Virus record (IMG/VR): IMGVR_UViG_3300043410_001129
Coordinates: 1-60,762 of that record
DNA: 60,762 nt
Reading direction: 5' to 3' (one strand)
Source of the DNA: a virus
Lineage: Duplodnaviria > Caudoviricetes
Part shown: positions 1-60,762 of the stretch, piece after piece
Layout of the letters: the number at the start of each line of letters is the position of its first letter
Numbering within the stretch: the stretch's first letter is position 1
Notes under the pieces: model-generated
Databases searched by the model: none
Told to the model about the DNA's origin: nothing
The model's input: the letters and a program-made list of their open reading frames with translations, nothing else
Translations under genes and position numbers: made by a program

Positions 1-127
1 CCGCCACCGCTGGTGGATACCCAGACGGTGCCCGTGTAAACGCGCATTTCTGAGGCGGTCGTGTTGAAGTGCAGGGCGCCGGTCAGAAGTGAGTTGCCGT
101 CGTTGTCGACCGTGGGGTCGGTGGCCT
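1..127 (+). repeat. Terminal direct repeat, copy 1 (assembly circularisation overlap)
   Basis: Identical to 60636-60762 and lies inside a continuous tail-fibre ORF. Confidence 0.95.
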
Positions 128-815
128 TGGCTCCGAGGTAGCGGTCGTCGAAGTTGTCGTAGGCGAGTTCGGCTGCCGCTTGGGCGGTTGCGGCGTTTGA
201 GGCGCTGGTCGCTGCGGCAGATGCGGAGGATGCGGAGTTGGTGGCCGAGGTGGCAGAGGCCGTGGCGGAATTGGCCGATGCTGTGGCCGATGTTGCTGCG
301 GCTGATGCGGAGGAGGCGGATGAGGTCGCGGAGGCTGCGGCTGCTGTGGCTGATGCTGCTGCGGCGGCGGTTGCCGTGTTCAGGGCGGTGCCGTCGAGGA
401 CCACGGAGAACTTGGTGAGGTCAGGGGTGCTGCTCGAGCTGGTGTGCGCAGTGGTGCAGATGTAGGTCGAGTTCGAGGAGGTGACGACGTCGAGCTGCTC
501 GTAGGCGGTGGCAGTGGCGTGGGCGCCGCGCTGACGCAGGATGTAGGAGTTCGGGATCGTGAGCCAACCCGTGGTCGGGTCGATGAACACGCCAATGCGG
601 AACTCGAGGGCGCGGGTGGTCGAGTTGATGCGGAACTGGAAGAGTTCTTCGCGGAAGTTGCCGTCGTCGCCGAAGAGGTCGGAGAGCAGGTCGAAGACCG
701 TGCGGCCACCAAGTTCGCAGGCTTCCAGGTAGGCGTCGAGAATCCAGTCGCCGGTAGCGGCGCTGCGGAAGCGGAGCTGTTCGCCGGTGGGACGGGTCTG
801 ATTATCCAATGTCAT
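1..815 (-). CDS. Tail fibre protein, N-terminal part. It continues across the circular junction to 59810, about 546 aa in total.
   Basis: Manual translation from ATG at 815 gives MTLDNQTRPTGEQLRF, an Ala/Ser/Thr-rich stalk, then YDNFDDRYLGAKATDPTVDNDGN, which runs in frame into MRVYTGTVW of the 59810..60682 ORF. Missing from the ORF track. Confidence 0.85.
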   Translation of the reverse strand, partial: MTLDNQTRPTGEQLRFRSAATGDWILDAYLEACELGGRTVFDLLSDLFGDDGNFREELFQFRINSTTRALEFRIGVFIDPTTGWLTIPNSYILRQRGAHATATAYEQLDVVTSSNSTYICTTAHTSSSSTPDLTKFSVVLDGTALNTATAAAAASATAAAASATSSASSASAAATSATASANSATASATSATNSASSASAAATSASNAATAQAAAELAYDNFDDRYLGAKATDPTVDNDGNSLLTGALHFNTTASEMRVYTGTVWVSTSGG

Positions 816-1200
816 CGCGGCGTCTCGTCATCTTGGAGAGTTCGCGCAGGAAGCGGAGGTCGCCTTCGAGTGTGTCGACTTTCTGTTGAAGGCTGCGCAG
901 GCCAGCGCCGATCTGGTTCTGGGCCTTCTGGATGTCGTCGTTCTGGCGAGCCATGCCCTCGGCGATGGCTGCGATGCGGGACTCGGCGGTTGTGAGCGTG
1001 TAGTCGAACTGCGTGGAGATCGCCGTGATGCGCTGGTCGATGTGTGGCGAGATGGCGTTGAGCAGCGCGTCGCGTTCCTCGGCGGAGAAGCGCGGCGAGG
1101 TCGAGAGGGCGGCGATCTGGGCGGAGACTTCGATAGCGACGATTTCGGCTACGAGTCTGCGGAAGTCTTCAGCGTCGCGGGCTTCAGCCATTGGCGGCAC
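802..1200 (-). CDS. Coiled-coil hypothetical protein
   Basis: 132-aa ORF overlapping the portal stop and the tail-fibre start. Confidence 0.75.
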   Translation of the reverse strand: MPPMAEARDAEDFRRLVAEIVAIEVSAQIAALSTSPRFSAEERDALLNAISPHIDQRITAISTQFDYTLTTAESRIAAIAEGMARQNDDIQKAQNQIGAGLRSLQQKVDTLEGDLRFLRELSKMTRRRDDIG

Positions 1201-3112
1201 TCCTCATTGGGATCAGGTTGCCCTTCTGGACTTCCTGCTGGATGTCTTCTTGTGGCTGGACCGAGGCGCCGCGCATTTTTTCCATGATGGAAAGCTGCTG
1301 GGAGGGCGAGAGGCCGTTCTGCTGGAGCTGGTCGCGGCTGATGCGGAAGCGGTCCAGGTCGGTGATGCCCATGGCGCGGATGGCTTCTTCAGCCATCTGG
1401 CCCACGTTGTATTCCATGTTCAGGCCGGTCTGATTGATGATTTGGAGCATGTTGACCCACGTTTCGGCATTGCGCGTGGGTTCGAGCGGCAGGGTGCCGT
1501 CGATGACCAAGTAGTCGATCTCGCCTTGCAGGTCTTTGGTGACGTCGAAGTCGAGGTAGCCGTCCTGCACCATGGGGGCGAGTGCGTTCGGCATGTTGTC
1601 CTCGGGGACTTTGACTGAGCCGTTGTAGACGAGGGCGTCCTGGATATTAGCGACCATCATGCGCACGAGGGGGCGAATGTAGTTCGCGGAGGCGACGCGG
1701 GAGAGGACGCCGAGGCGCTGGGAGCCAAGTTGGGTCAGTCGCTGGATTTCGGTGGCCGTGCGGACGTCGGCTGTGGGCATACCTTGTTGCGCGTCCGAGG
1801 CGGCGGAGACCCGCTGCTTGAGGTCGGAGAGAGCGGCGATGTCATTCCAGTGGCCACGGGTGACGTCTGGGACTTGGGCAATGAAGACGCCGTCTCCGGG
1901 TTTGGAGCCGGGGAGAGTTCGGACGACGCCCCAGGGGTTTCGGTCGATGAGGTCGGAGACGCTGACTTGGGTGGGGTCGACGAAGATGAGATTGTTGAGA
2001 GCAGCCTGAACGTTGTCGATACGGCTCCGAAGAAGCCAAGTTGCGATGTCATGAAGCGGAAGAAGGATGTCATAGAGGGACTGCCCGTAGTTCTTGTGCG
2101 AGTCATTGAAGAGACTCCCCATGACCATCGGGAACTGTTGCCCGTATGGGTTGAGCTGGCAGCGGATGACGACGTTTTCGTCGAGGATTGTGACCACCAT
2201 CCAGATTTGGTCGATGGTCGGGACGCCGATCTCGTAGCCTGCGAGGCGCACCCAGCACTCGTCGATGACGCGGGAGTCACCGAGGGTGAAGAAGGTGTGG
2301 TTCATACGCTCGCGGGAAAGGGGCGAGGAGGGGTCGATGGAGAGGCCGCGACCGGCTTCCTGGTGCCAACGGTGCGCTTCCCAGCCAACTTTGTTGGTCG
2401 TCAGTCGGTGGCGGAGCTGCGGGTATTCGCGGAGTTTTGGGTATAGTCCGGTCTGGAGGAGGGCTGGGAAGGAGACGAAGTCTGTGAAGACGCAGTATTG
2501 CATCTTCTCCCAATCGCCCCAGTGGACGCGGGGGTCCGGGAAGACGCGGCGCGGGTCGAAGTTGATGATGTGGTTCTGGTTGGATTTCGCGTCCCAGATG
2601 AGCTTGGTGGGTGCGAAGCCGTAGCGGATGGAGTCCAGGAGGCACTGGGCGATGCGTGCTTCGCCCGCAGTGCGGCGCATCTGCTGGTGGAGGACGCGCT
2701 CAAGGATGAGGGAGGCGTTGCGGGATTTTCGGTTGAGGCCCTCGAGCTGGAACATTGGATTGCGGCCCGCAAGGGCCGCCATCATGTAGGTGAGAACGGT
2801 GTCTGCGATGGCGCGGGTATCGGCGATGACGGCCTTTTCGCGGAAGTCGGTGGCGTCTGGGCGGACATAGACGTCGTGTGCGCGGTCGGCCTCGAGCCAA
2901 TGGTCGTAGCGCTTGCTGATTTTGCGGTAGGACATGAGGGTGGCGGAGCGCACCCAGTCGACCAGGCGGAGTTCCTGCTCGTCGGTGAGGCGAGCGGAGA
3001 TGTCCTCGTAATTGAGGATGGCGTCCATGTGTTCGGAAAGGTCAACGATGGTGCCATCGTGAGCAATTCCAGACGCAGCATACTGGGCGTAACGATTGGT
3101 TTCTGTGGCCAT
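1184..3112 (-). CDS. Portal protein
   Basis: 642 aa, directly after TerL. RTATE motif and overall pattern of podovirus portals. Confidence 0.85.
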   Translation of the reverse strand: MATETNRYAQYAASGIAHDGTIVDLSEHMDAILNYEDISARLTDEQELRLVDWVRSATLMSYRKISKRYDHWLEADRAHDVYVRPDATDFREKAVIADTRAIADTVLTYMMAALAGRNPMFQLEGLNRKSRNASLILERVLHQQMRRTAGEARIAQCLLDSIRYGFAPTKLIWDAKSNQNHIINFDPRRVFPDPRVHWGDWEKMQYCVFTDFVSFPALLQTGLYPKLREYPQLRHRLTTNKVGWEAHRWHQEAGRGLSIDPSSPLSRERMNHTFFTLGDSRVIDECWVRLAGYEIGVPTIDQIWMVVTILDENVVIRCQLNPYGQQFPMVMGSLFNDSHKNYGQSLYDILLPLHDIATWLLRSRIDNVQAALNNLIFVDPTQVSVSDLIDRNPWGVVRTLPGSKPGDGVFIAQVPDVTRGHWNDIAALSDLKQRVSAASDAQQGMPTADVRTATEIQRLTQLGSQRLGVLSRVASANYIRPLVRMMVANIQDALVYNGSVKVPEDNMPNALAPMVQDGYLDFDVTKDLQGEIDYLVIDGTLPLEPTRNAETWVNMLQIINQTGLNMEYNVGQMAEEAIRAMGITDLDRFRISRDQLQQNGLSPSQQLSIMEKMRGASVQPQEDIQQEVQKGNLIPMRSAANG

Positions 3113-3118
3113 GGGGGG

Positions 3119-3149
3119 ATATTGCCGATCTGGGGTGGTTGGGTCGTCC
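3119..3149 (-). promoter_or_regulatory. GGACGAC-N18-CAATAT promoter, possibly giving a leaderless portal mRNA
   Basis: Motif and spacing are shared with six other sites. The -10 ends 6 nt before the portal ATG. Confidence 0.65.
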
Positions 3150-3154
3150 CTGTT

Positions 3155-4813
3155 TTATTGGCCCCAGCCACGGAAAGTGGGGAGCGAGGGGGCGAGTTTC
3201 TGGCGTAGGGAGTCGGTGAACTTGGGGGCCAATGAGTTGAGGGAAGAGAAGGGGCTGATGGACAGGTCCATCATCTCGGGGGTAACGGCTTGGCGTGAGA
3301 GGACGTCCAGGCCCATGGAGAGCATGTCGATCTGGTCGTCGTGGGTGGAGTTGGGGAACTCGACGCACTCCTGGAGGAAGGTGTCGAGCCAAAGGGCCTG
3401 GGAGGGGAGGAGGACGCGCCCGCCCTGGATCATGGGGGTGACCGTGAGGAGGCGGGTGATTTTGTCGGTGGAGACCTTGTGGGGGATGATCGAAAGGCCG
3501 GACTCGCGGCGGAGTTCCTGGATGACGGATTGGCCCGAGGATTTGTCTTCGATGTAGATGGCGCGGAGACCCTTGCCTCTCCACTGGGTGTTGAGGTGAA
3601 TGAGTTTGCGCTTGAGGTCCGGGTATTCAATGCGCTTGCGGAAGACGTCGAGGAGATAGATGTCGGCGTTGTGGTGCAGGCCGAAGACGCCAATGGCAGT
3701 GGGATCGTTCTGGTCGCCGGACTTGTAGGCGGAGTCGACCGAGATGATGATGGACTGGAAGTCGGTGGAGATGTCGACGTCGGCGGGGTTGTAGTAGCGC
3801 CACCAGTCGGTCTTGAGGACGTTACCGCCCCGGATGTAGGGGGACTGCTGGTAGAGCGCGGCGAACTCGCGTTCGTTGAGCTGGCGCTTGCGGTGCAGGT
3901 CGTCGAGGGGGAAGCGCTCGGGCCAGAGGGCGACCTCGCGTTTGCGGGTGACCCATTGCTCCTTTTCGGGGAGCTGGTGGCACGGATAGGACTTGAGGTA
4001 GAGCGGGTCGTCCTCGGGGAGGTGGCAGCGCTTGATCTTGACGTCTGTGTCGACGTCTCGGATGGCGGGGAAGTTGATGTGAAGCCAACGGCCAGAGGAC
4101 CAATCTGAGGACTTCATGAGGCGCCCGGCGAGGTCGTCTGGGTGCCAGCGCGTGAGGATGACGATTTCGATGGGGTCGTCGCCGGAGCTGGTGGGTTCTT
4201 TGCGGTTCTCGAGGGAGGAGACGTAGAAATCCCAGACGCGGTTGCGGTAGGTGGTGGACTCGGCCTCGGCGCGGTTTTTGACGGGGTCGTCGATGAGGAG
4301 AAGGTTGGCGGGGCGGCCTGTGGTTGAGCCGGATACACCGCAGCCAAAGTAGGAGCCGCCCCCGTCATGGGTGGCGGAGTTCTGGGTCATCCAGTCGTTC
4401 TTGGCGCGGGTGTCGGTGCGGAGGGCGAAACGCGGGAAAGTGAGGGTGTGGTCGGGGTGGGTGACGTAATTGCGGACCTTTTGGCCAAAGGTGTTGGAGA
4501 GATCGGAGGAGTATGAGGTGGATAGGACGTGGCGACGGGGGTCGCGGCCCATGTAATAGGCCGTGAAGAGGTGGGTCACGAGCGTGGATTTGCCGTGGCG
4601 GGGCGGCATGTTGATCAGGACGCGGGTGATTTTGCGGTCACCAATGCGGAGCGTGCCCTTTTCGAGCTTGTCGAGGACGTCGATGATCTGGAGGTGGAAG
4701 CTGGCGAGTTCGAAGGCTGGCTCCATGAGCTTGACGTAGCCAAGGAACGAGTCGGAGGCTTCTTCCAGGGCGAGCAGGCGCTTGGCTGCGGAGCGGATGT
4801 CAGGTTCAGACAT
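3155..4813 (-). CDS. terL: Terminase large subunit
   Basis: Walker A PPRHGKS, Walker B LLLIDDP, TRWHPDDL, nuclease domain SVDSA and HDDQID. Confidence 0.96.
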   Translation of the reverse strand: MSEPDIRSAAKRLLALEEASDSFLGYVKLMEPAFELASFHLQIIDVLDKLEKGTLRIGDRKITRVLINMPPRHGKSTLVTHLFTAYYMGRDPRRHVLSTSYSSDLSNTFGQKVRNYVTHPDHTLTFPRFALRTDTRAKNDWMTQNSATHDGGGSYFGCGVSGSTTGRPANLLLIDDPVKNRAEAESTTYRNRVWDFYVSSLENRKEPTSSGDDPIEIVILTRWHPDDLAGRLMKSSDWSSGRWLHINFPAIRDVDTDVKIKRCHLPEDDPLYLKSYPCHQLPEKEQWVTRKREVALWPERFPLDDLHRKRQLNEREFAALYQQSPYIRGGNVLKTDWWRYYNPADVDISTDFQSIIISVDSAYKSGDQNDPTAIGVFGLHHNADIYLLDVFRKRIEYPDLKRKLIHLNTQWRGKGLRAIYIEDKSSGQSVIQELRRESGLSIIPHKVSTDKITRLLTVTPMIQGGRVLLPSQALWLDTFLQECVEFPNSTHDDQIDMLSMGLDVLSRQAVTPEMMDLSISPFSSLNSLAPKFTDSLRQKLAPSLPTFRGWGQ

Positions 4814-5240
4814 GGCGTTTTGTGTCTTTCTTGGGAACGTAGGTGTCCAGGTCGTGGTAGCCCTCGATGAAAAGGGGCACTCCGAGCTTGTTGGTGCGTC
4901 TGCGAGCGGACTGGCGCCTGCGCATGAGGCGGTAATATTCGGGAGAGAAGGTCTCCACGCCTGGGGGCATGGGGTAGCGATTGTGAATTGGGTCGATTGA
5001 ATAGGTCCAGTTGGGTCTTGGGCGTGGGTGCGGTGCCTTTTTGGTGGTGATTACCGTGAACCAATGGTCGTCGATGGTGTGAAGCTGCGAGGGATCGACG
5101 CCGTATCGCTTGCAATGGCGCACAATGTCTTCTGGGGTGCGGGGAACCTGGTCTTTGTAGAGAAGGCGAGGCATGGTCATCACTACGGTTTTGCTAAAAA
5201 CAGCGCGGGCAGTGGGGATGGCGAACGGCTGGGACTCCAA
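4806..5240 (-). CDS. Hypothetical basic protein between TerS and TerL (start uncertain)
   Basis: ORF overlaps the TerL start. No motif recognised. Confidence 0.55.
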   Translation of the reverse strand: MESQPFAIPTARAVFSKTVVMTMPRLLYKDQVPRTPEDIVRHCKRYGVDPSQLHTIDDHWFTVITTKKAPHPRPRPNWTYSIDPIHNRYPMPPGVETFSPEYYRLMRRRQSARRRTNKLGVPLFIEGYHDLDTYVPKKDTKRHV

Positions 5241-5267
5241 CGGCGGCCCGACCCCTACCGCCCCCCC

Positions 5268-5690
5268 CTATGCCTGCGCGTCGAGCGGGTCGTGGGCGAG
5301 GTCTGGCTCGGATGCTGGCAGGTCTGCTGGCAGGTCCGAAGGGAAAGCATCAGGAATTGCTTGCAATTCCAGATGCTTAGGGCTGGCAGTGCTATCCTTC
5401 GGAGGAATAGCATCGCCGATTAGTTCTCGAAGCTGAGCTTTGCTCATCTTCGAGAGATCATGGTGGTGGTGAACGTGTTGTTCAGCGTAAGACGCTGAGA
5501 TTTCAGGCAAAACTTTTGAGAGTAAAACTCTCGATGCAGCGACTCTTGCCATCGTGTCCTTGCGATTTGGGTCGATTTTGCCTTCGGCAATGTCACCCAA
5601 CGCATCAATCGCGGCATGAGCGCGATGCAAGACCTTGCGCCTGAGTCTGCGCACTTCGTCAGCTGAAAGCTCGACAGACCTCGTGGCCAT
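5268..5690 (-). CDS. Probable terminase small subunit
   Basis: Upstream of TerL. AASRVLLSKVLP and DLSKMSKAQL segments are typical of TerS. GGAG RBS precedes MATRS. Confidence 0.65.
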   Translation of the reverse strand: MATRSVELSADEVRRLRRKVLHRAHAAIDALGDIAEGKIDPNRKDTMARVAASRVLLSKVLPEISASYAEQHVHHHHDLSKMSKAQLRELIGDAIPPKDSTASPKHLELQAIPDAFPSDLPADLPASEPDLAHDPLDAQA

Positions 5691-5718
5691 CACAAAAACT
5701 CCGTTTTCTACCATCGGC

Positions 5719-5750
5719 ACTTTAGCGTTGGATTTTTTTACACGTCGTCC
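5719..5750 (-). promoter_or_regulatory. GGACGAC-N19-TAAAGT promoter for the terminase operon
   Basis: Repeated motif. Overlaps hairpin element 1 of the early region. Confidence 0.6.
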
Positions 5751-5772
5751 CTGAAAGGGACTGAAGGGAATA
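5747..5772 (+). promoter_or_regulatory. GAA-triloop hairpin + TGAAGGGAATA element, copy 1
   Basis: GTCCCT-GAA-AGGGAC-TGAAGGGAATA. Confidence 0.65.
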
Positions 5773-5834
5773 AAGGGGAGGCAAATCGGCCAGTCCGATG
5801 CCTCGAAACCCTCTCTCCCACAGACATTGCGAAT

Positions 5835-5858
5835 GTCCCGAAGGGACTGAGGGGAATA
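5835..5858 (+). promoter_or_regulatory. GAA-triloop hairpin + TGAGGGGAATA element, copy 2
   Basis: GTCCC-GAA-GGGAC-TGAGGGGAATA, upstream of the first early gene. Confidence 0.65.
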
Positions 5859-5905
5859 GAAGCGAGGCCAATTCGGTCTCAACCAACCCCGAAAGGATTA
5901 CGATC

Positions 5906-6304
5906 ATGCTGAATACGATTCACCCCGTTCTCGTTGCTGAAGGCAACGTTGTGAAGCGCAAAGACGGTTCCACCGTTGCTCGTCCTTTGGCCATCTGCAC
6001 CGAAGGTGGCTTCTGCGTCAAAGTGAAGGGCGACTACGTCGCCGTCGATCCCATCGCTGCCAATCGTGTTTCGGTCTCCGACCGCAAGGTCACATTGGCC
6101 CGATACGCAAAGCTGGCTGACATTCAGCCGAAGGCTGAGAAGGTTCCTGCCAAGCCCGAAGCCAAGCCAGTCGCAAAGCGACTGACCAAGACGGTCAAGC
6201 CGAAGGCTAAGGCCGAAGCGACCGAAGCCCTTGGCTTCAGCAAGCAGTTCGGTATCAGCGAAGCTGATGCTCGCAAAATCCTCGCAATCCTGACTGGCAA
6301 GTGA
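5906..6304 (+). CDS. Early Lys/Ala-rich hypothetical protein
   Basis: AAAGGA RBS before MLNTIH. Basic PKAEK/PAKP stretch. Confidence 0.75.
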   Translation: MLNTIHPVLVAEGNVVKRKDGSTVARPLAICTEGGFCVKVKGDYVAVDPIAANRVSVSDRKVTLARYAKLADIQPKAEKVPAKPEAKPVAKRLTKTVKPKAKAEATEALGFSKQFGISEADARKILAILTGK

Positions 6305-6312
6305 GGTGTGTC

Positions 6313-6501
6313 ATGAGCAATCGCGAAGAACTCACCAATCGCGTCGACCTCCTTCAGGAGGTCGTTCGCACTCTCCGCTCAGATCGCAACTTCTGGCTTC
6401 GCCAGAAAGACTTCAAGCGTGTCGCTGACATACGTCGACGTCTAAAACACGCTGAAGAACGACTGGCGATGTGCCTCCACTACTTGCCAAGCGCAGCCTA
6501 A
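6313..6501 (+). CDS. Small early coiled-coil protein
   Basis: GAGGTG RBS, followed by a terminator. Confidence 0.7.
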   Translation: MSNREELTNRVDLLQEVVRTLRSDRNFWLRQKDFKRVADIRRRLKHAEERLAMCLHYLPSAA

Positions 6502-6508
6502 TCGCATA

Positions 6509-6537
6509 GGGCCACCCTTCGGGGTGGCCCTTTTTTT
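6509..6537 (+). terminator. Rho-independent terminator
   Basis: GGGCCACCC-TTCG-GGGTGGCCC-T7. Confidence 0.9.
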
Positions 6538-6568
6538 CGTTTCCACGTCCCATTACAGGAGCCTAATC

Positions 6569-6658
6569 ATGAGCGAGACTTTGCAGACCATTGCCGAAGG
6601 CATTGCCTTCAGCTGTTTCATGACCATGATCTTTGCCGTGTTCTTCATCGCGTTTTGA
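6569..6658 (+). CDS. 29-aa membrane peptide (MSETLQTIAEGIAFSCFMTMIFAVFFIAF)
   Basis: AGGAG RBS and a hydrophobic helix. Below the ORF-track cutoff. Confidence 0.55.
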   Translation: MSETLQTIAEGIAFSCFMTMIFAVFFIAF

Positions 6659-6668
6659 GGTCCACGAC

Positions 6669-6764
6669 ATGATCCACGACGACGACGTGTGGCCTCTCAT
6701 CAAGGTCACGGCTTTCACGACAGCCGTTCTGATGACCCTCATCTATATCGCCTTTACTCGTTAG
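6669..6764 (+). CDS. 31-aa membrane peptide (MIHDDDVWPLIKVTAFTTAVLMTLIYIAFTR)
   Basis: GAGGT RBS and a hydrophobic helix. Confidence 0.55.
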   Translation: MIHDDDVWPLIKVTAFTTAVLMTLIYIAFTR

Positions 6765-6789
6765 TCCCCGAAGGGGACTGAAGGGAATA
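6764..6789 (+). promoter_or_regulatory. GAA-triloop hairpin + TGAAGGGAATA element, copy 3
   Basis: GTCCCC-GAA-GGGGAC-TGAAGGGAATA. Confidence 0.65.
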
Positions 6790-6845
6790 ACTGTGCCTCG
6801 CCGATCAACGGCGGGGCTTTTTCTGTTACACGAAAGGATATTTCC

Positions 6846-7085
6846 ATGTTCAACGACATCACGGCTCTTCGAGCCATCTCTATTGCCGCTTACGTTTCCA
6901 GCACAATTATGACCTGCGTTGCTGTCCTCGACGACGCATGGCCTCAAGCCAGCTTCTGGGTTCTCACGTTGATCCTCAACGTGTTGATCGACCGCAACTC
7001 GGAGTCAACGACAATCCACCTCGTGATTACAAGCGACGAGCCAGCCACCATCACTGGCTACACTGTCCCGAAGGGTCACGAATAA
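6846..7085 (+). CDS. Small two-helix membrane protein
   Basis: AAAGGA RBS and two hydrophobic segments. Confidence 0.65.
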   Translation: MFNDITALRAISIAAYVSSTIMTCVAVLDDAWPQASFWVLTLILNVLIDRNSESTTIHLVITSDEPATITGYTVPKGHE

Positions 7086-7513
7086 TGCAAACCTTCATGC
7101 CCTATGTGACCTTCGCGACGAGTGCCAACTGCCTCGACAACAAGCGTCTCAACAAGCAAATCACCGAGTGTCGCCAGATCATGCGTGCCCTGGCACGCAA
7201 ACGTCTTGGCATGAAAGCAGGGTGGCAAAGCCACCCTGCGGTTCTCATGTGGGAAGGCCACCTCGGTTCGCTCCAAGCGTATCACAACTGTTGCGTTAGA
7301 GCGTGGTGGGACCGTGGCTACAACAGCCACACGATGCTCGCCATTCACGGATTGCACGACGACGACTTGCCGTCGTGGGTCGGAGACCTTCGCCTTCACG
7401 TCTCCCACCAAGCCAATCTGGTTCGCAAAGACCCAGACCACTACGGGCCGCTGTTTCCATACGTCGACCCGTCACTCCCCTACTACTGGCCAACACAAGG
7501 AGAAGCCAAATGA
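7085..7513 (+). CDS. Pyrimidine-dimer DNA glycosylase / T4 endonuclease V-like protein (MSMEG_6728 family)
   Basis: MQTFMPY, LDNKRLNKQITECRQI, WQSHPAVLMWEG, SHQANLVRKDP and PYYWP match the family pattern. Confidence 0.85.
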   Translation: MQTFMPYVTFATSANCLDNKRLNKQITECRQIMRALARKRLGMKAGWQSHPAVLMWEGHLGSLQAYHNCCVRAWWDRGYNSHTMLAIHGLHDDDLPSWVGDLRLHVSHQANLVRKDPDHYGPLFPYVDPSLPYYWPTQGEAK

Positions 7514-7833
7514 ACCACACCATCAAGACTGCCGACGAATTGCGTGACGCCTCTCACGAGTTTGCACGCCTCATTCAGAAATCACTCGAACAGATGGCAC
7601 CAATCTGGAAAGAGCGTGGCTACAGAGACGCCGACGTGTTGAAGGTCAGCACCTCTGCCCTTGGCAGCATGATCGGGATGATGTGCGGCACGACAGGCGT
7701 TGAGGACGAGGCTCATGTTCCAGGACTGATGGATGCCCTTAAGCCACTGGCTATCTCGTCTTACGAGAAAACCATGCTGGTCCTGAGCCTGACCTGCGAA
7801 GAAGAACTCGACGAAGAAACCACTGCCCACTAA
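7510..7833 (+). CDS. Hypothetical protein
   Basis: AGGAG RBS and ATGA overlap with the previous gene. Confidence 0.7.
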   Translation: MNHTIKTADELRDASHEFARLIQKSLEQMAPIWKERGYRDADVLKVSTSALGSMIGMMCGTTGVEDEAHVPGLMDALKPLAISSYEKTMLVLSLTCEEELDEETTAH

Positions 7834-7852
7834 CGCATTAGGAGACATTGCG

Positions 7853-8398
7853 ATGCAAGATATTTGCGACAACTTCGTTACCATCAAACACTCCGACCCC
7901 AAGTTCATTGCGAAAATCGTGAAGGACTTCAAGGATGGCTCGCTATTCGGCGGGCTTTACCCTCGGCCCAAGCATGTTCCCGAAGAACGTGATGCCTCTT
8001 GGAAGATCGGCAACTGGGGAGTCAGCCACGACGTCGGCATCGACCAAAGACTGTCGGGCCAACGCATCAACAGCTACGAGCTGGTCAACCCGAACTATGT
8101 GGCTCTCCGCTTCGAGACCAAGTTCGCACCGCCCATCTCCTATTACGAGAACCTGATGGGAGACTTCGACGCTGAGATCGACGCCATGTTCTTCGCAACA
8201 AGGGCCAAGGACGATCAGGACTACTGCGGCTCATACAACATGGGTCATTACGATGACCTCGACATCGTGAGTCGAACTCACAAGTGGGCCAAGACTCACA
8301 TCCCACCTGAAGTCGAGACGACTCTCGACATTGCCAAGCACTACGCAGACCGTGAGGACCAAGTCGAAGAGCAGATCAACCTGTCCCTCGTCTATTAA
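7853..8398 (+). CDS. DUF1281 / YubB ferredoxin-like domain protein
   Basis: WKIGNWG and FETKFAPP motifs. Confidence 0.65.
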   Translation: MQDICDNFVTIKHSDPKFIAKIVKDFKDGSLFGGLYPRPKHVPEERDASWKIGNWGVSHDVGIDQRLSGQRINSYELVNPNYVALRFETKFAPPISYYENLMGDFDAEIDAMFFATRAKDDQDYCGSYNMGHYDDLDIVSRTHKWAKTHIPPEVETTLDIAKHYADREDQVEEQINLSLVY

Positions 8399-8409
8399 GT
8401 GTATGTGTG

Positions 8410-8439
8410 TCCCCAACGAAGTTGGGGATGAGGGGAATA
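8410..8439 (+). promoter_or_regulatory. GAA-triloop hairpin + TGAGGGGAATA element, copy 4
   Basis: TCCCCAAC-GAA-GTTGGGGA-TGAGGGGAATA, upstream of the CobS-like gene. Confidence 0.65.
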
Positions 8440-8485
8440 TTGGGGCTGCCAATCGGCGGCCCCTTTTCTTTTGGAGGATCAACCG

Positions 8486-10492
8486 ATGCTGACTAACGAC
8501 GAAATCTCCGAGCGACTTTCCGTTGCTCGCAAAGAACCATTCAAGACACGACGGCGAAGCGTCGACTCGATCATTGGCGACATGATCAAGTCCGAACTTC
8601 TGGCGTCGCCACATTATGACGTGTCAAAAGTTGTCACCCACTCCCCGATCTGCGGCACAGGCCCAGGCCAACTCAGCGTTAGGCCGTGGCTGTCGTCTAT
8701 CCTGTTGCAGACCCCGCTTCCCGTAAGGGAAGGGCTGATCGCTCACCACCTGAGCGGCGGCAAGGTGGGAACATCGGTGTTCGACGTCTTGCAAGCCATC
8801 CTTGAACCGTCTAAAGTTGGCGTCACAGACACCTCAACCAAGACGGGCTACCGCTTCGGGTGGCACACGGACTTCAACCAACCTGACACTGAGGCATGGC
8901 TCTGGACCCACCTCGAAGCCAAGCCACTCACACCTATCGCAACTGTTACGGAGACGCCAATGGCATTGACCCCCATCGACAGAGTCATAGACGCCCACGA
9001 CCGAGTGTTTATCTACGGTCGCTCGAATGACATGACTATCGAGCAGAAAATTCTGCTGACTCACGGCATCATCGAATACCTGCGCAACCACGGTCTTCTT
9101 GACGGCGAAGTTCACACGACGAGTGACTTCACCGATGCTCGTTCACTCATCGAGTGCCGTGGCTATGACGAGCCAGACGTTTACGACCGCACTTTCGCAC
9201 CACTCACGGGCCATATCCGCGACGTTGTCGTGGAGGCCATCAAACATTTCACAAAGCACAAGGAGATTTCCATGACCACCATCAGCACCACCTCTGTCGC
9301 CCCCGCCTTCGACCCCACCGCCATGATCAAGATGGTCGAGCCGATGCTCGCCATGGCAACGGGTGGCACGGTCACCACGTTCGACGACGTCAAGTCTCTC
9401 GAGGCTCGAGCAACTGCGCTCGCCAACGAGAACGTCACCCTTCACGCCGACCTGATGGCGGCTCGCAAGGCTGCCGCTAGTGCAGCTGCCACACCAATGG
9501 TGGTCGGTGAGATCAAGCGTGGCGATGAGACGGTCGGCTTCCCGACTGGCAAGCTGGGCATCGCCAAGGCCAAGGATGTATTCAACATCAAGGGCAAGAT
9601 GGCTGAGCGCTTCGACTTCGATGTGCCCATGTTCGAGTGGGATGGCCCGCATCCTTTGGTGCCAAGCGTCGACACGGACTATGTGTTCGAGAAGAAGAAC
9701 CTTGCCCTTGCACTCGATGCGCTTGTGGCTGGCGATAACACATGGGTCTACGGCCACACTGGTTCGGGTAAGACCACGTTCGTCGAGCAGATCGCGGCTC
9801 GATTGGGCTGGCCCCTCATGCGAGTCAACGGTGACTCGGACATCTCGCGCTTCGAGTTGATCGGCAAGACAGACTTCAAGGATGGCGAGACCACGTTCAC
9901 TCCTGGTGCGCTGGTCACAGCGCTCGAGGAGGGATGCCTCCTGCTGTGCGACGAGTTCGATGTGACCCGTAGCGAGACGGCCTATGTCCTCAACCGTATG
10001 CTCGAGATGAAGGGCTTGCTCCTCCTCGAAGATGGCGGTCGGTTCGTTGCGCCTCACCCCATGTTCCGCATGGTTGCGGCATGTAACTCGAGGGGCAACG
10101 GCGACGAGTATGGAATTTACCCTGCGGTTCGCACTCAGAGTGCGGCGACTCGCTCTCGCTTCACCGTGTTCATCGAGCATGACTACCTGAAGGCTGAGCA
10201 GGAACGTGAACTGATCATCGCCAAGACCAACGTCGCCAAAGACATCGCCGATAAGTGGGTGCGCCTCGCCAACGAGGTTCGTGAAGCCTTCAAGAAGGGG
10301 CGCATCCTCGAGGTGGTCTCGCCTCGTGAAGTGCTGGCCGCTTGCACACGTTACCAGCGTCTGACTGTGCGGCTTGGCGATGAGAAGGAGGCGCTCAAGA
10401 TGAGCGTCGAGGCGGCTGTGCTGGCACGTTGCTCGAGTGCTGACCGAGCCGTCGTGGCTGAGATTGTCCAGCGCATCTTCGCAGTATCGTAA
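8486..10492 (+). CDS. CobS/MoxR-like AAA+ ATPase with a long N-terminal extension
   Basis: Walker A GHTGSGKT, Walker B LLLCDEFD, HPMFRMVAACNSRG and TRSRF arginine finger. Confidence 0.9.
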   Translation: MLTNDEISERLSVARKEPFKTRRRSVDSIIGDMIKSELLASPHYDVSKVVTHSPICGTGPGQLSVRPWLSSILLQTPLPVREGLIAHHLSGGKVGTSVFDVLQAILEPSKVGVTDTSTKTGYRFGWHTDFNQPDTEAWLWTHLEAKPLTPIATVTETPMALTPIDRVIDAHDRVFIYGRSNDMTIEQKILLTHGIIEYLRNHGLLDGEVHTTSDFTDARSLIECRGYDEPDVYDRTFAPLTGHIRDVVVEAIKHFTKHKEISMTTISTTSVAPAFDPTAMIKMVEPMLAMATGGTVTTFDDVKSLEARATALANENVTLHADLMAARKAAASAAATPMVVGEIKRGDETVGFPTGKLGIAKAKDVFNIKGKMAERFDFDVPMFEWDGPHPLVPSVDTDYVFEKKNLALALDALVAGDNTWVYGHTGSGKTTFVEQIAARLGWPLMRVNGDSDISRFELIGKTDFKDGETTFTPGALVTALEEGCLLLCDEFDVTRSETAYVLNRMLEMKGLLLLEDGGRFVAPHPMFRMVAACNSRGNGDEYGIYPAVRTQSAATRSRFTVFIEHDYLKAEQERELIIAKTNVAKDIADKWVRLANEVREAFKKGRILEVVSPREVLAACTRYQRLTVRLGDEKEALKMSVEAAVLARCSSADRAVVAEIVQRIFAVS

Positions 10493-10519
10493 CAACCAAT
10501 TTCAACAGGAGAACATTAC

Positions 10520-10810
10520 ATGCAAACGGAAATGGTAAACATCGCGATTGAAGCTGACGACCCTGAGCGCATCCGTGCGCTCAAGATCATGAACTCACTG
10601 GCCCCATTGATCAGGTCCATTGCGAACCAAGCAGACGTGGATGGCTGTGCCATGATGTCGGCGATGATCATCTATGGCGTGACGCAATCGTTGCTCAATG
10701 GTCACGATGACTGCGTCGATCTCGCAGTCAAGATCGCCAAGGAGGCCGTCGCTGAGGGCGGCTTCGAAGAAGCCATGCCCTTCACCCACATCCACGACAC
10801 CATGAATTGA
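10520..10810 (+). CDS. Hypothetical protein
   Basis: AGGAG RBS. Lies between the AAA and vWA genes. Confidence 0.7.
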   Translation: MQTEMVNIAIEADDPERIRALKIMNSLAPLIRSIANQADVDGCAMMSAMIIYGVTQSLLNGHDDCVDLAVKIAKEAVAEGGFEEAMPFTHIHDTMN

Positions 10811-10821
10811 GGAGAACCAAT

Positions 10822-12768
10822 ATGATTAGACGCGAGACAACCCGTTCCGAGTTCGAGTCTGCGACTCGGGCAATGGCAGAACAGCTGAGCAAGACAGGGA
10901 CCAAGGTCGAGGTCGTGTTCAAGGGCGACGGCGCCTACACTGACGGGAGCAAGATCGTGCTGCCCGCAGGTGACAGCCTCGAGAAGATGACCCCCGAACA
11001 GCAGGGGGTCTTGGCTGGCTTCGTCGATCACGAGGCGGCGCACATCCTATACACGGACATGGATGCCTACGGCGGACACGAGAAGCGTTCGGCTGGCAAT
11101 CCGTTCTTTCACGAGCTGGTCAATGCCTGTGAGGACATGCGCATCGAGCCACAGATGATGCGGAACTGGGCGGGCACACGAGCCAACTTCGAGGACGTGA
11201 GCCGTGCTGTGAACGAGCGCACCTTCAAGGCGATGAAGCATGTCGAGGACAAGGCTGACTTTGCGTCCGAGGAGGAGTGGTTACCCGTGGTCACGACATG
11301 GGAGGGCCGCAAGCGCATGGGTATCAACGTAGACCTGCACAACCAGATGCTCGACATGATGACGCCAAGTGTCAGGAAGCTGGCGTCTCAGTTGTGTGAT
11401 CGCATCGCCACCATGAAGGATGGACGTGAAGGCACACGCCAGGTCATCGACTTGGTCAGCGAGATCGTCGAGGACTGGGACAAGATCAAGGAGAGCGTCA
11501 AGTCTGACGACGGCGACGAGAGCGACGACAAGGGCGACAGCGACGGCGACGACGGTGATCTGGGCACTGCCGGTGGCGGTGAGGCCAAGGAGGATGCCGA
11601 GGCCGTCAAGGCGGAGCGCGAGGATCGCGACGCCGCGACGGCCACTGAGGCGGAGACCAAGGTCAAGGCGACTGGCGACAAGTGGAAGGACATCAAGGTC
11701 AAGTCGTCGGGTCTAGCGAGCGAGGTTGTGGTTGGTCCTGCGGCTACCGGTTACCGCAATGTGGTGGGCGAGCCAATGTTCCATCACAGGACTAGCCCGC
11801 CGATGATGATGTTCGAGGCACGTCGTCACGACTGGGACCGCAAGGTCGACGTCAGTCAGGCCAAGGTGATGAACCAGCTTAGCGGTGACACCACCTACCA
11901 GTATGACATGGATGCGTTGCGTGGCAACGTGGCGACGATGCGAACCAAGTTGCGGCGGGCACTGATGGCCAAGCGTGATCGGGTCTGGGACGCTGGCTAC
12001 AAGTCTGGGCGCTTCGATGCACGGCGCATTGTGCCAGCGTTGCGTGGTGCCGAGGACGTCTACATGCGGCGTCGTTCGGGTGACGACATTGATACGGCTG
12101 TGCAGATCGTCGTCGACTGCTCGGGAAGTATGGGCGGCGAGAAGATCACGCTGGCCCGCAAGACAGCGGTGGCCCTGAGTTCTGCGCTCGAGGGAACCGG
12201 TGTTACCTATGAGATCGTGGGCTTCACGAGTCTGCGCACGGCCAAGGACGAGGTCGAGAAGAAGATGATCAGGGACCACATGAGGATGGGCGAGAGCAGT
12301 GCCACCCTCTATGGGGCGCTGGACCGTGTGCATATCTACGAGTTCAAGCGCTTTGATGAGCCACTGCGTGAGGCCAAGCGTGCGATTGGCAACATGGATG
12401 ACATGTGGCTGATGGAGAACAACGACGCAGACTCCCTGCTTGCGGTCTATCCGAGGCTCAAGAAGCGCCACGAACAGCGCAAGATCATGATGGTCCTGAG
12501 CGATGGCTCGCCATGCTGTGAGACTTATGGTGGGACACACACGATCCTGAACCGCCAACTCAAGAAGGTGGTCAGCATGATCGAGGCGGATGGCGTGAAC
12601 CTGATCGGCATCGGCATCATGACGGATGCGCCACGTCACTTCTACACGAAGCATGAGGTGGTCATGGACCTGAACTCACTGAGCGGGAGAGTGATCGACA
12701 ACATCTCGAAGATGCTGTTGGGCGAACGCTTCAATGCGGACAACGCCAAGGTGGCCAGTGCGGCCTGA
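10822..12768 (+). CDS. CobT-like protein with N-terminal HExxH domain, acidic linker and C-terminal vWA domain
   Basis: DHEAAH, MIDAS motif VDCSGSM, MVLSDGSP and IGIGI. Confidence 0.9.
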   Translation: MIRRETTRSEFESATRAMAEQLSKTGTKVEVVFKGDGAYTDGSKIVLPAGDSLEKMTPEQQGVLAGFVDHEAAHILYTDMDAYGGHEKRSAGNPFFHELVNACEDMRIEPQMMRNWAGTRANFEDVSRAVNERTFKAMKHVEDKADFASEEEWLPVVTTWEGRKRMGINVDLHNQMLDMMTPSVRKLASQLCDRIATMKDGREGTRQVIDLVSEIVEDWDKIKESVKSDDGDESDDKGDSDGDDGDLGTAGGGEAKEDAEAVKAEREDRDAATATEAETKVKATGDKWKDIKVKSSGLASEVVVGPAATGYRNVVGEPMFHHRTSPPMMMFEARRHDWDRKVDVSQAKVMNQLSGDTTYQYDMDALRGNVATMRTKLRRALMAKRDRVWDAGYKSGRFDARRIVPALRGAEDVYMRRRSGDDIDTAVQIVVDCSGSMGGEKITLARKTAVALSSALEGTGVTYEIVGFTSLRTAKDEVEKKMIRDHMRMGESSATLYGALDRVHIYEFKRFDEPLREAKRAIGNMDDMWLMENNDADSLLAVYPRLKKRHEQRKIMMVLSDGSPCCETYGGTHTILNRQLKKVVSMIEADGVNLIGIGIMTDAPRHFYTKHEVVMDLNSLSGRVIDNISKMLLGERFNADNAKVASAA

Positions 12769-12943
12769 GATCAGGAAGAGTTATCGGGTGCCGAGGGAGT
12801 GGCTGACTTGGATCAAGGGGTCAGCCGCTCTCAGATTTCTTGTGTGGCAACAATGCAAAAAGCAAGGCGTCCCAATGAAGGATCGCGATGCAGTAACGAG
12901 CATTGCAAATCAGGTGCAGCAGGTGCGTAAACGCACCTATTGA
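12758..12943 (+). CDS. Small basic hypothetical protein
   Basis: GTG start overlapping the CobT-like gene end. Confidence 0.5.
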   Translation: MRPEIRKSYRVPREWLTWIKGSAALRFLVWQQCKKQGVPMKDRDAVTSIANQVQQVRKRTY

Positions 12944-13173
12944 TTCTATCAACATGGCAATGTCACATTTATGGGGATGCGGAGATGGAGCAAGTATGCG
13001 GAGAGACTAGGGTGAAACTGACCAAGAACAAGAAGCCACCACGGGACACCGTGGCTGGCAAGGCACAGGTGTTGAAGCGCATCAAGTGGCTTAATGAATG
13101 GAGCGACAAGACAGGGGCTGAACTGAGGATTGATGAGAGCGGCCAACTCAAGGCAGTGATTGAATTGAGATGA
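12940..13173 (+). CDS. Small hypothetical protein (start may be further downstream)
   Basis: Operon context, followed by a terminator. Confidence 0.55.
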   Translation: MILSTWQCHIYGDAEMEQVCGETRVKLTKNKKPPRDTVAGKAQVLKRIKWLNEWSDKTGAELRIDESGQLKAVIELR

Positions 13174-13185
13174 GCGAGTAGACTT

Positions 13186-13218
13186 GCCCGCCACCCGAGA
13201 GTGGCGGGCTTTTATTTT
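13186..13218 (+). terminator. Rho-independent terminator
   Basis: GCCCGCCAC-CCGAGA-GTGGCGGGC-TTTTATTTT. Confidence 0.8.
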
Positions 13219-13252
13219 GAAGTGAGATGATTAAACCTAAACGAATAGGAGA

Positions 13253-13372
13253 ATGATGATGGAACCATCGCAATTCGGAGCGTTCGTGACCGGCCTTGTA
13301 GCAGGCACCGGCTTGACGCTGATCGTGCTTATCCACCTTGCACGAGAGTGGAGAGAGAAAGGACGCCCGTAA
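13253..13372 (+). CDS. 39-aa membrane peptide
   Basis: AGGAGA RBS, FGAFVTGLVAGTGLTLIVLIHL helix, and TAATG coupling to the next gene. Confidence 0.55.
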   Translation: MMMEPSQFGAFVTGLVAGTGLTLIVLIHLAREWREKGRP

Positions 13373-13602
13373 TGATTGAAGCAGACGTTTGGTTGAACAC
13401 TGGTGATGCGGCGCTTGTGCTGAGGCACGATGGTCGTATCGAGGTGAAGGCATTGGACCACAGCTTTCACAACAAGAACATCGTGACCTGTGTCGGGATG
13501 ATGTTTGCGTTGGAGAATGTCGAGTGGCGCAAACGATTGGAAGAGAGGGCAGCTTCCAAGTGGAAGACTGTGCTTGATGGTGGAGTGCGTAGTGATGACT
13601 GA
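13372..13602 (+). CDS. Hypothetical protein
   Basis: Translationally coupled ORF. Confidence 0.65.
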   Translation: MIEADVWLNTGDAALVLRHDGRIEVKALDHSFHNKNIVTCVGMMFALENVEWRKRLEERAASKWKTVLDGGVRSDD

Positions 13603-14047
13603 CTTGAGATTTGGAGTGAAGTGGGACCGCAGGTTTCTGAGGATGGCCAATGTCGTGGGGTCATGGAGCAAAGACCCTGGGCACAAGGTGGGGGCTGTGA
13701 TTGTCAGGCCCGACAGGACGGTGGCTGGCGTGGGCTACAACGGCTACCCGAGGGGCGTGGATGATACCTACGGGGCGAGGGAGCTGAAGCTACTGAAGAC
13801 GGTTCATGCGGAGATGAACGCGATCCTTTCGACGGGGGATGTGCGGGGCTTCGCGATCTATGTGGTGCCGCTGTTTCCCTGTGCGAATTGTGCGGCGGCC
13901 ATCATCCAGAGCGGGCTGAAGCGGGTGGTTGCGGCACAGCATGATGAGACGCCGGAGGCGTGGCGTGAACACTTTGAGATGGCCAAGTTTATGTTTGGTG
14001 AGGCTGGCGTTGCTTATGACACTTACGGGATTGGAGATGCGACATGA
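13595..14047 (+). CDS. dCMP deaminase
   Basis: WSKDP..KVGAVIV, GYNG, HAEMNA and PCANC zinc motifs. Confidence 0.93.
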   Translation: MTDLRFGVKWDRRFLRMANVVGSWSKDPGHKVGAVIVRPDRTVAGVGYNGYPRGVDDTYGARELKLLKTVHAEMNAILSTGDVRGFAIYVVPLFPCANCAAAIIQSGLKRVVAAQHDETPEAWREHFEMAKFMFGEAGVAYDTYGIGDAT

Positions 14048-14460
14048 TTGAGTGTTTGATTTTGGGTGACAGCATTGCGGTTGGGTTGGCACAGCATAAG
14101 CCTGAGTGCCAAGTGGTTGCGAAGGGTGGCATCAGTTCGGGGATGTTCAACGTCACCTACAAGGGTGACTTCGAGATGGCACAGACTGCGATCATTAGTC
14201 TGGGAACCAATGATTACAGGCAGATGAGGACCAAGGACGAGCTGGTGAAGATGCGCAAGCGCGTCATTGCAGGTCGTGTGTTCTGGATCGAGCCAATCTA
14301 TTCGCACCCCACGATTGGGCGTGACGCTGTGGAGTTGCAGAACATCATCGCCGAAGTGGCTGAGATGTTCGGGGACAGGGTGGTCGTGATCACCAACAGC
14401 AATGATGCGGTGCATCCGAACAAGACGGGGTATCTGAATATTGTGGAAGGGGTGAAGTGA
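14044..14460 (+). CDS. SGNH/GDSL hydrolase
   Basis: ILGDSI, SLGTND and DAVHP blocks. Confidence 0.85.
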   Translation: MIECLILGDSIAVGLAQHKPECQVVAKGGISSGMFNVTYKGDFEMAQTAIISLGTNDYRQMRTKDELVKMRKRVIAGRVFWIEPIYSHPTIGRDAVELQNIIAEVAEMFGDRVVVITNSNDAVHPNKTGYLNIVEGVK

Positions 14461-14768
14461 TGGACGAGGACAAAGGGGCGCGTATTTACCTGTTTGTGTG
14501 CGATGCACTCAAGGAGAACCCAGACTTGCTTGGTTGGGTTCTTAAAGGGATCACAGATGGCATGGCCCTATCTGTAGAACAGGCAAGAAAAGATCAGGTA
14601 GATTGGGAGGTCATCGCAAGTATGGCAATGAACAAACGGCTGATGGACGGAAACGAGTTATTTCTTGCTGATAAGATTGACGAATTGAAGCCCCGCTCAT
14701 CTTTAAATTGGGGGTGGTATGTAGAAAAATTGCGCGGAATTGTGGCGAAGAAGCAGGAGAAAGAGTGA
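14457..14768 (+). CDS. Hypothetical protein (lower GC)
   Basis: Coupled ORF. Confidence 0.7.
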   Translation: MMDEDKGARIYLFVCDALKENPDLLGWVLKGITDGMALSVEQARKDQVDWEVIASMAMNKRLMDGNELFLADKIDELKPRSSLNWGWYVEKLRGIVAKKQEKE

Positions 14769-14962
14769 TGGACATTGTTGAACGGTTGCGGAATTTGGAA
14801 TGGATGATAGATCAAAAAGAACTTAACGAAGCCGCTGACGAGATTGAACGGTTGCGGGAGGCGTTGGAAGAAGTTGGTTCATATGTGGCAGGGGGTGATT
14901 GGCATTATATGAGTGATAAAACATTAGCCGTTGTTGACCGAACACTAGGGGAGAAAGAGTGA
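14768..14962 (+). CDS. DIVERL-family small protein 1
   Basis: MDIVERL...EAADEIERLR. Confidence 0.75.
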   Translation: MDIVERLRNLEWMIDQKELNEAADEIERLREALEEVGSYVAGGDWHYMSDKTLAVVDRTLGEKE

Positions 14963-15144
14963 TGACTGACATTGTTGAAAGGTTGGAGCGCGATCTTGCG
15001 CTTGGTTTATCTGCAAGTATTGGCGATACGAAGAAAGCCATCGACGAGATCAAACGATTGCGGAAGGCACTGGAACGGATCGTCGATTGCGAGGAAGAGT
15101 TAGACCCGCAGAGCTATGCGGAGATTGTTTTGAAGGGGAGGTGA
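14962..15144 (+). CDS. DIVERL-family small protein 2
   Basis: MTDIVERL...KAIDEIKRLR. Confidence 0.75.
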   Translation: MTDIVERLERDLALGLSASIGDTKKAIDEIKRLRKALERIVDCEEELDPQSYAEIVLKGR

Positions 15145-15147
15145 GTG

Positions 15148-15381
15148 ATGACCGACATTGTAGAACGGGACATTGTTGAACGGCTGGAGGACTGCGCGAC
15201 GTTTGGTGCGGAAGGTGCTGAAGCACTTTGTGGCGAAGCCGCTTACGAGATTAAGCGGTTGCTGAGCAACGCTAAACAGGATGCACAATACCTGTTGGCT
15301 TACCATCGTATCTGTCAGAAGCATGGCATTGCCCCGTCGTCATCCGACTTGGTTGCCGCACTGAAGGAGAACGAGCCATGA
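15148..15381 (+). CDS. DIVERL-family small protein 3
   Basis: MTDIVERDIVERL...EAAYEIKRL. Confidence 0.75.
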   Translation: MTDIVERDIVERLEDCATFGAEGAEALCGEAAYEIKRLLSNAKQDAQYLLAYHRICQKHGIAPSSSDLVAALKENEP

Positions 15382-15899
15382 GCATGGCGCTTGAGGTGAT
15401 CAAGGGGGTGATCCCCAAGATGGAAGACGAGAGTCTGAGGGAACTGGCAAGTCTTTTGAATGAGACGATGGTGGCTAGGGGTCTGCGTGGCAGACCCACT
15501 GGCAAGCCAACGAGGGGAGAGATCACCGACGAGGAACTCGACAGGATGCTGGAGGACATTGCGAAGCCAGCTGATAAGCCGCCAGCCAAGGCCACGATGC
15601 GAAGCTGGAAGCGCAAGGTGACTAGCGTGGACTGGCAAGCGATGAAGGAGGGGCGTGGGTTCTATGCGTTGCCTGGTCCGTTCGTCAGATCGCATGAAGC
15701 CAACGAGGGTGTGGTCATTCATAAGAGTGTGGACGGCTACCAACTTTCGTTGAACGGAACTGTGTTGACGGATAGGGCGCACGGGAAATTTGGGCCAACC
15801 TACGAGGCAATGAACAGCCATCCGCAGGCCAACCTGATCTATACGGCAGCGCTGCTGGTGCTGAATGACAGCCACGAGCGGCACAAACTGGAGAGTTAG
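15378..15899 (+). CDS. Hypothetical protein
   Basis: AAGGAG RBS, coupled ORF. Confidence 0.7.
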   Translation: MSMALEVIKGVIPKMEDESLRELASLLNETMVARGLRGRPTGKPTRGEITDEELDRMLEDIAKPADKPPAKATMRSWKRKVTSVDWQAMKEGRGFYALPGPFVRSHEANEGVVIHKSVDGYQLSLNGTVLTDRAHGKFGPTYEAMNSHPQANLIYTAALLVLNDSHERHKLES

Positions 15900-16310
15900 A
15901 TGACAGATCACGAGAGTCTGGAGCAGCGGGTGGCGACGCTCGAGGCGCAGATGAGGATGATCTTACGGGAAATGGGAACTGAGAAGCTGGACCGTGACGT
16001 GGTGGCGTCGTTCGCGAGGATGACGCCACGGATGCACGGGGCCATGCAGTGCATACTGAATGGCATAGGCAACAGGGAGATTGCCGAGAGGTTTCATGTG
16101 CAGGAGACGACAGCCAAGGTCTATGTGCGGAGCATCGCCAAGAAGCTGGGGGTGAGGACGCGCAGTGAGATCGTGGCGAAGGCGCTTGCGACGTTTAAGG
16201 CGATGAGTGCCGATGAGTATTTGAGGTTGGCCAAGATCGAGAAGACTTGGTTCGAGGGTGGCGAGAAGTGGAGTGGCAAGGATGACGGAGAATTTTCTGG
16301 AGCTGATTGA
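15900..16310 (+). CDS. LuxR/NarL-type HTH DNA-binding protein with no sensor domain
   Basis: MTPR...GIGNREIAERFHVQETTAKVYVRSIAKKLGVRTRSE. Confidence 0.85.
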   Translation: MTDHESLEQRVATLEAQMRMILREMGTEKLDRDVVASFARMTPRMHGAMQCILNGIGNREIAERFHVQETTAKVYVRSIAKKLGVRTRSEIVAKALATFKAMSADEYLRLAKIEKTWFEGGEKWSGKDDGEFSGAD

Positions 16311-17325
16311 GAAGGGTGGTGTCTGGCATTGCCATGGGTGGGTGAACGGTGAGCGCATCAGGCGAAGCACCAAGACCAAGAACAGGCTTGAGGCTGAGGA
16401 GCAGAGGGTCAAGTGGCTGAGAGATGGTGAGGTAGGGGTGAGTCCTGGGAAGGCGGGACAGACTCTGAGGGATGTGATTGGGGCGTATCGGAACAGGCCG
16501 CGCAAGCGGCCTTATACTTATGACACGTTGAAGGCGCTGGACCGGATCGAGCGGGGCATGGGCGACGTCAAGCTGACGGCGCTCGATGCGAGGCGCGTCA
16601 ATGCGTGGGCGGACAAGGAGTATGACGAGACCAATCGGTTCAGCAGGATCAAGGGTCTGACGCTACTGAGGGCGGCGTGCCGGTATGGTGCGAGGATCGG
16701 GATGCTGAGCAGTGTGCCGCTCATTCATACGGAGCGGATCGAGAGCAAGCGTCTGAGGTTCTTGGAGAGGGCCGAGCTGAAGGTGTTCCTCGACGAATGT
16801 CGACGGGAGAGCGAGGCGCTGTGGGCGCTGTGCCAATTCATGGCGTTCACGGGTGGGCGACGGGGCGAGATCATTGCGCTGAGGTGGGACGAGATTGATT
16901 TCGAGCGGAGGCAGGTCACGTTCCAGAGCTTCAAGGGCAGGGATGGCAGGACCAAGAAGCGGACTGTGCCGCTGAATGAACCGGCGTTGGAGGCGGCGAG
17001 GGCGATGCTCAAGTTCAGGATCGTGGGAGCCAAGGACGATGTGGTGTTTAAGGGTCCGAGCGGGAAGGCGTGGAGGAGGAGGAAGGGGACCAAGCAAGCG
17101 ACGCATCCGATTGGGTGGAAGCGGGTGGTCGAGAAGTGTGGGCTGGTGGATTTCCATCCGCATGATCTGAGGCACACGTTTGCCAGCATGTTGCGGCGCG
17201 AGAAGCGGATGGAGTTGGATCGTATTGCCGAGTTGTTGGGTCATGCCACGCTAGAGATGACACAGATTTATGCGCACCTGATCGTGGAAGATTTCAGAGA
17301 GGACGTTGACAGCCTACGTCTTTAG
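16282..17325 (+). CDS. int: Tyrosine recombinase / integrase
   Basis: Catalytic residues in TGGRRGEI, HDLRHTFAS, LLGHA and IYAH, plus an N-terminal arm-binding-like segment. Confidence 0.93.
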   Translation: MTENFLELIEKGGVWHCHGWVNGERIRRSTKTKNRLEAEEQRVKWLRDGEVGVSPGKAGQTLRDVIGAYRNRPRKRPYTYDTLKALDRIERGMGDVKLTALDARRVNAWADKEYDETNRFSRIKGLTLLRAACRYGARIGMLSSVPLIHTERIESKRLRFLERAELKVFLDECRRESEALWALCQFMAFTGGRRGEIIALRWDEIDFERRQVTFQSFKGRDGRTKKRTVPLNEPALEAARAMLKFRIVGAKDDVVFKGPSGKAWRRRKGTKQATHPIGWKRVVEKCGLVDFHPHDLRHTFASMLRREKRMELDRIAELLGHATLEMTQIYAHLIVEDFREDVDSLRL

Positions 17326-17333
17326 AGTATTGT
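17306..17333 (+). promoter_or_regulatory. Sigma70 promoter TTGACA-N16-TATTGT for the putative sRNA
   Basis: Consensus -35 in the integrase 3' end. The predicted +1 (about 17340) coincides with the first hairpin base. Confidence 0.55.
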
Positions 17334-17339
17334 GGATAC

Positions 17340-17429
17340 GTCTTTAGTTGACCGGCCCCTCCCTCAACTGAAGGCTATCGTTTCCTCCTTGTTTGATGAC
17401 TGGCCCGCTTTCGAGCGGGCCTTTTTTTT
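17340..17429 (+). ncRNA. Putative trans-acting sRNA with two anti-SD motifs
   Basis: 12-bp stem with a CCGGCCCCTCCC loop, single-stranded TTTCCTCCTT, then terminator GGCCCGCT-TTCG-AGCGGGCC-T8. Confidence 0.6.
17402..17429 (+). terminator. Rho-independent terminator
   Basis: 8-bp GC-rich stem, UUCG loop and T8 tract. Confidence 0.92.
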
Positions 17430-17453
17430 GTGCCTGAACAACACGCGAACAAC

Positions 17454-17658
17454 GCTGGCAGGTTTGGTGGCAGGTGGCCCTTAGTAAACTGGGATAAACC
17501 GCTGTAACTTTGGTATAAATTGGGGGCAGTGCTGTCTACAACAAGGACGGAATTGGGGCGATTTCCCAACTAACGACGTCAGCCAAGACGTCTGAGGATG
17601 ATGGCGCAGACAACTGAAGACGTTGGGGAAAGACCTGCTGGCAGGAAAAGTGGCAGGT
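17454..17658. other. Candidate attP region with paired TGGCAGG arm-type sites
   Basis: Non-coding gap after int, bounded by GCTGGCAGGTTTGGTGGCAGGT and GCTGGCAGGAAAAGTGGCAGGT. The core site was not identified. Confidence 0.5.
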
Positions 17659-17661
17659 TTT

Positions 17662-18213
17662 TTAGCGCAGGGGTGGCCCTTCGAACCATGCGACGAGGGC
17701 GTAGCGGGTGCCATAAAGGACCGGCGATGCCATGTGCAGGGCGTGTGAGGGGAAGATGATGCCGGAGCCACGGGCTTTGGTGCGGTAGCGGGAGCCAGGT
17801 GTGCCGAAGACGGTGAGGCCACCGCCCCAATAGGATTTCGGATCGGAGAGTTGGACGACGAGCGTCAGCTTGCGAGAGCGGACGGGTGGTCCGTTGTTGT
17901 CGAAGTGTGGCAGGAACCACTGGCCTGGGCGGTAGCGCAGGATTTGGATGGCCTTGAGGGATGTGATCTCGAACTCGTAGTTGGCGTTGGCTGCGATGCC
18001 TTCTGCCCACAGGCGATTGAAGAGCCAACGGGTGGCGTCGTTCTCATAGAGCCAACCGTCGTAGCAGTTGCGACCGTAGTCGGTGTGCAGGGTGCCGTCA
18101 GGCTCGACGGTTTGGGAGCGCTCGAGGGGTGGCATGTGGCTGAGCAGAATCATCTCGCACTCGGAGGGGGAGAAGACGTTGGGGATCATGTTGGCAAAGC
18201 ATGGCTGGATCAT
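17662..18213 (-). CDS. 2OG-Fe(II) oxygenase (prolyl-hydroxylase / PKHD-like)
   Basis: HFD, RKLTLVVQLSDP, IFPS.ALH and GTRYALVAW. Confidence 0.9.
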   Translation of the reverse strand: MIQPCFANMIPNVFSPSECEMILLSHMPPLERSQTVEPDGTLHTDYGRNCYDGWLYENDATRWLFNRLWAEGIAANANYEFEITSLKAIQILRYRPGQWFLPHFDNNGPPVRSRKLTLVVQLSDPKSYWGGGLTVFGTPGSRYRTKARGSGIIFPSHALHMASPVLYGTRYALVAWFEGPPLR

Positions 18214-18707
18214 TTGGTGAGTTCCTGAAAGGCGGCGATGGCGACGCAAAGGGCAATGAAGTCGGAGTTGGTGGAGTCGGACTTGGCGCTGTTGGCAGCT
18301 CGGCAAACGAGCTGGACGTTCGAGAGGTGGTAGCCAAGCGACGAGTCGATGCGGTCGAGGGAGGCGTTGGTTGGCACGCGACCTGCGTTGCGGATGAAGG
18401 TCATGGGCCAACCAGTGAGGGCGCAGAGGCCCGACTGGGATGCGTAGAGGGAGAGGAGATCGTCGAGGGTGACGGTGCAGTCTCGGCGTAAGGCGGCTTT
18501 GCGGAGGATGTCTTTGAGGCAGTCCCTCATGGTTACGGTGCGGGGCTTGGGAATGTGTCGAGTCTGTGAACGCCAGGCTCGGAGTCTGACTGGGCGGCAG
18601 GTATTGCAGTAGGACTGGTGGTAGACCTTACCTGGTGCGTATTTGCGTCGGTAAGGCTGGAAGTCTGAGAGAGGTTTTACTTCCGTGCAATGACGGCACG
18701 CTTTCAT
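18210..18707 (-). CDS. HNH-like endonuclease with N-terminal zinc finger
   Basis: CxxC pairs, QSGLCALTG and SLDRIDSSLGY...NVQLVC..AN..K. Confidence 0.8.
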   Translation of the reverse strand: MKACRHCTEVKPLSDFQPYRRKYAPGKVYHQSYCNTCRPVRLRAWRSQTRHIPKPRTVTMRDCLKDILRKAALRRDCTVTLDDLLSLYASQSGLCALTGWPMTFIRNAGRVPTNASLDRIDSSLGYHLSNVQLVCRAANSAKSDSTNSDFIALCVAIAAFQELTK

Positions 18708-18820
18708 TTAGACTTGGGCGACGTCTTGATTGGGACCGGCGCTTCCTTGGGTGTGGGGATGCGAGAGCCAATGGCCTTGGAGGGGAGGGGCTTTGGCTTG
18801 ACGGTGACGGGCTTCTTCAT
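18704..18820 (-). CDS. 38-aa Lys/Pro-rich peptide (MKKPVTVKPKPLPSK...)
   Basis: Exactly fills the gap, with start/stop overlaps on both sides. Confidence 0.55.
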   Translation of the reverse strand: MKKPVTVKPKPLPSKAIGSRIPTPKEAPVPIKTSPKSK

Positions 18821-19437
18821 CAGGCGAACCTTTGCTTGTTGGCGGTGTAGGCTTCAGAGAGTTTGGTGTCGTAGCGATTGGTGGCGAAGGCTGGGCCGTT
18901 GTAGCCACGGGCAAAGCCTGCCCAGTCCTGGCGTTGGAGTTCGTCGTCGAGGCGGGAGGCCATGATGAAGTGGCACATCTGGATGAGTTGTTCGTGTTCG
19001 GAGTCCATGGCGTCGAGGACGAATGACTCGATGGTGGGTGCGCCGCAGAGGGAGAAGTTAAAGCCCATGATCTGGCCAAGGCCCCACGAGCAGGAGCGCA
19101 GGGCGGCTTCTGGGTTGAGTTCCATGGCGTGTTCGAGGCGCTCGTAGTTGGCGTCGGAGGTCTTGGGGTAGGGGAGCGTGCCCCATTTGGGGTAGGCGAG
19201 TTCGAGGTCTGAGGCGACGTGCTGGAGGTATGGGTCTTTGGCGAGCTGGCGGTAGAAGATGTGGGGTTCGAAGAGGATGCGGGGGCGGCCAAGTTTGTCG
19301 AAGCCAGAGCCGCCGGTTTCGACGGAGATGACTGCGGCAAGGGCTGCGGGTTCGATGGAGAGGAGAGAGGCGGCAGAGGAGATGTCGGAGTTGGAGAGCT
19401 TGCGGCCTTCACCCTTGAAGTGATTGAAGTCGATCAT
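18820..19437 (-). CDS. Endolysin, N-acetylmuramidase (DUF3380 family)
   Basis: AVISVETGG, ILFEPHIF, SWGLGQIMGFN and FARGYNG. Confidence 0.92.
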   Translation of the reverse strand: MIDFNHFKGEGRKLSNSDISSAASLLSIEPAALAAVISVETGGSGFDKLGRPRILFEPHIFYRQLAKDPYLQHVASDLELAYPKWGTLPYPKTSDANYERLEHAMELNPEAALRSCSWGLGQIMGFNFSLCGAPTIESFVLDAMDSEHEQLIQMCHFIMASRLDDELQRQDWAGFARGYNGPAFATNRYDTKLSEAYTANKQRFA

Positions 19438-19823
19438 TTGGTAATGCCTTTGTATTTCTCGAAGGTGCGGAGGCCAGCCATGCCCAACATGCCGTAGATC
19501 ATGTTCATGACGTCGGCAGAGTTGAAGGGCGGGAGAGGGACGGTCTTGCCCCAGAAGCCAGCAATCCACGAGATGGTGGGTGCGATTGCGTAGATGAAGC
19601 AGAAGGCATAGGCGCAGGACCAACCGATTGCGGGGCGCCAGCCGGAGGTGAAGACCGAGGCGTTGGATGCTTCGGCGGCGTTGACGTCGGTCTGTTGTTT
19701 GTCCCAGGCGGCGAGGTCTGAGCGGAGATGTTCTTCTGCGGCGATCTTTGCGTTGGGGTCAGGGATGAATTTGTCGATGACCTTGAGGCCAGCTGCGACT
19801 GCGTCGTCGATACCGAAAGCCAT
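19434..19823 (-). CDS. Holin (GTA-type 3TM holin family)
   Basis: IDKFIPDP, SGWRPAIGW and GMLGMAGLRTFEK. Adjacent to the endolysin. Confidence 0.88.
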   Translation of the reverse strand: MAFGIDDAVAAGLKVIDKFIPDPNAKIAAEEHLRSDLAAWDKQQTDVNAAEASNASVFTSGWRPAIGWSCAYAFCFIYAIAPTISWIAGFWGKTVPLPPFNSADVMNMIYGMLGMAGLRTFEKYKGITK

Positions 19824-19831
19824 GGTGGGTC

Positions 19832-20305
19832 TCACTGATAGGAGTGGTGGGGTTGCTGGAAGAAGAGGAGGGAGATCACCCAGCCAATGATGGAGATGGC
19901 GATGAGGATGAAGGTGACGGCGAGGCCGAGTTCGACTTGTTCGGCGCGGCGGATGAGCTTGATGCGGCGTGCTTCTGCTTGTTCTTTGCGGATGCGGATG
20001 ATGTCGGCCTGGATGGAGTCCCAGGCGGGCAGGCCGTAGTTCGAGACGATGAAGCCACGCACTTCGTATTGGAGGCGCTCGGCTTCTTTGCGGGCGGCGA
20101 AGGCTTCGAGGGCGAGTTGTTCGGCTGATTTCTTCTTGGACCAGCCACGGGGTTGTTCGTGTTCGAGGCGTGAGAGGTCTGCGACACCGTTCATGATGTC
20201 GGAGATTTCTTTGGTGAGGGCGATGATGTCCTTGCCTAGAGTGACTGCGGTCTTGACGGTGGCGTGTGCCGCCTTGATCGAGGCGAGGATTGTGATGGGG
20301 TCCAT
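19832..20305 (-). CDS. Membrane-anchored coiled-coil protein of the lysis region
   Basis: MDPITILA start and a C-terminal TM helix. Confidence 0.75.
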   Translation of the reverse strand: MDPITILASIKAAHATVKTAVTLGKDIIALTKEISDIMNGVADLSRLEHEQPRGWSKKKSAEQLALEAFAARKEAERLQYEVRGFIVSNYGLPAWDSIQADIIRIRKEQAEARRIKLIRRAEQVELGLAVTFILIAISIIGWVISLLFFQQPHHSYQ

Positions 20306-20310
20306 GGGGA

Positions 20311-20571
20311 TTACCGGTGGGTGAACCAAGCACCGGCGGCGATGAAGCCGAGGACGCCGACTGTGACCCATTTGACGAAGGTCTCGAGGGCGGACTTCTT
20401 GGCGGTGCGCCAACCGTCGATCAGGGTGCGGAGATCGCGGATGTCGTTGCCTGCGGCTTCGTCGTGGAGACCGACAGACTCGAGGGCGCGGCGTGCGCCT
20501 TTTTCGGCGGCTTCGTCCAGGAGGCGTGTGAGTTCGGTGATGGAGATGTGGGTGTCGGGGGAGTCAGACAT
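20311..20571 (-). CDS. DUF6127-like membrane protein
   Basis: AAEKGARRALESVGL.D..A..DIRDLR.L...WR.AK pattern and a C-terminal TM helix. Confidence 0.75.
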   Translation of the reverse strand: MSDSPDTHISITELTRLLDEAAEKGARRALESVGLHDEAAGNDIRDLRTLIDGWRTAKKSALETFVKWVTVGVLGFIAAGAWFTHR

Positions 20572-21343
20572 TGAAGCCTCCAAGGAGAAGTGACGCGATA
20601 CCGGGAGAACTGGTGGAGGCTGAGCCGTTGAAGTTCGTGCCGTAGGTGTTGGTGCCGTAAGTGTTGGTGCCGTAAATCATATCGCGCTGGGTCTGCGGGA
20701 GTGGGTCTCCGAAGATGTTGAAGGCGGCTTGATTTGGGGGAGGTGAGCCGCCCCCCTTCGAGGGGGCGGCGTAAGTTGTGTCGCCCGTGATGGGATTGAT
20801 TGATGGCGTGGAGGGGTCGCCAGACTTGTTGTCCTTGGAGGCGACTGTGTCGCCCTGAGAGGGGGGCGCAGAGGTTTTGGTGTCGGCGGTGTTGACGACC
20901 GTGCCGCCAGCGATTGGCTCGAGGTGCCAAGGTTCGTGGGCCATGGGGAACTTGAAGCCGTAACGGGCGGCGTTCTCGTGTGCCCACTTCTTGGCGTCGT
21001 CGTTCGTGTATTCGAGGTCGAAGGCGCCACCGTCCTTCTGGTGGTTGGAGCGGCCTGGAAGGGCGACCCACTTGGAGATGCCGGAGGCGCGGAGCTGGGG
21101 TTCCCACTGGGTGCCAGCGGCTTCTGGTCCCATGGACTGGACGTCTGCGGCCCAACGGTTGGCGGCCTCGGGGCCAAGTGTGGACTTGAGTTTGTTCTGG
21201 ATGATCGAGGCTTGGTGATCGGGGGTGCGATAGCCGTTGCCGATGCGGACGCCGTAAGGGTTGTCGTTCAGGAAGCGCTGGAGGGCTTGGCCTGTTTCGG
21301 AGTTGGCTGTGTTGGGGTCTGCGAAATAGCTGGAGAAACCCAT
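20564..21343 (-). CDS. M15-family (D-Ala-D-Ala carboxypeptidase-like) peptidase, probably virion-associated
   Basis: GYRT, PGRSNH....AFD and EPWH motifs, with a low-complexity tail. Confidence 0.85.
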   Translation of the reverse strand: MGFSSYFADPNTANSETGQALQRFLNDNPYGVRIGNGYRTPDHQASIIQNKLKSTLGPEAANRWAADVQSMGPEAAGTQWEPQLRASGISKWVALPGRSNHQKDGGAFDLEYTNDDAKKWAHENAARYGFKFPMAHEPWHLEPIAGGTVVNTADTKTSAPPSQGDTVASKDNKSGDPSTPSINPITGDTTYAAPSKGGGSPPPNQAAFNIFGDPLPQTQRDMIYGTNTYGTNTYGTNFNGSASTSSPGIASLLLGGFNV

Positions 21344-21345
21344 GG

Positions 21346-21963
21346 TCAGCTCCCGTTCGTGTAGGGGTAGGGGTTTTGCATGGGGTCGCCGGTGATCGGG
21401 TTGACCGTGAGTTGGCCAAAGGATTGAGGGCGCGGCTGGGTCTGGGAGAACTGGGACTGGTCCATCGGGGCGGTCGAGGAGACCGACTGGGACTCGGGTG
21501 GTTGGTTGGGGCCTTGCTGCATCTGGCCGTAGAAGTTGGCGGCGTTGCTGAGGCGGGCGTTGTAGCCAGCGGCAAGTTGGGGGTTGCGCTGTGAGTAACC
21601 GGTGGGACGCTCGAAGCCGAGGAAGGCGGAGGCGGCTTCTTCGGGGGTGGACGAGCGGTTGATGGCGTCGAGGGTGGGTCGCTCGGTGGTGCGCAGTTCG
21701 TTGTCGAGGAAACGGACTTGGGTCTCGAGGGAGTTGGGGTTCATGCCGCCCTTGGCGGCGAAGCGATGGAGGTCTTGGCGGCGCGAGTCACGCCACTGGG
21801 CGATGCCGAAAGCGCGGCCTTTGTCGCCCAAGGATGTAGGGTCGACTGCGTTGGTCGACTCCTGCATGAGATTGCCAACGATTCCAGCTGCGTGATGGGG
21901 CTGATAGCCCATCTGAACAAGAAGCTGGAACGCTTGCTGTGCGTTTGCTGATGCGTCTGCCAT
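21346..21963 (-). CDS. Phage tail lysozyme domain protein
   Basis: AAGIVGNLMQES, FGIAQW, ETQVRFL and FERP. Confidence 0.88.
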   Translation of the reverse strand: MADASANAQQAFQLLVQMGYQPHHAAGIVGNLMQESTNAVDPTSLGDKGRAFGIAQWRDSRRQDLHRFAAKGGMNPNSLETQVRFLDNELRTTERPTLDAINRSSTPEEAASAFLGFERPTGYSQRNPQLAAGYNARLSNAANFYGQMQQGPNQPPESQSVSSTAPMDQSQFSQTQPRPQSFGQLTVNPITGDPMQNPYPYTNGS

Positions 21964-21982
21964 GAATACCTCGCCGACTTGG

Positions 21983-22013
21983 ACTTTATGTGGCGAGGGG
22001 TGGGGCGTCGTCC
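21983..22013 (-). promoter_or_regulatory. GGACGAC-N18-TAAAGT promoter for the hydrolase/lysis operon
   Basis: Repeated motif with conserved spacing. Confidence 0.65.
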
Positions 22014-22369
22014 TGCTTTAGAAGTCCTTCCTGAAGTAGATAGGCGCGGTAGAGCTTCTGGAAGTCGGAGATGCGGAGGACTGCGAGGCCGTCGGGAAGG
22101 GGTTCGCGATTGCGGCGGGTGAGGACCACGGGCATCGTGGTGCCACGGGCGTTGCGAATGGCTTGGGACATGGCGCCCCGGAAGTCGAGGCGCTCGACGC
22201 GCTTGCACTCTGGGCTGAGGTCTGGGAGGCCGGAGAGATCGCAGTTGCCGCCGGACAGGAAGCCGGTGGTGATGGAGGTGCGACGGGCTTCGAGGCCAAG
22301 TGAGTCGTTGAAGTAGGCGGCGACTTCGCGTTCGAAGACTGCGCCCTTTGCGCGGATGCCACGGGTCAT
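21986..22369 (-). CDS. Holliday junction resolvase-like PD-(D/E)XK nuclease
   Basis: RAKGAVFEREVA...D...ECKR. Confidence 0.8.
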   Translation of the reverse strand: MTRGIRAKGAVFEREVAAYFNDSLGLEARRTSITTGFLSGGNCDLSGLPDLSPECKRVERLDFRGAMSQAIRNARGTTMPVVLTRRNREPLPDGLAVLRISDFQKLYRAYLLQEGLLKQDDAPPLAT

Positions 22370-22677
22370 GCGAAGGCCGCCCAGTCTGCCGCTACGTTTG
22401 TTTGGGCGTGGCAATAGTCGCAGGTGAATTGGAATTTGGGGCGGGGCTTGGTGCATTTGCAGCGGTTGCAGGGGCGCTGCCAGGTCGGTCCTGTGAAAGA
22501 AATCGCGTTATATTTTTCAGATGAAAAGGTTGCGATGTTGTTGCGGACCAAGATGCGCTTGAGTGTGTCTTCGCAACAGCCAATGAAGTCAGCCATTGCG
22601 GCGTAGGGTGTTCCCTTGCGCTTTGCTTCTTTGAGCCAAGCGATTTGCTCGGGAGATGTTTGGACGCGACGCGGCAT
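22366..22677 (-). CDS. HTH + zinc-finger protein with GcrA-like architecture, candidate transcription activator
   Basis: N-terminal HTH (SPEQIAWLK...AAMADFIG....LKR) and C-terminal CxxC...CxxC. Confidence 0.6.
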   Translation of the reverse strand: MPRRVQTSPEQIAWLKEAKRKGTPYAAMADFIGCCEDTLKRILVRNNIATFSSEKYNAISFTGPTWQRPCNRCKCTKPRPKFQFTCDYCHAQTNVAADWAAFA

Positions 22678-22807
22678 TACAAGACCCTCGGTATCGGTAA
22701 GGATGTTGCAGTGCCGGTGTAGCTTTTTTGCTACAGGTCAAGATGCTTCGTCAAGGTGTGTGTTTCATTTTATTCACAGGCCCCCCTCGAAAGGGGGGCC
22801 GGACGTC

Positions 22808-23005
22808 TTAGAGAACCTTTTGATCACGAAGCCAATCTTCGAACGGAAGTGTCGAGCCTGATGCTTCGTATTGTTTTCTGTAGGAGATGCCGCGCTTCAC
22901 AGCTTTCATGTTGTAAGTGGCGCGACGTTTCGCAAAGAGCTTGCGCCCCATTGCGTTCCAAGCGTTTCGAGTTTCGCGAGCATCTTTAGTTGTGCGATTT
23001 GACAT
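22808..23005 (-). CDS. Small basic hypothetical protein
   Basis: 65-aa ORF. No strong RBS. Confidence 0.4.
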   Translation of the reverse strand: MSNRTTKDARETRNAWNAMGRKLFAKRRATYNMKAVKRGISYRKQYEASGSTLPFEDWLRDQKVL

Positions 23006-23024
23006 CTTAAAATTTCCGTGCTAA

Positions 23025-23146
23025 TAACCCCTCTCGGGCGACGCCTCAAAGAATCTTATGAGAGATGCGACGGAGCTTCCGCCAGTCCGCCCCCCGTTGG
23101 GACGGGGGGCTGGCTCTCTCAAGGAACGTAAGCCCGAGAGGGGTTA
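23025..23146. repeat. Long nested inverted repeat (structured element)
   Basis: Perfect 15-bp IR (23025-23039 / 23132-23146) enclosing further nested stems. Confidence 0.75.
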
Positions 23147-25159
23147 AACTTCCCCGGTCCACTTCTTCACCGCATAAATTGGAAGCTGAAGGTCACGAGC
23201 GATGACGCTTGCGCCCTTGCCTTCGGCGCTCATGCGCTCTGCTTTCTGGCGTGGTGACTCACTCGAGACGACATACAGGCGACCGTCCTCGCGCTCCATG
23301 AACGCGATCAGCGAGTCCATGTGATTGTCCGTCAGCTCGCGCACCTTCCCGTATGACCACTCGAAAGCGGCCAACAGACGGTCGGTTGGTTCCTCGCGCT
23401 TCATGTAGATTTCCATGTTGGCGCGAACTGGATCGAGGAACTTGCCACGCTTCGAGACTGCTTTGGCTTCGTCCTCGTAGAGCTGGACGATCCTGATCTG
23501 CTGCTCGATCACCGAGAGCTGGTTGGTCGAGCCAGCTTCCATGCCGGAGGAAGTCTGAGCGTCCTGCGGTTTGTTGGCGTGGTGCAGGATGATCACCGAG
23601 ATGCCAGCGTTGCGGAGCTTCAGGGCCAACTGGTTCATGGGCGCCCACCCTTCCGCGCTGTTCTCCTGCATCCCTGGGTATGCTGAGCGCACCGTGTCAA
23701 TCACGACGACTTCGGGTGCCGTCGCCTCGATCCACTTCTGGAGCTTGGTCAGGCCAGCTGGCTCCTTCAGGTTCATCTCGGCGACCTCCTGCTGGAGGGC
23801 GGGGGAGATGATCTTCAGGCGCTTATGGGTTGTGCCGAATGACGAGAGGAACTTCTGCATCCGGTGAGCGATGGTCGAGCGTCCGTTCTCGAAGTCGACG
23901 TAGGCCACCGTGTGCGGGCGGCTGATCGTGAATGGTCCGACTGACTGACCACGGGCCAGGTGCCAGAGGACCAAGAGGGTGAGCCACGACTTGCCGTGAC
24001 CGGTGTAGCCGTAGACCTGGACGATGGATGGGTGCTTGAGGAATGGGTCGACGGCATAGACTTCATCACGGAGCGTCAGCATCAACGACTCGAGCTGGTC
24101 GTCCGTGAATGGTGTGAGAGGGGTGACAGGTTCTGTCACCTCCGATGTTCCCGAAACAGATTTCGGGAACATCTCCTCCTTGCGTTCCCGCTTGCCGTGT
24201 TCGCGCTCGTCCTTATGGCGGATCGAACGGAGGGTCGCTTTCCATTCGCGATCATGGAGGCGGCTCTCGAAGAACTGGTCCATGAACTCATAGACCCGAG
24301 AGCCAACCTCTGCGTCGTCGCATCCTGCGGCGACCAACTCACCGATGAAGCGGGTGAGGAGAGAGCCACGACCTGAGCCGTTCGGGAGCTTCCCGCCATG
24401 TTCGATGACGCGCTGCTCGGCGAAGCGTTGTGCGCCGAGGGCGTCTCCCTCTGACTGGGCACGGACATGGGTAAGGTCCAGGCTTGAGAAGATTTCGCTC
24501 GGAGACTTACCGCTGTCCACCACGGGGTCGATCCCCCGCATCATGGGCTTCGTGCCTGTCCACACAGGCGCCTCACTCAGGTCATCCGTGTAGGCATATT
24601 CCCAATCGTATTGGTGAGTGACCACCTTCTGTGCGTTGAGTTTTACTGAGGGTGGCAGGACGACATAGCCACCGTCACCACGGAAATCGAGACCGTCGAC
24701 GGTTGGCCAGTCAGGATCGTGTAGAGCGTTCGCGCCCACCTTATTCCCGAAGCGGGAGCCTGCACCTGGGTGCGAGAAGTAATAGTGCTTCCCGCGTGTC
24801 GTCTTAACCGCGAACCCTGTTACGAGTCCATTGGCCGAGCAGTAGTCTAGGGCGGCTTGATTGTCGGCATCGACAACGACAACGCCAGAGACTGCGCCGG
24901 TAGCAAGGCCAATGTTGAAGAGCTTCACACGTCCGCCTGATGGCGTTGGTGCGCCGTTCTCGAACCAGTCCGTGACTTCTTCGTAAGTAGGCTGGCGCAC
25001 CTGATACTCGCGCCACGAATTGAGTGGCACCTTGCTCTCGATGCTGATCGGAAAAACCGAGAAGCCTTTATCCAGATATTCTAATGCAGCTTCGTAGAGT
25101 TGATCGCGGAGTGCTGCGACCTTCGAGGGGGTATCCGTAGTCGTATCCGTTTGCATCAA
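23144..25159 (-). CDS. Bifunctional primase-polymerase fused to a RepA/AAA_25 helicase
   Basis: GFSVFPI, NIGLATG, VVVDAD, GKHYYF and DFRGDGGYVVLPPS, then GYTGHGKS, VVVIDT and HHANK. Confidence 0.92.
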   Translation of the reverse strand: MMQTDTTTDTPSKVAALRDQLYEAALEYLDKGFSVFPISIESKVPLNSWREYQVRQPTYEEVTDWFENGAPTPSGGRVKLFNIGLATGAVSGVVVVDADNQAALDYCSANGLVTGFAVKTTRGKHYYFSHPGAGSRFGNKVGANALHDPDWPTVDGLDFRGDGGYVVLPPSVKLNAQKVVTHQYDWEYAYTDDLSEAPVWTGTKPMMRGIDPVVDSGKSPSEIFSSLDLTHVRAQSEGDALGAQRFAEQRVIEHGGKLPNGSGRGSLLTRFIGELVAAGCDDAEVGSRVYEFMDQFFESRLHDREWKATLRSIRHKDEREHGKRERKEEMFPKSVSGTSEVTEPVTPLTPFTDDQLESLMLTLRDEVYAVDPFLKHPSIVQVYGYTGHGKSWLTLLVLWHLARGQSVGPFTISRPHTVAYVDFENGRSTIAHRMQKFLSSFGTTHKRLKIISPALQQEVAEMNLKEPAGLTKLQKWIEATAPEVVVIDTVRSAYPGMQENSAEGWAPMNQLALKLRNAGISVIILHHANKPQDAQTSSGMEAGSTNQLSVIEQQIRIVQLYEDEAKAVSKRGKFLDPVRANMEIYMKREEPTDRLLAAFEWSYGKVRELTDNHMDSLIAFMEREDGRLYVVSSESPRQKAERMSAEGKGASVIARDLQLPIYAVKKWTGEV

Positions 25160-25349
25160 AGTCCTCGCAAATAAATTGGTCCAATGAAAGGTCAGGCCAC
25201 TCCGTCAATAGTTTGTCCAACATGCCAATGGTCATGGCACCGTTCTTCACCCAACGATAGGGAGCGGTCCTCGACACGCCGATACGCCTGGCTACCAATG
25301 CGGGGCCACCGAGGTGGCGGATCAGTTTCTGTATGTCGAGATGTCTCAT
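25068..25349 (-). CDS. Cro-like HTH protein
   Basis: LGGPALVARRIGVSRTAPYRW. First gene of the leftward unit. Confidence 0.75.
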   Translation of the reverse strand: MRHLDIQKLIRHLGGPALVARRIGVSRTAPYRWVKNGAMTIGMLDKLLTEWPDLSLDQFICEDFDANGYDYGYPLEGRSTPRSTLRSCIRISG

Positions 25350-25393
25350 TGTGGTGATTCGTCAGCTCTGTTGCAAGATCGAAAGTTGTAAAA

Positions 25394-25424
25394 AAACTAC
25401 TCCAAGCCTCTTGCAGTGTCGTCC
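25394..25424 (-). promoter_or_regulatory. GGACGAC-N18-TAGTTT leftward promoter
   Basis: Repeated motif upstream of the Cro-like and primase genes. Confidence 0.6.
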
Positions 25425-25438
25425 TTCGACGGCTATAT
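25410..25438 (+). promoter_or_regulatory. Alphaproteobacterial-type sigma70 promoter CTTGCA-N17-CTATAT
   Basis: Near match to the rhizobial CTTGAC-N17-CTATAT consensus. Upstream of the recombination operon. Confidence 0.7.
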
Positions 25439-25470
25439 CTTGGTTACTGATACCGAGACGGAGATAACCA

Positions 25471-25875
25471 ATGTCAGATATTTGGTCGGAAGATCAAGAC
25501 GTTAGCCCCAAATCAACCACTGCACTGATGGCGAAACGCTATCGGGAAATCGAATACGAACAAAAAAAACTCAAAGCAGAACGAGACAGCATCGAGAACG
25601 AATTGCTCGGGTTGTTTCCACAAGAGTTCGGAGAACAGTCAAAGGTCTTTGACGGTGTTCGTATTACTGTCGAGACTGCTGAGCGGTTCGATTGGGACAC
25701 AGAAATCCTTGAAAATATTTTCGCTTCGTCGGACGCGCTGCCCGACTATGTGAAGAAGCGTCTGCTCGTGGACAAGCGAGCTTTCGCAAAGCTGAATGAA
25801 GAAACGCGGCGTGTCCTTCTGCCCGCTCTCACAAGAAAGCTGGGCACAACCAAACTTACGGTGACAGATGTCTAA
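25471..25875 (+). CDS. Hypothetical protein of the recombination operon
   Basis: GGAG RBS and coiled-coil N-terminus. Confidence 0.8.
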   Translation: MSDIWSEDQDVSPKSTTALMAKRYREIEYEQKKLKAERDSIENELLGLFPQEFGEQSKVFDGVRITVETAERFDWDTEILENIFASSDALPDYVKKRLLVDKRAFAKLNEETRRVLLPALTRKLGTTKLTVTDV

Positions 25876-26089
25876 AACATTTTTCCTTGATGGCGTTGAA
25901 TACGCCACTGATGCTTTGCATCCCCAAGCGGCTGTGATCATCGACGCGCTCGAAGAGATCGACCGTCGTTCTGCCCCGATCCAGCGTGACCTGATGATCA
26001 TGGGCACTGCCCGTGACTCGCTCATTCACCAGCTGCGCATCGTGATGCAGAACACGCAGAACGAACAGGCTCCCGAGGAGGGCGCCTAA
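25868..26089 (+). CDS. Small hypothetical protein
   Basis: Coupled ORF. Confidence 0.75.
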   Translation: MSKTFFLDGVEYATDALHPQAAVIIDALEEIDRRSAPIQRDLMIMGTARDSLIHQLRIVMQNTQNEQAPEEGA

Positions 26090-26883
26090 TGTTTAAGCCA
26101 ATGAACACGGCTACGGCCAAGGAGACCCACCGCCATAAGGCACTGGTCTATGCGTTCCATGGTTGGGGTAAGACCACTCAGGCTGCTCACATGCAGCGGT
26201 CATACGGCAAGACGTTCATCATCTCTGGTGAGAGCGGGCTGAAGTCTGTCGCAGACTCCAACATCGACTTCCTGCCTTTCTCATCCTGGGATGGTGAGAA
26301 CGATCCCGAGAAAGGTGTCTACTCGTTCAAGGGCATCGTGAAGATGATGGCCTCGAAGGAGTTCCGCGAAGCTGGTTACGAGTGCATCTTCATCGACTCG
26401 CTGACCGAGCTGGCTGACCGGTGCATCGAGCATTGGCAGAAGGTTCACGAGGACAACAAGAACGCATTTGCGTTGTGGGGCGACTACGGCTCCTCGATGT
26501 TGGGTGCGCTCAAGTGGGTTCGTGATCTCCCCTATCACGTCATCGTCACGGCTCTCGCCAAGGAAGCCAAGGACGACAATGGTGATCAGGACTACTGGCC
26601 CTTCATTCAGGGCAACGCCGTCCAGAAGCAGGTCGGCGGCATCTTCGATCATGTGTTCTGTGGGGTGCGAGTGACTGACGGGGACCGCACGTCTCCGGTG
26701 GTGACGCGCTTCATCGTGACTGACGAGGTGCGTGGATGGCACGGGAAGTCCCGTGATCCGAAGAAGCGTCTGAAGCCGGTGGAAAAGACAGCCGATATTT
26801 CCGAGCTGTTCCAGCGGTTGGACATGCCTGAAAGCGATTACGAGGCCAAGGTAAAGGCCGCAAAGACTGGAGAAGGTAAATGA
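26089..26883 (+). CDS. AAA_24 / Sak4-like ATPase
   Basis: HGWGKTT, ESGL, FIDSLTE and KSR. Adjacent to an SSB-like gene. Confidence 0.85.
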   Translation: MFKPMNTATAKETHRHKALVYAFHGWGKTTQAAHMQRSYGKTFIISGESGLKSVADSNIDFLPFSSWDGENDPEKGVYSFKGIVKMMASKEFREAGYECIFIDSLTELADRCIEHWQKVHEDNKNAFALWGDYGSSMLGALKWVRDLPYHVIVTALAKEAKDDNGDQDYWPFIQGNAVQKQVGGIFDHVFCGVRVTDGDRTSPVVTRFIVTDEVRGWHGKSRDPKKRLKPVEKTADISELFQRLDMPESDYEAKVKAAKTGEGK

Positions 26884-27362
26884 GTTTCTCGTTTCGCAAT
26901 TTGAACTTGGCCAACGTGGATGTTGGTTCTGGTGCAGAGCGTTTGAAGCCTGGCCGTTACACGGCTCGTGTGGTTGACGCTGAGCTGAAGACGACCAAGT
27001 CTGGCGGCAATGCCGTCCGTGTCACACTCGCCGATGCTGACGGTGGTGGCATGATCTCAGACTTCATCAACGTGAACGTGCCGAAGAGTTCCGATGCGAC
27101 CCGCATTGGTCTCGAGCGTCTGAAGGCGCTGCTGGTTCACGGTGGTCACCGCAATCCCGACAACCCCGGCGACATCGCAACCCTCAAGGGTCTGGTCGTT
27201 GGCATCCGTGTGGTCGAAGAAGAATACACGGACAAGGACGGCAACAAGCGTAGCGGCTCTGCGGTCAAGAATTACTTGGCTCTTGAGCCAGGCACCACAC
27301 CAGCACAGAAGCCAGCACCTGCATCGAAGGACACCAATCTCGATGACGACATCCCGTTTTAA
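26880..27362 (+). CDS. DUF669-like single-stranded DNA-binding protein
   Basis: LKPGRY.A.V..AE.K.TKSG pattern and acidic DDDIPF C-terminus. Confidence 0.85.
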   Translation: MSFSFRNLNLANVDVGSGAERLKPGRYTARVVDAELKTTKSGGNAVRVTLADADGGGMISDFINVNVPKSSDATRIGLERLKALLVHGGHRNPDNPGDIATLKGLVVGIRVVEEEYTDKDGNKRSGSAVKNYLALEPGTTPAQKPAPASKDTNLDDDIPF

Positions 27363-28149
27363 GCTGCACGAACGCATCGAAGCAGCTTTTACGGGACGGA
27401 AAGATGCGCCGAGGAAATACCTCGGCGCGTCGATTGTAGGAAATCCTTGCACTGCTTATTTGGCGTTGTCTCTGCGTGGGTTCCCCGAAGCTCCGATTGA
27501 AGCTCAACTCATGCGTATCTTCGAACTTGGCCACATCCTCGAAGACGTCGTGCTGAAGCATCTTCGCCATGCTGGTGTGGACGTGATCGACGAGAGCGTT
27601 GATGGACGGCAGGTCGAGTGGACCATGTATGGCGGGCACGTCAAGATGCACGCTGATGGTCGTATTGTTGAGAATGACGAGATCGTTGCCATCCTTGAAA
27701 TCAAGTCGATGGGCGCCTCGAAGTTCAAAGACTTCCAAGAGAAGGGGGTGCGCAATTCTCATCGCGCCTACTTCGATCAGGTTCAACTGATGATGGGAGC
27801 CAGCGGGATCGAGAGGTCTGTGCTGATCGCCTACAACAAAAACAACAGCGAGTATCACAGCGAGCTGATCGAGTTCGACGAATTTTATCACGCAGATCAG
27901 AAGCGTCGGATCGAGGTCGTGCTTCAGAACGAAGCCACCAGGGTTGCGTCTGACGAAAGTGATTGGAGATGCCGGGGGTGCTTCAAGCGCACCAGCTGTT
28001 GGGGCAACGACAGGCCGGAGCCTGACTGCCGCAACTGCGCTCACGCACTGGCGACTCCCGATGGACATTGGTGGTGTGAGTTTCATTCGAAGACTGCGAA
28101 GGAAGTCTGCGGTGATCACGACTTCTACCGCCCCAAGGAAAGGGCATGA
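27343..28149 (+). CDS. Cas4-like PD-(D/E)XK exonuclease
   Basis: YLGAS.VG.PC, HADG, LEIKS, QVQLMM and a C-terminal Cys cluster. Confidence 0.85.
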   Translation: MTTSRFKLHERIEAAFTGRKDAPRKYLGASIVGNPCTAYLALSLRGFPEAPIEAQLMRIFELGHILEDVVLKHLRHAGVDVIDESVDGRQVEWTMYGGHVKMHADGRIVENDEIVAILEIKSMGASKFKDFQEKGVRNSHRAYFDQVQLMMGASGIERSVLIAYNKNNSEYHSELIEFDEFYHADQKRRIEVVLQNEATRVASDESDWRCRGCFKRTSCWGNDRPEPDCRNCAHALATPDGHWWCEFHSKTAKEVCGDHDFYRPKERA

Positions 28150-28150
28150 C

Positions 28151-28378
28151 ATGGAACGAGATCATCGGACTATCGCAACACTCAAGAAGAAACTGGCCAT
28201 GATCCAACATGATTTGGATCGTGTGTCTGATCGTATTCTTGAGATTGATATGGGTGACTCCTGCTACGAGGACGAACTCAAGAGGGCGTTCACCAAGAAG
28301 CGTGGACTGCTCAAGGAAAAACTCAACCTTGAAATCCAGCTGATCGAGCTGCGGCACGAGCTGGTATTGGAGGAATGA
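28151..28378 (+). CDS. Small coiled-coil protein
   Basis: Operon context. Confidence 0.65.
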   Translation: MERDHRTIATLKKKLAMIQHDLDRVSDRILEIDMGDSCYEDELKRAFTKKRGLLKEKLNLEIQLIELRHELVLEE

Positions 28379-28578
28379 TGGCTGCGAGACATAGCACAGA
28401 AGACAACATCGAAGAGCGGCGACAGGTCATGGTCGAGATGAGGTTACGCGGACTTCCATATTCGTTGATCGCAAGGAAGTTCGGTATAGCCAAGAACTCG
28501 GCACGGGCCGTTGTCATCAGAGCAATCGGAATGGAGAAGGCAAATGAAAAAGGAAGACATGCTCGCAAAGTCGGCTGA
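28375..28578 (+). CDS. Small HTH protein
   Basis: RLRGLPYSLIARKFGIAKNSAR. Confidence 0.7.
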   Translation: MMAARHSTEDNIEERRQVMVEMRLRGLPYSLIARKFGIAKNSARAVVIRAIGMEKANEKGRHARKVG

Positions 28579-28816
28579 CCTGTTGGTCGAGCGCGGCAAT
28601 ATGTATGGCGAGGTTCGACAGAACTTCGCTCGGATCGCGGCCTGTGCCATGGGCATGTTGGGCCGGAACGTCACCATGTATGAGGTGGCTGTGATCCTTC
28701 TGGCTGTGAAGCTGGGCCGGATGTCGGAAGACCCGACCTATGTCGACAGTTACCTGGACGGCATCAACTATCTGGCGATTGCCGGAGAGCTTGGCACGGA
28801 GGCACCCAATGCCTGA
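28544..28816 (+). CDS. DUF6378-like protein
   Basis: ERG.MYG...NFARIA...KL.R...DSYLDGINY. Confidence 0.8.
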   Translation: MKKEDMLAKSADLLVERGNMYGEVRQNFARIAACAMGMLGRNVTMYEVAVILLAVKLGRMSEDPTYVDSYLDGINYLAIAGELGTEAPNA

Positions 28817-28922
28817 ATGGACCACAACGACGCTGGCGATTATCGGAGCGTTCTGTGTTGGCTCCATGCTCGGTGTGCTTGGTCTAGCGATCTTCTTTGT
28901 GGCGGATGACGGTCGTGACTAA
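28809..28922 (+). CDS. Small membrane peptide
   Basis: GGAGG RBS and a hydrophobic helix. Confidence 0.55.
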   Translation: MPEWTTTTLAIIGAFCVGSMLGVLGLAIFFVADDGRD

Positions 28923-29160
28923 CGTCGTTCGGGAATATGAGAAGATCGCAGAGGCCGAGAGTCTGAGGGTCGTCGAAGTTATCCGGCGATCACGTCACAC
29001 CTTTATGGTGTTGGAGAACAAGAACGGCGACCAGATGTGGCAGCCGGTTCACAACACCAATGTCTCGACAGGGCGTGACAAGAAAAATGCTACCGCACAA
29101 TTCAGAAGGTTTTCCCGTGGAGAGACCCACGGGTTAAGAGTGGTGCGGTATGGCGAATAG
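28897..29160 (+). CDS. Hypothetical protein
   Basis: Operon context. Confidence 0.6.
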   Translation: MWRMTVVTNVVREYEKIAEAESLRVVEVIRRSRHTFMVLENKNGDQMWQPVHNTNVSTGRDKKNATAQFRRFSRGETHGLRVVRYGE

Positions 29161-29362
29161 GGAATTGGTGGTCTGGGGAACCAAGCGGCTCGAGGACATG
29201 ACGAAGCCCGAGCTGATCGCCGCCCTAAAGAAAGTCTACGAGCATCACCTGTTGGTGTTCGGTCAGCGCCTCGGTTCTGAAGAGGTGCCCGTGTTCCACG
29301 AGGACATGGACAAGTGGAATGATCAGCTGAGGATTTGGTTCTATGGCGATTACACAACTTAA
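29150..29362 (+). CDS. Hypothetical protein
   Basis: Operon context. Confidence 0.6.
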   Translation: MANRELVVWGTKRLEDMTKPELIAALKKVYEHHLLVFGQRLGSEEVPVFHEDMDKWNDQLRIWFYGDYTT

Positions 29363-29654
29363 CCCGACGGTTTGGATGAAGACGCCGAAGGGCGTGGGTC
29401 TGTGTCACTTCGTGATCGACTACGGTGAGGAGCATGACTTGCTGTGGGTGGTGGCGGATGACGCGACCGGAGAGATTTGGACCTGGCCGAACCCGAAGGT
29501 GCGGTTCATTCCGAATATTAGTTTGGCAGCAGAGAGGGATAGTAATGGTAATGGGAATAGCGGAGTGGCTGGAGCAGGAGCAGCTGGCGAGAGAGCAGTG
29601 GCTCAAGGAGCAACGGGAAAGTTTGGCAACATGGCAAAGCACGGTGCAGGGTAA
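29343..29654 (+). CDS. Hypothetical phage protein (QLNP...TPKG...IDYG.EH motif)
   Basis: Operon context. Confidence 0.65.
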   Translation: MAITQLNPTVWMKTPKGVGLCHFVIDYGEEHDLLWVVADDATGEIWTWPNPKVRFIPNISLAAERDSNGNGNSGVAGAGAAGERAVAQGATGKFGNMAKHGAG

Positions 29655-29934
29655 TCTGTCGCTGCACCTTTTCACGATGCGGCAGGAATTGGAGATTTTC
29701 AAGGGGGAGATGAAGGAGATCATCGAGAGATCGACGAAGGAGATCATCAGCGAGATGAGGCCACCTTTTTCTCCGCCGTTAGGGTCTCATATTTATACTG
29801 TTGCTACTCCGCGAGCCATGGAAGATAGTATGAAAGACGTGAGCCTGTCTGGGACGACGGCGGCATTTGTGACGCTGGATGAAATACCGGAAGTTTTGGA
29901 AAAGGAATTGCGTGATGAGTTCTGGCGAGAATAG
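29551..29934 (+). CDS. Hypothetical protein
   Basis: Operon context. Start uncertain. Confidence 0.55.
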   Translation: MGIAEWLEQEQLAREQWLKEQRESLATWQSTVQGNLSLHLFTMRQELEIFKGEMKEIIERSTKEIISEMRPPFSPPLGSHIYTVATPRAMEDSMKDVSLSGTTAAFVTLDEIPEVLEKELRDEFWRE

Positions 29935-30211
29935 TTTGAACGTGGTCAAGATCGGCAAGGCCGCACCGGACGATCAAGTGATCGAACAAGCCGAGTTCAT
30001 TTTGGAACAGGCCAAGGCTGGCAACATGAGAAGCCTGTTGTGGGTAAGCGAAAATCTCGACGGCACTTATACCCACGGGATCACTAGGCGGACAGACAGC
30101 TTCAAATGCCTGGCGTATCTCGACAGGTTGCGGCACCGCGTCAACCTGTGGTTGGACGCGGATAGTCATGATCCGATTGATTGGGTGGATGAGGGCGACA
30201 GCGAGGATTAA
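29915..30211 (+). CDS. Hypothetical protein
   Basis: AAGGA RBS. Converges on the giant gene. Confidence 0.7.
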   Translation: MSSGENSLNVVKIGKAAPDDQVIEQAEFILEQAKAGNMRSLLWVSENLDGTYTHGITRRTDSFKCLAYLDRLRHRVNLWLDADSHDPIDWVDEGDSED

Positions 30212-33200
30212 GACCCGCTGAAGCCACCACCGAAGCCACCACCAAATCCACCACCGAAGCCGCCTCCCTTCGCGTTCATGCGATTGGAGGCGCTACTGTT
30301 TGCGCGTTCCCCCGCCACATAGTTCGTGACGTTCTCGCGGAAGGGCTTCACCTGACCGGCGAACGGGACACGAGAGGCCACGTCACGGACTGCTGAGCGT
30401 TCGCGGTAGTTGGTCCCGTCTTCACCAATCAGGGCATGTTCGATGCCGCCAGCCGTCTCGAAGGCAGACTGGGCGAGACCCCATGTCGGGCCAAGCACGA
30501 AGGACGCTGCGCGGTTCATGCCATACTGGCCGTTGTCGAGAGACTCGCCGACCTGGAAGAGCATGTCGGAGAACAGGCCGAAGCCGCCCATGGACATGAA
30601 GCCGTCGATATACCAGCCGAGGAAGGTGTCGAGGTCGACGTTCGTGCCCATGACGTTGACGGTTCCGGGCGTCTTGCCCTTGAAGCCAAACTGCTCGGCG
30701 ATCTTCTGGTAGGAGCGGACGCGAGGTGCGAACTCGCCCGTTCCCTTCTCGTCACCACCACGACCCTGGATCACGTCCTTCATGTAGATGGCGCCCATGC
30801 CGGAGCCAGCTCCGAGGGAGAGCATCATCGCGAGCGGTGCGACGTTGCCTTCCTTGGCTTCCTTCAGAACCGTGCCACCAAGTTTGGACATCATCAGGGG
30901 GAACGACTTCAGCTGCCAGGCGAGCATACCCCACGGAGTCTGCGCCCAGACTGGGACGTCGTTCGGGTTCGGCGTGAAGATCGACTCGTTGGCGAACTTG
31001 ATGATCGCCGCACGGACGTCGTCGTTGTGCTGGACCTGCGTCAGATCGCCGAACGACTTGGCAGGATCGGTCGCGTAGTCACCGAGGCCGTAGTGATCCA
31101 GGAAGCGCTTGGCCTGCCGGAAGCTACGGTTCTGGGAGACCGAGTCTGCGCGGTAGTTCTGCTGCGCCTTCTCGATCATTGCCTGCATCGCGTAGTAGCC
31201 GTGGATGCCAGCGATCTCGCGCTGCATGTTGGTCCATGGGGTCAGAAGCGATGCGTTGAAGAACGCATTGGTGCGGCGACCGTCGAACACACCAGCGGCC
31301 TGGCCACCGTAGAGGGAGGCGTAGCGCTCGTGGATCAGGTTCTCGATGGTGACGCCAATGTTGCGGATGGCGTCCCGGTAGGTTGGGTCGGTCGCGTAAG
31401 ACTTCAGCGCCTTGTAGGTCGCCTTCATCGAGCCGGAGCGGATCGCGGGCATGGACAAGTCCGAGATCGAGGTCAGCACGGTGAAGGGCAGGAGGGTTGC
31501 GCTGTTGAAGTTGCGCAGACCACGGCTCACCGCATAGGCGCCTTCCTGACCAACGCCGGTGTAGACCCGCTTGTTCTGGATGGCGCGGAAGGTGGCCTGC
31601 ATGTGGTCGAGTTCCGAGCGGGTGATGCCGTTCGGCATGTCTGCCATAGCCTGAGCGATGGCCATTGCCCGCTTCTCGAAGGTCTTGCCGCCGTCGACGT
31701 CGGTGATGCCGGACTGCTTTCGGACAGACATGATCGCGTCGAAGGCGTCCTGTGCGGTGCCGCCTTCTGCCAGACGCTTGCGAGCTGCATTGATGGCTGT
31801 GCCTGCCTGCATCTCGTTCATGGGGATCATGACCGTTTCATGCGTGATCTCGCGCATCACCTCGTTCTCTGGGCCAATGGCCTTCGAGGTGTTGGTCAGG
31901 ATTTTCCGGGTGTTGAGCAGGGTCCGACCAGCCGAGTCGCCGAAGGTGGCGACCTGGACGTAGTCGTAATAGCCGTGGTTGTTGTGACCGAACTGCTTGG
32001 CGAAGGCGATGCGCTTCTCGGCAGTGTCGGCATACTTGGTCACGATGGCCGTGATGTCGCTGTTCAGGAACGGCTCCAACTCGCGCAGAGCTTCGCGATC
32101 ACGATCAAGGCGGATCATGCGGCTCATTTCGTGATCCATGACGGGGGCACGAGAGCCACCGGCAACAGGTGCGTGAACGACGCCGTCGTCATCGGTCAGG
32201 CGGGCAAACACCTTCTCGGCGCGGGACACGGCTTCTGCACGAGAGAGAGGCTCGCGCATCTCGTCTTTCAGGGCGTCACGCTGGAAGTGATTGGCCAGAC
32301 CTTCGATGACACCAGACGGATTGCGGTGCATCGCTTCCACGTCCCAGTGCTGCGGGAAATAGTCGCCGATGGTGCCGACGCGGATGTTGGCGTCGTTCAA
32401 GAGGCGCTCGCGATAGTGGCTGAAGAAGCCCTTGAGTGCTTCTGCGGCCTGCTGTTCCTCGGGGGCCAAGCGGCGGATGGCTTCGTCGCCACGACGCAGG
32501 GCAGAGGCGATGCGCTTGTGGGAGTCTGGCGTGATGTGCTGCTGGTGCGTGATGCCGACGGTGAGGTCTGACACCTTGCGGAGCCAATCACCCAGTGCGC
32601 CCTTGGCGTCTGGCAGATTGTGGAGCTGCTGGACGATGGGGTTCAGGTGCTTCGAGGTGTCAGCGTGGTGGCGCTCGTAGTAGCCGGTGCCATGCTCGGG
32701 TGCGATCCAGTCGGCGAGCCAACGGGCGCCAGCGAACTCGCGCAGACGATCTGAGTTGGAGCGCAGTTGCACGGGAGCCGAGAACTCCTTGAGACCTTCG
32801 GCTGCCTTCACGTCCTTGCGGGCGATCTTGCGCAGGAGGTCTGCCATCTTGGAGGAGCCACCGCCTGCCTCGACCCACGAGGACATGACGTTGCCAAAGC
32901 GACTGGCGCTGAAGGGTTCGTCGCTGTTCATGGCAGCGTCGAACAAGGCGCCGTTCAACGACATCTTGGGAGTGTCGCCGTTCGGGATCACAGACTTGTA
33001 GAAGCCATCCGAGGAGCGGCTGTATTCCGTGGCCTCGAGCATGTGCTTGACCTGGGCCGGGGTCTCGAAGGCGACGATGATGTCATGCGGAACACCAGCG
33101 CCGTTGATCGGGTGGGTGTCCGTGGTGCGCAGACCGTCATAGCCAAGTTCACGCAGGAGGTCGGTGATCATGTCCTCTGCGGTCTTGGTGTAGGTGATCT

Positions 33201-36200
33201 CGCCGCCATACATGCGGTTGCCGACGCCGGTGACGTCCGAGATTTCCTGGATGAGCGCATCATAGAGCTGGAGGCCAGTCGTTCTGACGAAGCCGTTCTC
33301 GTCGATGTCGCCCATGATCGAGCGTTCGAAGCCGGGATCGGTCCAGCCCTTCTCGACCATCTTGTCGATCAGCTGCTGGATGTGGTGATCAGCCAGGCCG
33401 TCCACGTCCTGGTGGCCGATGATGTGGTCGGTTCCAGTGCGGAAGTCGAAGACCTTCTCGGCGTTCATCGAGATCGGGAAGGTGCGGGAGTCGAGCTTGT
33501 ATTTGCCGAGGTCCGCGTTGAGGCGGGCGTATTCGGACTCGAGTTCCTTCACCTGCTTCTTGACCCAGGTGGTCTCAGCCTTGTTGACGAGGCCAGTGCC
33601 GATGTCGACAGACTTCATTCCCTTGGACTGCTCGAGCCAACCGGCCATGTCGCTCAGCTGAGAGACGATGTCGTCGCGCTGACGCATCATCGACTTCACG
33701 TTGGCCAGCTCGTTGTCGCTGAGTTTCAGCGAGCGCAGCTCGAAGTCGAGGTTGCGTGAAGCCGTGCTGGTGCCCTGACGGGCGAACTCGATGGCGTGCT
33801 TGAACGACTCAGTGGTGTAGAAGCCGTATCCGAAAGAGCCAGCTCCGTTGGGGGTGAACATCACGACGGTCTCACCGTCGCGCATCAGACCGCCAGCGGG
33901 TGTGCCGTGCCAGAGCTGAATGATCTCACCGTCCTGAGTGTAGAAGGAGTGGTGGTTCTTCAGACGAGCGAGCTGCTCGGGGTCCATCTGGCGCAGGACT
34001 TTGCGCAGGTCTGTCTCCAGGCTCATCATCGGAGCGCCGGAGAGGATCGACTCGAGGCCAATGTCACGGGTTGCGCTGGTGGTGCGACCGAACATGTCGC
34101 CATACCAAGTGAGCTGGCGCATCACCTGGCGCATGTCCTTGTTGCCGATCAGGCGGTTGAACAGGTAGGCGAGGGCTTCCTTGACATTGTCGAAGATGCG
34201 CTCGATGCCAGTCTTCAGGCGGATACCTTCGAGGGAGCCTGAGACGTGCAGTTCCATCAGGTCGCCACGGGCAACGCGCTCGGCCAGGTGCATCGCGATG
34301 GACTGGGCGATGTATTCCTCGGCCTGCTTTTCGAAGGAGAGGTCGGCGTATTCATTGCGCACCGTTGCGGCGATCTTGTCCTTCGCGATGGCGAAGGCGT
34401 CGACCATGATCTTGCGATCCTCTTCGGACAGCATCGTGCGGGAGAGCAAGTGACCGGCCTCGTGGACCACGTCGAACGGATTGGCGTTCTCACGCAGACC
34501 GATGGCCAGGCGACGGACGGTCGAACGCAGTTCCTTGAAGACCGGATCGCTCAGGTCTGCGAACACGGCGTTGGCGTTCGCGGGGATTTCCTTGCCTGCC
34601 ATCTTGTAGAGCGTGCCGATGGGCAGAACTTCCGCTTCGCCGACGTGCATCTTCGCTTCGTCGTTCAGCAGGTTCAGGACGCGGTAGGCCAAGGTGCGGG
34701 CGTTGCGCTCGACCTCGGGGTTGTTGTGGTTGATCGGGCGGAGCAGCGCCTTCCACGACTCGGGTGCGTTGGCGGGGATGCCAACTTCGAGAGTCGTGCC
34801 GTCGCGGTGCGTGATTTCTGTTTCGACTGCCTTGCCAATGCGGGACTCGTAGAGGTCCAGCAGGGAGCCAAGGTCGCGGCGCTGGGAGAGTGCGGCTGAA
34901 TAGAGGTCAGCCTGCGCACGATCTGCGGATGCGATTGCCTTGTGCAGACGCGAACGCAGCTCTGCGTCGGGCAGGGCTGCGGTCTCGGGGTCGATCTTGA
35001 CGTTCGGGGTTTCGAACTTGGCGCGATAGCGGTCGGCCAGCTCGTTGGCCAGCTCGATGCCACGCACCGTGCTGGGGCCTTCCTGACGGAACTGCGCCAG
35101 GAGGTCCATGCCGGAGAGCTTGGCAGGAGACATACTGTCGACAGCGGTCGCACGCTTAGCGCCAGACTCGGCACGCGAGACAGTGCGTTCTGCCTTCTCC
35201 TTGGGAGTGGCAGGCTTGTTGACGGCGCGTTCGGCGAGGACGTCCGCCTTGGCCTGTTCGGTCTTTGCAGCGCGGCGTGCCTTGTCGAGGCCAGCGTAGC
35301 GGCGAGACGCTTCACTGCCTGTGCGCTCTGGCATAAGCGGGTTCTTCGGCAGGATTTTGTAACCAGTCTGACGCTGATAGGCGCTCTCGAGCAGGTTGAT
35401 GTAATCAGCGTAGGCGTTCGAGAGTTTGTTGCCGACGCGGTAGGCTTCCATCATGAACTCTGGATTATCGAGTCCGCCCGCTGCGATGTGGGTCATGTCG
35501 ATAATCTGCATCCCGGAGATGCGGGACTCGGCCTGAGCAGTGATGGGGTCAGTGATCAGGTTGCCAAGCTCCATGTCGCGGTATTGCTCGGCGATCAGCT
35601 TGTCGAGTTCGGTCTCGGCGGCACCGGTCTTGTAGGCTTGGTAGAACTCGTGGGCCTCGCGGATCGCGGTGCGGATTTGGCGCAAGCGGTCGGTCACGGG
35701 TTCGTGGCCAGCTGCACGCGGGAAGAGCCAACTCGTGTTGTTGTATTTGGTGAGGACGAACATGAGCTGCTGCGCGTCGTTGATCGCCTCGAGGGCGGCA
35801 ACGGGGTCGGCAGAGTTCAGGCCACGGTCGAGTTCCTCGGCACGCTGAGCGACACGGCGCATCTGGCCTTGGGTCAGCTCGGCGTTCTTCAGCTTCTTGC
35901 CGGTGAGTCCAGCTTCACGCGGCTGGATGTAATCAACGGCCCAGCGGTTAGCGATGTCCTCGTCGGGGATGATCTTCTGGAAGAGGTGGACGATCTCGCC
36001 GGGGGCTTGCCACGGGTCTTTGAAAGCCTTGATGACGTTGGCGAACCGTTCAGCGATGCCACCCCAGAGGCCGGAGTGCGTGCGGAACGGAGTCACGTCC
36101 TCGCGGTCAACGAACGACATGAACAGGTTGGCGAAGAGTTCCTGTGGATTGTCGAAGACGCCTGGAACAACGTCGCGACCCTTGAGGAACTTGGAGAGTT

Positions 36201-39200
36201 TGGCCGCGTCGAACTCGCCGGTGTCCTTGTAGAACTGGCGGGTGAAGTCCAGGAAGTCTGCGCGGTCCTTGAAGGACAGTAGGTTGAAGTAGCCCCAGTG
36301 GCCAAGTTCGTGAGCGAAGACGCTGAAGGACGGGATCGACTGGACGAGCTTGCGTGCCTCGGGGTTGACGCGCATTGCGTTGGTCAGCGGGTCGTAGTTA
36401 CCCGCAAGCCCAGCCTCTGCCCCGCTACGGATGATGGGAGCGCGGTCGAAGGCCACGTTCAGACGGCGCAGAGCGTTCTCAGCTGCGGTGAAGGCGGCAG
36501 GGTTGTTGTCGAAGAGAGCCTTGAGCTGGGTGACGGCTTCCTTGCGGGACTCCATCGGGAGCAGCATCGTGTCGGGGAAGACTTCGGCCAGCTTCTGGTA
36601 GTGAGCGATGCGGGTCTCGAGGTCCGTGATGGTGGCAGGACGAGTGCCTTCCATCTGGATGAAGTCTTTCCAGAGGTCGCCATAGGTCGTGGTCTTGCCG
36701 TCGAAGTCGACGGTCTTCGACATCATGTCGTCGAGTTTGGCCGGACCTTCGATGGTGGACTTCGGCGCCTCGGTGCCGTTGGTGAACGCACGCTTTTCGG
36801 CAGCCACGTTGTTGCGGGCTTCAGCGGGGATGAAACCCTTTTCCCACTCAGCGTCGGACTTACCTTGCAGGATTTTATAGTAGTCCTCGAGGGTGCGGTC
36901 GGCACGCAGCTGGTTGGGGTTGAGCGGACGCACTTCGACGATGTCGCCCTTGGCGTTGCGACGCACGAGTGCGGGCAACTGGTTCTTGGGCAGGTCAGGT
37001 GCGGGCAGATCGGGGGTCGGAGGAAGGGTCTTACCCTTGAACTCGGCCAGCTTCTGGAGCAGGGCAGCGTTGCCACCTTCGCGCTTTGCGGCGCGAAGCG
37101 CGTCGATCTGTTCCTTGCTCAGGCCAGGAGTGGTGGACTCGGCGATTGCAGTTTCGATCTTGGCGATAGGTGCGGTCGGAGCGACGGCTTTCTTTTCGGC
37201 AGCGCGTGCTTCGGCACCGGCTGCGATGGATTTGCTCAGCTCTTCGTGCTTCGCCTTCAGGGTGTCCATCTTCTTGATGGTGCCCTTGTAGGCGTTGAAC
37301 GCATCCCTGCCGGTCTCGGAAAGGGCAGACGCTCCCTTGGGGTTGCGCATCAGCGCAATCACAGCGTCCATGGAGCCAAGTTCATTGGCGAGGATGCCGA
37401 CGTTCAGGCGGCGGAAGTTGTCGAGGGACTGGATGTCTTTCTCGTAATTGGCGAGAGTCGTCTGCTGGCCTGCGATACGGAGGCGTTCGACTTCCTGGGC
37501 AACGCCTGCGGCGCCTTCAGGTTTTGCAGCGGGCGCTTCACCAGTCTTGGCGCGTTCGGCAGAAGCCAATGCGTCGGCGATGGCCTGCGGGTCGTCCTTC
37601 AGGGAGCGGACGGCGCTGCTGGTCTGGGTAGTGTCGAACAGAGGGGCGACGCTGCGCTCAGACTTGAGGACGTCCATGCCAGGCTTGCCAAGCACGGAGG
37701 CTTGGGCCAGCTCGCCGGATGCTTTGGTGACACCGGTTTCGTGGCGCTTGACGATTTCTGAGATGGTGTCGAACAGGCTTTCGGCGAGTCTGACTTTGTC
37801 AGCTGACTCCAAGAGAGCGTCGCCGATCTTCGAAGCGAAGGTTGGGACAACCTTTTCGATCTCGGCAAGGACGGCATTTTTGGCATCGGTAGGCAGACCA
37901 GACGCCAAATCGTTCACAGTCGCACGAGCGGCCTGGAGGATGCGCGACTCGTTGTCGGCATACATCTTGAAGATGCCGTCGTTGCTGTCGGTGTTCGACG
38001 AGCGCAGGAGGTCTTCGATCAGCGCACGCTCTTCGTCGCTGGAACCAAAATGTTCGGCGACGCGGTTCGCTGTTTCTTTTGCCTGTGCGGCGTTCTTGGC
38101 TTCTTCGATTCTGGCCTTGAGTTCCTTGACGCCTTCGTCAGTGCGCCAGTCGATGCCGTCCTTCTTGAGGAGTCGGCCTGCGAGCTGCGGAGTCTGACCG
38201 GTGGCTTCCTGGTATTGCTGCCAGGTGGCGGCACGCTCTTCGTTGGTGAAGAGCTGCTTGGGAGTTTCGCCGTCGCCACGCATTGGGGTGGTGGCAGACG
38301 CGGCTTCGGTGTCGATGCCTTCGGGGGCGAGGTTCTCGCGGCGACCAGCGGCCAAGAGTTCGCTGTTACCGCCTGCCGGGACGTCGCCTTCGGTGGGGAA
38401 GCGGTCAGTGGCAGTGCGCTCTGGATCGAAGATGCCAGCCTCGGACTGGCTGTTCGGGGTGACTTCGCCGATCTTCTGCTGGCCTGCACCGACGTTCTCG
38501 CCGGGAGTGGCGAGGTCTGAGCGGGCCTGGTTGTCTTCGAGGCGAGGTGCGTTGGCGCGTTCGGAGCGTGCGCGTTCAGCGGAGGAGACAACGTCGGCGA
38601 CGGTCTGGTCGTTGGCGACAGACTGAAGGCCAAGGCTGTTGATCTGACGGTCGATCTCGAGGGCGGCGTTGCGCTGCTCGCGTGCCTTGGCGTCCTTGCC
38701 TTCGGCTGCGGCTGCGCGAGCCGCTTCTTCAGCGGCTTGCTTTTTGGCCAGCAGGTCTTCCGTCTGCTGGATGATCTGCATCTGCTCTTCGAGGACGCGC
38801 TTGCGCTCGGCAGCGATGGCTTCATCCTCGGGGTCGTGGAAGTCCTTACGGACGAAACGCTCGTCGAGGTTTTTCAGTTCGTCGTTGATGTTCTTGAGAG
38901 CTTCGGCCTGCGGCGACTGGAAGACGGAGTCTGCGCGTGCAGCCGTCTGGGCAGCAACGGTCGCTTCCTGGGCGGCCTGCTCTGCGCCAGGGAGAGTGTC
39001 CTTGACGCCAATCTTCTCGACCCACTGCGGGCCGTGCGCTTCAACGAGTGCGTCGTAAGCGGCCTTATAGGCGGCTGGGTCTTTTGCTTCGACTGCGGAT
39101 GCGAGGTCGCGACCGAGGCGGGAGCCACGCAGGGCTTCAGGGATCGCCATGGCTCCGCCGATGGTGCCACCGAGAACACCGCCGATGAGTGCGCCACCGA

Positions 39201-39816
39201 CTGCCTCGCTGAGGCTGACGCTGTCGCGCATACCGGCAGTCTTCTGGGTCTGCTGGATGGCGAGGTCTTGACCAAACTGGATGCCTGCGTTGAGGGCGGC
39301 TTCCTTGGCGGCAGTCGAGGTGATGGCGCTGACAGCTGGGCGTGCGGCGCCCTGAATGGCGGCTTCGGCGGCAACCTTGCCTGCACCAAAGCCAAGCAGG
39401 TTGACGGGGTCTGCGACGCCTGCGGCGATGTATTGCGGGATGGCAGCAGCTGCGCCGCGTCCGCCTTCTTCATAGAAGTTCGGGAGCTTTTCGTAGGCAG
39501 CGGCAATGCGGGAGTAGCGCTGAAGCTGGTCAGGCCCCATGCCAAGCACGTCTGCCAGGTCTTTACCGACCGAGATCGTGTTGGTGTTGCGCCAGGTGCG
39601 GTCACCGTAGAAGTAGTCGATGGCTTCCTGATCGGAGCCAAACGTCTTGCCGTCGCGACCGTAGTAGAAGTTCTTGATGTCGCGGATGAACCGGCCATCA
39701 CTCAGGATTTGAGTGGGAGCGAGGTGGTCAAGGTAGTTGGATTGGAGGTTCTGATTGGGGGAAGTGCTGAGCGAACCAGCGTCTTCAGCTTGCTTAATGT
39801 AATAATCGAGAGACAT
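30208..39816 (-). CDS. 3202-aa polyvalent internal virion / ejection protein (two HExxH metallopeptidase-like domains and an ADP-ribosyltransferase-like domain)
   Basis: HELGH..ELFA, HEAGH..EEYIA and WHGT...GSFGYGFYTT...LGYDGL...IVAF motifs. Last gene of the ejection-protein block. Confidence 0.8.
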   Translation of the reverse strand: MSLDYYIKQAEDAGSLSTSPNQNLQSNYLDHLAPTQILSDGRFIRDIKNFYYGRDGKTFGSDQEAIDYFYGDRTWRNTNTISVGKDLADVLGMGPDQLQRYSRIAAAYEKLPNFYEEGGRGAAAAIPQYIAAGVADPVNLLGFGAGKVAAEAAIQGAARPAVSAITSTAAKEAALNAGIQFGQDLAIQQTQKTAGMRDSVSLSEAVGGALIGGVLGGTIGGAMAIPEALRGSRLGRDLASAVEAKDPAAYKAAYDALVEAHGPQWVEKIGVKDTLPGAEQAAQEATVAAQTAARADSVFQSPQAEALKNINDELKNLDERFVRKDFHDPEDEAIAAERKRVLEEQMQIIQQTEDLLAKKQAAEEAARAAAAEGKDAKAREQRNAALEIDRQINSLGLQSVANDQTVADVVSSAERARSERANAPRLEDNQARSDLATPGENVGAGQQKIGEVTPNSQSEAGIFDPERTATDRFPTEGDVPAGGNSELLAAGRRENLAPEGIDTEAASATTPMRGDGETPKQLFTNEERAATWQQYQEATGQTPQLAGRLLKKDGIDWRTDEGVKELKARIEEAKNAAQAKETANRVAEHFGSSDEERALIEDLLRSSNTDSNDGIFKMYADNESRILQAARATVNDLASGLPTDAKNAVLAEIEKVVPTFASKIGDALLESADKVRLAESLFDTISEIVKRHETGVTKASGELAQASVLGKPGMDVLKSERSVAPLFDTTQTSSAVRSLKDDPQAIADALASAERAKTGEAPAAKPEGAAGVAQEVERLRIAGQQTTLANYEKDIQSLDNFRRLNVGILANELGSMDAVIALMRNPKGASALSETGRDAFNAYKGTIKKMDTLKAKHEELSKSIAAGAEARAAEKKAVAPTAPIAKIETAIAESTTPGLSKEQIDALRAAKREGGNAALLQKLAEFKGKTLPPTPDLPAPDLPKNQLPALVRRNAKGDIVEVRPLNPNQLRADRTLEDYYKILQGKSDAEWEKGFIPAEARNNVAAEKRAFTNGTEAPKSTIEGPAKLDDMMSKTVDFDGKTTTYGDLWKDFIQMEGTRPATITDLETRIAHYQKLAEVFPDTMLLPMESRKEAVTQLKALFDNNPAAFTAAENALRRLNVAFDRAPIIRSGAEAGLAGNYDPLTNAMRVNPEARKLVQSIPSFSVFAHELGHWGYFNLLSFKDRADFLDFTRQFYKDTGEFDAAKLSKFLKGRDVVPGVFDNPQELFANLFMSFVDREDVTPFRTHSGLWGGIAERFANVIKAFKDPWQAPGEIVHLFQKIIPDEDIANRWAVDYIQPREAGLTGKKLKNAELTQGQMRRVAQRAEELDRGLNSADPVAALEAINDAQQLMFVLTKYNNTSWLFPRAAGHEPVTDRLRQIRTAIREAHEFYQAYKTGAAETELDKLIAEQYRDMELGNLITDPITAQAESRISGMQIIDMTHIAAGGLDNPEFMMEAYRVGNKLSNAYADYINLLESAYQRQTGYKILPKNPLMPERTGSEASRRYAGLDKARRAAKTEQAKADVLAERAVNKPATPKEKAERTVSRAESGAKRATAVDSMSPAKLSGMDLLAQFRQEGPSTVRGIELANELADRYRAKFETPNVKIDPETAALPDAELRSRLHKAIASADRAQADLYSAALSQRRDLGSLLDLYESRIGKAVETEITHRDGTTLEVGIPANAPESWKALLRPINHNNPEVERNARTLAYRVLNLLNDEAKMHVGEAEVLPIGTLYKMAGKEIPANANAVFADLSDPVFKELRSTVRRLAIGLRENANPFDVVHEAGHLLSRTMLSEEDRKIMVDAFAIAKDKIAATVRNEYADLSFEKQAEEYIAQSIAMHLAERVARGDLMELHVSGSLEGIRLKTGIERIFDNVKEALAYLFNRLIGNKDMRQVMRQLTWYGDMFGRTTSATRDIGLESILSGAPMMSLETDLRKVLRQMDPEQLARLKNHHSFYTQDGEIIQLWHGTPAGGLMRDGETVVMFTPNGAGSFGYGFYTTESFKHAIEFARQGTSTASRNLDFELRSLKLSDNELANVKSMMRQRDDIVSQLSDMAGWLEQSKGMKSVDIGTGLVNKAETTWVKKQVKELESEYARLNADLGKYKLDSRTFPISMNAEKVFDFRTGTDHIIGHQDVDGLADHHIQQLIDKMVEKGWTDPGFERSIMGDIDENGFVRTTGLQLYDALIQEISDVTGVGNRMYGGEITYTKTAEDMITDLLRELGYDGLRTTDTHPINGAGVPHDIIVAFETPAQVKHMLEATEYSRSSDGFYKSVIPNGDTPKMSLNGALFDAAMNSDEPFSASRFGNVMSSWVEAGGGSSKMADLLRKIARKDVKAAEGLKEFSAPVQLRSNSDRLREFAGARWLADWIAPEHGTGYYERHHADTSKHLNPIVQQLHNLPDAKGALGDWLRKVSDLTVGITHQQHITPDSHKRIASALRRGDEAIRRLAPEEQQAAEALKGFFSHYRERLLNDANIRVGTIGDYFPQHWDVEAMHRNPSGVIEGLANHFQRDALKDEMREPLSRAEAVSRAEKVFARLTDDDGVVHAPVAGGSRAPVMDHEMSRMIRLDRDREALRELEPFLNSDITAIVTKYADTAEKRIAFAKQFGHNNHGYYDYVQVATFGDSAGRTLLNTRKILTNTSKAIGPENEVMREITHETVMIPMNEMQAGTAINAARKRLAEGGTAQDAFDAIMSVRKQSGITDVDGGKTFEKRAMAIAQAMADMPNGITRSELDHMQATFRAIQNKRVYTGVGQEGAYAVSRGLRNFNSATLLPFTVLTSISDLSMPAIRSGSMKATYKALKSYATDPTYRDAIRNIGVTIENLIHERYASLYGGQAAGVFDGRRTNAFFNASLLTPWTNMQREIAGIHGYYAMQAMIEKAQQNYRADSVSQNRSFRQAKRFLDHYGLGDYATDPAKSFGDLTQVQHNDDVRAAIIKFANESIFTPNPNDVPVWAQTPWGMLAWQLKSFPLMMSKLGGTVLKEAKEGNVAPLAMMLSLGAGSGMGAIYMKDVIQGRGGDEKGTGEFAPRVRSYQKIAEQFGFKGKTPGTVNVMGTNVDLDTFLGWYIDGFMSMGGFGLFSDMLFQVGESLDNGQYGMNRAASFVLGPTWGLAQSAFETAGGIEHALIGEDGTNYRERSAVRDVASRVPFAGQVKPFRENVTNYVAGERANSSASNRMNAKGGGFGGGFGGGFGGGFSGS

Positions 39817-39854
39817 TTTTCCTCACTCGCGGGAATGGCCATCCACGTCAGGCC

Positions 39855-39885
39855 AAAATACGAGTGGGAAGGGGGACGGTCGTCC
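39855..39885 (-). promoter_or_regulatory. GGACGAC-N18-TATTTT promoter for the giant gene
   Basis: Repeated motif, embedded in the hairpin AAGGGGGACG-GT-CGTCCCCCTT. Confidence 0.65.
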
Positions 39886-39891
39886 CCCTTA

Positions 39892-42186
39892 TTAGCGTTG
39901 TGCCTGAAGGTCTTGTAGATGCCGCTTTGCGTAACCGACTGGGTCTTGCTTGAACAATTCGATTTCGCCTGGATAGTTCTTGAAGTAGGTGAGTGCGCCT
40001 GGGCTGGTCGCAAACTTCTGCACGATTGCAGCGTCTGCTCGCTGCTGCGGAGTGTTGAACAGGTAGCCCATCGGGGACGCCACCATGCCAGCCTGACCGC
40101 CAATCTGCTGAAGGACTTGCGATGCGGTGAGTTCGCGACCGGAGTCGCTGATCCAACGCGACAGGTCTTGGCGAGCGGCGGAGACAGTCGGGTCCGTCTG
40201 AACTTGCGGAGCGGCTGCTGTTTCTGGGCGGAAGCCACCAGCGTCGCGAGTCTGCTCTGCCTGGATGCGACGACGCTCGAGGTCTGCGCCTGCGCCAGGG
40301 TTCTTGATGTCGAAAGTGCCGAGGCGCTGAACCAGCTCTGCTCTGGTCCTGGTGAGGCCGTCGATGAAACCTTCGAACTTTTGGGCGCCTTCTGGCGTGA
40401 GGTTCAGCATCGAGCTGTCCCTCATGCGCAGCATCGCATTGATCTTGGTGATCTGCGCGTCGATGTCAGCGATGATCCCAGGAATAATTCTGGTCTTGAA
40501 GTCTGCTGGAGTCTGTTTTCCAAGGGCAGACATGTCGCCTTCCTTGTATCGGTCGGCGATGTCAATGACCGAAGCGTAGGCAGTGGAAATGCGTCCCATG
40601 GTGGAATAGAGTTCGGAGACAGTCTTCTTCTGGTCGATTGGGTTCTTGTAGAGCTGCTGTTCTTTGACGATGGCCTGCTGGGCGTTGGGCAGTGCGGCTG
40701 TCACGGCGTCGACAATGTCGCCGTCGTTCGTGCTGCTGTTCTTCGAGATGGCGGCGCGGACTGCGCCTTCGATCTGGCCAACGGTTGCGTCGACATTGCG
40801 GGCTGCAACCAATTTACCAACCGCATAGATGCGCTGTAGTTTTTTGTCGTCCTTGTGAATTTCTTCGAGGTCGGCAAAACTTTTGATGTTGGTCTGCGTC
40901 TGCGTGGCCATGCGGTCCTGGAGGACTTTGATGTTCTGCTCCATGTCCTTGCCGAGCGAGTCGCGAGCCAATGCGACCTTGCCCTGCATGAACTCCGTGA
41001 CGAGCGCATTGATGCGGTCTTCTGGGAGCTTGAGGCCGGGGGTGTTCTGGATGACCAACTTGATTGCTTCGGGCTTTTCGTCGGCGACGTAGCCAGCGAT
41101 GAGCGCGTTCTTGGCAGGGTTGAGCGAGTCGCGCAGCGCCTGTTCGCGCTGGATGTAGACGCCATTCCGGCCCGAACGCCACTGACCAAGGATCGCGTCG
41201 GTCATGCCCTGCGACATATTCTGACCGGAGAGCGCACGGCGGACTTCGTCTTCCGAGTCGAGGTTGGCCATGGAGTCGGCAACAGACTTCGCCTTCGTGG
41301 TTTGTTCCACGTTGGCGGTGTCTTGCTTTTCGATGGCAGCCTTGCGACGCAGCTCGAGTTCGCTACGGAGCTGTTCCTTCTCGTCGATGGTCAGTTTGAG
41401 CTGGCGCTTCTTGGCGTAGCCTTCGACGTAGTCGCCGAGGTTCTGATTGGGATCGAGCAGGATGCCTTCGCTCGATGGGTCGGTGCGCATTGCATCGCCA
41501 AGGGCAATGATGTCTTTGGCGCGGACGTCATTGCGTTCTTTCTCGAGGCGGGTGCGTGCGCTCTTGGCGACGCCCTCGGAGAAGCCACGGTTCTTGAGTT
41601 CGGCCTCGATTGCGTCTGGGGAGAGGTCTGTGCCTGCATAGATTTTGGATGCGGCGTCGACGTCCTCCTGCTCCTTCTTGAGTTTGTTGAGGCGGTGTTC
41701 CTTGAGGCGACCGGTGTAGTCGATGCTGTCGGCGAGTTCGCCGATCTGGCCGTCGACCGGGACGCCGGATGAGCCAAGTGATTTCTTCACGCGCTGACGG
41801 ATGTCGTCCGGCGAGTCGTTCTCACCGGAGGCGTTGAGGGCCTGGGTGACTGCGGAGTCGACGAAGTTGCGGTAGGTGTCCTGGGTCTTGATCTGATCCT
41901 GGATCAGGCCGAGGCGGTCCTTCTCCTGCTGGAGTTTGAGTTTGCGCTGACTCTCATCGGCGAGCTGCTGGAGCGCCTGGTCGCTGTAGCCAGGTCCGCG
42001 CAGGAACCGGTCGGGTGAGACCTGATTGAGGAAGTCCTGATACTGCTCGAAGGTCGCAGTAGGGTTCTGCTGCTGATAGCGCAGGAAGAGTTCCGCCGTC
42101 TTCTGGCGTTGGCCAAGCAGATTGTTCTGCGAGTCCTGGAAACCCTGAGCGAAGCCGCCGCCGAAAATGCCGCCGATGTCAACCAT
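39892..42186 (-). CDS. Putative internal virion / ejection protein (764 aa)
   Basis: Helical and Gln-rich with a GGIFGGGFAQGF start. Position in the ejection block. Confidence 0.65.
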   Translation of the reverse strand: MVDIGGIFGGGFAQGFQDSQNNLLGQRQKTAELFLRYQQQNPTATFEQYQDFLNQVSPDRFLRGPGYSDQALQQLADESQRKLKLQQEKDRLGLIQDQIKTQDTYRNFVDSAVTQALNASGENDSPDDIRQRVKKSLGSSGVPVDGQIGELADSIDYTGRLKEHRLNKLKKEQEDVDAASKIYAGTDLSPDAIEAELKNRGFSEGVAKSARTRLEKERNDVRAKDIIALGDAMRTDPSSEGILLDPNQNLGDYVEGYAKKRQLKLTIDEKEQLRSELELRRKAAIEKQDTANVEQTTKAKSVADSMANLDSEDEVRRALSGQNMSQGMTDAILGQWRSGRNGVYIQREQALRDSLNPAKNALIAGYVADEKPEAIKLVIQNTPGLKLPEDRINALVTEFMQGKVALARDSLGKDMEQNIKVLQDRMATQTQTNIKSFADLEEIHKDDKKLQRIYAVGKLVAARNVDATVGQIEGAVRAAISKNSSTNDGDIVDAVTAALPNAQQAIVKEQQLYKNPIDQKKTVSELYSTMGRISTAYASVIDIADRYKEGDMSALGKQTPADFKTRIIPGIIADIDAQITKINAMLRMRDSSMLNLTPEGAQKFEGFIDGLTRTRAELVQRLGTFDIKNPGAGADLERRRIQAEQTRDAGGFRPETAAAPQVQTDPTVSAARQDLSRWISDSGRELTASQVLQQIGGQAGMVASPMGYLFNTPQQRADAAIVQKFATSPGALTYFKNYPGEIELFKQDPVGYAKRHLQDLQAQR

Positions 42187-42195
42187 TGTGTCCTC

Positions 42196-43731
42196 TTAGG
42201 GCATGAAGGGGCCTTGGCCGGTGTAACCGCCAGAGCCAAATGCGTATGGTGAACTGGCGGACTGGGCGAAGTTGTTGTCCTTGCTGTTCCACCAGTTGTC
42301 GAGGGCGCCTCCGACGCGATTGGAAAGATCGCCCACTGCGTTGCCAAAGGCTTGAGAGCGACCAAGGGCGAAGTTGCGTGCGTCGATGGCGTTGGAAGAG
42401 GCTTGGCTGTAACCGAAGTTTGTGCCGCTCAGACCGCTCATCGGGTTCTGCGGGTTGGAGACGTAGCCGCTCATGCCGCCAAGGATGCCGCTGGTGAAGT
42501 CGCGAGGACCAACGCCAGAAGACTGGAGCATAATGTTCTGGCCGTAGTCGCTGCCGAGGATGTTCAGGTTCGCAGCGTTGAAGCCGGAACCAATCGCCAT
42601 CGGAGCGCGGTAGTCGTTGGCCGATGTCACCTTCTTGTCGAAGATGCCAGTGCCCACGTTGGCGAAGGACGGGCCAACGCCAGCGTCTGCGGCGAGCTGC
42701 GGAGCAGCGCGGAGCGACTCGAGGTATGCCGTGATGGGCAGGCGGGTTTCGTTCAGGACTTGGGCGCGACGCTGGAGGTCTTTGTCGTAGTTGGCAAAGA
42801 GGGTGCCCTGGACGCCAGCCATGTATTTCAGGGCGTCGTCGGAGGCGCGTTGATAGGCTTGCTCGTAGAGAGGAGCGACCTTCTCGGCGACTTCGGAGCG
42901 GCGCGAGGCGCCGGTCGAGGAGGAGTCGACGCCACCACGGATCAGGGCTGCCTCATTCTGTGAGGAGGCGACGTTGGCGGCGCGGTCGATTGCGCGTTCG
43001 TAAAGGGCGCGGCGCTTATCGCCTTCGGCGTTGATGTCGGCAGACGTGAGCTGCGGCACCTCGCGGATGTCGCCGAGCGAAGAGAGCGCAGCCTGAGTTG
43101 CGCCGCGCAGCTCGTCCACGCCCTGATTATATTTGGACTGCTGACCAACGGTGATGGAGCGGTTGGCTTCGGCGATCTGCTGGGCGCGACGGAGTTCGTC
43201 GATCTGGAACTGGCGTTCGGAGGAGCGGGTTGCGCGGTCCTCGTAGAAGCGCTGGAGTTCCTGGTCGCGCTCGCCGGAGGCGACGGACTGGGCATACTTC
43301 AGTTCCTGAAGGGCCTGGGCGCGTTCAGACGAGGAGATATTCTGGGCACGCAGATACTGCTGGAGTTGGAAGGCACGGTTTTTGGCCGCGTCTTTGTCCA
43401 GCTCCATCTGGCGAGACATGACGTTTTCATATTCGCCGAGCTTCTGGTTGCGGTCCTGAGAGAGCAGGTTCTTACTGAACGCAGACTCCGCCCCTTTGGT
43501 GGAGCGGTCCTGGTTGTAGTAGTCAAGGCCCTGATTGTAGCGGTTGACCGAGTCACGATAGTAGTCTTCGGAGCGGCCAATCATGTAGCGATTGAACTGC
43601 TCCTGCTGCTGACGGGCATACTCGGCCATCTGCGCCTGATAGGCAGCCGTCTTCGCTGCGCTGTTGGCTGCGCTCATCGAGCCAATAGCGCCCATCGCCG
43701 ATCCGGCAAGACCCAGGATTGCTGCGAACAT
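42196..43731 (-). CDS. Putative internal virion / ejection protein (511 aa)
   Basis: Gly/Ala-rich N-terminus MFAAILGLAGSAMGAIG followed by coiled coil. Confidence 0.65.
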   Translation of the reverse strand: MFAAILGLAGSAMGAIGSMSAANSAAKTAAYQAQMAEYARQQQEQFNRYMIGRSEDYYRDSVNRYNQGLDYYNQDRSTKGAESAFSKNLLSQDRNQKLGEYENVMSRQMELDKDAAKNRAFQLQQYLRAQNISSSERAQALQELKYAQSVASGERDQELQRFYEDRATRSSERQFQIDELRRAQQIAEANRSITVGQQSKYNQGVDELRGATQAALSSLGDIREVPQLTSADINAEGDKRRALYERAIDRAANVASSQNEAALIRGGVDSSSTGASRRSEVAEKVAPLYEQAYQRASDDALKYMAGVQGTLFANYDKDLQRRAQVLNETRLPITAYLESLRAAPQLAADAGVGPSFANVGTGIFDKKVTSANDYRAPMAIGSGFNAANLNILGSDYGQNIMLQSSGVGPRDFTSGILGGMSGYVSNPQNPMSGLSGTNFGYSQASSNAIDARNFALGRSQAFGNAVGDLSNRVGGALDNWWNSKDNNFAQSASSPYAFGSGGYTGQGPFMP

Positions 43732-43743
43732 CAGGCGTTCTCC

Positions 43744-45582
43744 TTAACCGGTCAGGCCAAGAGCCTGGAGGAACGCGCTGTTGGTGGAAGCACCAGCGGC
43801 GCTCTCCTTCTGCTTCTGTGCCATGAGAGCTGCGTATTCTTCGGCGGTCAGCGGGATGCCGTTGATCGTGTAGACCTGGCTGGCGCCGAGGACGTTGTTG
43901 ACAGAGCCAGCCTCTTTGGCAGCGAGTGCCGCTTTGGCGGTGGCGTCCGACTGGAGGCGGGAGTATTCGCTGTCCAGACGGGACTTGATGGCGGAGGCTT
44001 CGTCGTTGGCTTGGGTTGCGCCATAGAGGCTGATCTCGTCGAGCAACTTCTTGAAGTCGCCGGAGCGAGCAGCATCGACAGCGGCGGTGTCGTAGAAGGA
44101 CTGGTTGCCGAAGCGGCTCTGGAGCGACTTTGCCTGACCCTCGAGGTTGTTCCGGTAGTCGGAGAGGGCGCTGAGTTTGTCGGCGATTGCCTGCTGGCCG
44201 GTAGCGAGCTGAGAGCGGTAGCCTGCCACGTCACCACCGGTGAACTGGGAAAGCTGAGCGAGCAGGTTGTTTTCGTTGGCCAGACGGCTGTTGAAGTCGT
44301 TCTCGTTGTAGAGCGGGATGTCGTTCAGGCCGGTGCTGAACTTCGCACCCCGGTTGACCAAGTCCTGCATCGCAGCCTGACGCTGGGTGTTCAGGGCAGC
44401 GACCTGCTTCTGAGCATCGGTAAGCGCCTTGTTGGCGTCGCCGAAGTTGTAGTCGAGGGTGGAGGAGAAGCCACCGATCTGACGCTGAAGTTCGTTGATC
44501 TGGTTGGTCAGACCCTGAAGGTTGTTCTGGCTGTAATAGTCAGCAGCGTTCGCGTTGCCCAGGATGTTCTGGGCCTGGTTAGCGTAGCTGGTCTGGGATG
44601 AGCCAATCCGGTCGAGTTCGCGCTGACGCTCGGCCAGGCGATTGTTGATCGAGCTGTCGAGCGAGTTGTATTGGTTGGTCAGGCCAGAGAAGTCGAACGA
44701 CAGGGGTGAGCTGAACTGCGATGCGCCCTGAGCGCGGGAGCGCAGCTCGTCATCGAGAGCCTTCAGTTTGTCCGCGTCCTTGATGGACAGTGTGTTGAAG
44801 GTGTTGGTCGAGTTGTTCAGATAGTTCTGAAGGTCGGTCTTGTAGTTGTTGATGCGGCCCTGCTCGCCGGTCTTCAAGGCGTCCAGCGCATCGTAGCGGG
44901 CCTTGACCTTGTTGACGGCGTCGCGTGCGCCAGCTTCGCCAGCGAAGTTGTAGTCGCCTGCGATGTCTGAGGTGAAGTTGTTGAGGCGGGAAGCCAGGTT
45001 GTTGTAGCCGGAGCGGTCGAAGCCCGAGCCTGCGTAACCGGCCAAGTCCATGGTGTTGGCGGTGTCGAACGCTGAGCCAGCCGAGGCGTTCAGGCCGGTG
45101 AAGAAATTCCGATAGTCAGACTCTGCCTTGGAACGCTTGTTCAGCATGTCGGTCAGCAAGGAGCTGTCCGAGCCGTAGCCAGTGTTCAGCGTGTTCAAGA
45201 GGTCCGTGTTCAGCGAGTGCAGCTGCGGGTTCTCGAGGGTGACCGTGGCGTTGGCGTATTCGGGAAGGGTATAGGTTCCCTGATAGTTGAACTGGCCAGG
45301 CTTGGTCAGACCAGCCAGGGACTTCTGGAGGGAGTCGAGCTGGTTACGGTAGGACGCGCCGTTATCGTCGACGTTGGTCATGTTCAGTCCGCCGATCTTC
45401 GTGTGAAGATCGCCATACTGATTGGACAGCTGAGACAACGAGTTGTTGAAGGCGTCGACCTGCGAATTGTAGGTGTCGGCCTTCGAGTTCAGAGAGTTCT
45501 GAAGCTCAGTGCGCTTCTGATTGATCTGGGGCTGGAAGTCCGACGGCGACGGCGGCGGAGGGGGCATTTTGGGAGAGTGCAT
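43744..45582 (-). CDS. Putative virion protein, Asn/Gln-rich coiled coil (612 aa)
   Basis: Position and composition. Confidence 0.6.
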   Translation of the reverse strand: MHSPKMPPPPPSPSDFQPQINQKRTELQNSLNSKADTYNSQVDAFNNSLSQLSNQYGDLHTKIGGLNMTNVDDNGASYRNQLDSLQKSLAGLTKPGQFNYQGTYTLPEYANATVTLENPQLHSLNTDLLNTLNTGYGSDSSLLTDMLNKRSKAESDYRNFFTGLNASAGSAFDTANTMDLAGYAGSGFDRSGYNNLASRLNNFTSDIAGDYNFAGEAGARDAVNKVKARYDALDALKTGEQGRINNYKTDLQNYLNNSTNTFNTLSIKDADKLKALDDELRSRAQGASQFSSPLSFDFSGLTNQYNSLDSSINNRLAERQRELDRIGSSQTSYANQAQNILGNANAADYYSQNNLQGLTNQINELQRQIGGFSSTLDYNFGDANKALTDAQKQVAALNTQRQAAMQDLVNRGAKFSTGLNDIPLYNENDFNSRLANENNLLAQLSQFTGGDVAGYRSQLATGQQAIADKLSALSDYRNNLEGQAKSLQSRFGNQSFYDTAAVDAARSGDFKKLLDEISLYGATQANDEASAIKSRLDSEYSRLQSDATAKAALAAKEAGSVNNVLGASQVYTINGIPLTAEEYAALMAQKQKESAAGASTNSAFLQALGLTG

Positions 45583-45585
45583 GAC

Positions 45586-46059
45586 TTACAGCTCCTTTGA
45601 GATAATCAGGCGGTGCGAGTCAATGCCGAGGTGCCGAAGGTGGCGGCGCCAACCGGGGCGGCAATAACCCACGATGCGGGTGCAGTTGTTTTTGCGGGCA
45701 AGATCAATGAAGGCGTCCCAGCCAACGGTCATGCCGTCGAACTCGCCGTCACGGCCAATGACGTAGTTCACGTCGAAGGTGCGGATGCCGGAGGGCCAAT
45801 CAGAGATGCCGGTGATGGCGATGGCCTGGAGTTCTCCGCTGCGCTCGCCCTTCCACAGGGTGTAGTGTCCGGTCAGGCAGTAGTCGATTAGCTGCATTGG
45901 CGTGAGCTGGTAGATGTCCTGCTTGCGAAACAGGCTCTCGATCTCCGGCAACATCTTGCCGAAGAGATCAAGCATCTCCTCTTGGTCGTCTACAATGGTG
46001 ACGACGCTGGGGAGAAACTGCCTCGCAAGTTCAGCGATCACGCCAAGGCTCACCGTCAT
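45586..46059 (-). CDS. GNAT-fold protein next to the ejection genes
   Basis: ARKNNCTRIVGYCRPGWRR pattern and typical podovirus position. Confidence 0.55.
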   Translation of the reverse strand: MTVSLGVIAELARQFLPSVVTIVDDQEEMLDLFGKMLPEIESLFRKQDIYQLTPMQLIDYCLTGHYTLWKGERSGELQAIAITGISDWPSGIRTFDVNYVIGRDGEFDGMTVGWDAFIDLARKNNCTRIVGYCRPGWRRHLRHLGIDSHRLIISKEL

Positions 46060-47609
46060 GAAGCGATTTCCTGGATGGCGATTGAGACTTCGAGGTCTGC
46101 GGCAGAGGACACGTTGGTGACCTTGACGCCGAGCGAGACAGTGCCGGACGAAGCGTCGATGGTGATGGCGGAGCCAAGCACAGACTCGACGGGGTTCACC
46201 GACAAGGATTGGCCTGCGATCTGGGTCACGCCGTTGACCGTGAACTCACCGGTGCAAGTGCCGGTCGAGAGGCGCATTGCGACGCCAACGATGCGGAACT
46301 TCTGGAGGAAGGCGCGGGTCACGACATAGTTCGTGCCGGTCGTCAGGGCACCGGAGACTTTCGTGTAGAGGGTAGCCTTGCCGATGACTTCGGGGAGCTG
46401 GGTCGATGGCAGGCGACCGTTGGCGTCCAGAGTGGCCACGCCGCTGGCGGCTGCCTTTTGGGAGACAGGGATCACCGAGCTGAGGTCGACGTTGCGGTAG
46501 ATCAGGGACTGGCCGAGAGCGTCGACAGCCACGACCTTGCCTGCGTCGCCGGACGACGGGGTGGCGAGCAGGGTCTCTGGGGAGGTCTGGAGCCAAGCCG
46601 TGCCGGAATAGAACTTCAGGCGGTTCGGGTTGGTCGAGGTGTCGAGCCAGAGGTTCCCGGCTGCGGGGGAGCTGGGCTGAGAGGACGAGACGGTGATGCG
46701 GGCTGCCGAGGTGATCAGGGCCGAAAGGCCATTGACGCGGTCGGAGGTAATTTCGCTGGAGGCCACGGCGACCTTGGCCCACGGAATTTTGCCAGTGGTC
46801 GGGTCGACATAGTTGTCTTCCATCATGATGCCGGTGACGAGCGTCTGGTCGGTTCGACGCACGGCAAGGATGGTCACGTTGTTCCCGGAGGGGACCGAAG
46901 CATTGAAGGTGACGATGTTGTTGGTGTCGTCGAGGATGTAGTCGTAAGAGCCACCGAAGCGCTGAAGGACGCCGTTCTTATAGACCTGGACTTCGTCGAT
47001 AAGGGTATCGAAGTCAAAACCGAAGTTCGACTGGAAGCCAGTGGTCAGCGTGTCGGAGCGGCGATACTGGTTGGTGAACGCCTGGCGGATGCGGTAGGCG
47101 GTGATGCTGTCGCCGTTGACAGCGCCTGGCACGTTGATGGAGCCAATGGTCGTGCCGACAGTGGCGGTCGAAGTGTAGTCGGTGACTGGCTTCAGGAGGA
47201 CGCCGTTCTTATAGACGGCGACGTCGTCGGTTGAGGCGAAGTCATAGCTGAAGGTCTTCACGTTCGAGGCCACGGTGTAGTCGTAGCGCTGCGAGAAGAT
47301 CGGAGCAGGGACCAGGCCCAGGTATTGACCGGCTTCACCGCGAAGGTCGGCGGCGGGAGCGATGGTCAGCCAGCCAATGTCGGGGTCAGTGTAGGCGCCG
47401 ATGCGATACTGGAGACCGTCAGAGGCGGAGAAGCGTAGTTCGATGGGGCCGTCCCAGACGCCGTCGGTGTCAAAGATTTGGGCGAGGAGTTCCGACAGGG
47501 TCTTGTTCCCGAACTCGGCGGAGTTCAGGTAACGGATGACAGACTCGAACTCGGTGTTGATCTGTTCCGAGGTCTTGTAGTTCTGGGGGTAAACCTGGCG
47601 AAGCCTCAT
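46056..47609 (-). CDS. Tail structural protein / fibre adaptor
   Basis: Two VYKNGVL beta-repeats, GNLWLDTS and GVATLDANGRLPSTQLP. Confidence 0.7.
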   Translation of the reverse strand: MRLRQVYPQNYKTSEQINTEFESVIRYLNSAEFGNKTLSELLAQIFDTDGVWDGPIELRFSASDGLQYRIGAYTDPDIGWLTIAPAADLRGEAGQYLGLVPAPIFSQRYDYTVASNVKTFSYDFASTDDVAVYKNGVLLKPVTDYTSTATVGTTIGSINVPGAVNGDSITAYRIRQAFTNQYRRSDTLTTGFQSNFGFDFDTLIDEVQVYKNGVLQRFGGSYDYILDDTNNIVTFNASVPSGNNVTILAVRRTDQTLVTGIMMEDNYVDPTTGKIPWAKVAVASSEITSDRVNGLSALITSAARITVSSSQPSSPAAGNLWLDTSTNPNRLKFYSGTAWLQTSPETLLATPSSGDAGKVVAVDALGQSLIYRNVDLSSVIPVSQKAAASGVATLDANGRLPSTQLPEVIGKATLYTKVSGALTTGTNYVVTRAFLQKFRIVGVAMRLSTGTCTGEFTVNGVTQIAGQSLSVNPVESVLGSAITIDASSGTVSLGVKVTNVSSAADLEVSIAIQEIAS

Positions 47610-49108
47610 GGTTCTTTCCTCGTGCGAATGGCAAAGCCTGAGAGCCGGACGAGGCCCTTGCCATTGATCGTGAACTTGATGCGCACGCCACGGACGACAT
47701 ACTCGAACGGACGCTCGTATTGTTTGATAATTGGCACACCTTGATAGGAGTCGTCGTCCACTGATCCATCAATTTCCATGGACATGGTGGTAATAAGGAT
47801 CGCGTTTTCGTCGTAAATCTCGAGGTCAATCACGCCTTGACCTGATGCCTGGACGATCAGGGAGTGCGTGCGCTTGTTGTTCGAGAGGTCGCCGAGCCAA
47901 AGCATGGGGGTCATTGCTGTGGCAGTCGGTTCGTAGGTGGCCGCAACCGTGACAGGCGATACGTTGTAGACCCCGGCTGGTGAGCCATAGACCAAGGTGC
48001 CGCCCAGGAAGGCGCCGCACCGGGCCTGGAGGAAATCTCCGGTGTTAAACTTGGTGGCCTTCTCGTCTGAGGGGATCGTGACGGTCAGGCGCTTGGCATA
48101 GTTGGAGCCAGCCTGCGGGAAGAAGATATGGTATTGCGCCTCGTCGCGGTCGTAGACGGCGGAGATGAGCGAGGGGTCTTCCATCGAGCGGACGAGCTGG
48201 CGGTAAAGGTTTTTGACCGGCTCGGTGAGGGTGACAGACTCGACGATGATCCCGTTCTGGCGGGAGCGGCGCACAGAGTGGACGCCATTGCGCGAGCAGA
48301 ACAGGATGTCGTCGCCTGCGGGACGGATCGTGTTGTGCGAGATGCAGCCGACGTTGACGTTGGTTCGATCTTCGATGGACCACTGGGTGATGTCGGGGTC
48401 GATCTTGAAGATGAAGGTGCGGTCCTTGGTGAAGATGGCGAGGCGGTTCTGCTCGAAGGGTGAGAGACCGGAGATTTCGTCGGCGGAGCTGAGCAGGTTG
48501 GCCACGTCGATGTAGCCAGCGCGAAGGACTGATGTTTCGGAGTCCTGCTCGTCATCGTAGAAAACTGTCGGGGCGTCGACTCGGGACAGGAACACGCGAG
48601 TCGGAGAACTGGGCACGCCCGCTACGCAGAGCCTGCGGTTGGAGACTGCGCCAAAGGCGGGACCAAGTGAGCGCATGGAGGCGGAAAGCGCCGGAGTATA
48701 GGCGGAGCCGTCGAACTGCCACGGGTAGAGTGCCTTCTGAAAGAAGATGAGTTTGCGGGAGAACACGACGCTCGAGATCGAGCCATACTGGGTGAAGATT
48801 TCGTCCGAGCTGACGCCGGTGTCAGAGACGAGTTTGATGCGGCCAGAGCCGGTGAGGACTGCGGCGCAGACGTTGGTCGGGTTGTAGAAGTTGACGTGCT
48901 GGACTGGGTCCGATGCGAAGCGTTGCTCTGCGCCACGCTCGAGGGTGACCTGGCCGACCGAGTCGACATAGGCGTTGTTCAGGGTTGCCCAAGGCTGGTT
49001 CTGGCCAAGGTCGGCGTTGGTCTCGGGGCGCAGAGTGGCGAGGCCGTCGAAGGGCGAATAGGCTTTGGTGTTGAGGTTGATGCCCGGATTGGCGCGAAGC
49101 CCTGTCAT
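47606..49108 (-). CDS. Tail nozzle / DNA stabilisation protein (beta-propeller-like)
   Basis: 500 aa, beta-rich, GCISHNTI and LFCSRNGVHS. Follows the adaptor gene. Confidence 0.65.
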   Translation of the reverse strand: MTGLRANPGINLNTKAYSPFDGLATLRPETNADLGQNQPWATLNNAYVDSVGQVTLERGAEQRFASDPVQHVNFYNPTNVCAAVLTGSGRIKLVSDTGVSSDEIFTQYGSISSVVFSRKLIFFQKALYPWQFDGSAYTPALSASMRSLGPAFGAVSNRRLCVAGVPSSPTRVFLSRVDAPTVFYDDEQDSETSVLRAGYIDVANLLSSADEISGLSPFEQNRLAIFTKDRTFIFKIDPDITQWSIEDRTNVNVGCISHNTIRPAGDDILFCSRNGVHSVRRSRQNGIIVESVTLTEPVKNLYRQLVRSMEDPSLISAVYDRDEAQYHIFFPQAGSNYAKRLTVTIPSDEKATKFNTGDFLQARCGAFLGGTLVYGSPAGVYNVSPVTVAATYEPTATAMTPMLWLGDLSNNKRTHSLIVQASGQGVIDLEIYDENAILITTMSMEIDGSVDDDSYQGVPIIKQYERPFEYVVRGVRIKFTINGKGLVRLSGFAIRTRKEP

Positions 49109-49557
49109 CTATCGACCACTTTCATGTTGGGGCGACGCTTGCCGTAAAGGCGCTCGTAGAGAACTTGGTTGCAGGTTTTTGAGTAGAGCTGGTTGTAGAG
49201 GCCAACCTTTGGGCTGCCCTGCTGGATGGCCAAGTGCATCAGCATCCCATTGATGATGATGGGATCGGGGACAGGGCGCGTATCCGTCTGGGAAATATAG
49301 TAGTCGACGTCGAGGTCTTCGGGCCAATAGGGGTGATGGCGGATGTCTTCGATCACCATGTTGGCGAACTCGAGGAACATCAGGATGCCGGAGCCGTCGA
49401 TGGTCGAGGGAGAGAACTCCCCATAGCGACGCACCGCTTGAAAGATCAGGGTTTCAAGCGGTGAAGTCTTGTCAGCGATCTGCGGGTTGACGGTCGAGAC
49501 CCGAGCCGAAGGCTCAGACGTTGGCGTCAGACCGAACGATACGTCCGCGTTGGACAT
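49105..49557 (-). CDS. Head-tail adaptor (start uncertain)
   Basis: Helical protein of about 150 aa between capsid and nozzle genes. Confidence 0.5.
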   Translation of the reverse strand: MSNADVSFGLTPTSEPSARVSTVNPQIADKTSPLETLIFQAVRRYGEFSPSTIDGSGILMFLEFANMVIEDIRHHPYWPEDLDVDYYISQTDTRPVPDPIIINGMLMHLAIQQGSPKVGLYNQLYSKTCNQVLYERLYGKRRPNMKVVDR

Positions 49558-49810
49558 GATGGTGAACCTCAAAGCGTGCTGCTACGTCTGCTGGAACTTT
49601 CCAGATCAAGCGGCGATCTGGTCGGCGTGCCGGGCGAATTTCGAGGACTTCGAACTCGTGGACTTCTGGTTCTTTGGAGACGAACTCGACGTCCGGTTCA
49701 GGGGCAGGATCGGCCTTGCGCTTCTGCTTGGAAGGTGTCGGTTCGTTGGTAACTTTGGCGAGAGATGCCTGGACTGCGGCGATCTCTTCGGGGGTTGCGG
49801 TTTCGGACAT
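49514..49810 (-). CDS. Hypothetical protein after the capsid gene
   Basis: GGAG RBS. Confidence 0.7.
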   Translation of the reverse strand: MSETATPEEIAAVQASLAKVTNEPTPSKQKRKADPAPEPDVEFVSKEPEVHEFEVLEIRPARRPDRRLIWKVPADVAARFEVHHHVQRGRIVRSDANV

Positions 49811-49825
49811 AGGGTCTCCGTAAAT

Positions 49826-49854
49826 AAAAAGAGGGGGGCACTGCCCCCCTCTTT
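49826..49854 (-). terminator. Terminator after the capsid gene
   Basis: On the minus strand, an AAAGAGGGGG...CCCCCTCTTT stem followed by a T run. Confidence 0.8.
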
Positions 49855-49882
49855 ATGACTGGTATTGACCAAGTGGTCGTCC
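49852..49882 (-). promoter_or_regulatory. GGACGAC-N18-CATAAA site (weaker -10)
   Basis: Repeated motif just after the capsid stop codon. Confidence 0.45.
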
Positions 49883-49885
49883 CGC

Positions 49886-51058
49886 TTAGGCGCGGAGCTT
49901 CCAGTTCTTGATCAGAGCATGAGGCTTCGACTGAAGCAGCTCCAGGCCGCACTCAGTCAGGTATTCATGCTTCACCAAATCTTCGTCGTTGTTCTGGCGG
50001 TTTTCCAGCAGCTGCGTGTCGCGACCGTCCAGGTAGCGATAGCGCAGGTAGGGGAAGTCGATGACCACCATCGAGCTGTCCATGCCAGGAATCTGGCGGA
50101 ACTGCGGATGCAGGTGAACCATCAGGTCGCCAGCGAAGGTCGTATACTGCGTCAGGGAGACGCCGTAGGTGCCCGACAGCTGGATCGGCTTCCAGCGGTT
50201 CTTGCCGAACTGCTGAAGGTGGTTCGCCACTTTGGCGCCGACGAAGGCGATCTTCTGCGAAGAGCCATACTTGAAGATCGAGGTGATGAGGGTTTCATCA
50301 AACGTGTCTTCAGTCATGGTGTTCGCGGTGGAGAAGCTGGCACAGTCGATCACGTTGTCGATGGTGTTCAGCAGACCGCCGGTGTAACGGGTCGGCGCAT
50401 TGGTCGAACCGTTGGTTTCGTTCTTGATGCCGAAGAACATGGCGCGTTCGATGTCGCTCATGTGGATTTTCAGCGCCTTGGTTGCAGACTCTTCCAGCTT
50501 GGAGCCAGTCCGCAGGTAGGTGTGCTTCATGGTCTCAGTGACCGAGAAGGCGGTGCGGAAAATCTGCGTATAGTTCGAGATGACCGAAGCATCCCAGCTC
50601 AGAGGAGTCGGGGTCTTCCCACCTTCAGCCCCGGCGTAGCCAGCCACGAAGAGCTTAGCGCCATCGGCGATCTGATAGGAGGTTGCACCAATGTTACGGG
50701 TCACCGTGACACTGTTGGCGGTCGTATCGGCAGTTGCCTGCATCACTTCGCCCGTGGTGGCGTTGATCAGGATGGCACCGGCGATGGCATACTTGTTGTC
50801 ATCGGAGGCGGCCACGGTGATCGTGCCGGTCGAAGTGCTGGCGATTGCGCCGGACACAGTCAGGACGCGCTCGGGCAGTTCGTCACGGAAGTTCTTGAAC
50901 TCGGGGTCGTCAGTCGACTCAGAGCTGCCCATCGCGAGAAGGGCGTTGAGGGGTGCGTTACCGTTCGGCTCGAGCAGAGTGAACAGTTCGCGGTAGTTCT
51001 TGGGGCGGAAGTCGACGCCAAACTGGCCGGTCCCGCGCATACCCTGAATAGCAGCCAT
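49886..51058 (-). CDS. Major capsid protein (SU10/DUF5309-like)
   Basis: NYTQIFRT, DIERAMFFG, RYTGGL and YLTECGLE. Follows the scaffold gene and is followed by a terminator. Confidence 0.88.
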   Translation of the reverse strand: MAAIQGMRGTGQFGVDFRPKNYRELFTLLEPNGNAPLNALLAMGSSESTDDPEFKNFRDELPERVLTVSGAIASTSTGTITVAASDDNKYAIAGAILINATTGEVMQATADTTANSVTVTRNIGATSYQIADGAKLFVAGYAGAEGGKTPTPLSWDASVISNYTQIFRTAFSVTETMKHTYLRTGSKLEESATKALKIHMSDIERAMFFGIKNETNGSTNAPTRYTGGLLNTIDNVIDCASFSTANTMTEDTFDETLITSIFKYGSSQKIAFVGAKVANHLQQFGKNRWKPIQLSGTYGVSLTQYTTFAGDLMVHLHPQFRQIPGMDSSMVVIDFPYLRYRYLDGRDTQLLENRQNNDEDLVKHEYLTECGLELLQSKPHALIKNWKLRA

Positions 51059-51233
51059 GATGGTTTCTCCACAGGTTTGCTGCGTTGGAAGGAATGGGTT
51101 TGTGCGCGCCGCAGGGGTAATTCCGTCCCTGAAATGGCACTGAGGACACTACGTTGGCGGCTGGTGCGGCGAACGGCTCGTGGCCTTGAGGGATATATGA
51201 AACAGAAAAGGGGGACTGTTTCGTCCCCCTTTT

Positions 51234-51413
51234 TTATTCTGCGAAAATAATTGTTTTGATCTGGGTTGTTGGGAACCACGCAACCAATGTCATGGGCGGG
51301 TCGGATTGTCCTTCGCGGCTATAAAAGCCGACGCCCCCATTGTTGGGGGCGACGGTTGTTGCGAGGACTTCGACCCGAGAGTCGTCAATGAGTGTGACGA
51401 TCCAGGTGTTCAT
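51234..51413 (-). CDS. 59-aa hypothetical protein (MNTWIVTLIDDSRVEV...)
   Basis: Manual translation. Starts 4 nt after the scaffold stop and ends before a hairpin. Confidence 0.55.
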   Translation of the reverse strand: MNTWIVTLIDDSRVEVLATTVAPNNGGVGFYSREGQSDPPMTLVAWFPTTQIKTIIFAE

Positions 51414-51416
51414 GGG

Positions 51417-52481
51417 TTAGCCCACGAACTTGTTGCCCATGGCGGAGGAGACCATCTTGTCGAAGGTCGAGCCGCCCTGGTCAGCTGGAGCTGGTGAGCC
51501 ACCACCGGAAGGTGTCTGGCCAAGGGAGCCAGTGAAGGACTGGCGACGCTGGGCCATGCCACGGAGGCGCTCCATCTCGGGGGAGTTCATGTTGTTGCGG
51601 AAGTCGGTCATGACCCGGTAGGTCAACTGCGGATCGACGAAGTCCTCGATGGTATAGCCACGCTCGGAGGCATAGACCATGAAGTCCTGGGCGGCGCTGT
51701 CAGGGAGCTGGAGGGCCTGCTGGGCACGGTCAACGTTGTTGCCAATGGTCTGGCGGATCGCCTGGGTGCGAGTGTCGCGACCAGTTTCGTTCATGGCCTT
51801 GGCTGCGTCGGCAACGCCAGCAGACTTGGACATGACGTCCTGCATCATCTGCATCATCTGCTGCATCTGAGACTGCGACTGCATCTGAGACGCCATCATC
51901 TCCTTATAGCCTGGAGGGAGTGAGGCGGCGTTCTCTTCTTCCCAGCGCTTCAGCTTGGCTTCGAAGGAGTCAGGGGCCAAGTCTTTTGCGGTGGTCTCAG
52001 GGCCGTTCTGGCGACTGGTATCGCCGAAGGTGGTCTGAGAGACGCCGCGCTTGGCCTGGTCGATCATGGCCTGGGCGAACTGCATCGGGTCCATGCCGTG
52101 GTGACCCATGATAGCCTTGGCGGCTTCCATCACGGGTTTCATCTGGGCATGTTCGAAGTTCAGGGAGGAGTAGCGGTCGAAGGTCGACTTGATCTGGTCA
52201 GGGGTGAGCTTGCGCTTCTGGCCAGGCTGAAACTCGATTTCGTAGAGGACGGGGTCCGCCTGGGAGTTGCTGCCTTCGTCCTTGGGTGCGCCTGCGGAGG
52301 CGGCCTGTTCCTGGGCGGAGGGGGGAGCCGGAGGCGGAACGCCGGGGCCAGGGCCTGCGGGCGGAGGAGGTGCGCCAGCTCCTGGAGGCATTGCGGCGGG
52401 GTTAGCGGTAGCGGCGCCCTGCGGGGGGACGCCCATCTGACGCGACGAGATTGCGTCAATGAGGGAAGCGGGATCAGCCAT
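51417..52481 (-). CDS. Capsid scaffolding protein
   Basis: Pro/Ala-rich N-terminus, Met/Gln-rich helices, upstream of the capsid gene. Confidence 0.7.
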   Translation of the reverse strand: MADPASLIDAISSRQMGVPPQGAATANPAAMPPGAGAPPPPAGPGPGVPPPAPPSAQEQAASAGAPKDEGSNSQADPVLYEIEFQPGQKRKLTPDQIKSTFDRYSSLNFEHAQMKPVMEAAKAIMGHHGMDPMQFAQAMIDQAKRGVSQTTFGDTSRQNGPETTAKDLAPDSFEAKLKRWEEENAASLPPGYKEMMASQMQSQSQMQQMMQMMQDVMSKSAGVADAAKAMNETGRDTRTQAIRQTIGNNVDRAQQALQLPDSAAQDFMVYASERGYTIEDFVDPQLTYRVMTDFRNNMNSPEMERLRGMAQRRQSFTGSLGQTPSGGGSPAPADQGGSTFDKMVSSAMGNKFVG

Positions 52482-52750
52482 TAGTCGGTTCCTTTCTCGG
52501 CCTTGGCGGAGCTGGACAGTGAGATTTCGTTCTGGAGTCGGAGTGAGAGGCGGTCAGGAAGTTCGATCAGTCTGACTGCGGCCCACATGGCGCCACGACG
52601 AAAGTGCATGTCCTGTTCGGTTGGGTTGTGAGCGACAGCCATGGCCATCGCTGCGTCGGTGAGTTCGGCTCGCATGATTTCGCGAAGGTAGTGCCAGCCC
52701 TTGGATTTGGTGAGTTCTTCAAGAGCCTTGAGGGCTTCTTGGGTTTTCAC
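52481..52750 (-). CDS. Small head-assembly region protein (89 aa)
   Basis: GTGA coupling to the upstream gene. LTKSKGW...FRRG. Confidence 0.7.
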   Translation of the reverse strand: MKTQEALKALEELTKSKGWHYLREIMRAELTDAAMAMAVAHNPTEQDMHFRRGAMWAAVRLIELPDRLSLRLQNEISLSSSAKAEKGTD

Positions 52751-52878
52751 TTGGACTGGGTCGCCATCTTGCCGGAGGGGCCTTTGATCGGCTTGCCGGG
52801 CATTGCAGGGATGAACTTCGCGTCGTTCGAAACGGGTTTCGAGGTCTGCTTGTTCGCGGACTTGGAGGGTTTCTTCAT
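52747..52878 (-). CDS. 43-aa Lys/Pro-rich peptide (MKKPSKSANKQ...)
   Basis: AGGAG RBS. First gene after a GGACGAC promoter. Confidence 0.65.
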   Translation of the reverse strand: MKKPSKSANKQTSKPVSNDAKFIPAMPGKPIKGPSGKMATQSK

Positions 52879-52901
52879 GGTGGTTCTCCTGTAGAGAGCC
52901 G

Positions 52902-52932
52902 ACATTGCACGGTGGTCCGTGGGTTGTCGTCC
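52902..52932 (-). promoter_or_regulatory. GGACGAC-N18-CAATGT promoter for the head operon
   Basis: Repeated motif in an intergenic gap. Confidence 0.65.
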
Positions 52933-52935
52933 AGG

Positions 52936-53289
52936 TTACGAGAGGTTCTTCAGCTTGTAGAGGGTGGAGAGGTAGGTTTCGGAGATGTTGTCGAGGAGGT
53001 TCTGGAGTGCCGAGACGTCTTTGGTGATCTCGGAGGCGTTGGCCTTGATCCAGCGGACGTCTTGGGTGAGGAGACCGGCGATGTCTGGATAGGCGCCGGA
53101 GGTGACTGGAATGTCTTTGACTTTGCCGAAGACGCCCATGTGGGCTTCGACCAGGGTGTCGAGCTGCTCGATCACGTCGTCGTAAAAGGAGCCGAGGGCC
53201 ATGTGTTGCGCGAACGAGCTGGTCTGCCAATGGGCGGCGTGGGCTGCGTTGCGTGCATAGAAGACGCGGGAGATAAGCTGTTCGATCAT
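52936..53289 (-). CDS. Ferritin/Dps-like DUF5856 protein
   Basis: HWQT.SFAQH.ALG.FYD....LD.LVE. Confidence 0.75.
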   Translation of the reverse strand: MIEQLISRVFYARNAAHAAHWQTSSFAQHMALGSFYDDVIEQLDTLVEAHMGVFGKVKDIPVTSGAYPDIAGLLTQDVRWIKANASEITKDVSALQNLLDNISETYLSTLYKLKNLS

Positions 53290-53489
53290 GGGTTAGGGCT
53301 TTCGACTGTAAATGTCAGGTTGCCAGAGGCAATCTGGTCTTGGATGAGCTGAGACTCGAAGACGTCTTTGATCGCGCCAAAGTCTGTGTTGTTGGCGTCG
53401 AGCGGAATGAAGACGTTGTCAGATACGCGGCGGATAACACCAGGGGAACCGCTGATTGGGTCGATAGAGACTTCGTATGTTTCAGTCAT
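53286..53489 (-). CDS. Small tail-associated protein
   Basis: IRRVSDNVFIPLDANNTDF motif, directly after a fibre gene. Confidence 0.65.
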   Translation of the reverse strand: MTETYEVSIDPISGSPGVIRRVSDNVFIPLDANNTDFGAIKDVFESQLIQDQIASGNLTFTVESPNP

Positions 53490-53491
53490 TG

Positions 53492-54520
53492 TTAAAGCTC
53501 CGTTGAGGCGTCGAAGTAATTGGTGGATGCGTTTGCAGTGAAGAGAAGTGCGGCCCGCCCTTGTGTGAATGGACCTGTTGAGGTGCAAAGAATCCAGTTG
53601 CTCAAGGTTCCGTCATAGACTGTATTGATTGCAGTGAGTGCAGTCTGAGCTGACGAGTCATAGAGGTTGACGGTTCCGCCAAAGCTAAGCGACGGAGTTG
53701 TTCGCATTGTGGTGGGGAAGTTGATCTGAATGTTCGCTTGGGTCGTGTTGCTGAAAATGCCAGTGCCGATGAGATTGTAGCCGAGGGTCGCATTGCCAGC
53801 GCGACGCCAGTAGTAACGCTGGCAGAGCTGGAGTTCGGTGCCAATGGGGCGGCGTTCGAAGGGGGTGGCGATGGTGCCAAGTTCGAGCTGGCAGCCGGTG
53901 ATGTAGCGGGTGCCGGTGGTATGGGGGCCAAGGATAAACTCAATTTGTAGACCATTGGCTGTGTTGGCGGGAGCCGTAAACGTCGTGGATACGAAGGTCC
54001 ATGTATTGGCTGGGACGGCAGAGAAAGAGGGGACTGAGGTGTAAGTGAGGGCGGAGAAATTGTCGATGGCGTTCGGGGACGAAGCGGCGAGAGCTGGTGT
54101 AAAAGCTGTGGTAGAGTAAATCCAGGCAGAGACCGTGACTGTCTTGTTGGCGAGGTCACGAGCGTTAAAGCTCTCAATGCGCTGTGCGAAGTTGCAACTG
54201 GTGTTCCCGGCTGCACCGGTGATTGCCACACCAGTGGGGAAGCCAGCCACCGACAGGCTAGTGTTTTGTGACCAGGCCAGGTTTGCGCCGCCGGTGTAGA
54301 GAATCCAGCGATCTACGCAGAAGACAATGGCAACACCGGAGCCGGTGCCGGAGGAGCCGCGCTGGGAAACGTCCATCGCGCCGTTAATGAAGCGGTTGCG
54401 GAACATCAGTGGGGATGGAGTAACAAGGGTTCCGCCCAGAGATGTGTTGCCAGCAGCATCGAGTGTGATGTTGGTAATGGTTGCTGACGGATGGGAGAAC
54501 GTATCGGTTTTAAGGGCCAT
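53492..54520 (-). CDS. Tail fibre / receptor-binding protein
   Basis: FRNRFINGAMDVSQRG and QLELG..ATPFERR....ELQLCQRYY. Confidence 0.85.
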   Translation of the reverse strand: MALKTDTFSHPSATITNITLDAAGNTSLGGTLVTPSPLMFRNRFINGAMDVSQRGSSGTGSGVAIVFCVDRWILYTGGANLAWSQNTSLSVAGFPTGVAITGAAGNTSCNFAQRIESFNARDLANKTVTVSAWIYSTTAFTPALAASSPNAIDNFSALTYTSVPSFSAVPANTWTFVSTTFTAPANTANGLQIEFILGPHTTGTRYITGCQLELGTIATPFERRPIGTELQLCQRYYWRRAGNATLGYNLIGTGIFSNTTQANIQINFPTTMRTTPSLSFGGTVNLYDSSAQTALTAINTVYDGTLSNWILCTSTGPFTQGRAALLFTANASTNYFDASTEL

Positions 54521-54533
54521 GAGTGCCTCCTTG

Positions 54534-54968
54534 TTACTGCGGCTGCTCAGGCCAAACGACGGAGTTCACCACGTCGGCGAGCTGCTCGACCGAAGTGGAG
54601 GCGGCGATTGCGTCCTTCGCTGCATTGCAAGTAGTGCGCACTGCGGAGCGAAATGTCGTCCATGCTTCTGGAACGGGGACGCCTTCTTGGGCGCGGATGA
54701 CGAGCCAATCTGACTTGGAGAGGATATTGAAGGCGCCGTTGTTGAGGGTGAGAGTGAACTCTTCCTTGAGGGCGGCGAGGTCTTTGGGAAGGCCGGGGGC
54801 ATCGTAGAAGCGGGCGTCGAAGGAGTCTGGGTCCGGGATTTCCGTGATGCCAATGGAGGCGCGTTCCTCGGGTGAGGCCATGCGGAGCCACGAGGCTGGA
54901 TACTGCGTGCCGTCGTTGGTCTCGAACTGGGAGTCGAGGCGGAGCGGTTTGTTGTTGAGCATGAACAT
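54534..54968 (-). CDS. Tail fibre assembly chaperone-like protein
   Basis: QYPASWL and LSKSDWLVIR...R..VR..C. Confidence 0.7.
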   Translation of the reverse strand: MFMLNNKPLRLDSQFETNDGTQYPASWLRMASPEERASIGITEIPDPDSFDARFYDAPGLPKDLAALKEEFTLTLNNGAFNILSKSDWLVIRAQEGVPVPEAWTTFRSAVRTTCNAAKDAIAASTSVEQLADVVNSVVWPEQPQ

Positions 54969-54978
54969 TGGCGGCTCC

Positions 54979-57444
54979 TCAGAAAGCGCGGGAGTAAGTG
55001 AATGGGGTATCGGCGAAGGCCATGTAGATGAAGTTGGTGCCGTTGTTGAAGGCTTGGGCACTGGCAGTGTTGAAGCCATTGCTCAAGAAATAGATGCCGT
55101 TGATGTTGACCGCTCCGGTATTGAGGTTGGGCGAGATGTCCGACAGGCCAGTCTGAGACGTGTAGTTGAAGAACTGCTTGTTGCTGTCGGCGATGAACCA
55201 GTTGGCTGCCGAGTTAGTGCGCTTCCAAAGGACGAAGCGTGGCCGGAAGTTGGTGGGGATGAAGAGGGGTCCGCCGGTGCCGACGTATGAGCCAATGGCG
55301 GAGTAGCCGGAGACTGGCGCCCAGCAGTAGGCGATGTAGGTATCGCCAGCTGTGTTCACGTTGGCGTCGGTGCCAAGAGAGAAGGTGGTGCTGGTCGGGC
55401 TGGTGCTGTTCCAGGCGGCAGTGTTGGTCGCGACAGCTGCCGTGGAAGACATCGTCATGACTTGGGTATTGGCGAGGGATGAGTGGTAGACGAGGCCGGT
55501 TGACGTTGCGCCGCCTGCTGCGATTGCACGCTTAATGACGATGAAGCCTGGGGCGACTCCGAGGCCGTGGCCGACGGTTCCGTTTGCGCCGGTTCCGACA
55601 TACTTGACGATGCTGAAGCCGTATTTCTTGTTGACGGAAATGGTTGAGCCAATGGTGCCGTCAGTGTTGGTGGCGCTGCCGTTTCCGGCGAGCCAAGAGT
55701 AGGCGATGTAGGCGGCTGCGCTTGTGTTGTAGTTGGCGTCTGCGCCAATGGTGAAGCCGCTGGTGTCGAACGATGTGAGGCCGGTGGTGTCGTTGGACTG
55801 AGCGGCGGTGAGGTCTGTGCTGAGAGCTTGTTGGACGCCGCGCACGGAGTCTGTGAGCTTGTGCGAGAGGATCGACGAGGTCGACTTAATCCAGACCAAG
55901 TCTGGCTTGAAGGCAGCGCCTGCCTTGTTGCTGGTTGCGTTGCTGATGGATTGGGTCGCGCCGGTGCCCGTGTATTGGGTGGCGGCCATCGCGTTCGCAC
56001 CATTGAGGATCGACTCGGGGCTTGAGGCGAGGATGTTGAAGGTGTTGACCGCCAGGAAGCCGGTGGGCGGTGTGTAGTTGAAGGGGAACTGGCCGAAGTT
56101 GGCGTGGAGCGACGATGCGTATGCTGACTGATAGCCAATGCACGGCAGGTAGCCGAGAGAGCCGGAGCCTGGGATCGCGATGGTGAGCGTGGGCTGCGCG
56201 ACTCCGTTTCGGTAGAAAGTGATGGTGCCGTTGTCGAGATCGAGAGCGACGCCGATGGTGAGACCAATGGTGTTCCAGGTGGAGCCGTATGTCGCGCCTG
56301 TGGCGCTGCCGACGTATTTCTTTCCGTCGGAGCAGTAGCCAACGGCATTGGTGAGTGCGAAGGCGTATGAGGCGCCCCAGGACACGTTGTTGGCCGGGAT
56401 GATGCCGACAGTGGCGTAGATGGATACGGCAGTTGCTTGGACGACTTCCCAATACCACTTGCCCTTGACGAGTGGCATGGTGCCGACAGCTGCGTCGTAA
56501 GTGGTTCCTCCAAAGGTGGCGTAAAGGCCACCTTTGGTGATGCCGTTGTTTGTGACCATCATGGTGCCGGAGCGTGCGTTGAAGACGCAGTAGTTGCCAC
56601 GGTTGTAGGTGATCGAGCCGTCAGAGTAGAGCGTCGGAGAGTCGATCACGCTCATGTAGAGGCTGTTGCCGGGTGTGAGGTTGACCGAGGCGCCTGGCGT
56701 GAAGTTGTTGCCGACGCCAGAGAAGTCTGTGCCGAGAGCGGATGTCGAGGAGTTGTCCTGGAAGGTCAGGTAGAAACCGTTGGTGCCGAAGGTTCCGTTG
56801 TAGCGAATAGGTTGCCAGACTCCGGTGACGGTGTCCCAAGTGCCGAAGCTCGAGGGGGTGAGCTGCTGGCCGTCGATGAACATGACTTCGGCATTGATAT
56901 TGTCGTTGACGATGAAGCCAACGCCGCGCTGAGCGGCGCCGACCTGGATGTTGGAGGTGGCGGTGGCGAAATATGATGGAGCGCTTGTGGAGGTTGTGTA
57001 GGTCTGCCAGGCTTGCTGGATGCCGTTGACATAGAGCTTGATGCGGTCGGTGGCGGTTGCAAGGCTCGTGTCGACTGCAACAATGATGTGATACCAGGCG
57101 CTTGTGTCCTGGAAGAACATCTTTGAGGTGGCTGAAATGTTGGCGGTATTGGCGACGACGTTGCCGAAGACAAGTGCGTCTGTGGAGTCGAAGCCGATGA
57201 AGGAGTAGTCGGTGGTGGGGCTGGAGGCTTTGGTCGCGCCCATGAAGTAACCGGCGAGGCCGGTGGTAGTGCGCTTGACCCAGGTGCTGATGGTGTATTT
57301 CGTGGTGGACGTGGGTGTGCCGATGGCGGAGCGGGTGAAATAATTGGTCGTGTTGGTGCCGCCCGTGAAGCGAAAGGCACGGTCAATGCGCAGGTATGGC
57401 AAGCCCTTGAACTGGTTGATGTTGACGTTGAAGGGAAGAGTCAT
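54979..57444 (-). CDS. Large receptor-binding tail protein (LamG/ConA-like and SPRY-like domains)
   Basis: TISTWVKR, WYHIIVAVD, GKWYWEV, IGVALDLDNG and PDLVWIK. Confidence 0.85.
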   Translation of the reverse strand: MTLPFNVNINQFKGLPYLRIDRAFRFTGGTNTTNYFTRSAIGTPTSTTKYTISTWVKRTTTGLAGYFMGATKASSPTTDYSFIGFDSTDALVFGNVVANTANISATSKMFFQDTSAWYHIIVAVDTSLATATDRIKLYVNGIQQAWQTYTTSTSAPSYFATATSNIQVGAAQRGVGFIVNDNINAEVMFIDGQQLTPSSFGTWDTVTGVWQPIRYNGTFGTNGFYLTFQDNSSTSALGTDFSGVGNNFTPGASVNLTPGNSLYMSVIDSPTLYSDGSITYNRGNYCVFNARSGTMMVTNNGITKGGLYATFGGTTYDAAVGTMPLVKGKWYWEVVQATAVSIYATVGIIPANNVSWGASYAFALTNAVGYCSDGKKYVGSATGATYGSTWNTIGLTIGVALDLDNGTITFYRNGVAQPTLTIAIPGSGSLGYLPCIGYQSAYASSLHANFGQFPFNYTPPTGFLAVNTFNILASSPESILNGANAMAATQYTGTGATQSISNATSNKAGAAFKPDLVWIKSTSSILSHKLTDSVRGVQQALSTDLTAAQSNDTTGLTSFDTSGFTIGADANYNTSAAAYIAYSWLAGNGSATNTDGTIGSTISVNKKYGFSIVKYVGTGANGTVGHGLGVAPGFIVIKRAIAAGGATSTGLVYHSSLANTQVMTMSSTAAVATNTAAWNSTSPTSTTFSLGTDANVNTAGDTYIAYCWAPVSGYSAIGSYVGTGGPLFIPTNFRPRFVLWKRTNSAANWFIADSNKQFFNYTSQTGLSDISPNLNTGAVNINGIYFLSNGFNTASAQAFNNGTNFIYMAFADTPFTYSRAF

Positions 57445-57447
57445 CGG

Positions 57448-57963
57448 TCATCCGCAGTTGATAAGGGCTTGGGCCAAGATGCTGGTGGAAGATCGAACGG
57501 TGTAGACAATGGCGTCTGTGGTGCTGGCGGCTGTGGAGATCACGGGAGTGGAGCCGCCTGGGAATTTCCAGTAGGAGCCGAATGAGAGAAGGCGCGAGCC
57601 GGTCGCGTCCTGGGTGATGAAGATGATGCCGGACTGGCCAGGCACGAGGTTGCTTGGGTTGGCCAAGGTGTTGGTCGCGTTGGCGTTGAGCGTGAACGAG
57701 AAGTTGTTGGCTGTGGCCAGGTCGAGCGTGATCGTGCCGCTGGTGTTGCCGAGGGCGCTGATGTTCTGGTTGGCGGCTCCGGTGTAGGCGAAGACCCCGT
57801 TGGCGTCGATAATGGCGCGACTGACGCCTGCGGTGGCGATCCCGAAGGAAGTGGAAGTCGGGAAGTAGAAGCCGGTGTTGTTCGAAGCGGAGCGGTCGGC
57901 TGGCGTTGAGGCGCTGCCGTTTACGTTGGTGATGCCGCTGGAGCCGTCGATATAGACTGTCAT
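57448..57963 (-). CDS. Short tail-fibre-like protein
   Basis: TLANPSNL.PGQSG.IFITQDATGSR. Confidence 0.75.
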   Translation of the reverse strand: MTVYIDGSSGITNVNGSASTPADRSASNNTGFYFPTSTSFGIATAGVSRAIIDANGVFAYTGAANQNISALGNTSGTITLDLATANNFSFTLNANATNTLANPSNLVPGQSGIIFITQDATGSRLLSFGSYWKFPGGSTPVISTAASTTDAIVYTVRSSTSILAQALINCG

Positions 57964-58241
57964 GGGGTGCCCTTTACGATGTTCACGAGGCGAGTGTTCG
58001 GCTCGAGGGCGATGAAGCCGTGGTATTGACCGACGTGCCAATCGAGGACGGCGCCAGCTGATGCGGTCTGTTCCCAGGTGCCTTCTGGACCAAATGCTTT
58101 GAGGCTGCCGCGAGCGACGATGCTGATGTGGATGTCGTCGTTGCCGTGGACGTGCAGCGGCAGTTCATCGCCGATCTGTTCGAAGTCGTAGATGGTGCCG
58201 GTCAGTTTTCCGATGCTGAATTGGCGCTCAAGCAATGACAT
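57960..58241 (-). CDS. Cupin-fold protein
   Basis: LPLHVH...IHISIVARG...HGFIALE. Confidence 0.75.
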   Translation of the reverse strand: MSLLERQFSIGKLTGTIYDFEQIGDELPLHVHGNDDIHISIVARGSLKAFGPEGTWEQTASAGAVLDWHVGQYHGFIALEPNTRLVNIVKGTP

Positions 58242-58479
58242 TGGGACCGCCGTTCGGAATGGTCGAGATGGGAGTTGTTTGCTCAGGAGTCGGAATTTCT
58301 ACGCACGATGTGCCGTCCCAATACCAAAGGTCTGGGGCCGTTGAGTCGCCGCACTCGACCCAGAACAAAGGGGCTGCGACCTCGAAAGGGAAGTCGCAGA
58401 CTTCTGCAACGCGGACACCAATCTGGTCGCCGTTGTAGGAGTAGGCTTGTTCAATCGGTGAGATCAGAGCGTGTTTCAT
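58228..58479 (-). CDS. Small tail-associated protein
   Basis: RVAEV....FEVA.PLFWVEC. Follows a fibre gene. Confidence 0.7.
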   Translation of the reverse strand: MKHALISPIEQAYSYNGDQIGVRVAEVCDFPFEVAAPLFWVECGDSTAPDLWYWDGTSCVEIPTPEQTTPISTIPNGGPNVIA

Positions 58480-58487
58480 ATCGAACC

Positions 58488-59810
58488 TCAGTATTCAATG
58501 ATGCAAAGGCCGGGAGCGCCGTTGCCGCCAGCTTGAGCGGTAGACGTAGACCAGGCTCCGCCGCCACCAGCTCCGTAGCCGGTCGCTGCGTTGCCCGCGC
58601 CACCTGAAGTAATGCGGGGAGCGCCACCGACGCCGAATGAGTTCCAGCCGTTTGCGCCAGGCATTTGATACTGACTTGATGTGCCACTGATAGTCCCGGC
58701 GCAGGTGGTTGTGAGACCAACCGAGACCAAGACGTCCATGGTTGCTGGGCCGGTGATGTTGATGTCACCAGAAGAGCCAGTTCCACCGGAGTAAGGTCCG
58801 AGGAAAGTCGTTGAACTCGTATTGACTGCACCGCCCGCGCCACCGGTTGCAGAGCAGTAAGCGCCAAAGGATGTTGTGCCGCCGCTGTTGCCGTTTCCGT
58901 TGGAGACACCGGTTCCGCCAGCACCAATCGTGACGGAAACGGTGGAGCCTGGTGTGAGGCCGGTAATGTATTTGATCGCAACGCCGCCGCTGCGACCTGC
59001 CAAGCCACGGTTGCCGTTGTTGATGCCCGTTCCACCGCCAGCTCCGCCTGCTCCGATGAGAGTTACTTTTGCGGCGGTGATGCCAGTAGGAACAGTCCAG
59101 TTTCCGGTGGCGGTAATGACAGCTGTTGTGGTGAAGCCACCTGTAATAGTTCCCCATGTTGGCGCGGCGGACGTGCCGCCTGAAATAAGGGCTTGGCCAG
59201 CGGTTCCGTAATTCGCGCCGCCAATGCCGAGCTGACCGGCAGAACCAAAACGGAAGCGCTCGGCAGAGTTGGTGTAGATCGAGAGAGGGCTGGTGCCGAC
59301 GGAGGAGATGTAGGAGGCAGCGTTGTTGGCGTTTAAATACATGCGGGTGACGCCCGCAGTCTGAATTTCGAGGCCGGGGTAGTTGGTGGCGGTTGCGTTG
59401 TTGATCGCAAGGCCGCTGGAGACAGTGGTGATGCCAGAGGCTGTGCCGATCCCGACGTTGCCGCTGGCGTCGATGCGGAGAGCATCGTTGTAGGAGCCGT
59501 TGTTGTAGGTGCGGAAACCAAGGGATGTGTTGCCCGCACCGCTGGTGACGGCATCGACGTAGGCCAAGCCGGAGGAGGTTGGGTAAAGGTAGAGGCCGTA
59601 GGAATTGCTGGTCCCGGACAGTGTCGTCGATTGCTTAGTAATCGAAATGGATGCGGATGGCGAAGTCGTCCCGATGCCAAGGTTGCCGCTTGGGTCTTGG
59701 ACCATAAGCGTGCCGCCGACTGTCGGGAAATAGAATTGGGTCGTGCCCGCGACGGCGGGGGCGTCGAGGGTTGCAGTGCCGGAGGTTGCGCCGTTGAGCT
59801 TGAGGGACAT
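58488..59810 (-). CDS. Tail fibre with glycine-rich C-terminal domain
   Basis: GNVGIGT repeats, WTVPTG...GAGGAGG and G..IIEY end. Confidence 0.85.
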   Translation of the reverse strand: MSLKLNGATSGTATLDAPAVAGTTQFYFPTVGGTLMVQDPSGNLGIGTTSPSASISITKQSTTLSGTSNSYGLYLYPTSSGLAYVDAVTSGAGNTSLGFRTYNNGSYNDALRIDASGNVGIGTASGITTVSSGLAINNATATNYPGLEIQTAGVTRMYLNANNAASYISSVGTSPLSIYTNSAERFRFGSAGQLGIGGANYGTAGQALISGGTSAAPTWGTITGGFTTTAVITATGNWTVPTGITAAKVTLIGAGGAGGGTGINNGNRGLAGRSGGVAIKYITGLTPGSTVSVTIGAGGTGVSNGNGNSGGTTSFGAYCSATGGAGGAVNTSSTTFLGPYSGGTGSSGDINITGPATMDVLVSVGLTTTCAGTISGTSSQYQMPGANGWNSFGVGGAPRITSGGAGNAATGYGAGGGGAWSTSTAQAGGNGAPGLCIIEY

Positions 59811-60762
59811 TAGACGATGCTCCAGGTGGAGCCAGCTGGGACAGTGACGGTGACGCCTGCTGGGATAGTGATCGGGCCGAAGGTGCCAGCGTTCTTGCCA
59901 GCGGGGATCGAGTAGCTGGTGGTGACCGTCTGGTCGTTCAGGTTGAAGATCGCATCGGAGCCACCGCCCGTTGCGCCACCGCCACCAATGTCACCCCATG
60001 CGGAGGTGTAACCTTCGAACTTGGAGGTGGTGGAGTTGTAGCGGAGCTGGCCTGCGAACGGGGAGGCGGGGCGTTGGGCCGTGGTGCCTGCTGGCATCGC
60101 GGCTGCGCCGGTGGAGGAGTCTTTGGAGACGGAGCCATTCGAGACCGAGGAGAGCGCGGTCTGGGTGGCGTAGGTGGAGGCTGCGTTGGTTTGGGTGAGA
60201 TAGGTCGAGGCAGCGTCTGTTTGCGTCAGGTAGGTGGACGCAGCGTTGGTCTGGGTCAGGTAGGTCGATGCCGCTGATGCGGAGGTCAGATAGGTGGAGG
60301 CGGCAGTGGCACTGGTCAGGTAAGTGCTGGCTGCCGAGGACTGGGTCAGGTAGGTGCTGGCGGCGTTGGCCTGGGTGAGGAAGGTTGCGCTGGCCGAGGA
60401 CGTAGTGAGGAAGCCCTGACCAAGCACGAAGGCGGTCGTGGCGATCTGGGTGGAGTTGGTGCCAGCGGTTGCGGTTGGCGCGGTCGGCGTGCCGGTGAGG
60501 GCGGGGGAGGCCAATGGCGCTTTGAGGGCGAGCGCGGCGTCGACTTGCTGTTTGGTGGTGGGGTGGAGGTTGGCCGTGGCATCGCCTGCAAGGACGATGT
60601 TGCCAGTCATGGTGCCACCGGCGAGCGGCAGCGAGCCGCCACCGCTGGTGGATACCCAGACGGTGCCCGTGTAAACGCGCATTTCTGAGGCGGTCGTGTT
60701 GAAGTGCAGGGCGCCGGTCAGAAGTGAGTTGCCGTCGTTGTCGACCGTGGGGTCGGTGGCCT
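59810..60762 (-). CDS. Tail fibre protein, C-terminal part of the gene starting at 815
   Basis: KAPLASPALTGTPTAPT, QIATTAFV, GTTAQRP and RYNST..FEGY. Confidence 0.85.
   Translation of the reverse strand, partial: ATDPTVDNDGNSLLTGALHFNTTASEMRVYTGTVWVSTSGGGSLPLAGGTMTGNIVLAGDATANLHPTTKQQVDAALALKAPLASPALTGTPTAPTATAGTNSTQIATTAFVLGQGFLTTSSASATFLTQANAASTYLTQSSAASTYLTSATAASTYLTSASAASTYLTQTNAASTYLTQTDAASTYLTQTNAASTYATQTALSSVSNGSVSKDSSTGAAAMPAGTTAQRPASPFAGQLRYNSTTSKFEGYTSAWGDIGGGGATGGGSDAIFNLNDQTVTTSYSIPAGKNAGTFGPITIPAGVTVTVPAGSTWSIV
60160..60410 (-). repeat. Degenerate 30-bp tandem repeat encoding TYLTQTNAAS (about 8 units)
   Basis: Visible in both the protein and the DNA. Confidence 0.85.
60636..60762 (+). 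repeat. Terminal direct repeat, copy 2
   Basis: Identical to 1-127. Confidence 0.95.

Follow-up and report, generated by a model that had tools for sequence, protein, structure and literature searches.

Hairpin elements that resemble start signals recur across a family of marine phages

Four small hairpins, each followed by the fixed sequence TGARGGGAATA and a second GC-rich stem, had been picked out in an earlier note on a 60,762-nt marine phage sequence (the window, meaning the whole stretch analysed), which raises the question of what such a signal is for and what reads it. The window is a complete temperate podophage of the CRP-810 type. We first sought to determine whether the elements are as the note described, and they are: all four lie at the reported places, in intergenic DNA and on the + strand, with stems of 5-8 bp, the third overlapping the stop codon of a 31-aa ORF (6669-6764). 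The features are as follows.

5738-5746 (+), 5' flank of element 1 (TTACACGTC), of the family-wide ACRCGC type (alignment consensus nACnCGC, 4-5 nt before the stem); it overlaps GTCGTCC, the complement of the GGACGAC box of the leftward promoter
5747-5761 (+), element 1 hairpin, GTCCCT-GAA-AGGGAC, 6 bp with a GAA loop (25.9 bits in the covariance model)
5762-5772 (+), element 1 tail, TGAAGGGAATA, a T-rich linker plus G-run
5778-5804 (+), element 1 second stem-loop (GAGGCA..GCCTC), no T-run
5835-5847 (+), element 2 hairpin, GTCCC-GAA-GGGAC, 5 bp, 88 nt after element 1 (26 bits)
5848-5858 (+), element 2 tail, TGAGGGGAATA
5864-5880 (+), element 2 second stem, GAGGCC-AATTC-GGTCTC, with one G-T wobble and no T-run; the RBS and ATG of gene 1 (5906-6304) follow
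6764-6778 (+), element 3 hairpin, GTCCCC-GAA-GGGGAC, 6-7 bp (with a possible outer A-T pair, 6763-6779), starting in the stop codon of ORF 6669-6764 (29.8 bits)
6779-6789 (+), element 3 tail, TGAAGGGAATA
6795-6825 (+), element 3 second stem (6795-6817), an intrinsic-terminator-like hairpin of 9 pairs with one T-G wobble, plus TTTTTCTGTT; gene 6846-7085 follows
8410-8428 (+), element 4 hairpin, TCCCCAAC-GAA-GTTGGGGA, 8 bp (16.3 bits)
8429-8439 (+), element 4 tail, TGAGGGGAATA
8442-8473 (+), element 4 second stem (8442-8463), an intrinsic-terminator-like hairpin of 9 pairs with one T-G wobble, plus TTTTCTTTTG; the CobS-like AAA+ gene 8486-10492 follows
23144-25159 (-), Prim-Pol (AEP primase) fused to an AAA_25 RepA-like helicase, the only template-directed polymerase recognised in the genome

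The tail motif TGARGGGAATA has 4 exact hits in the window, all on the + strand; at up to 1 mismatch there are 6 hits against 0.69 expected, a number reached in 0 of 100 shuffles, and the same pattern read backwards gives 0 hits. A repeat search returned the four elements as one 32-nt direct-repeat family. The first hairpins are not intrinsic terminators, because they are followed by TGARGGG rather than a T-run; only the second stems at 6795 and 8442 score as such. A covariance model built from 36 family members scores only these four elements in the window at E below 0.05, although all four were in the training set, and the next hit has an E of 0.21. DNA folding gives z-scores from -1.7 to -3.6 for the + strand and similar values for the - strand. 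Rfam returned 4 weak hits in 5500-8700, all far below the gathering threshold, and blastn of 5600-8600 against GenBank phages found no match.

To test whether the element is shared by related phages, we ran covariance model R1 over 86 sources (956 kb, both strands). At E<=1 it gives 61 hits in 37 of the 86 sources, including the cultured phage CRP-810; 60 hits are on the strand of the rightward operon and 1 on the other, and 36 of the hits were training rows. Four further hits, all on that strand, lie in a Poseidonocella prophage and two MAG contigs, and a plain-pattern control gave 36 against 1. In 52 of 54 distinct hits, an RBS plus start codon lies 20-145 nt downstream. Of these hits, 23 sit at the divergent operon head, where 27 heads show no sigma70-like rightward promoter (best scores below 6 bits). 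Within a phage the copies share stem and tail, whereas phages differ from one another, which points to a phage-specific reader.

We then asked whether selection acts on structure, as the note had suggested, and this is supported. In the alignment, 86.5% of cells are paired against 69% in shuffles (0 of 500 reach it), and 58 cells changed on both sides against 19 expected; on 57 distinct hits the figures are 83.7% against 66.2%, and 98 against 34. Stems are perfect over 4-8 bp with 3-nt loops in 55 distinct hits, with a pyrimidine 5' arm and a purine 3' arm. The inner four pairs are Watson-Crick in 227 of 228 cells with no G-U, although the lack of G-U partly reflects how the seeds were chosen, because a perfect stem of at least 4 pairs was required. 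By contrast, 6 of the 7 second stems of the window and L007 carry a G-T wobble. Loops are GAA in 32, AAA in 20 and other in 3 of 55. In 5 of 29 listed operon heads the stem has only 3 pairs, TCC-GAA-GGA; that motif is the CCGAAGG DNA mini-hairpin, which is far more stable as DNA than as RNA (PMC13037366).

Because the early promoters of coliphage N4, read by its virion RNA polymerase, are also small DNA hairpins with a 3-nt loop and a stem of about 5-7 bp, we compared the two layouts. Counting from the loop centre, T is present in 33 of 55 hits at +7 and 28 of 55 at +8, and G in 32 of 55 at +11, 44 of 55 at +12 and 34 of 55 at +13; this is sharper than when aligned on the stem end, where the maximum is 35 of 55. 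These counts come from sequence alone, without mapped transcript 5' ends. N4 promoters place the loop centre at -11, before a G start (PMC4496689). In both systems several co-oriented copies head one block of genes and the genome encodes a giant virion protein. However, the purine loop of N4 (-11G, -10G) is on the template strand (PMC4496689), whereas here, as the note had pointed out for the GAA loops of the window, the loop is on the RNA-like strand; this holds for GAA or AAA in 52 of 55 hits, and the template strand would carry TTC or TTT. N4 hairpin promoters also depend on supercoil-driven extrusion and on SSB. Further, the phage is of a temperate type.

The note also recognised no RNA polymerase gene, and our searches agree. 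There is no PF00940 match, although this profile was silent in the control genomes too, and no sigma region 2 was found. The note had proposed structure prediction on the 3202-, 764-, 612- and 511-aa virion proteins to look for a polymerase, and the idea of a polymerase among them is not supported. In N4 the reader is a T7-like polymerase domain inside the 3500-aa virion protein. Here the 3202-aa protein has no DxDxD or RxxxK..YG motif, and the internal virion proteins have none either. It matched nothing among PDB sequences, and a Pfam search of four segments at E up to 10 gave only a weak DUF3990 hit. Its nearest Atlas clusters carry ART-PolyVal and LPD domains, and the model of its C-terminal 863 aa (residues 2340-3202, the only part folded; pLDDT 63.5) is almost all helical, with T7-type core or ejectosome proteins as its best but weak Foldseek matches (E 6e-3 to 0.1) and no polymerase. 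The protein looks like a polyvalent ejection protein. The 764-, 511- and 612-aa proteins are low-complexity, coiled-coil-like and have no family hit.

Together, these data only partly support the interpretation in the note, of a hairpin or cruciform early promoter or an entry signal. The label "early" is unproven; the phage is of a temperate type, and a sigma70-like promoter region lies at about 25.4 kb. The promoter reading remains the leading one, with a probability that we put at roughly 0.4. In this view, the elements are copies of a strand-specific DNA signal, shared by the CRP-810-type family, that marks the start of each expression unit of the rightward operon (small genes, endonuclease V-like, CobS/CobT-like). 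Each unit has the short conserved flank (ACRCGC type), the mini-hairpin with its GAA or AAA triloop, a 3-4 nt T/A-rich linker and a G-run starting 11-12 nt from the loop centre. The hairpin would be recognised as DNA, the strands would open in the linker, and synthesis would start on the G-run and run rightward; the second stem would then become the 5' RNA stem-loop of the new transcript, and at two window sites would also act as the terminator of the upstream unit. Our analysis establishes the anatomy of the element, its conservation across the family, the covariation, the strand bias, the position before genes and the absence of a recognisable phage RNA polymerase or sigma factor. That the signal acts as DNA, that initiation occurs at the G-run, and that the reader is either host RNA polymerase guided by a phage-specific factor (injected or early) or an unrecognised phage enzyme, are inferences.

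Several findings weigh against this reading beyond the missing reader and the opposite loop strand. The elements carry no sigma70-type -35 or -10, and no such pair fits the tail or flank. In the window, 2 of the 4 elements are followed within 3-16 nt by a strong terminator that a transcript started at the G-run would have to pass; across the family this holds for 5 of 31 internal copies. In 6 loci a sigma70-like promoter (TTGACT-18-TATACA or TTGACA-17-TACATG) lies 27-41 nt upstream of the CobS-proximal copy, and the element could therefore simply lie in a 5' UTR.

Because the phage encodes an AEP Prim-Pol (PF09250) fused to an AAA_25 helicase (PF13481), we considered whether the elements might instead be single-strand initiation (ssi) signals, a reading that we regard as unlikely but that is the only one for which the genome encodes a candidate reader. 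The hairpin would fold in single-stranded DNA when the region is unwound or transcribed, and the primase would bind the conserved flank and the hairpin base and start a primer beside it, as RepB' does at ssiA/ssiB of IncQ plasmids. The best solved-structure sequence match of the helicase part is RSF1010 RepA (1g8y, E 0.0084, weak), and both replicons encode an AEP-type primase and a RepA-like helicase. As described in two papers, rather than from an alignment, RSF1010 ssiA is a 40-nt site whose hairpin (nt 7-27) is capped by CCGAAGG, whose 5' six nucleotides are bound specifically, and at which the primer starts at T32 just 3' of the hairpin (PMC8567376, PMC13037366). In sequence, the elements share a conserved 5' flank, a C-GAA-G cap (32 of 55 hits; about a third of the family uses AAA), strictly Watson-Crick stems and a conserved 3' tail. 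However, ssiA and ssiB form one inverted pair on opposite strands within an origin, whereas here there are 2-4 direct copies, 60 of 61 hits on one strand, tied to gene starts and confined to one operon. No iterons or AT-rich origin features were seen beside them in the window, and a G-run template start would require a pyrimidine-initiated primer on the + strand.

An RNA element in the 5' UTR or intergenic RNA is about equally unlikely. In a nut-like version, a flank and hairpin in the nascent RNA would load a factor that lets host RNA polymerase read through the operon's terminators; alternatively, it could be a processing or stability signal. This reading needs no phage polymerase. As in the nut sites (boxA-boxB) of lambdoid phages, a conserved flank precedes a short hairpin with an all-purine loop, a pyrimidine 5' arm and a purine 3' arm, just after the operon head and between genes, with some internal copies ahead of terminators. 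The layout is two-part, with a flank conserved across the family and a phage-specific hairpin and tail. Copies lie after stop codons and before the terminators at 6795 and 8442, and the operon holds further + strand terminators at 6508, 12795 and 13186. The sigma70-like promoters in 6 loci and the second stems, which tolerate G-U as RNA stems do, fit as well. Gene 1, the first after the tandem head copies, encodes a small, lysine-rich protein that looks like a nucleic-acid binder; its predicted fold (pLDDT 68) has a beta domain, a disordered lysine-rich linker and two helices, with no significant PDB match (best E 0.19). By contrast, the absence of G-U from the 228 inner-pair cells, the triloop in place of the GNRA-like purine pentaloop of boxB, which is bound by an arginine-rich N protein, and 3-pair stems that would be unstable as RNA argue against it. 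No rightward promoter is visible upstream of the head copies in 27 heads, a strict terminator follows only 5 of 31 internal and 0 of 23 head copies, and no family hit for an N-like protein was found among the early proteins.

A selfish or neutral REP- or MITE-like repeat, or a packaging or nicking site, is very unlikely: the elements are short intergenic palindromic repeats and elements 1 and 2 lie next to the operon that holds the terminase gene, but positions are conserved across phages whose TerL is only 46-55% identical to that of the window, stems covary, the strand bias is 60 to 1, spacing to downstream genes is regular and copies lie up to 2.7 kb from the terminase operon.

CRP-810-type phages are reported as a globally distributed marine family with 251 related uncultured genomes and prophages in SAR11, Poseidonocella and Sphingomonadaceae (PMC11288001). 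How they are transcribed is undescribed; the words promoter, hairpin and RNA polymerase do not occur in that paper, and we found no description of the element in print. The family carries a conserved, covarying hairpin signal with a spacing like that of N4 promoters and a cap like that of IncQ priming sites, yet without the enzyme that reads either. Either a known mechanism has an unrecognised reader, or hairpin DNA is used in a new way to start or control expression; because CRP-810 is cultured, the question is open to direct test. An improbable but not excluded extension is a class of hairpin promoters that works without any phage-encoded RNA polymerase. A stable mini-hairpin on the non-template strand would hold the DNA open, and host RNA polymerase, redirected by an injected polyvalent protein (with an ADP-ribosyltransferase-like domain) or by a small early protein, would start at the G-run; alternatively, the Prim-Pol itself would make the first RNAs. 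Either would be a mode of transcription initiation not described for bacteria or their temperate phages, present in an abundant family of marine phages.

An intramolecular triplex, a G-quadruplex and pairing of the tail G-run with the C-arm were considered by eye only. An exact scan of IMG/VR for GGGAYTGARGGGAATA returned 40 contigs, each with a single hit and none with a preceding hairpin, and these are chance hits. Finally, alignment of the leftward promoter shows that the GTCGTCC box next to element 1 belongs to that promoter and not to the element.

We first placed the DNA among known phages. The 60,762-bp sequence is a complete virus record with terminal repeats, and its large terminase is 50% identical to that of Roseobacter phage CRP-810 (OR671924.1). 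Gene order also matches that of CRP-810:

5906 to about 17.5 kb, rightward: an operon of small genes and CobS/CobT-like genes
23144-25159, leftward: a Prim-Pol/helicase, within a leftward block
about 25.5-30.2 kb, rightward: a second rightward block
30208-39816, leftward: a giant gene, within a long leftward structural block that also holds internal proteins, capsid, tail, portal and terminase

CRP-810-type phages are described as a new, mostly integrase-bearing marine family (PMC11288001); the words 'promoter', 'hairpin' and 'RNA polymerase' do not occur in that paper.

The observation in the earlier note, that four GAA-triloop hairpins with a fixed tail lie between 5747 and 8439 in this genome, held: all four hairpins and their tails are present and in place. 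The tail motif TGARGGGAATA occurs exactly four times, always on the + strand; with up to one mismatch there are 6 hits against 0.69 expected, and 0 of 100 shuffles reach 6. A repeat search recovers the four elements as one 32-nt family. Each tail is followed by a second stem, and at 6795-6817 and 8442-8463 that stem, together with its T-run, scores as an intrinsic terminator. Elements 1 and 2 lie 88 nt apart in the divergent gap before gene 1 (5906-6304), element 3 begins in the stop codon of a 31-aa ORF, and element 4 lies between ORF 7853-8398 and the CobS-like gene (8486-10492).

We next sought to determine whether the element is shared by relatives of this phage. CRP-810 carries GTCCC-GAA-GGGAC before gp04 and before cobS, and an imperfect copy at the operon head, although its tail differs from the one described here. 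Terminase-anchored loci from IMG/VR show the same design on the strand of the rightward operon: a pyrimidine-rich 5' arm, a GAA or AAA loop and a purine-rich 3' arm, followed by a short linker, a G-run and a larger second stem. For example, locus L007 (TerL 78% identical) has three copies of TCCCC-AAA-GGGGA with the same tail as our phage, and locus L009 has three copies of AACCCC-GAA-GGGGTT, the first two again 88 nt apart.

An alignment of 36 elements shows clear covariation: 86.5% of cells are paired against 69% in shuffles (0 of 500 reach that value), 58 cells changed on both sides against 19 expected, and all slid controls are lower. A covariance model, R1, finds 61 hits at E<=1, 36 of them training rows, in 37 of 86 sources; 60 hits are on the operon strand and 1 is on the other. 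The model finds 4 more hits, all on the operon strand, in a Poseidonocella prophage and two MAG contigs. On 57 distinct hits the inner four pairs are Watson-Crick in 227 of 228 cells with no G-U, and the pyrimidine is always on the 5' side, although the seeds had been chosen for perfect stems of at least 4 pairs. The best non-member hit of R1 in this genome (12.9 bits, E 0.21) is a GC-rich hairpin of the same C-arm/G-arm design, GCCCCCCT-CGAA-AGGGGGGC, at 22781-22800 in a gap of the leftward replication block. Another small hairpin lies at 5657-5674 (+) and, in many family members, in the 5' end of the first leftward gene (its first 10-20 codons in relatives), but its loop orientation varies and it is therefore not the same class.

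Of 54 distinct hits with enough flanking sequence, 23 of them head copies and 31 internal, 52 have an RBS and start codon 20-145 nt downstream. Counted from the loop centre in 55 distinct hits, T dominates at +7 and +8 (33 and 28 of 55) and G at +11 to +13 (32, 44 and 34 of 55). This pattern is sharper than when counted from the stem end, indicating that the G-run is placed relative to the loop. In sequence terms, this is the spacing of N4 promoters, whose loop centre is at -11 (PMC4496689). A 5' flank of ACRCGC type lies 4-5 nt before the stem in most copies of all subgroups. By contrast, stem and tail are uniform within a phage and differ between phages.

To ask which protein might read such a signal, we searched for polymerases and sigma factors, and found no RNA polymerase. 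A six-frame search returned no PF00940 match, although the control genomes were also silent. There was no sigma region 2, and only two weak HTH matches to region 4. The 3202-aa protein has no Pfam or PHROG hit beyond a weak DUF3990 match, and neither it nor the 764-, 511- and 612-aa proteins contain a DxDxD or RxxxK..YG motif. The 3202-aa virion protein (30208-39816, - strand), which has 20 homologues of 2850-4108 aa, carries two HExxH motifs (residues 1169 and 1785) in similar sequence contexts and an ADP-ribosyltransferase-like stretch near residue 2000 (a weak DUF3990 hit). Its nearest Atlas clusters carry ART-PolyVal and LPD domains, and its C-terminal 863 aa are predicted to fold as a helical domain whose best, weak matches are T7-type core or ejectosome proteins. 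The early proteins are orphans except for an endonuclease V-like protein. The only template-directed polymerase recognised is the Prim-Pol/AAA_25 protein, whose helicase part is most like RSF1010 RepA among solved structures (E 0.0084).

We then weighed whether the element acts as DNA or as RNA. Four features argue for DNA: the C-GAA-G cap is the mini-hairpin motif, which is far more stable as DNA than as RNA (PMC13037366); stems of only three pairs occur in 5 of 29 listed heads; the first hairpin lacks G-U, while 6 of the 7 second stems in our phage and L007 carry a wobble; and the same phages close their terminators with TTCG loops. Four features argue for RNA: the flank-plus-hairpin layout; the terminators just downstream of elements 3 and 4; further terminators in the operon; and a conserved sigma70-like promoter (TTGACT-18-TATACA or TTGACA-17-TACATG) 27-41 nt upstream of the hairpin element that precedes cobS in the CRP-810 subgroup, found in six loci (L001, at 1690-1725, and the matching places in L064, L065 and L066; L070 and L072). 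Against a simple 5'-UTR role, no sigma70-like rightward promoter is seen in 27 operon heads.

Taken together, we favor a DNA-level, promoter-like initiation signal with N4-like spacing and an unidentified reader, with a rough probability of 0.4. The structure, conservation, strand bias and position of the element are established here by sequence analysis, whereas its action as DNA, initiation at the G-run and the nature of its reader are inferred. The interpretation in the earlier note, a hairpin or cruciform early promoter or an entry signal, is partly supported. The element does not qualify as an N4 promoter on two tested features, the strand that carries the loop and the cognate polymerase. 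Two rivals remain live, though each is less likely: an IncQ ssi-like priming site for the Prim-Pol, for which the inverted-pair arrangement of the IncQ ssi family is lacking, and a nut-like RNA element. We found no description of such elements in print: the CRP-810 paper does not mention them (PMC11288001), and a partial full-text literature search on the cap motif in phage hairpins returned as relevant only the mini-hairpin review and the RepB' paper.

The genome also carries a second, minus-strand-only signal class, GGACGAC-N18-YANNNT, with 5 hits against 0.26 expected (0 of 100 shuffles reach 5):

3119-3149, - strand: GGACGAC-N18-YANNNT
21983-22013, - strand: GGACGAC-N18-YANNNT
25394-25424, - strand: GGACGAC-N18-YANNNT
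39855-39885, - strand: GGACGAC-N18-YANNNT
52902-52932, - strand: GGACGAC-N18-YANNNT
5719-5750: operon-head copy, with N19 and a start codon 4 nt after the -10-like hexamer

The five hits lie before the portal gene, a replication-block gene, the HTH/Prim-Pol block, the 3202-aa gene and a tail-region gene. In 26 distinct relatives' heads the same box is followed by TAANNT and then by an ATG 4-6 nt later, which looks like a leaderless leftward promoter with an unusual -35 box. At 25411-25439 (+), a sigma70-like TTGCAG-17-TATATC heads the second rightward block and faces a small gene (25161-25349, -) whose product looks, by eye only, like an HTH regulator; the GGACGAC box lies within the spacer on the other strand, and this arrangement may be the immunity switch. 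The strongest sigma70-like match in the whole sequence by simple scoring is TTGACA-16-TATTGT at 17306-17333 (+), at the end of ORF 16258-17325, which sits, by position alone, where CRP-810 has its integrase. Further, three tandem small ORFs at 14768-15380 (+) begin with the same M(T)DIVERL motif, share an EI(E/K)RLR motif and look like paralogous repeats. Finally, 6001-10000 is the only stretch with negative GC skew (-0.10 and -0.06), while the rest of the genome is positive regardless of gene direction.
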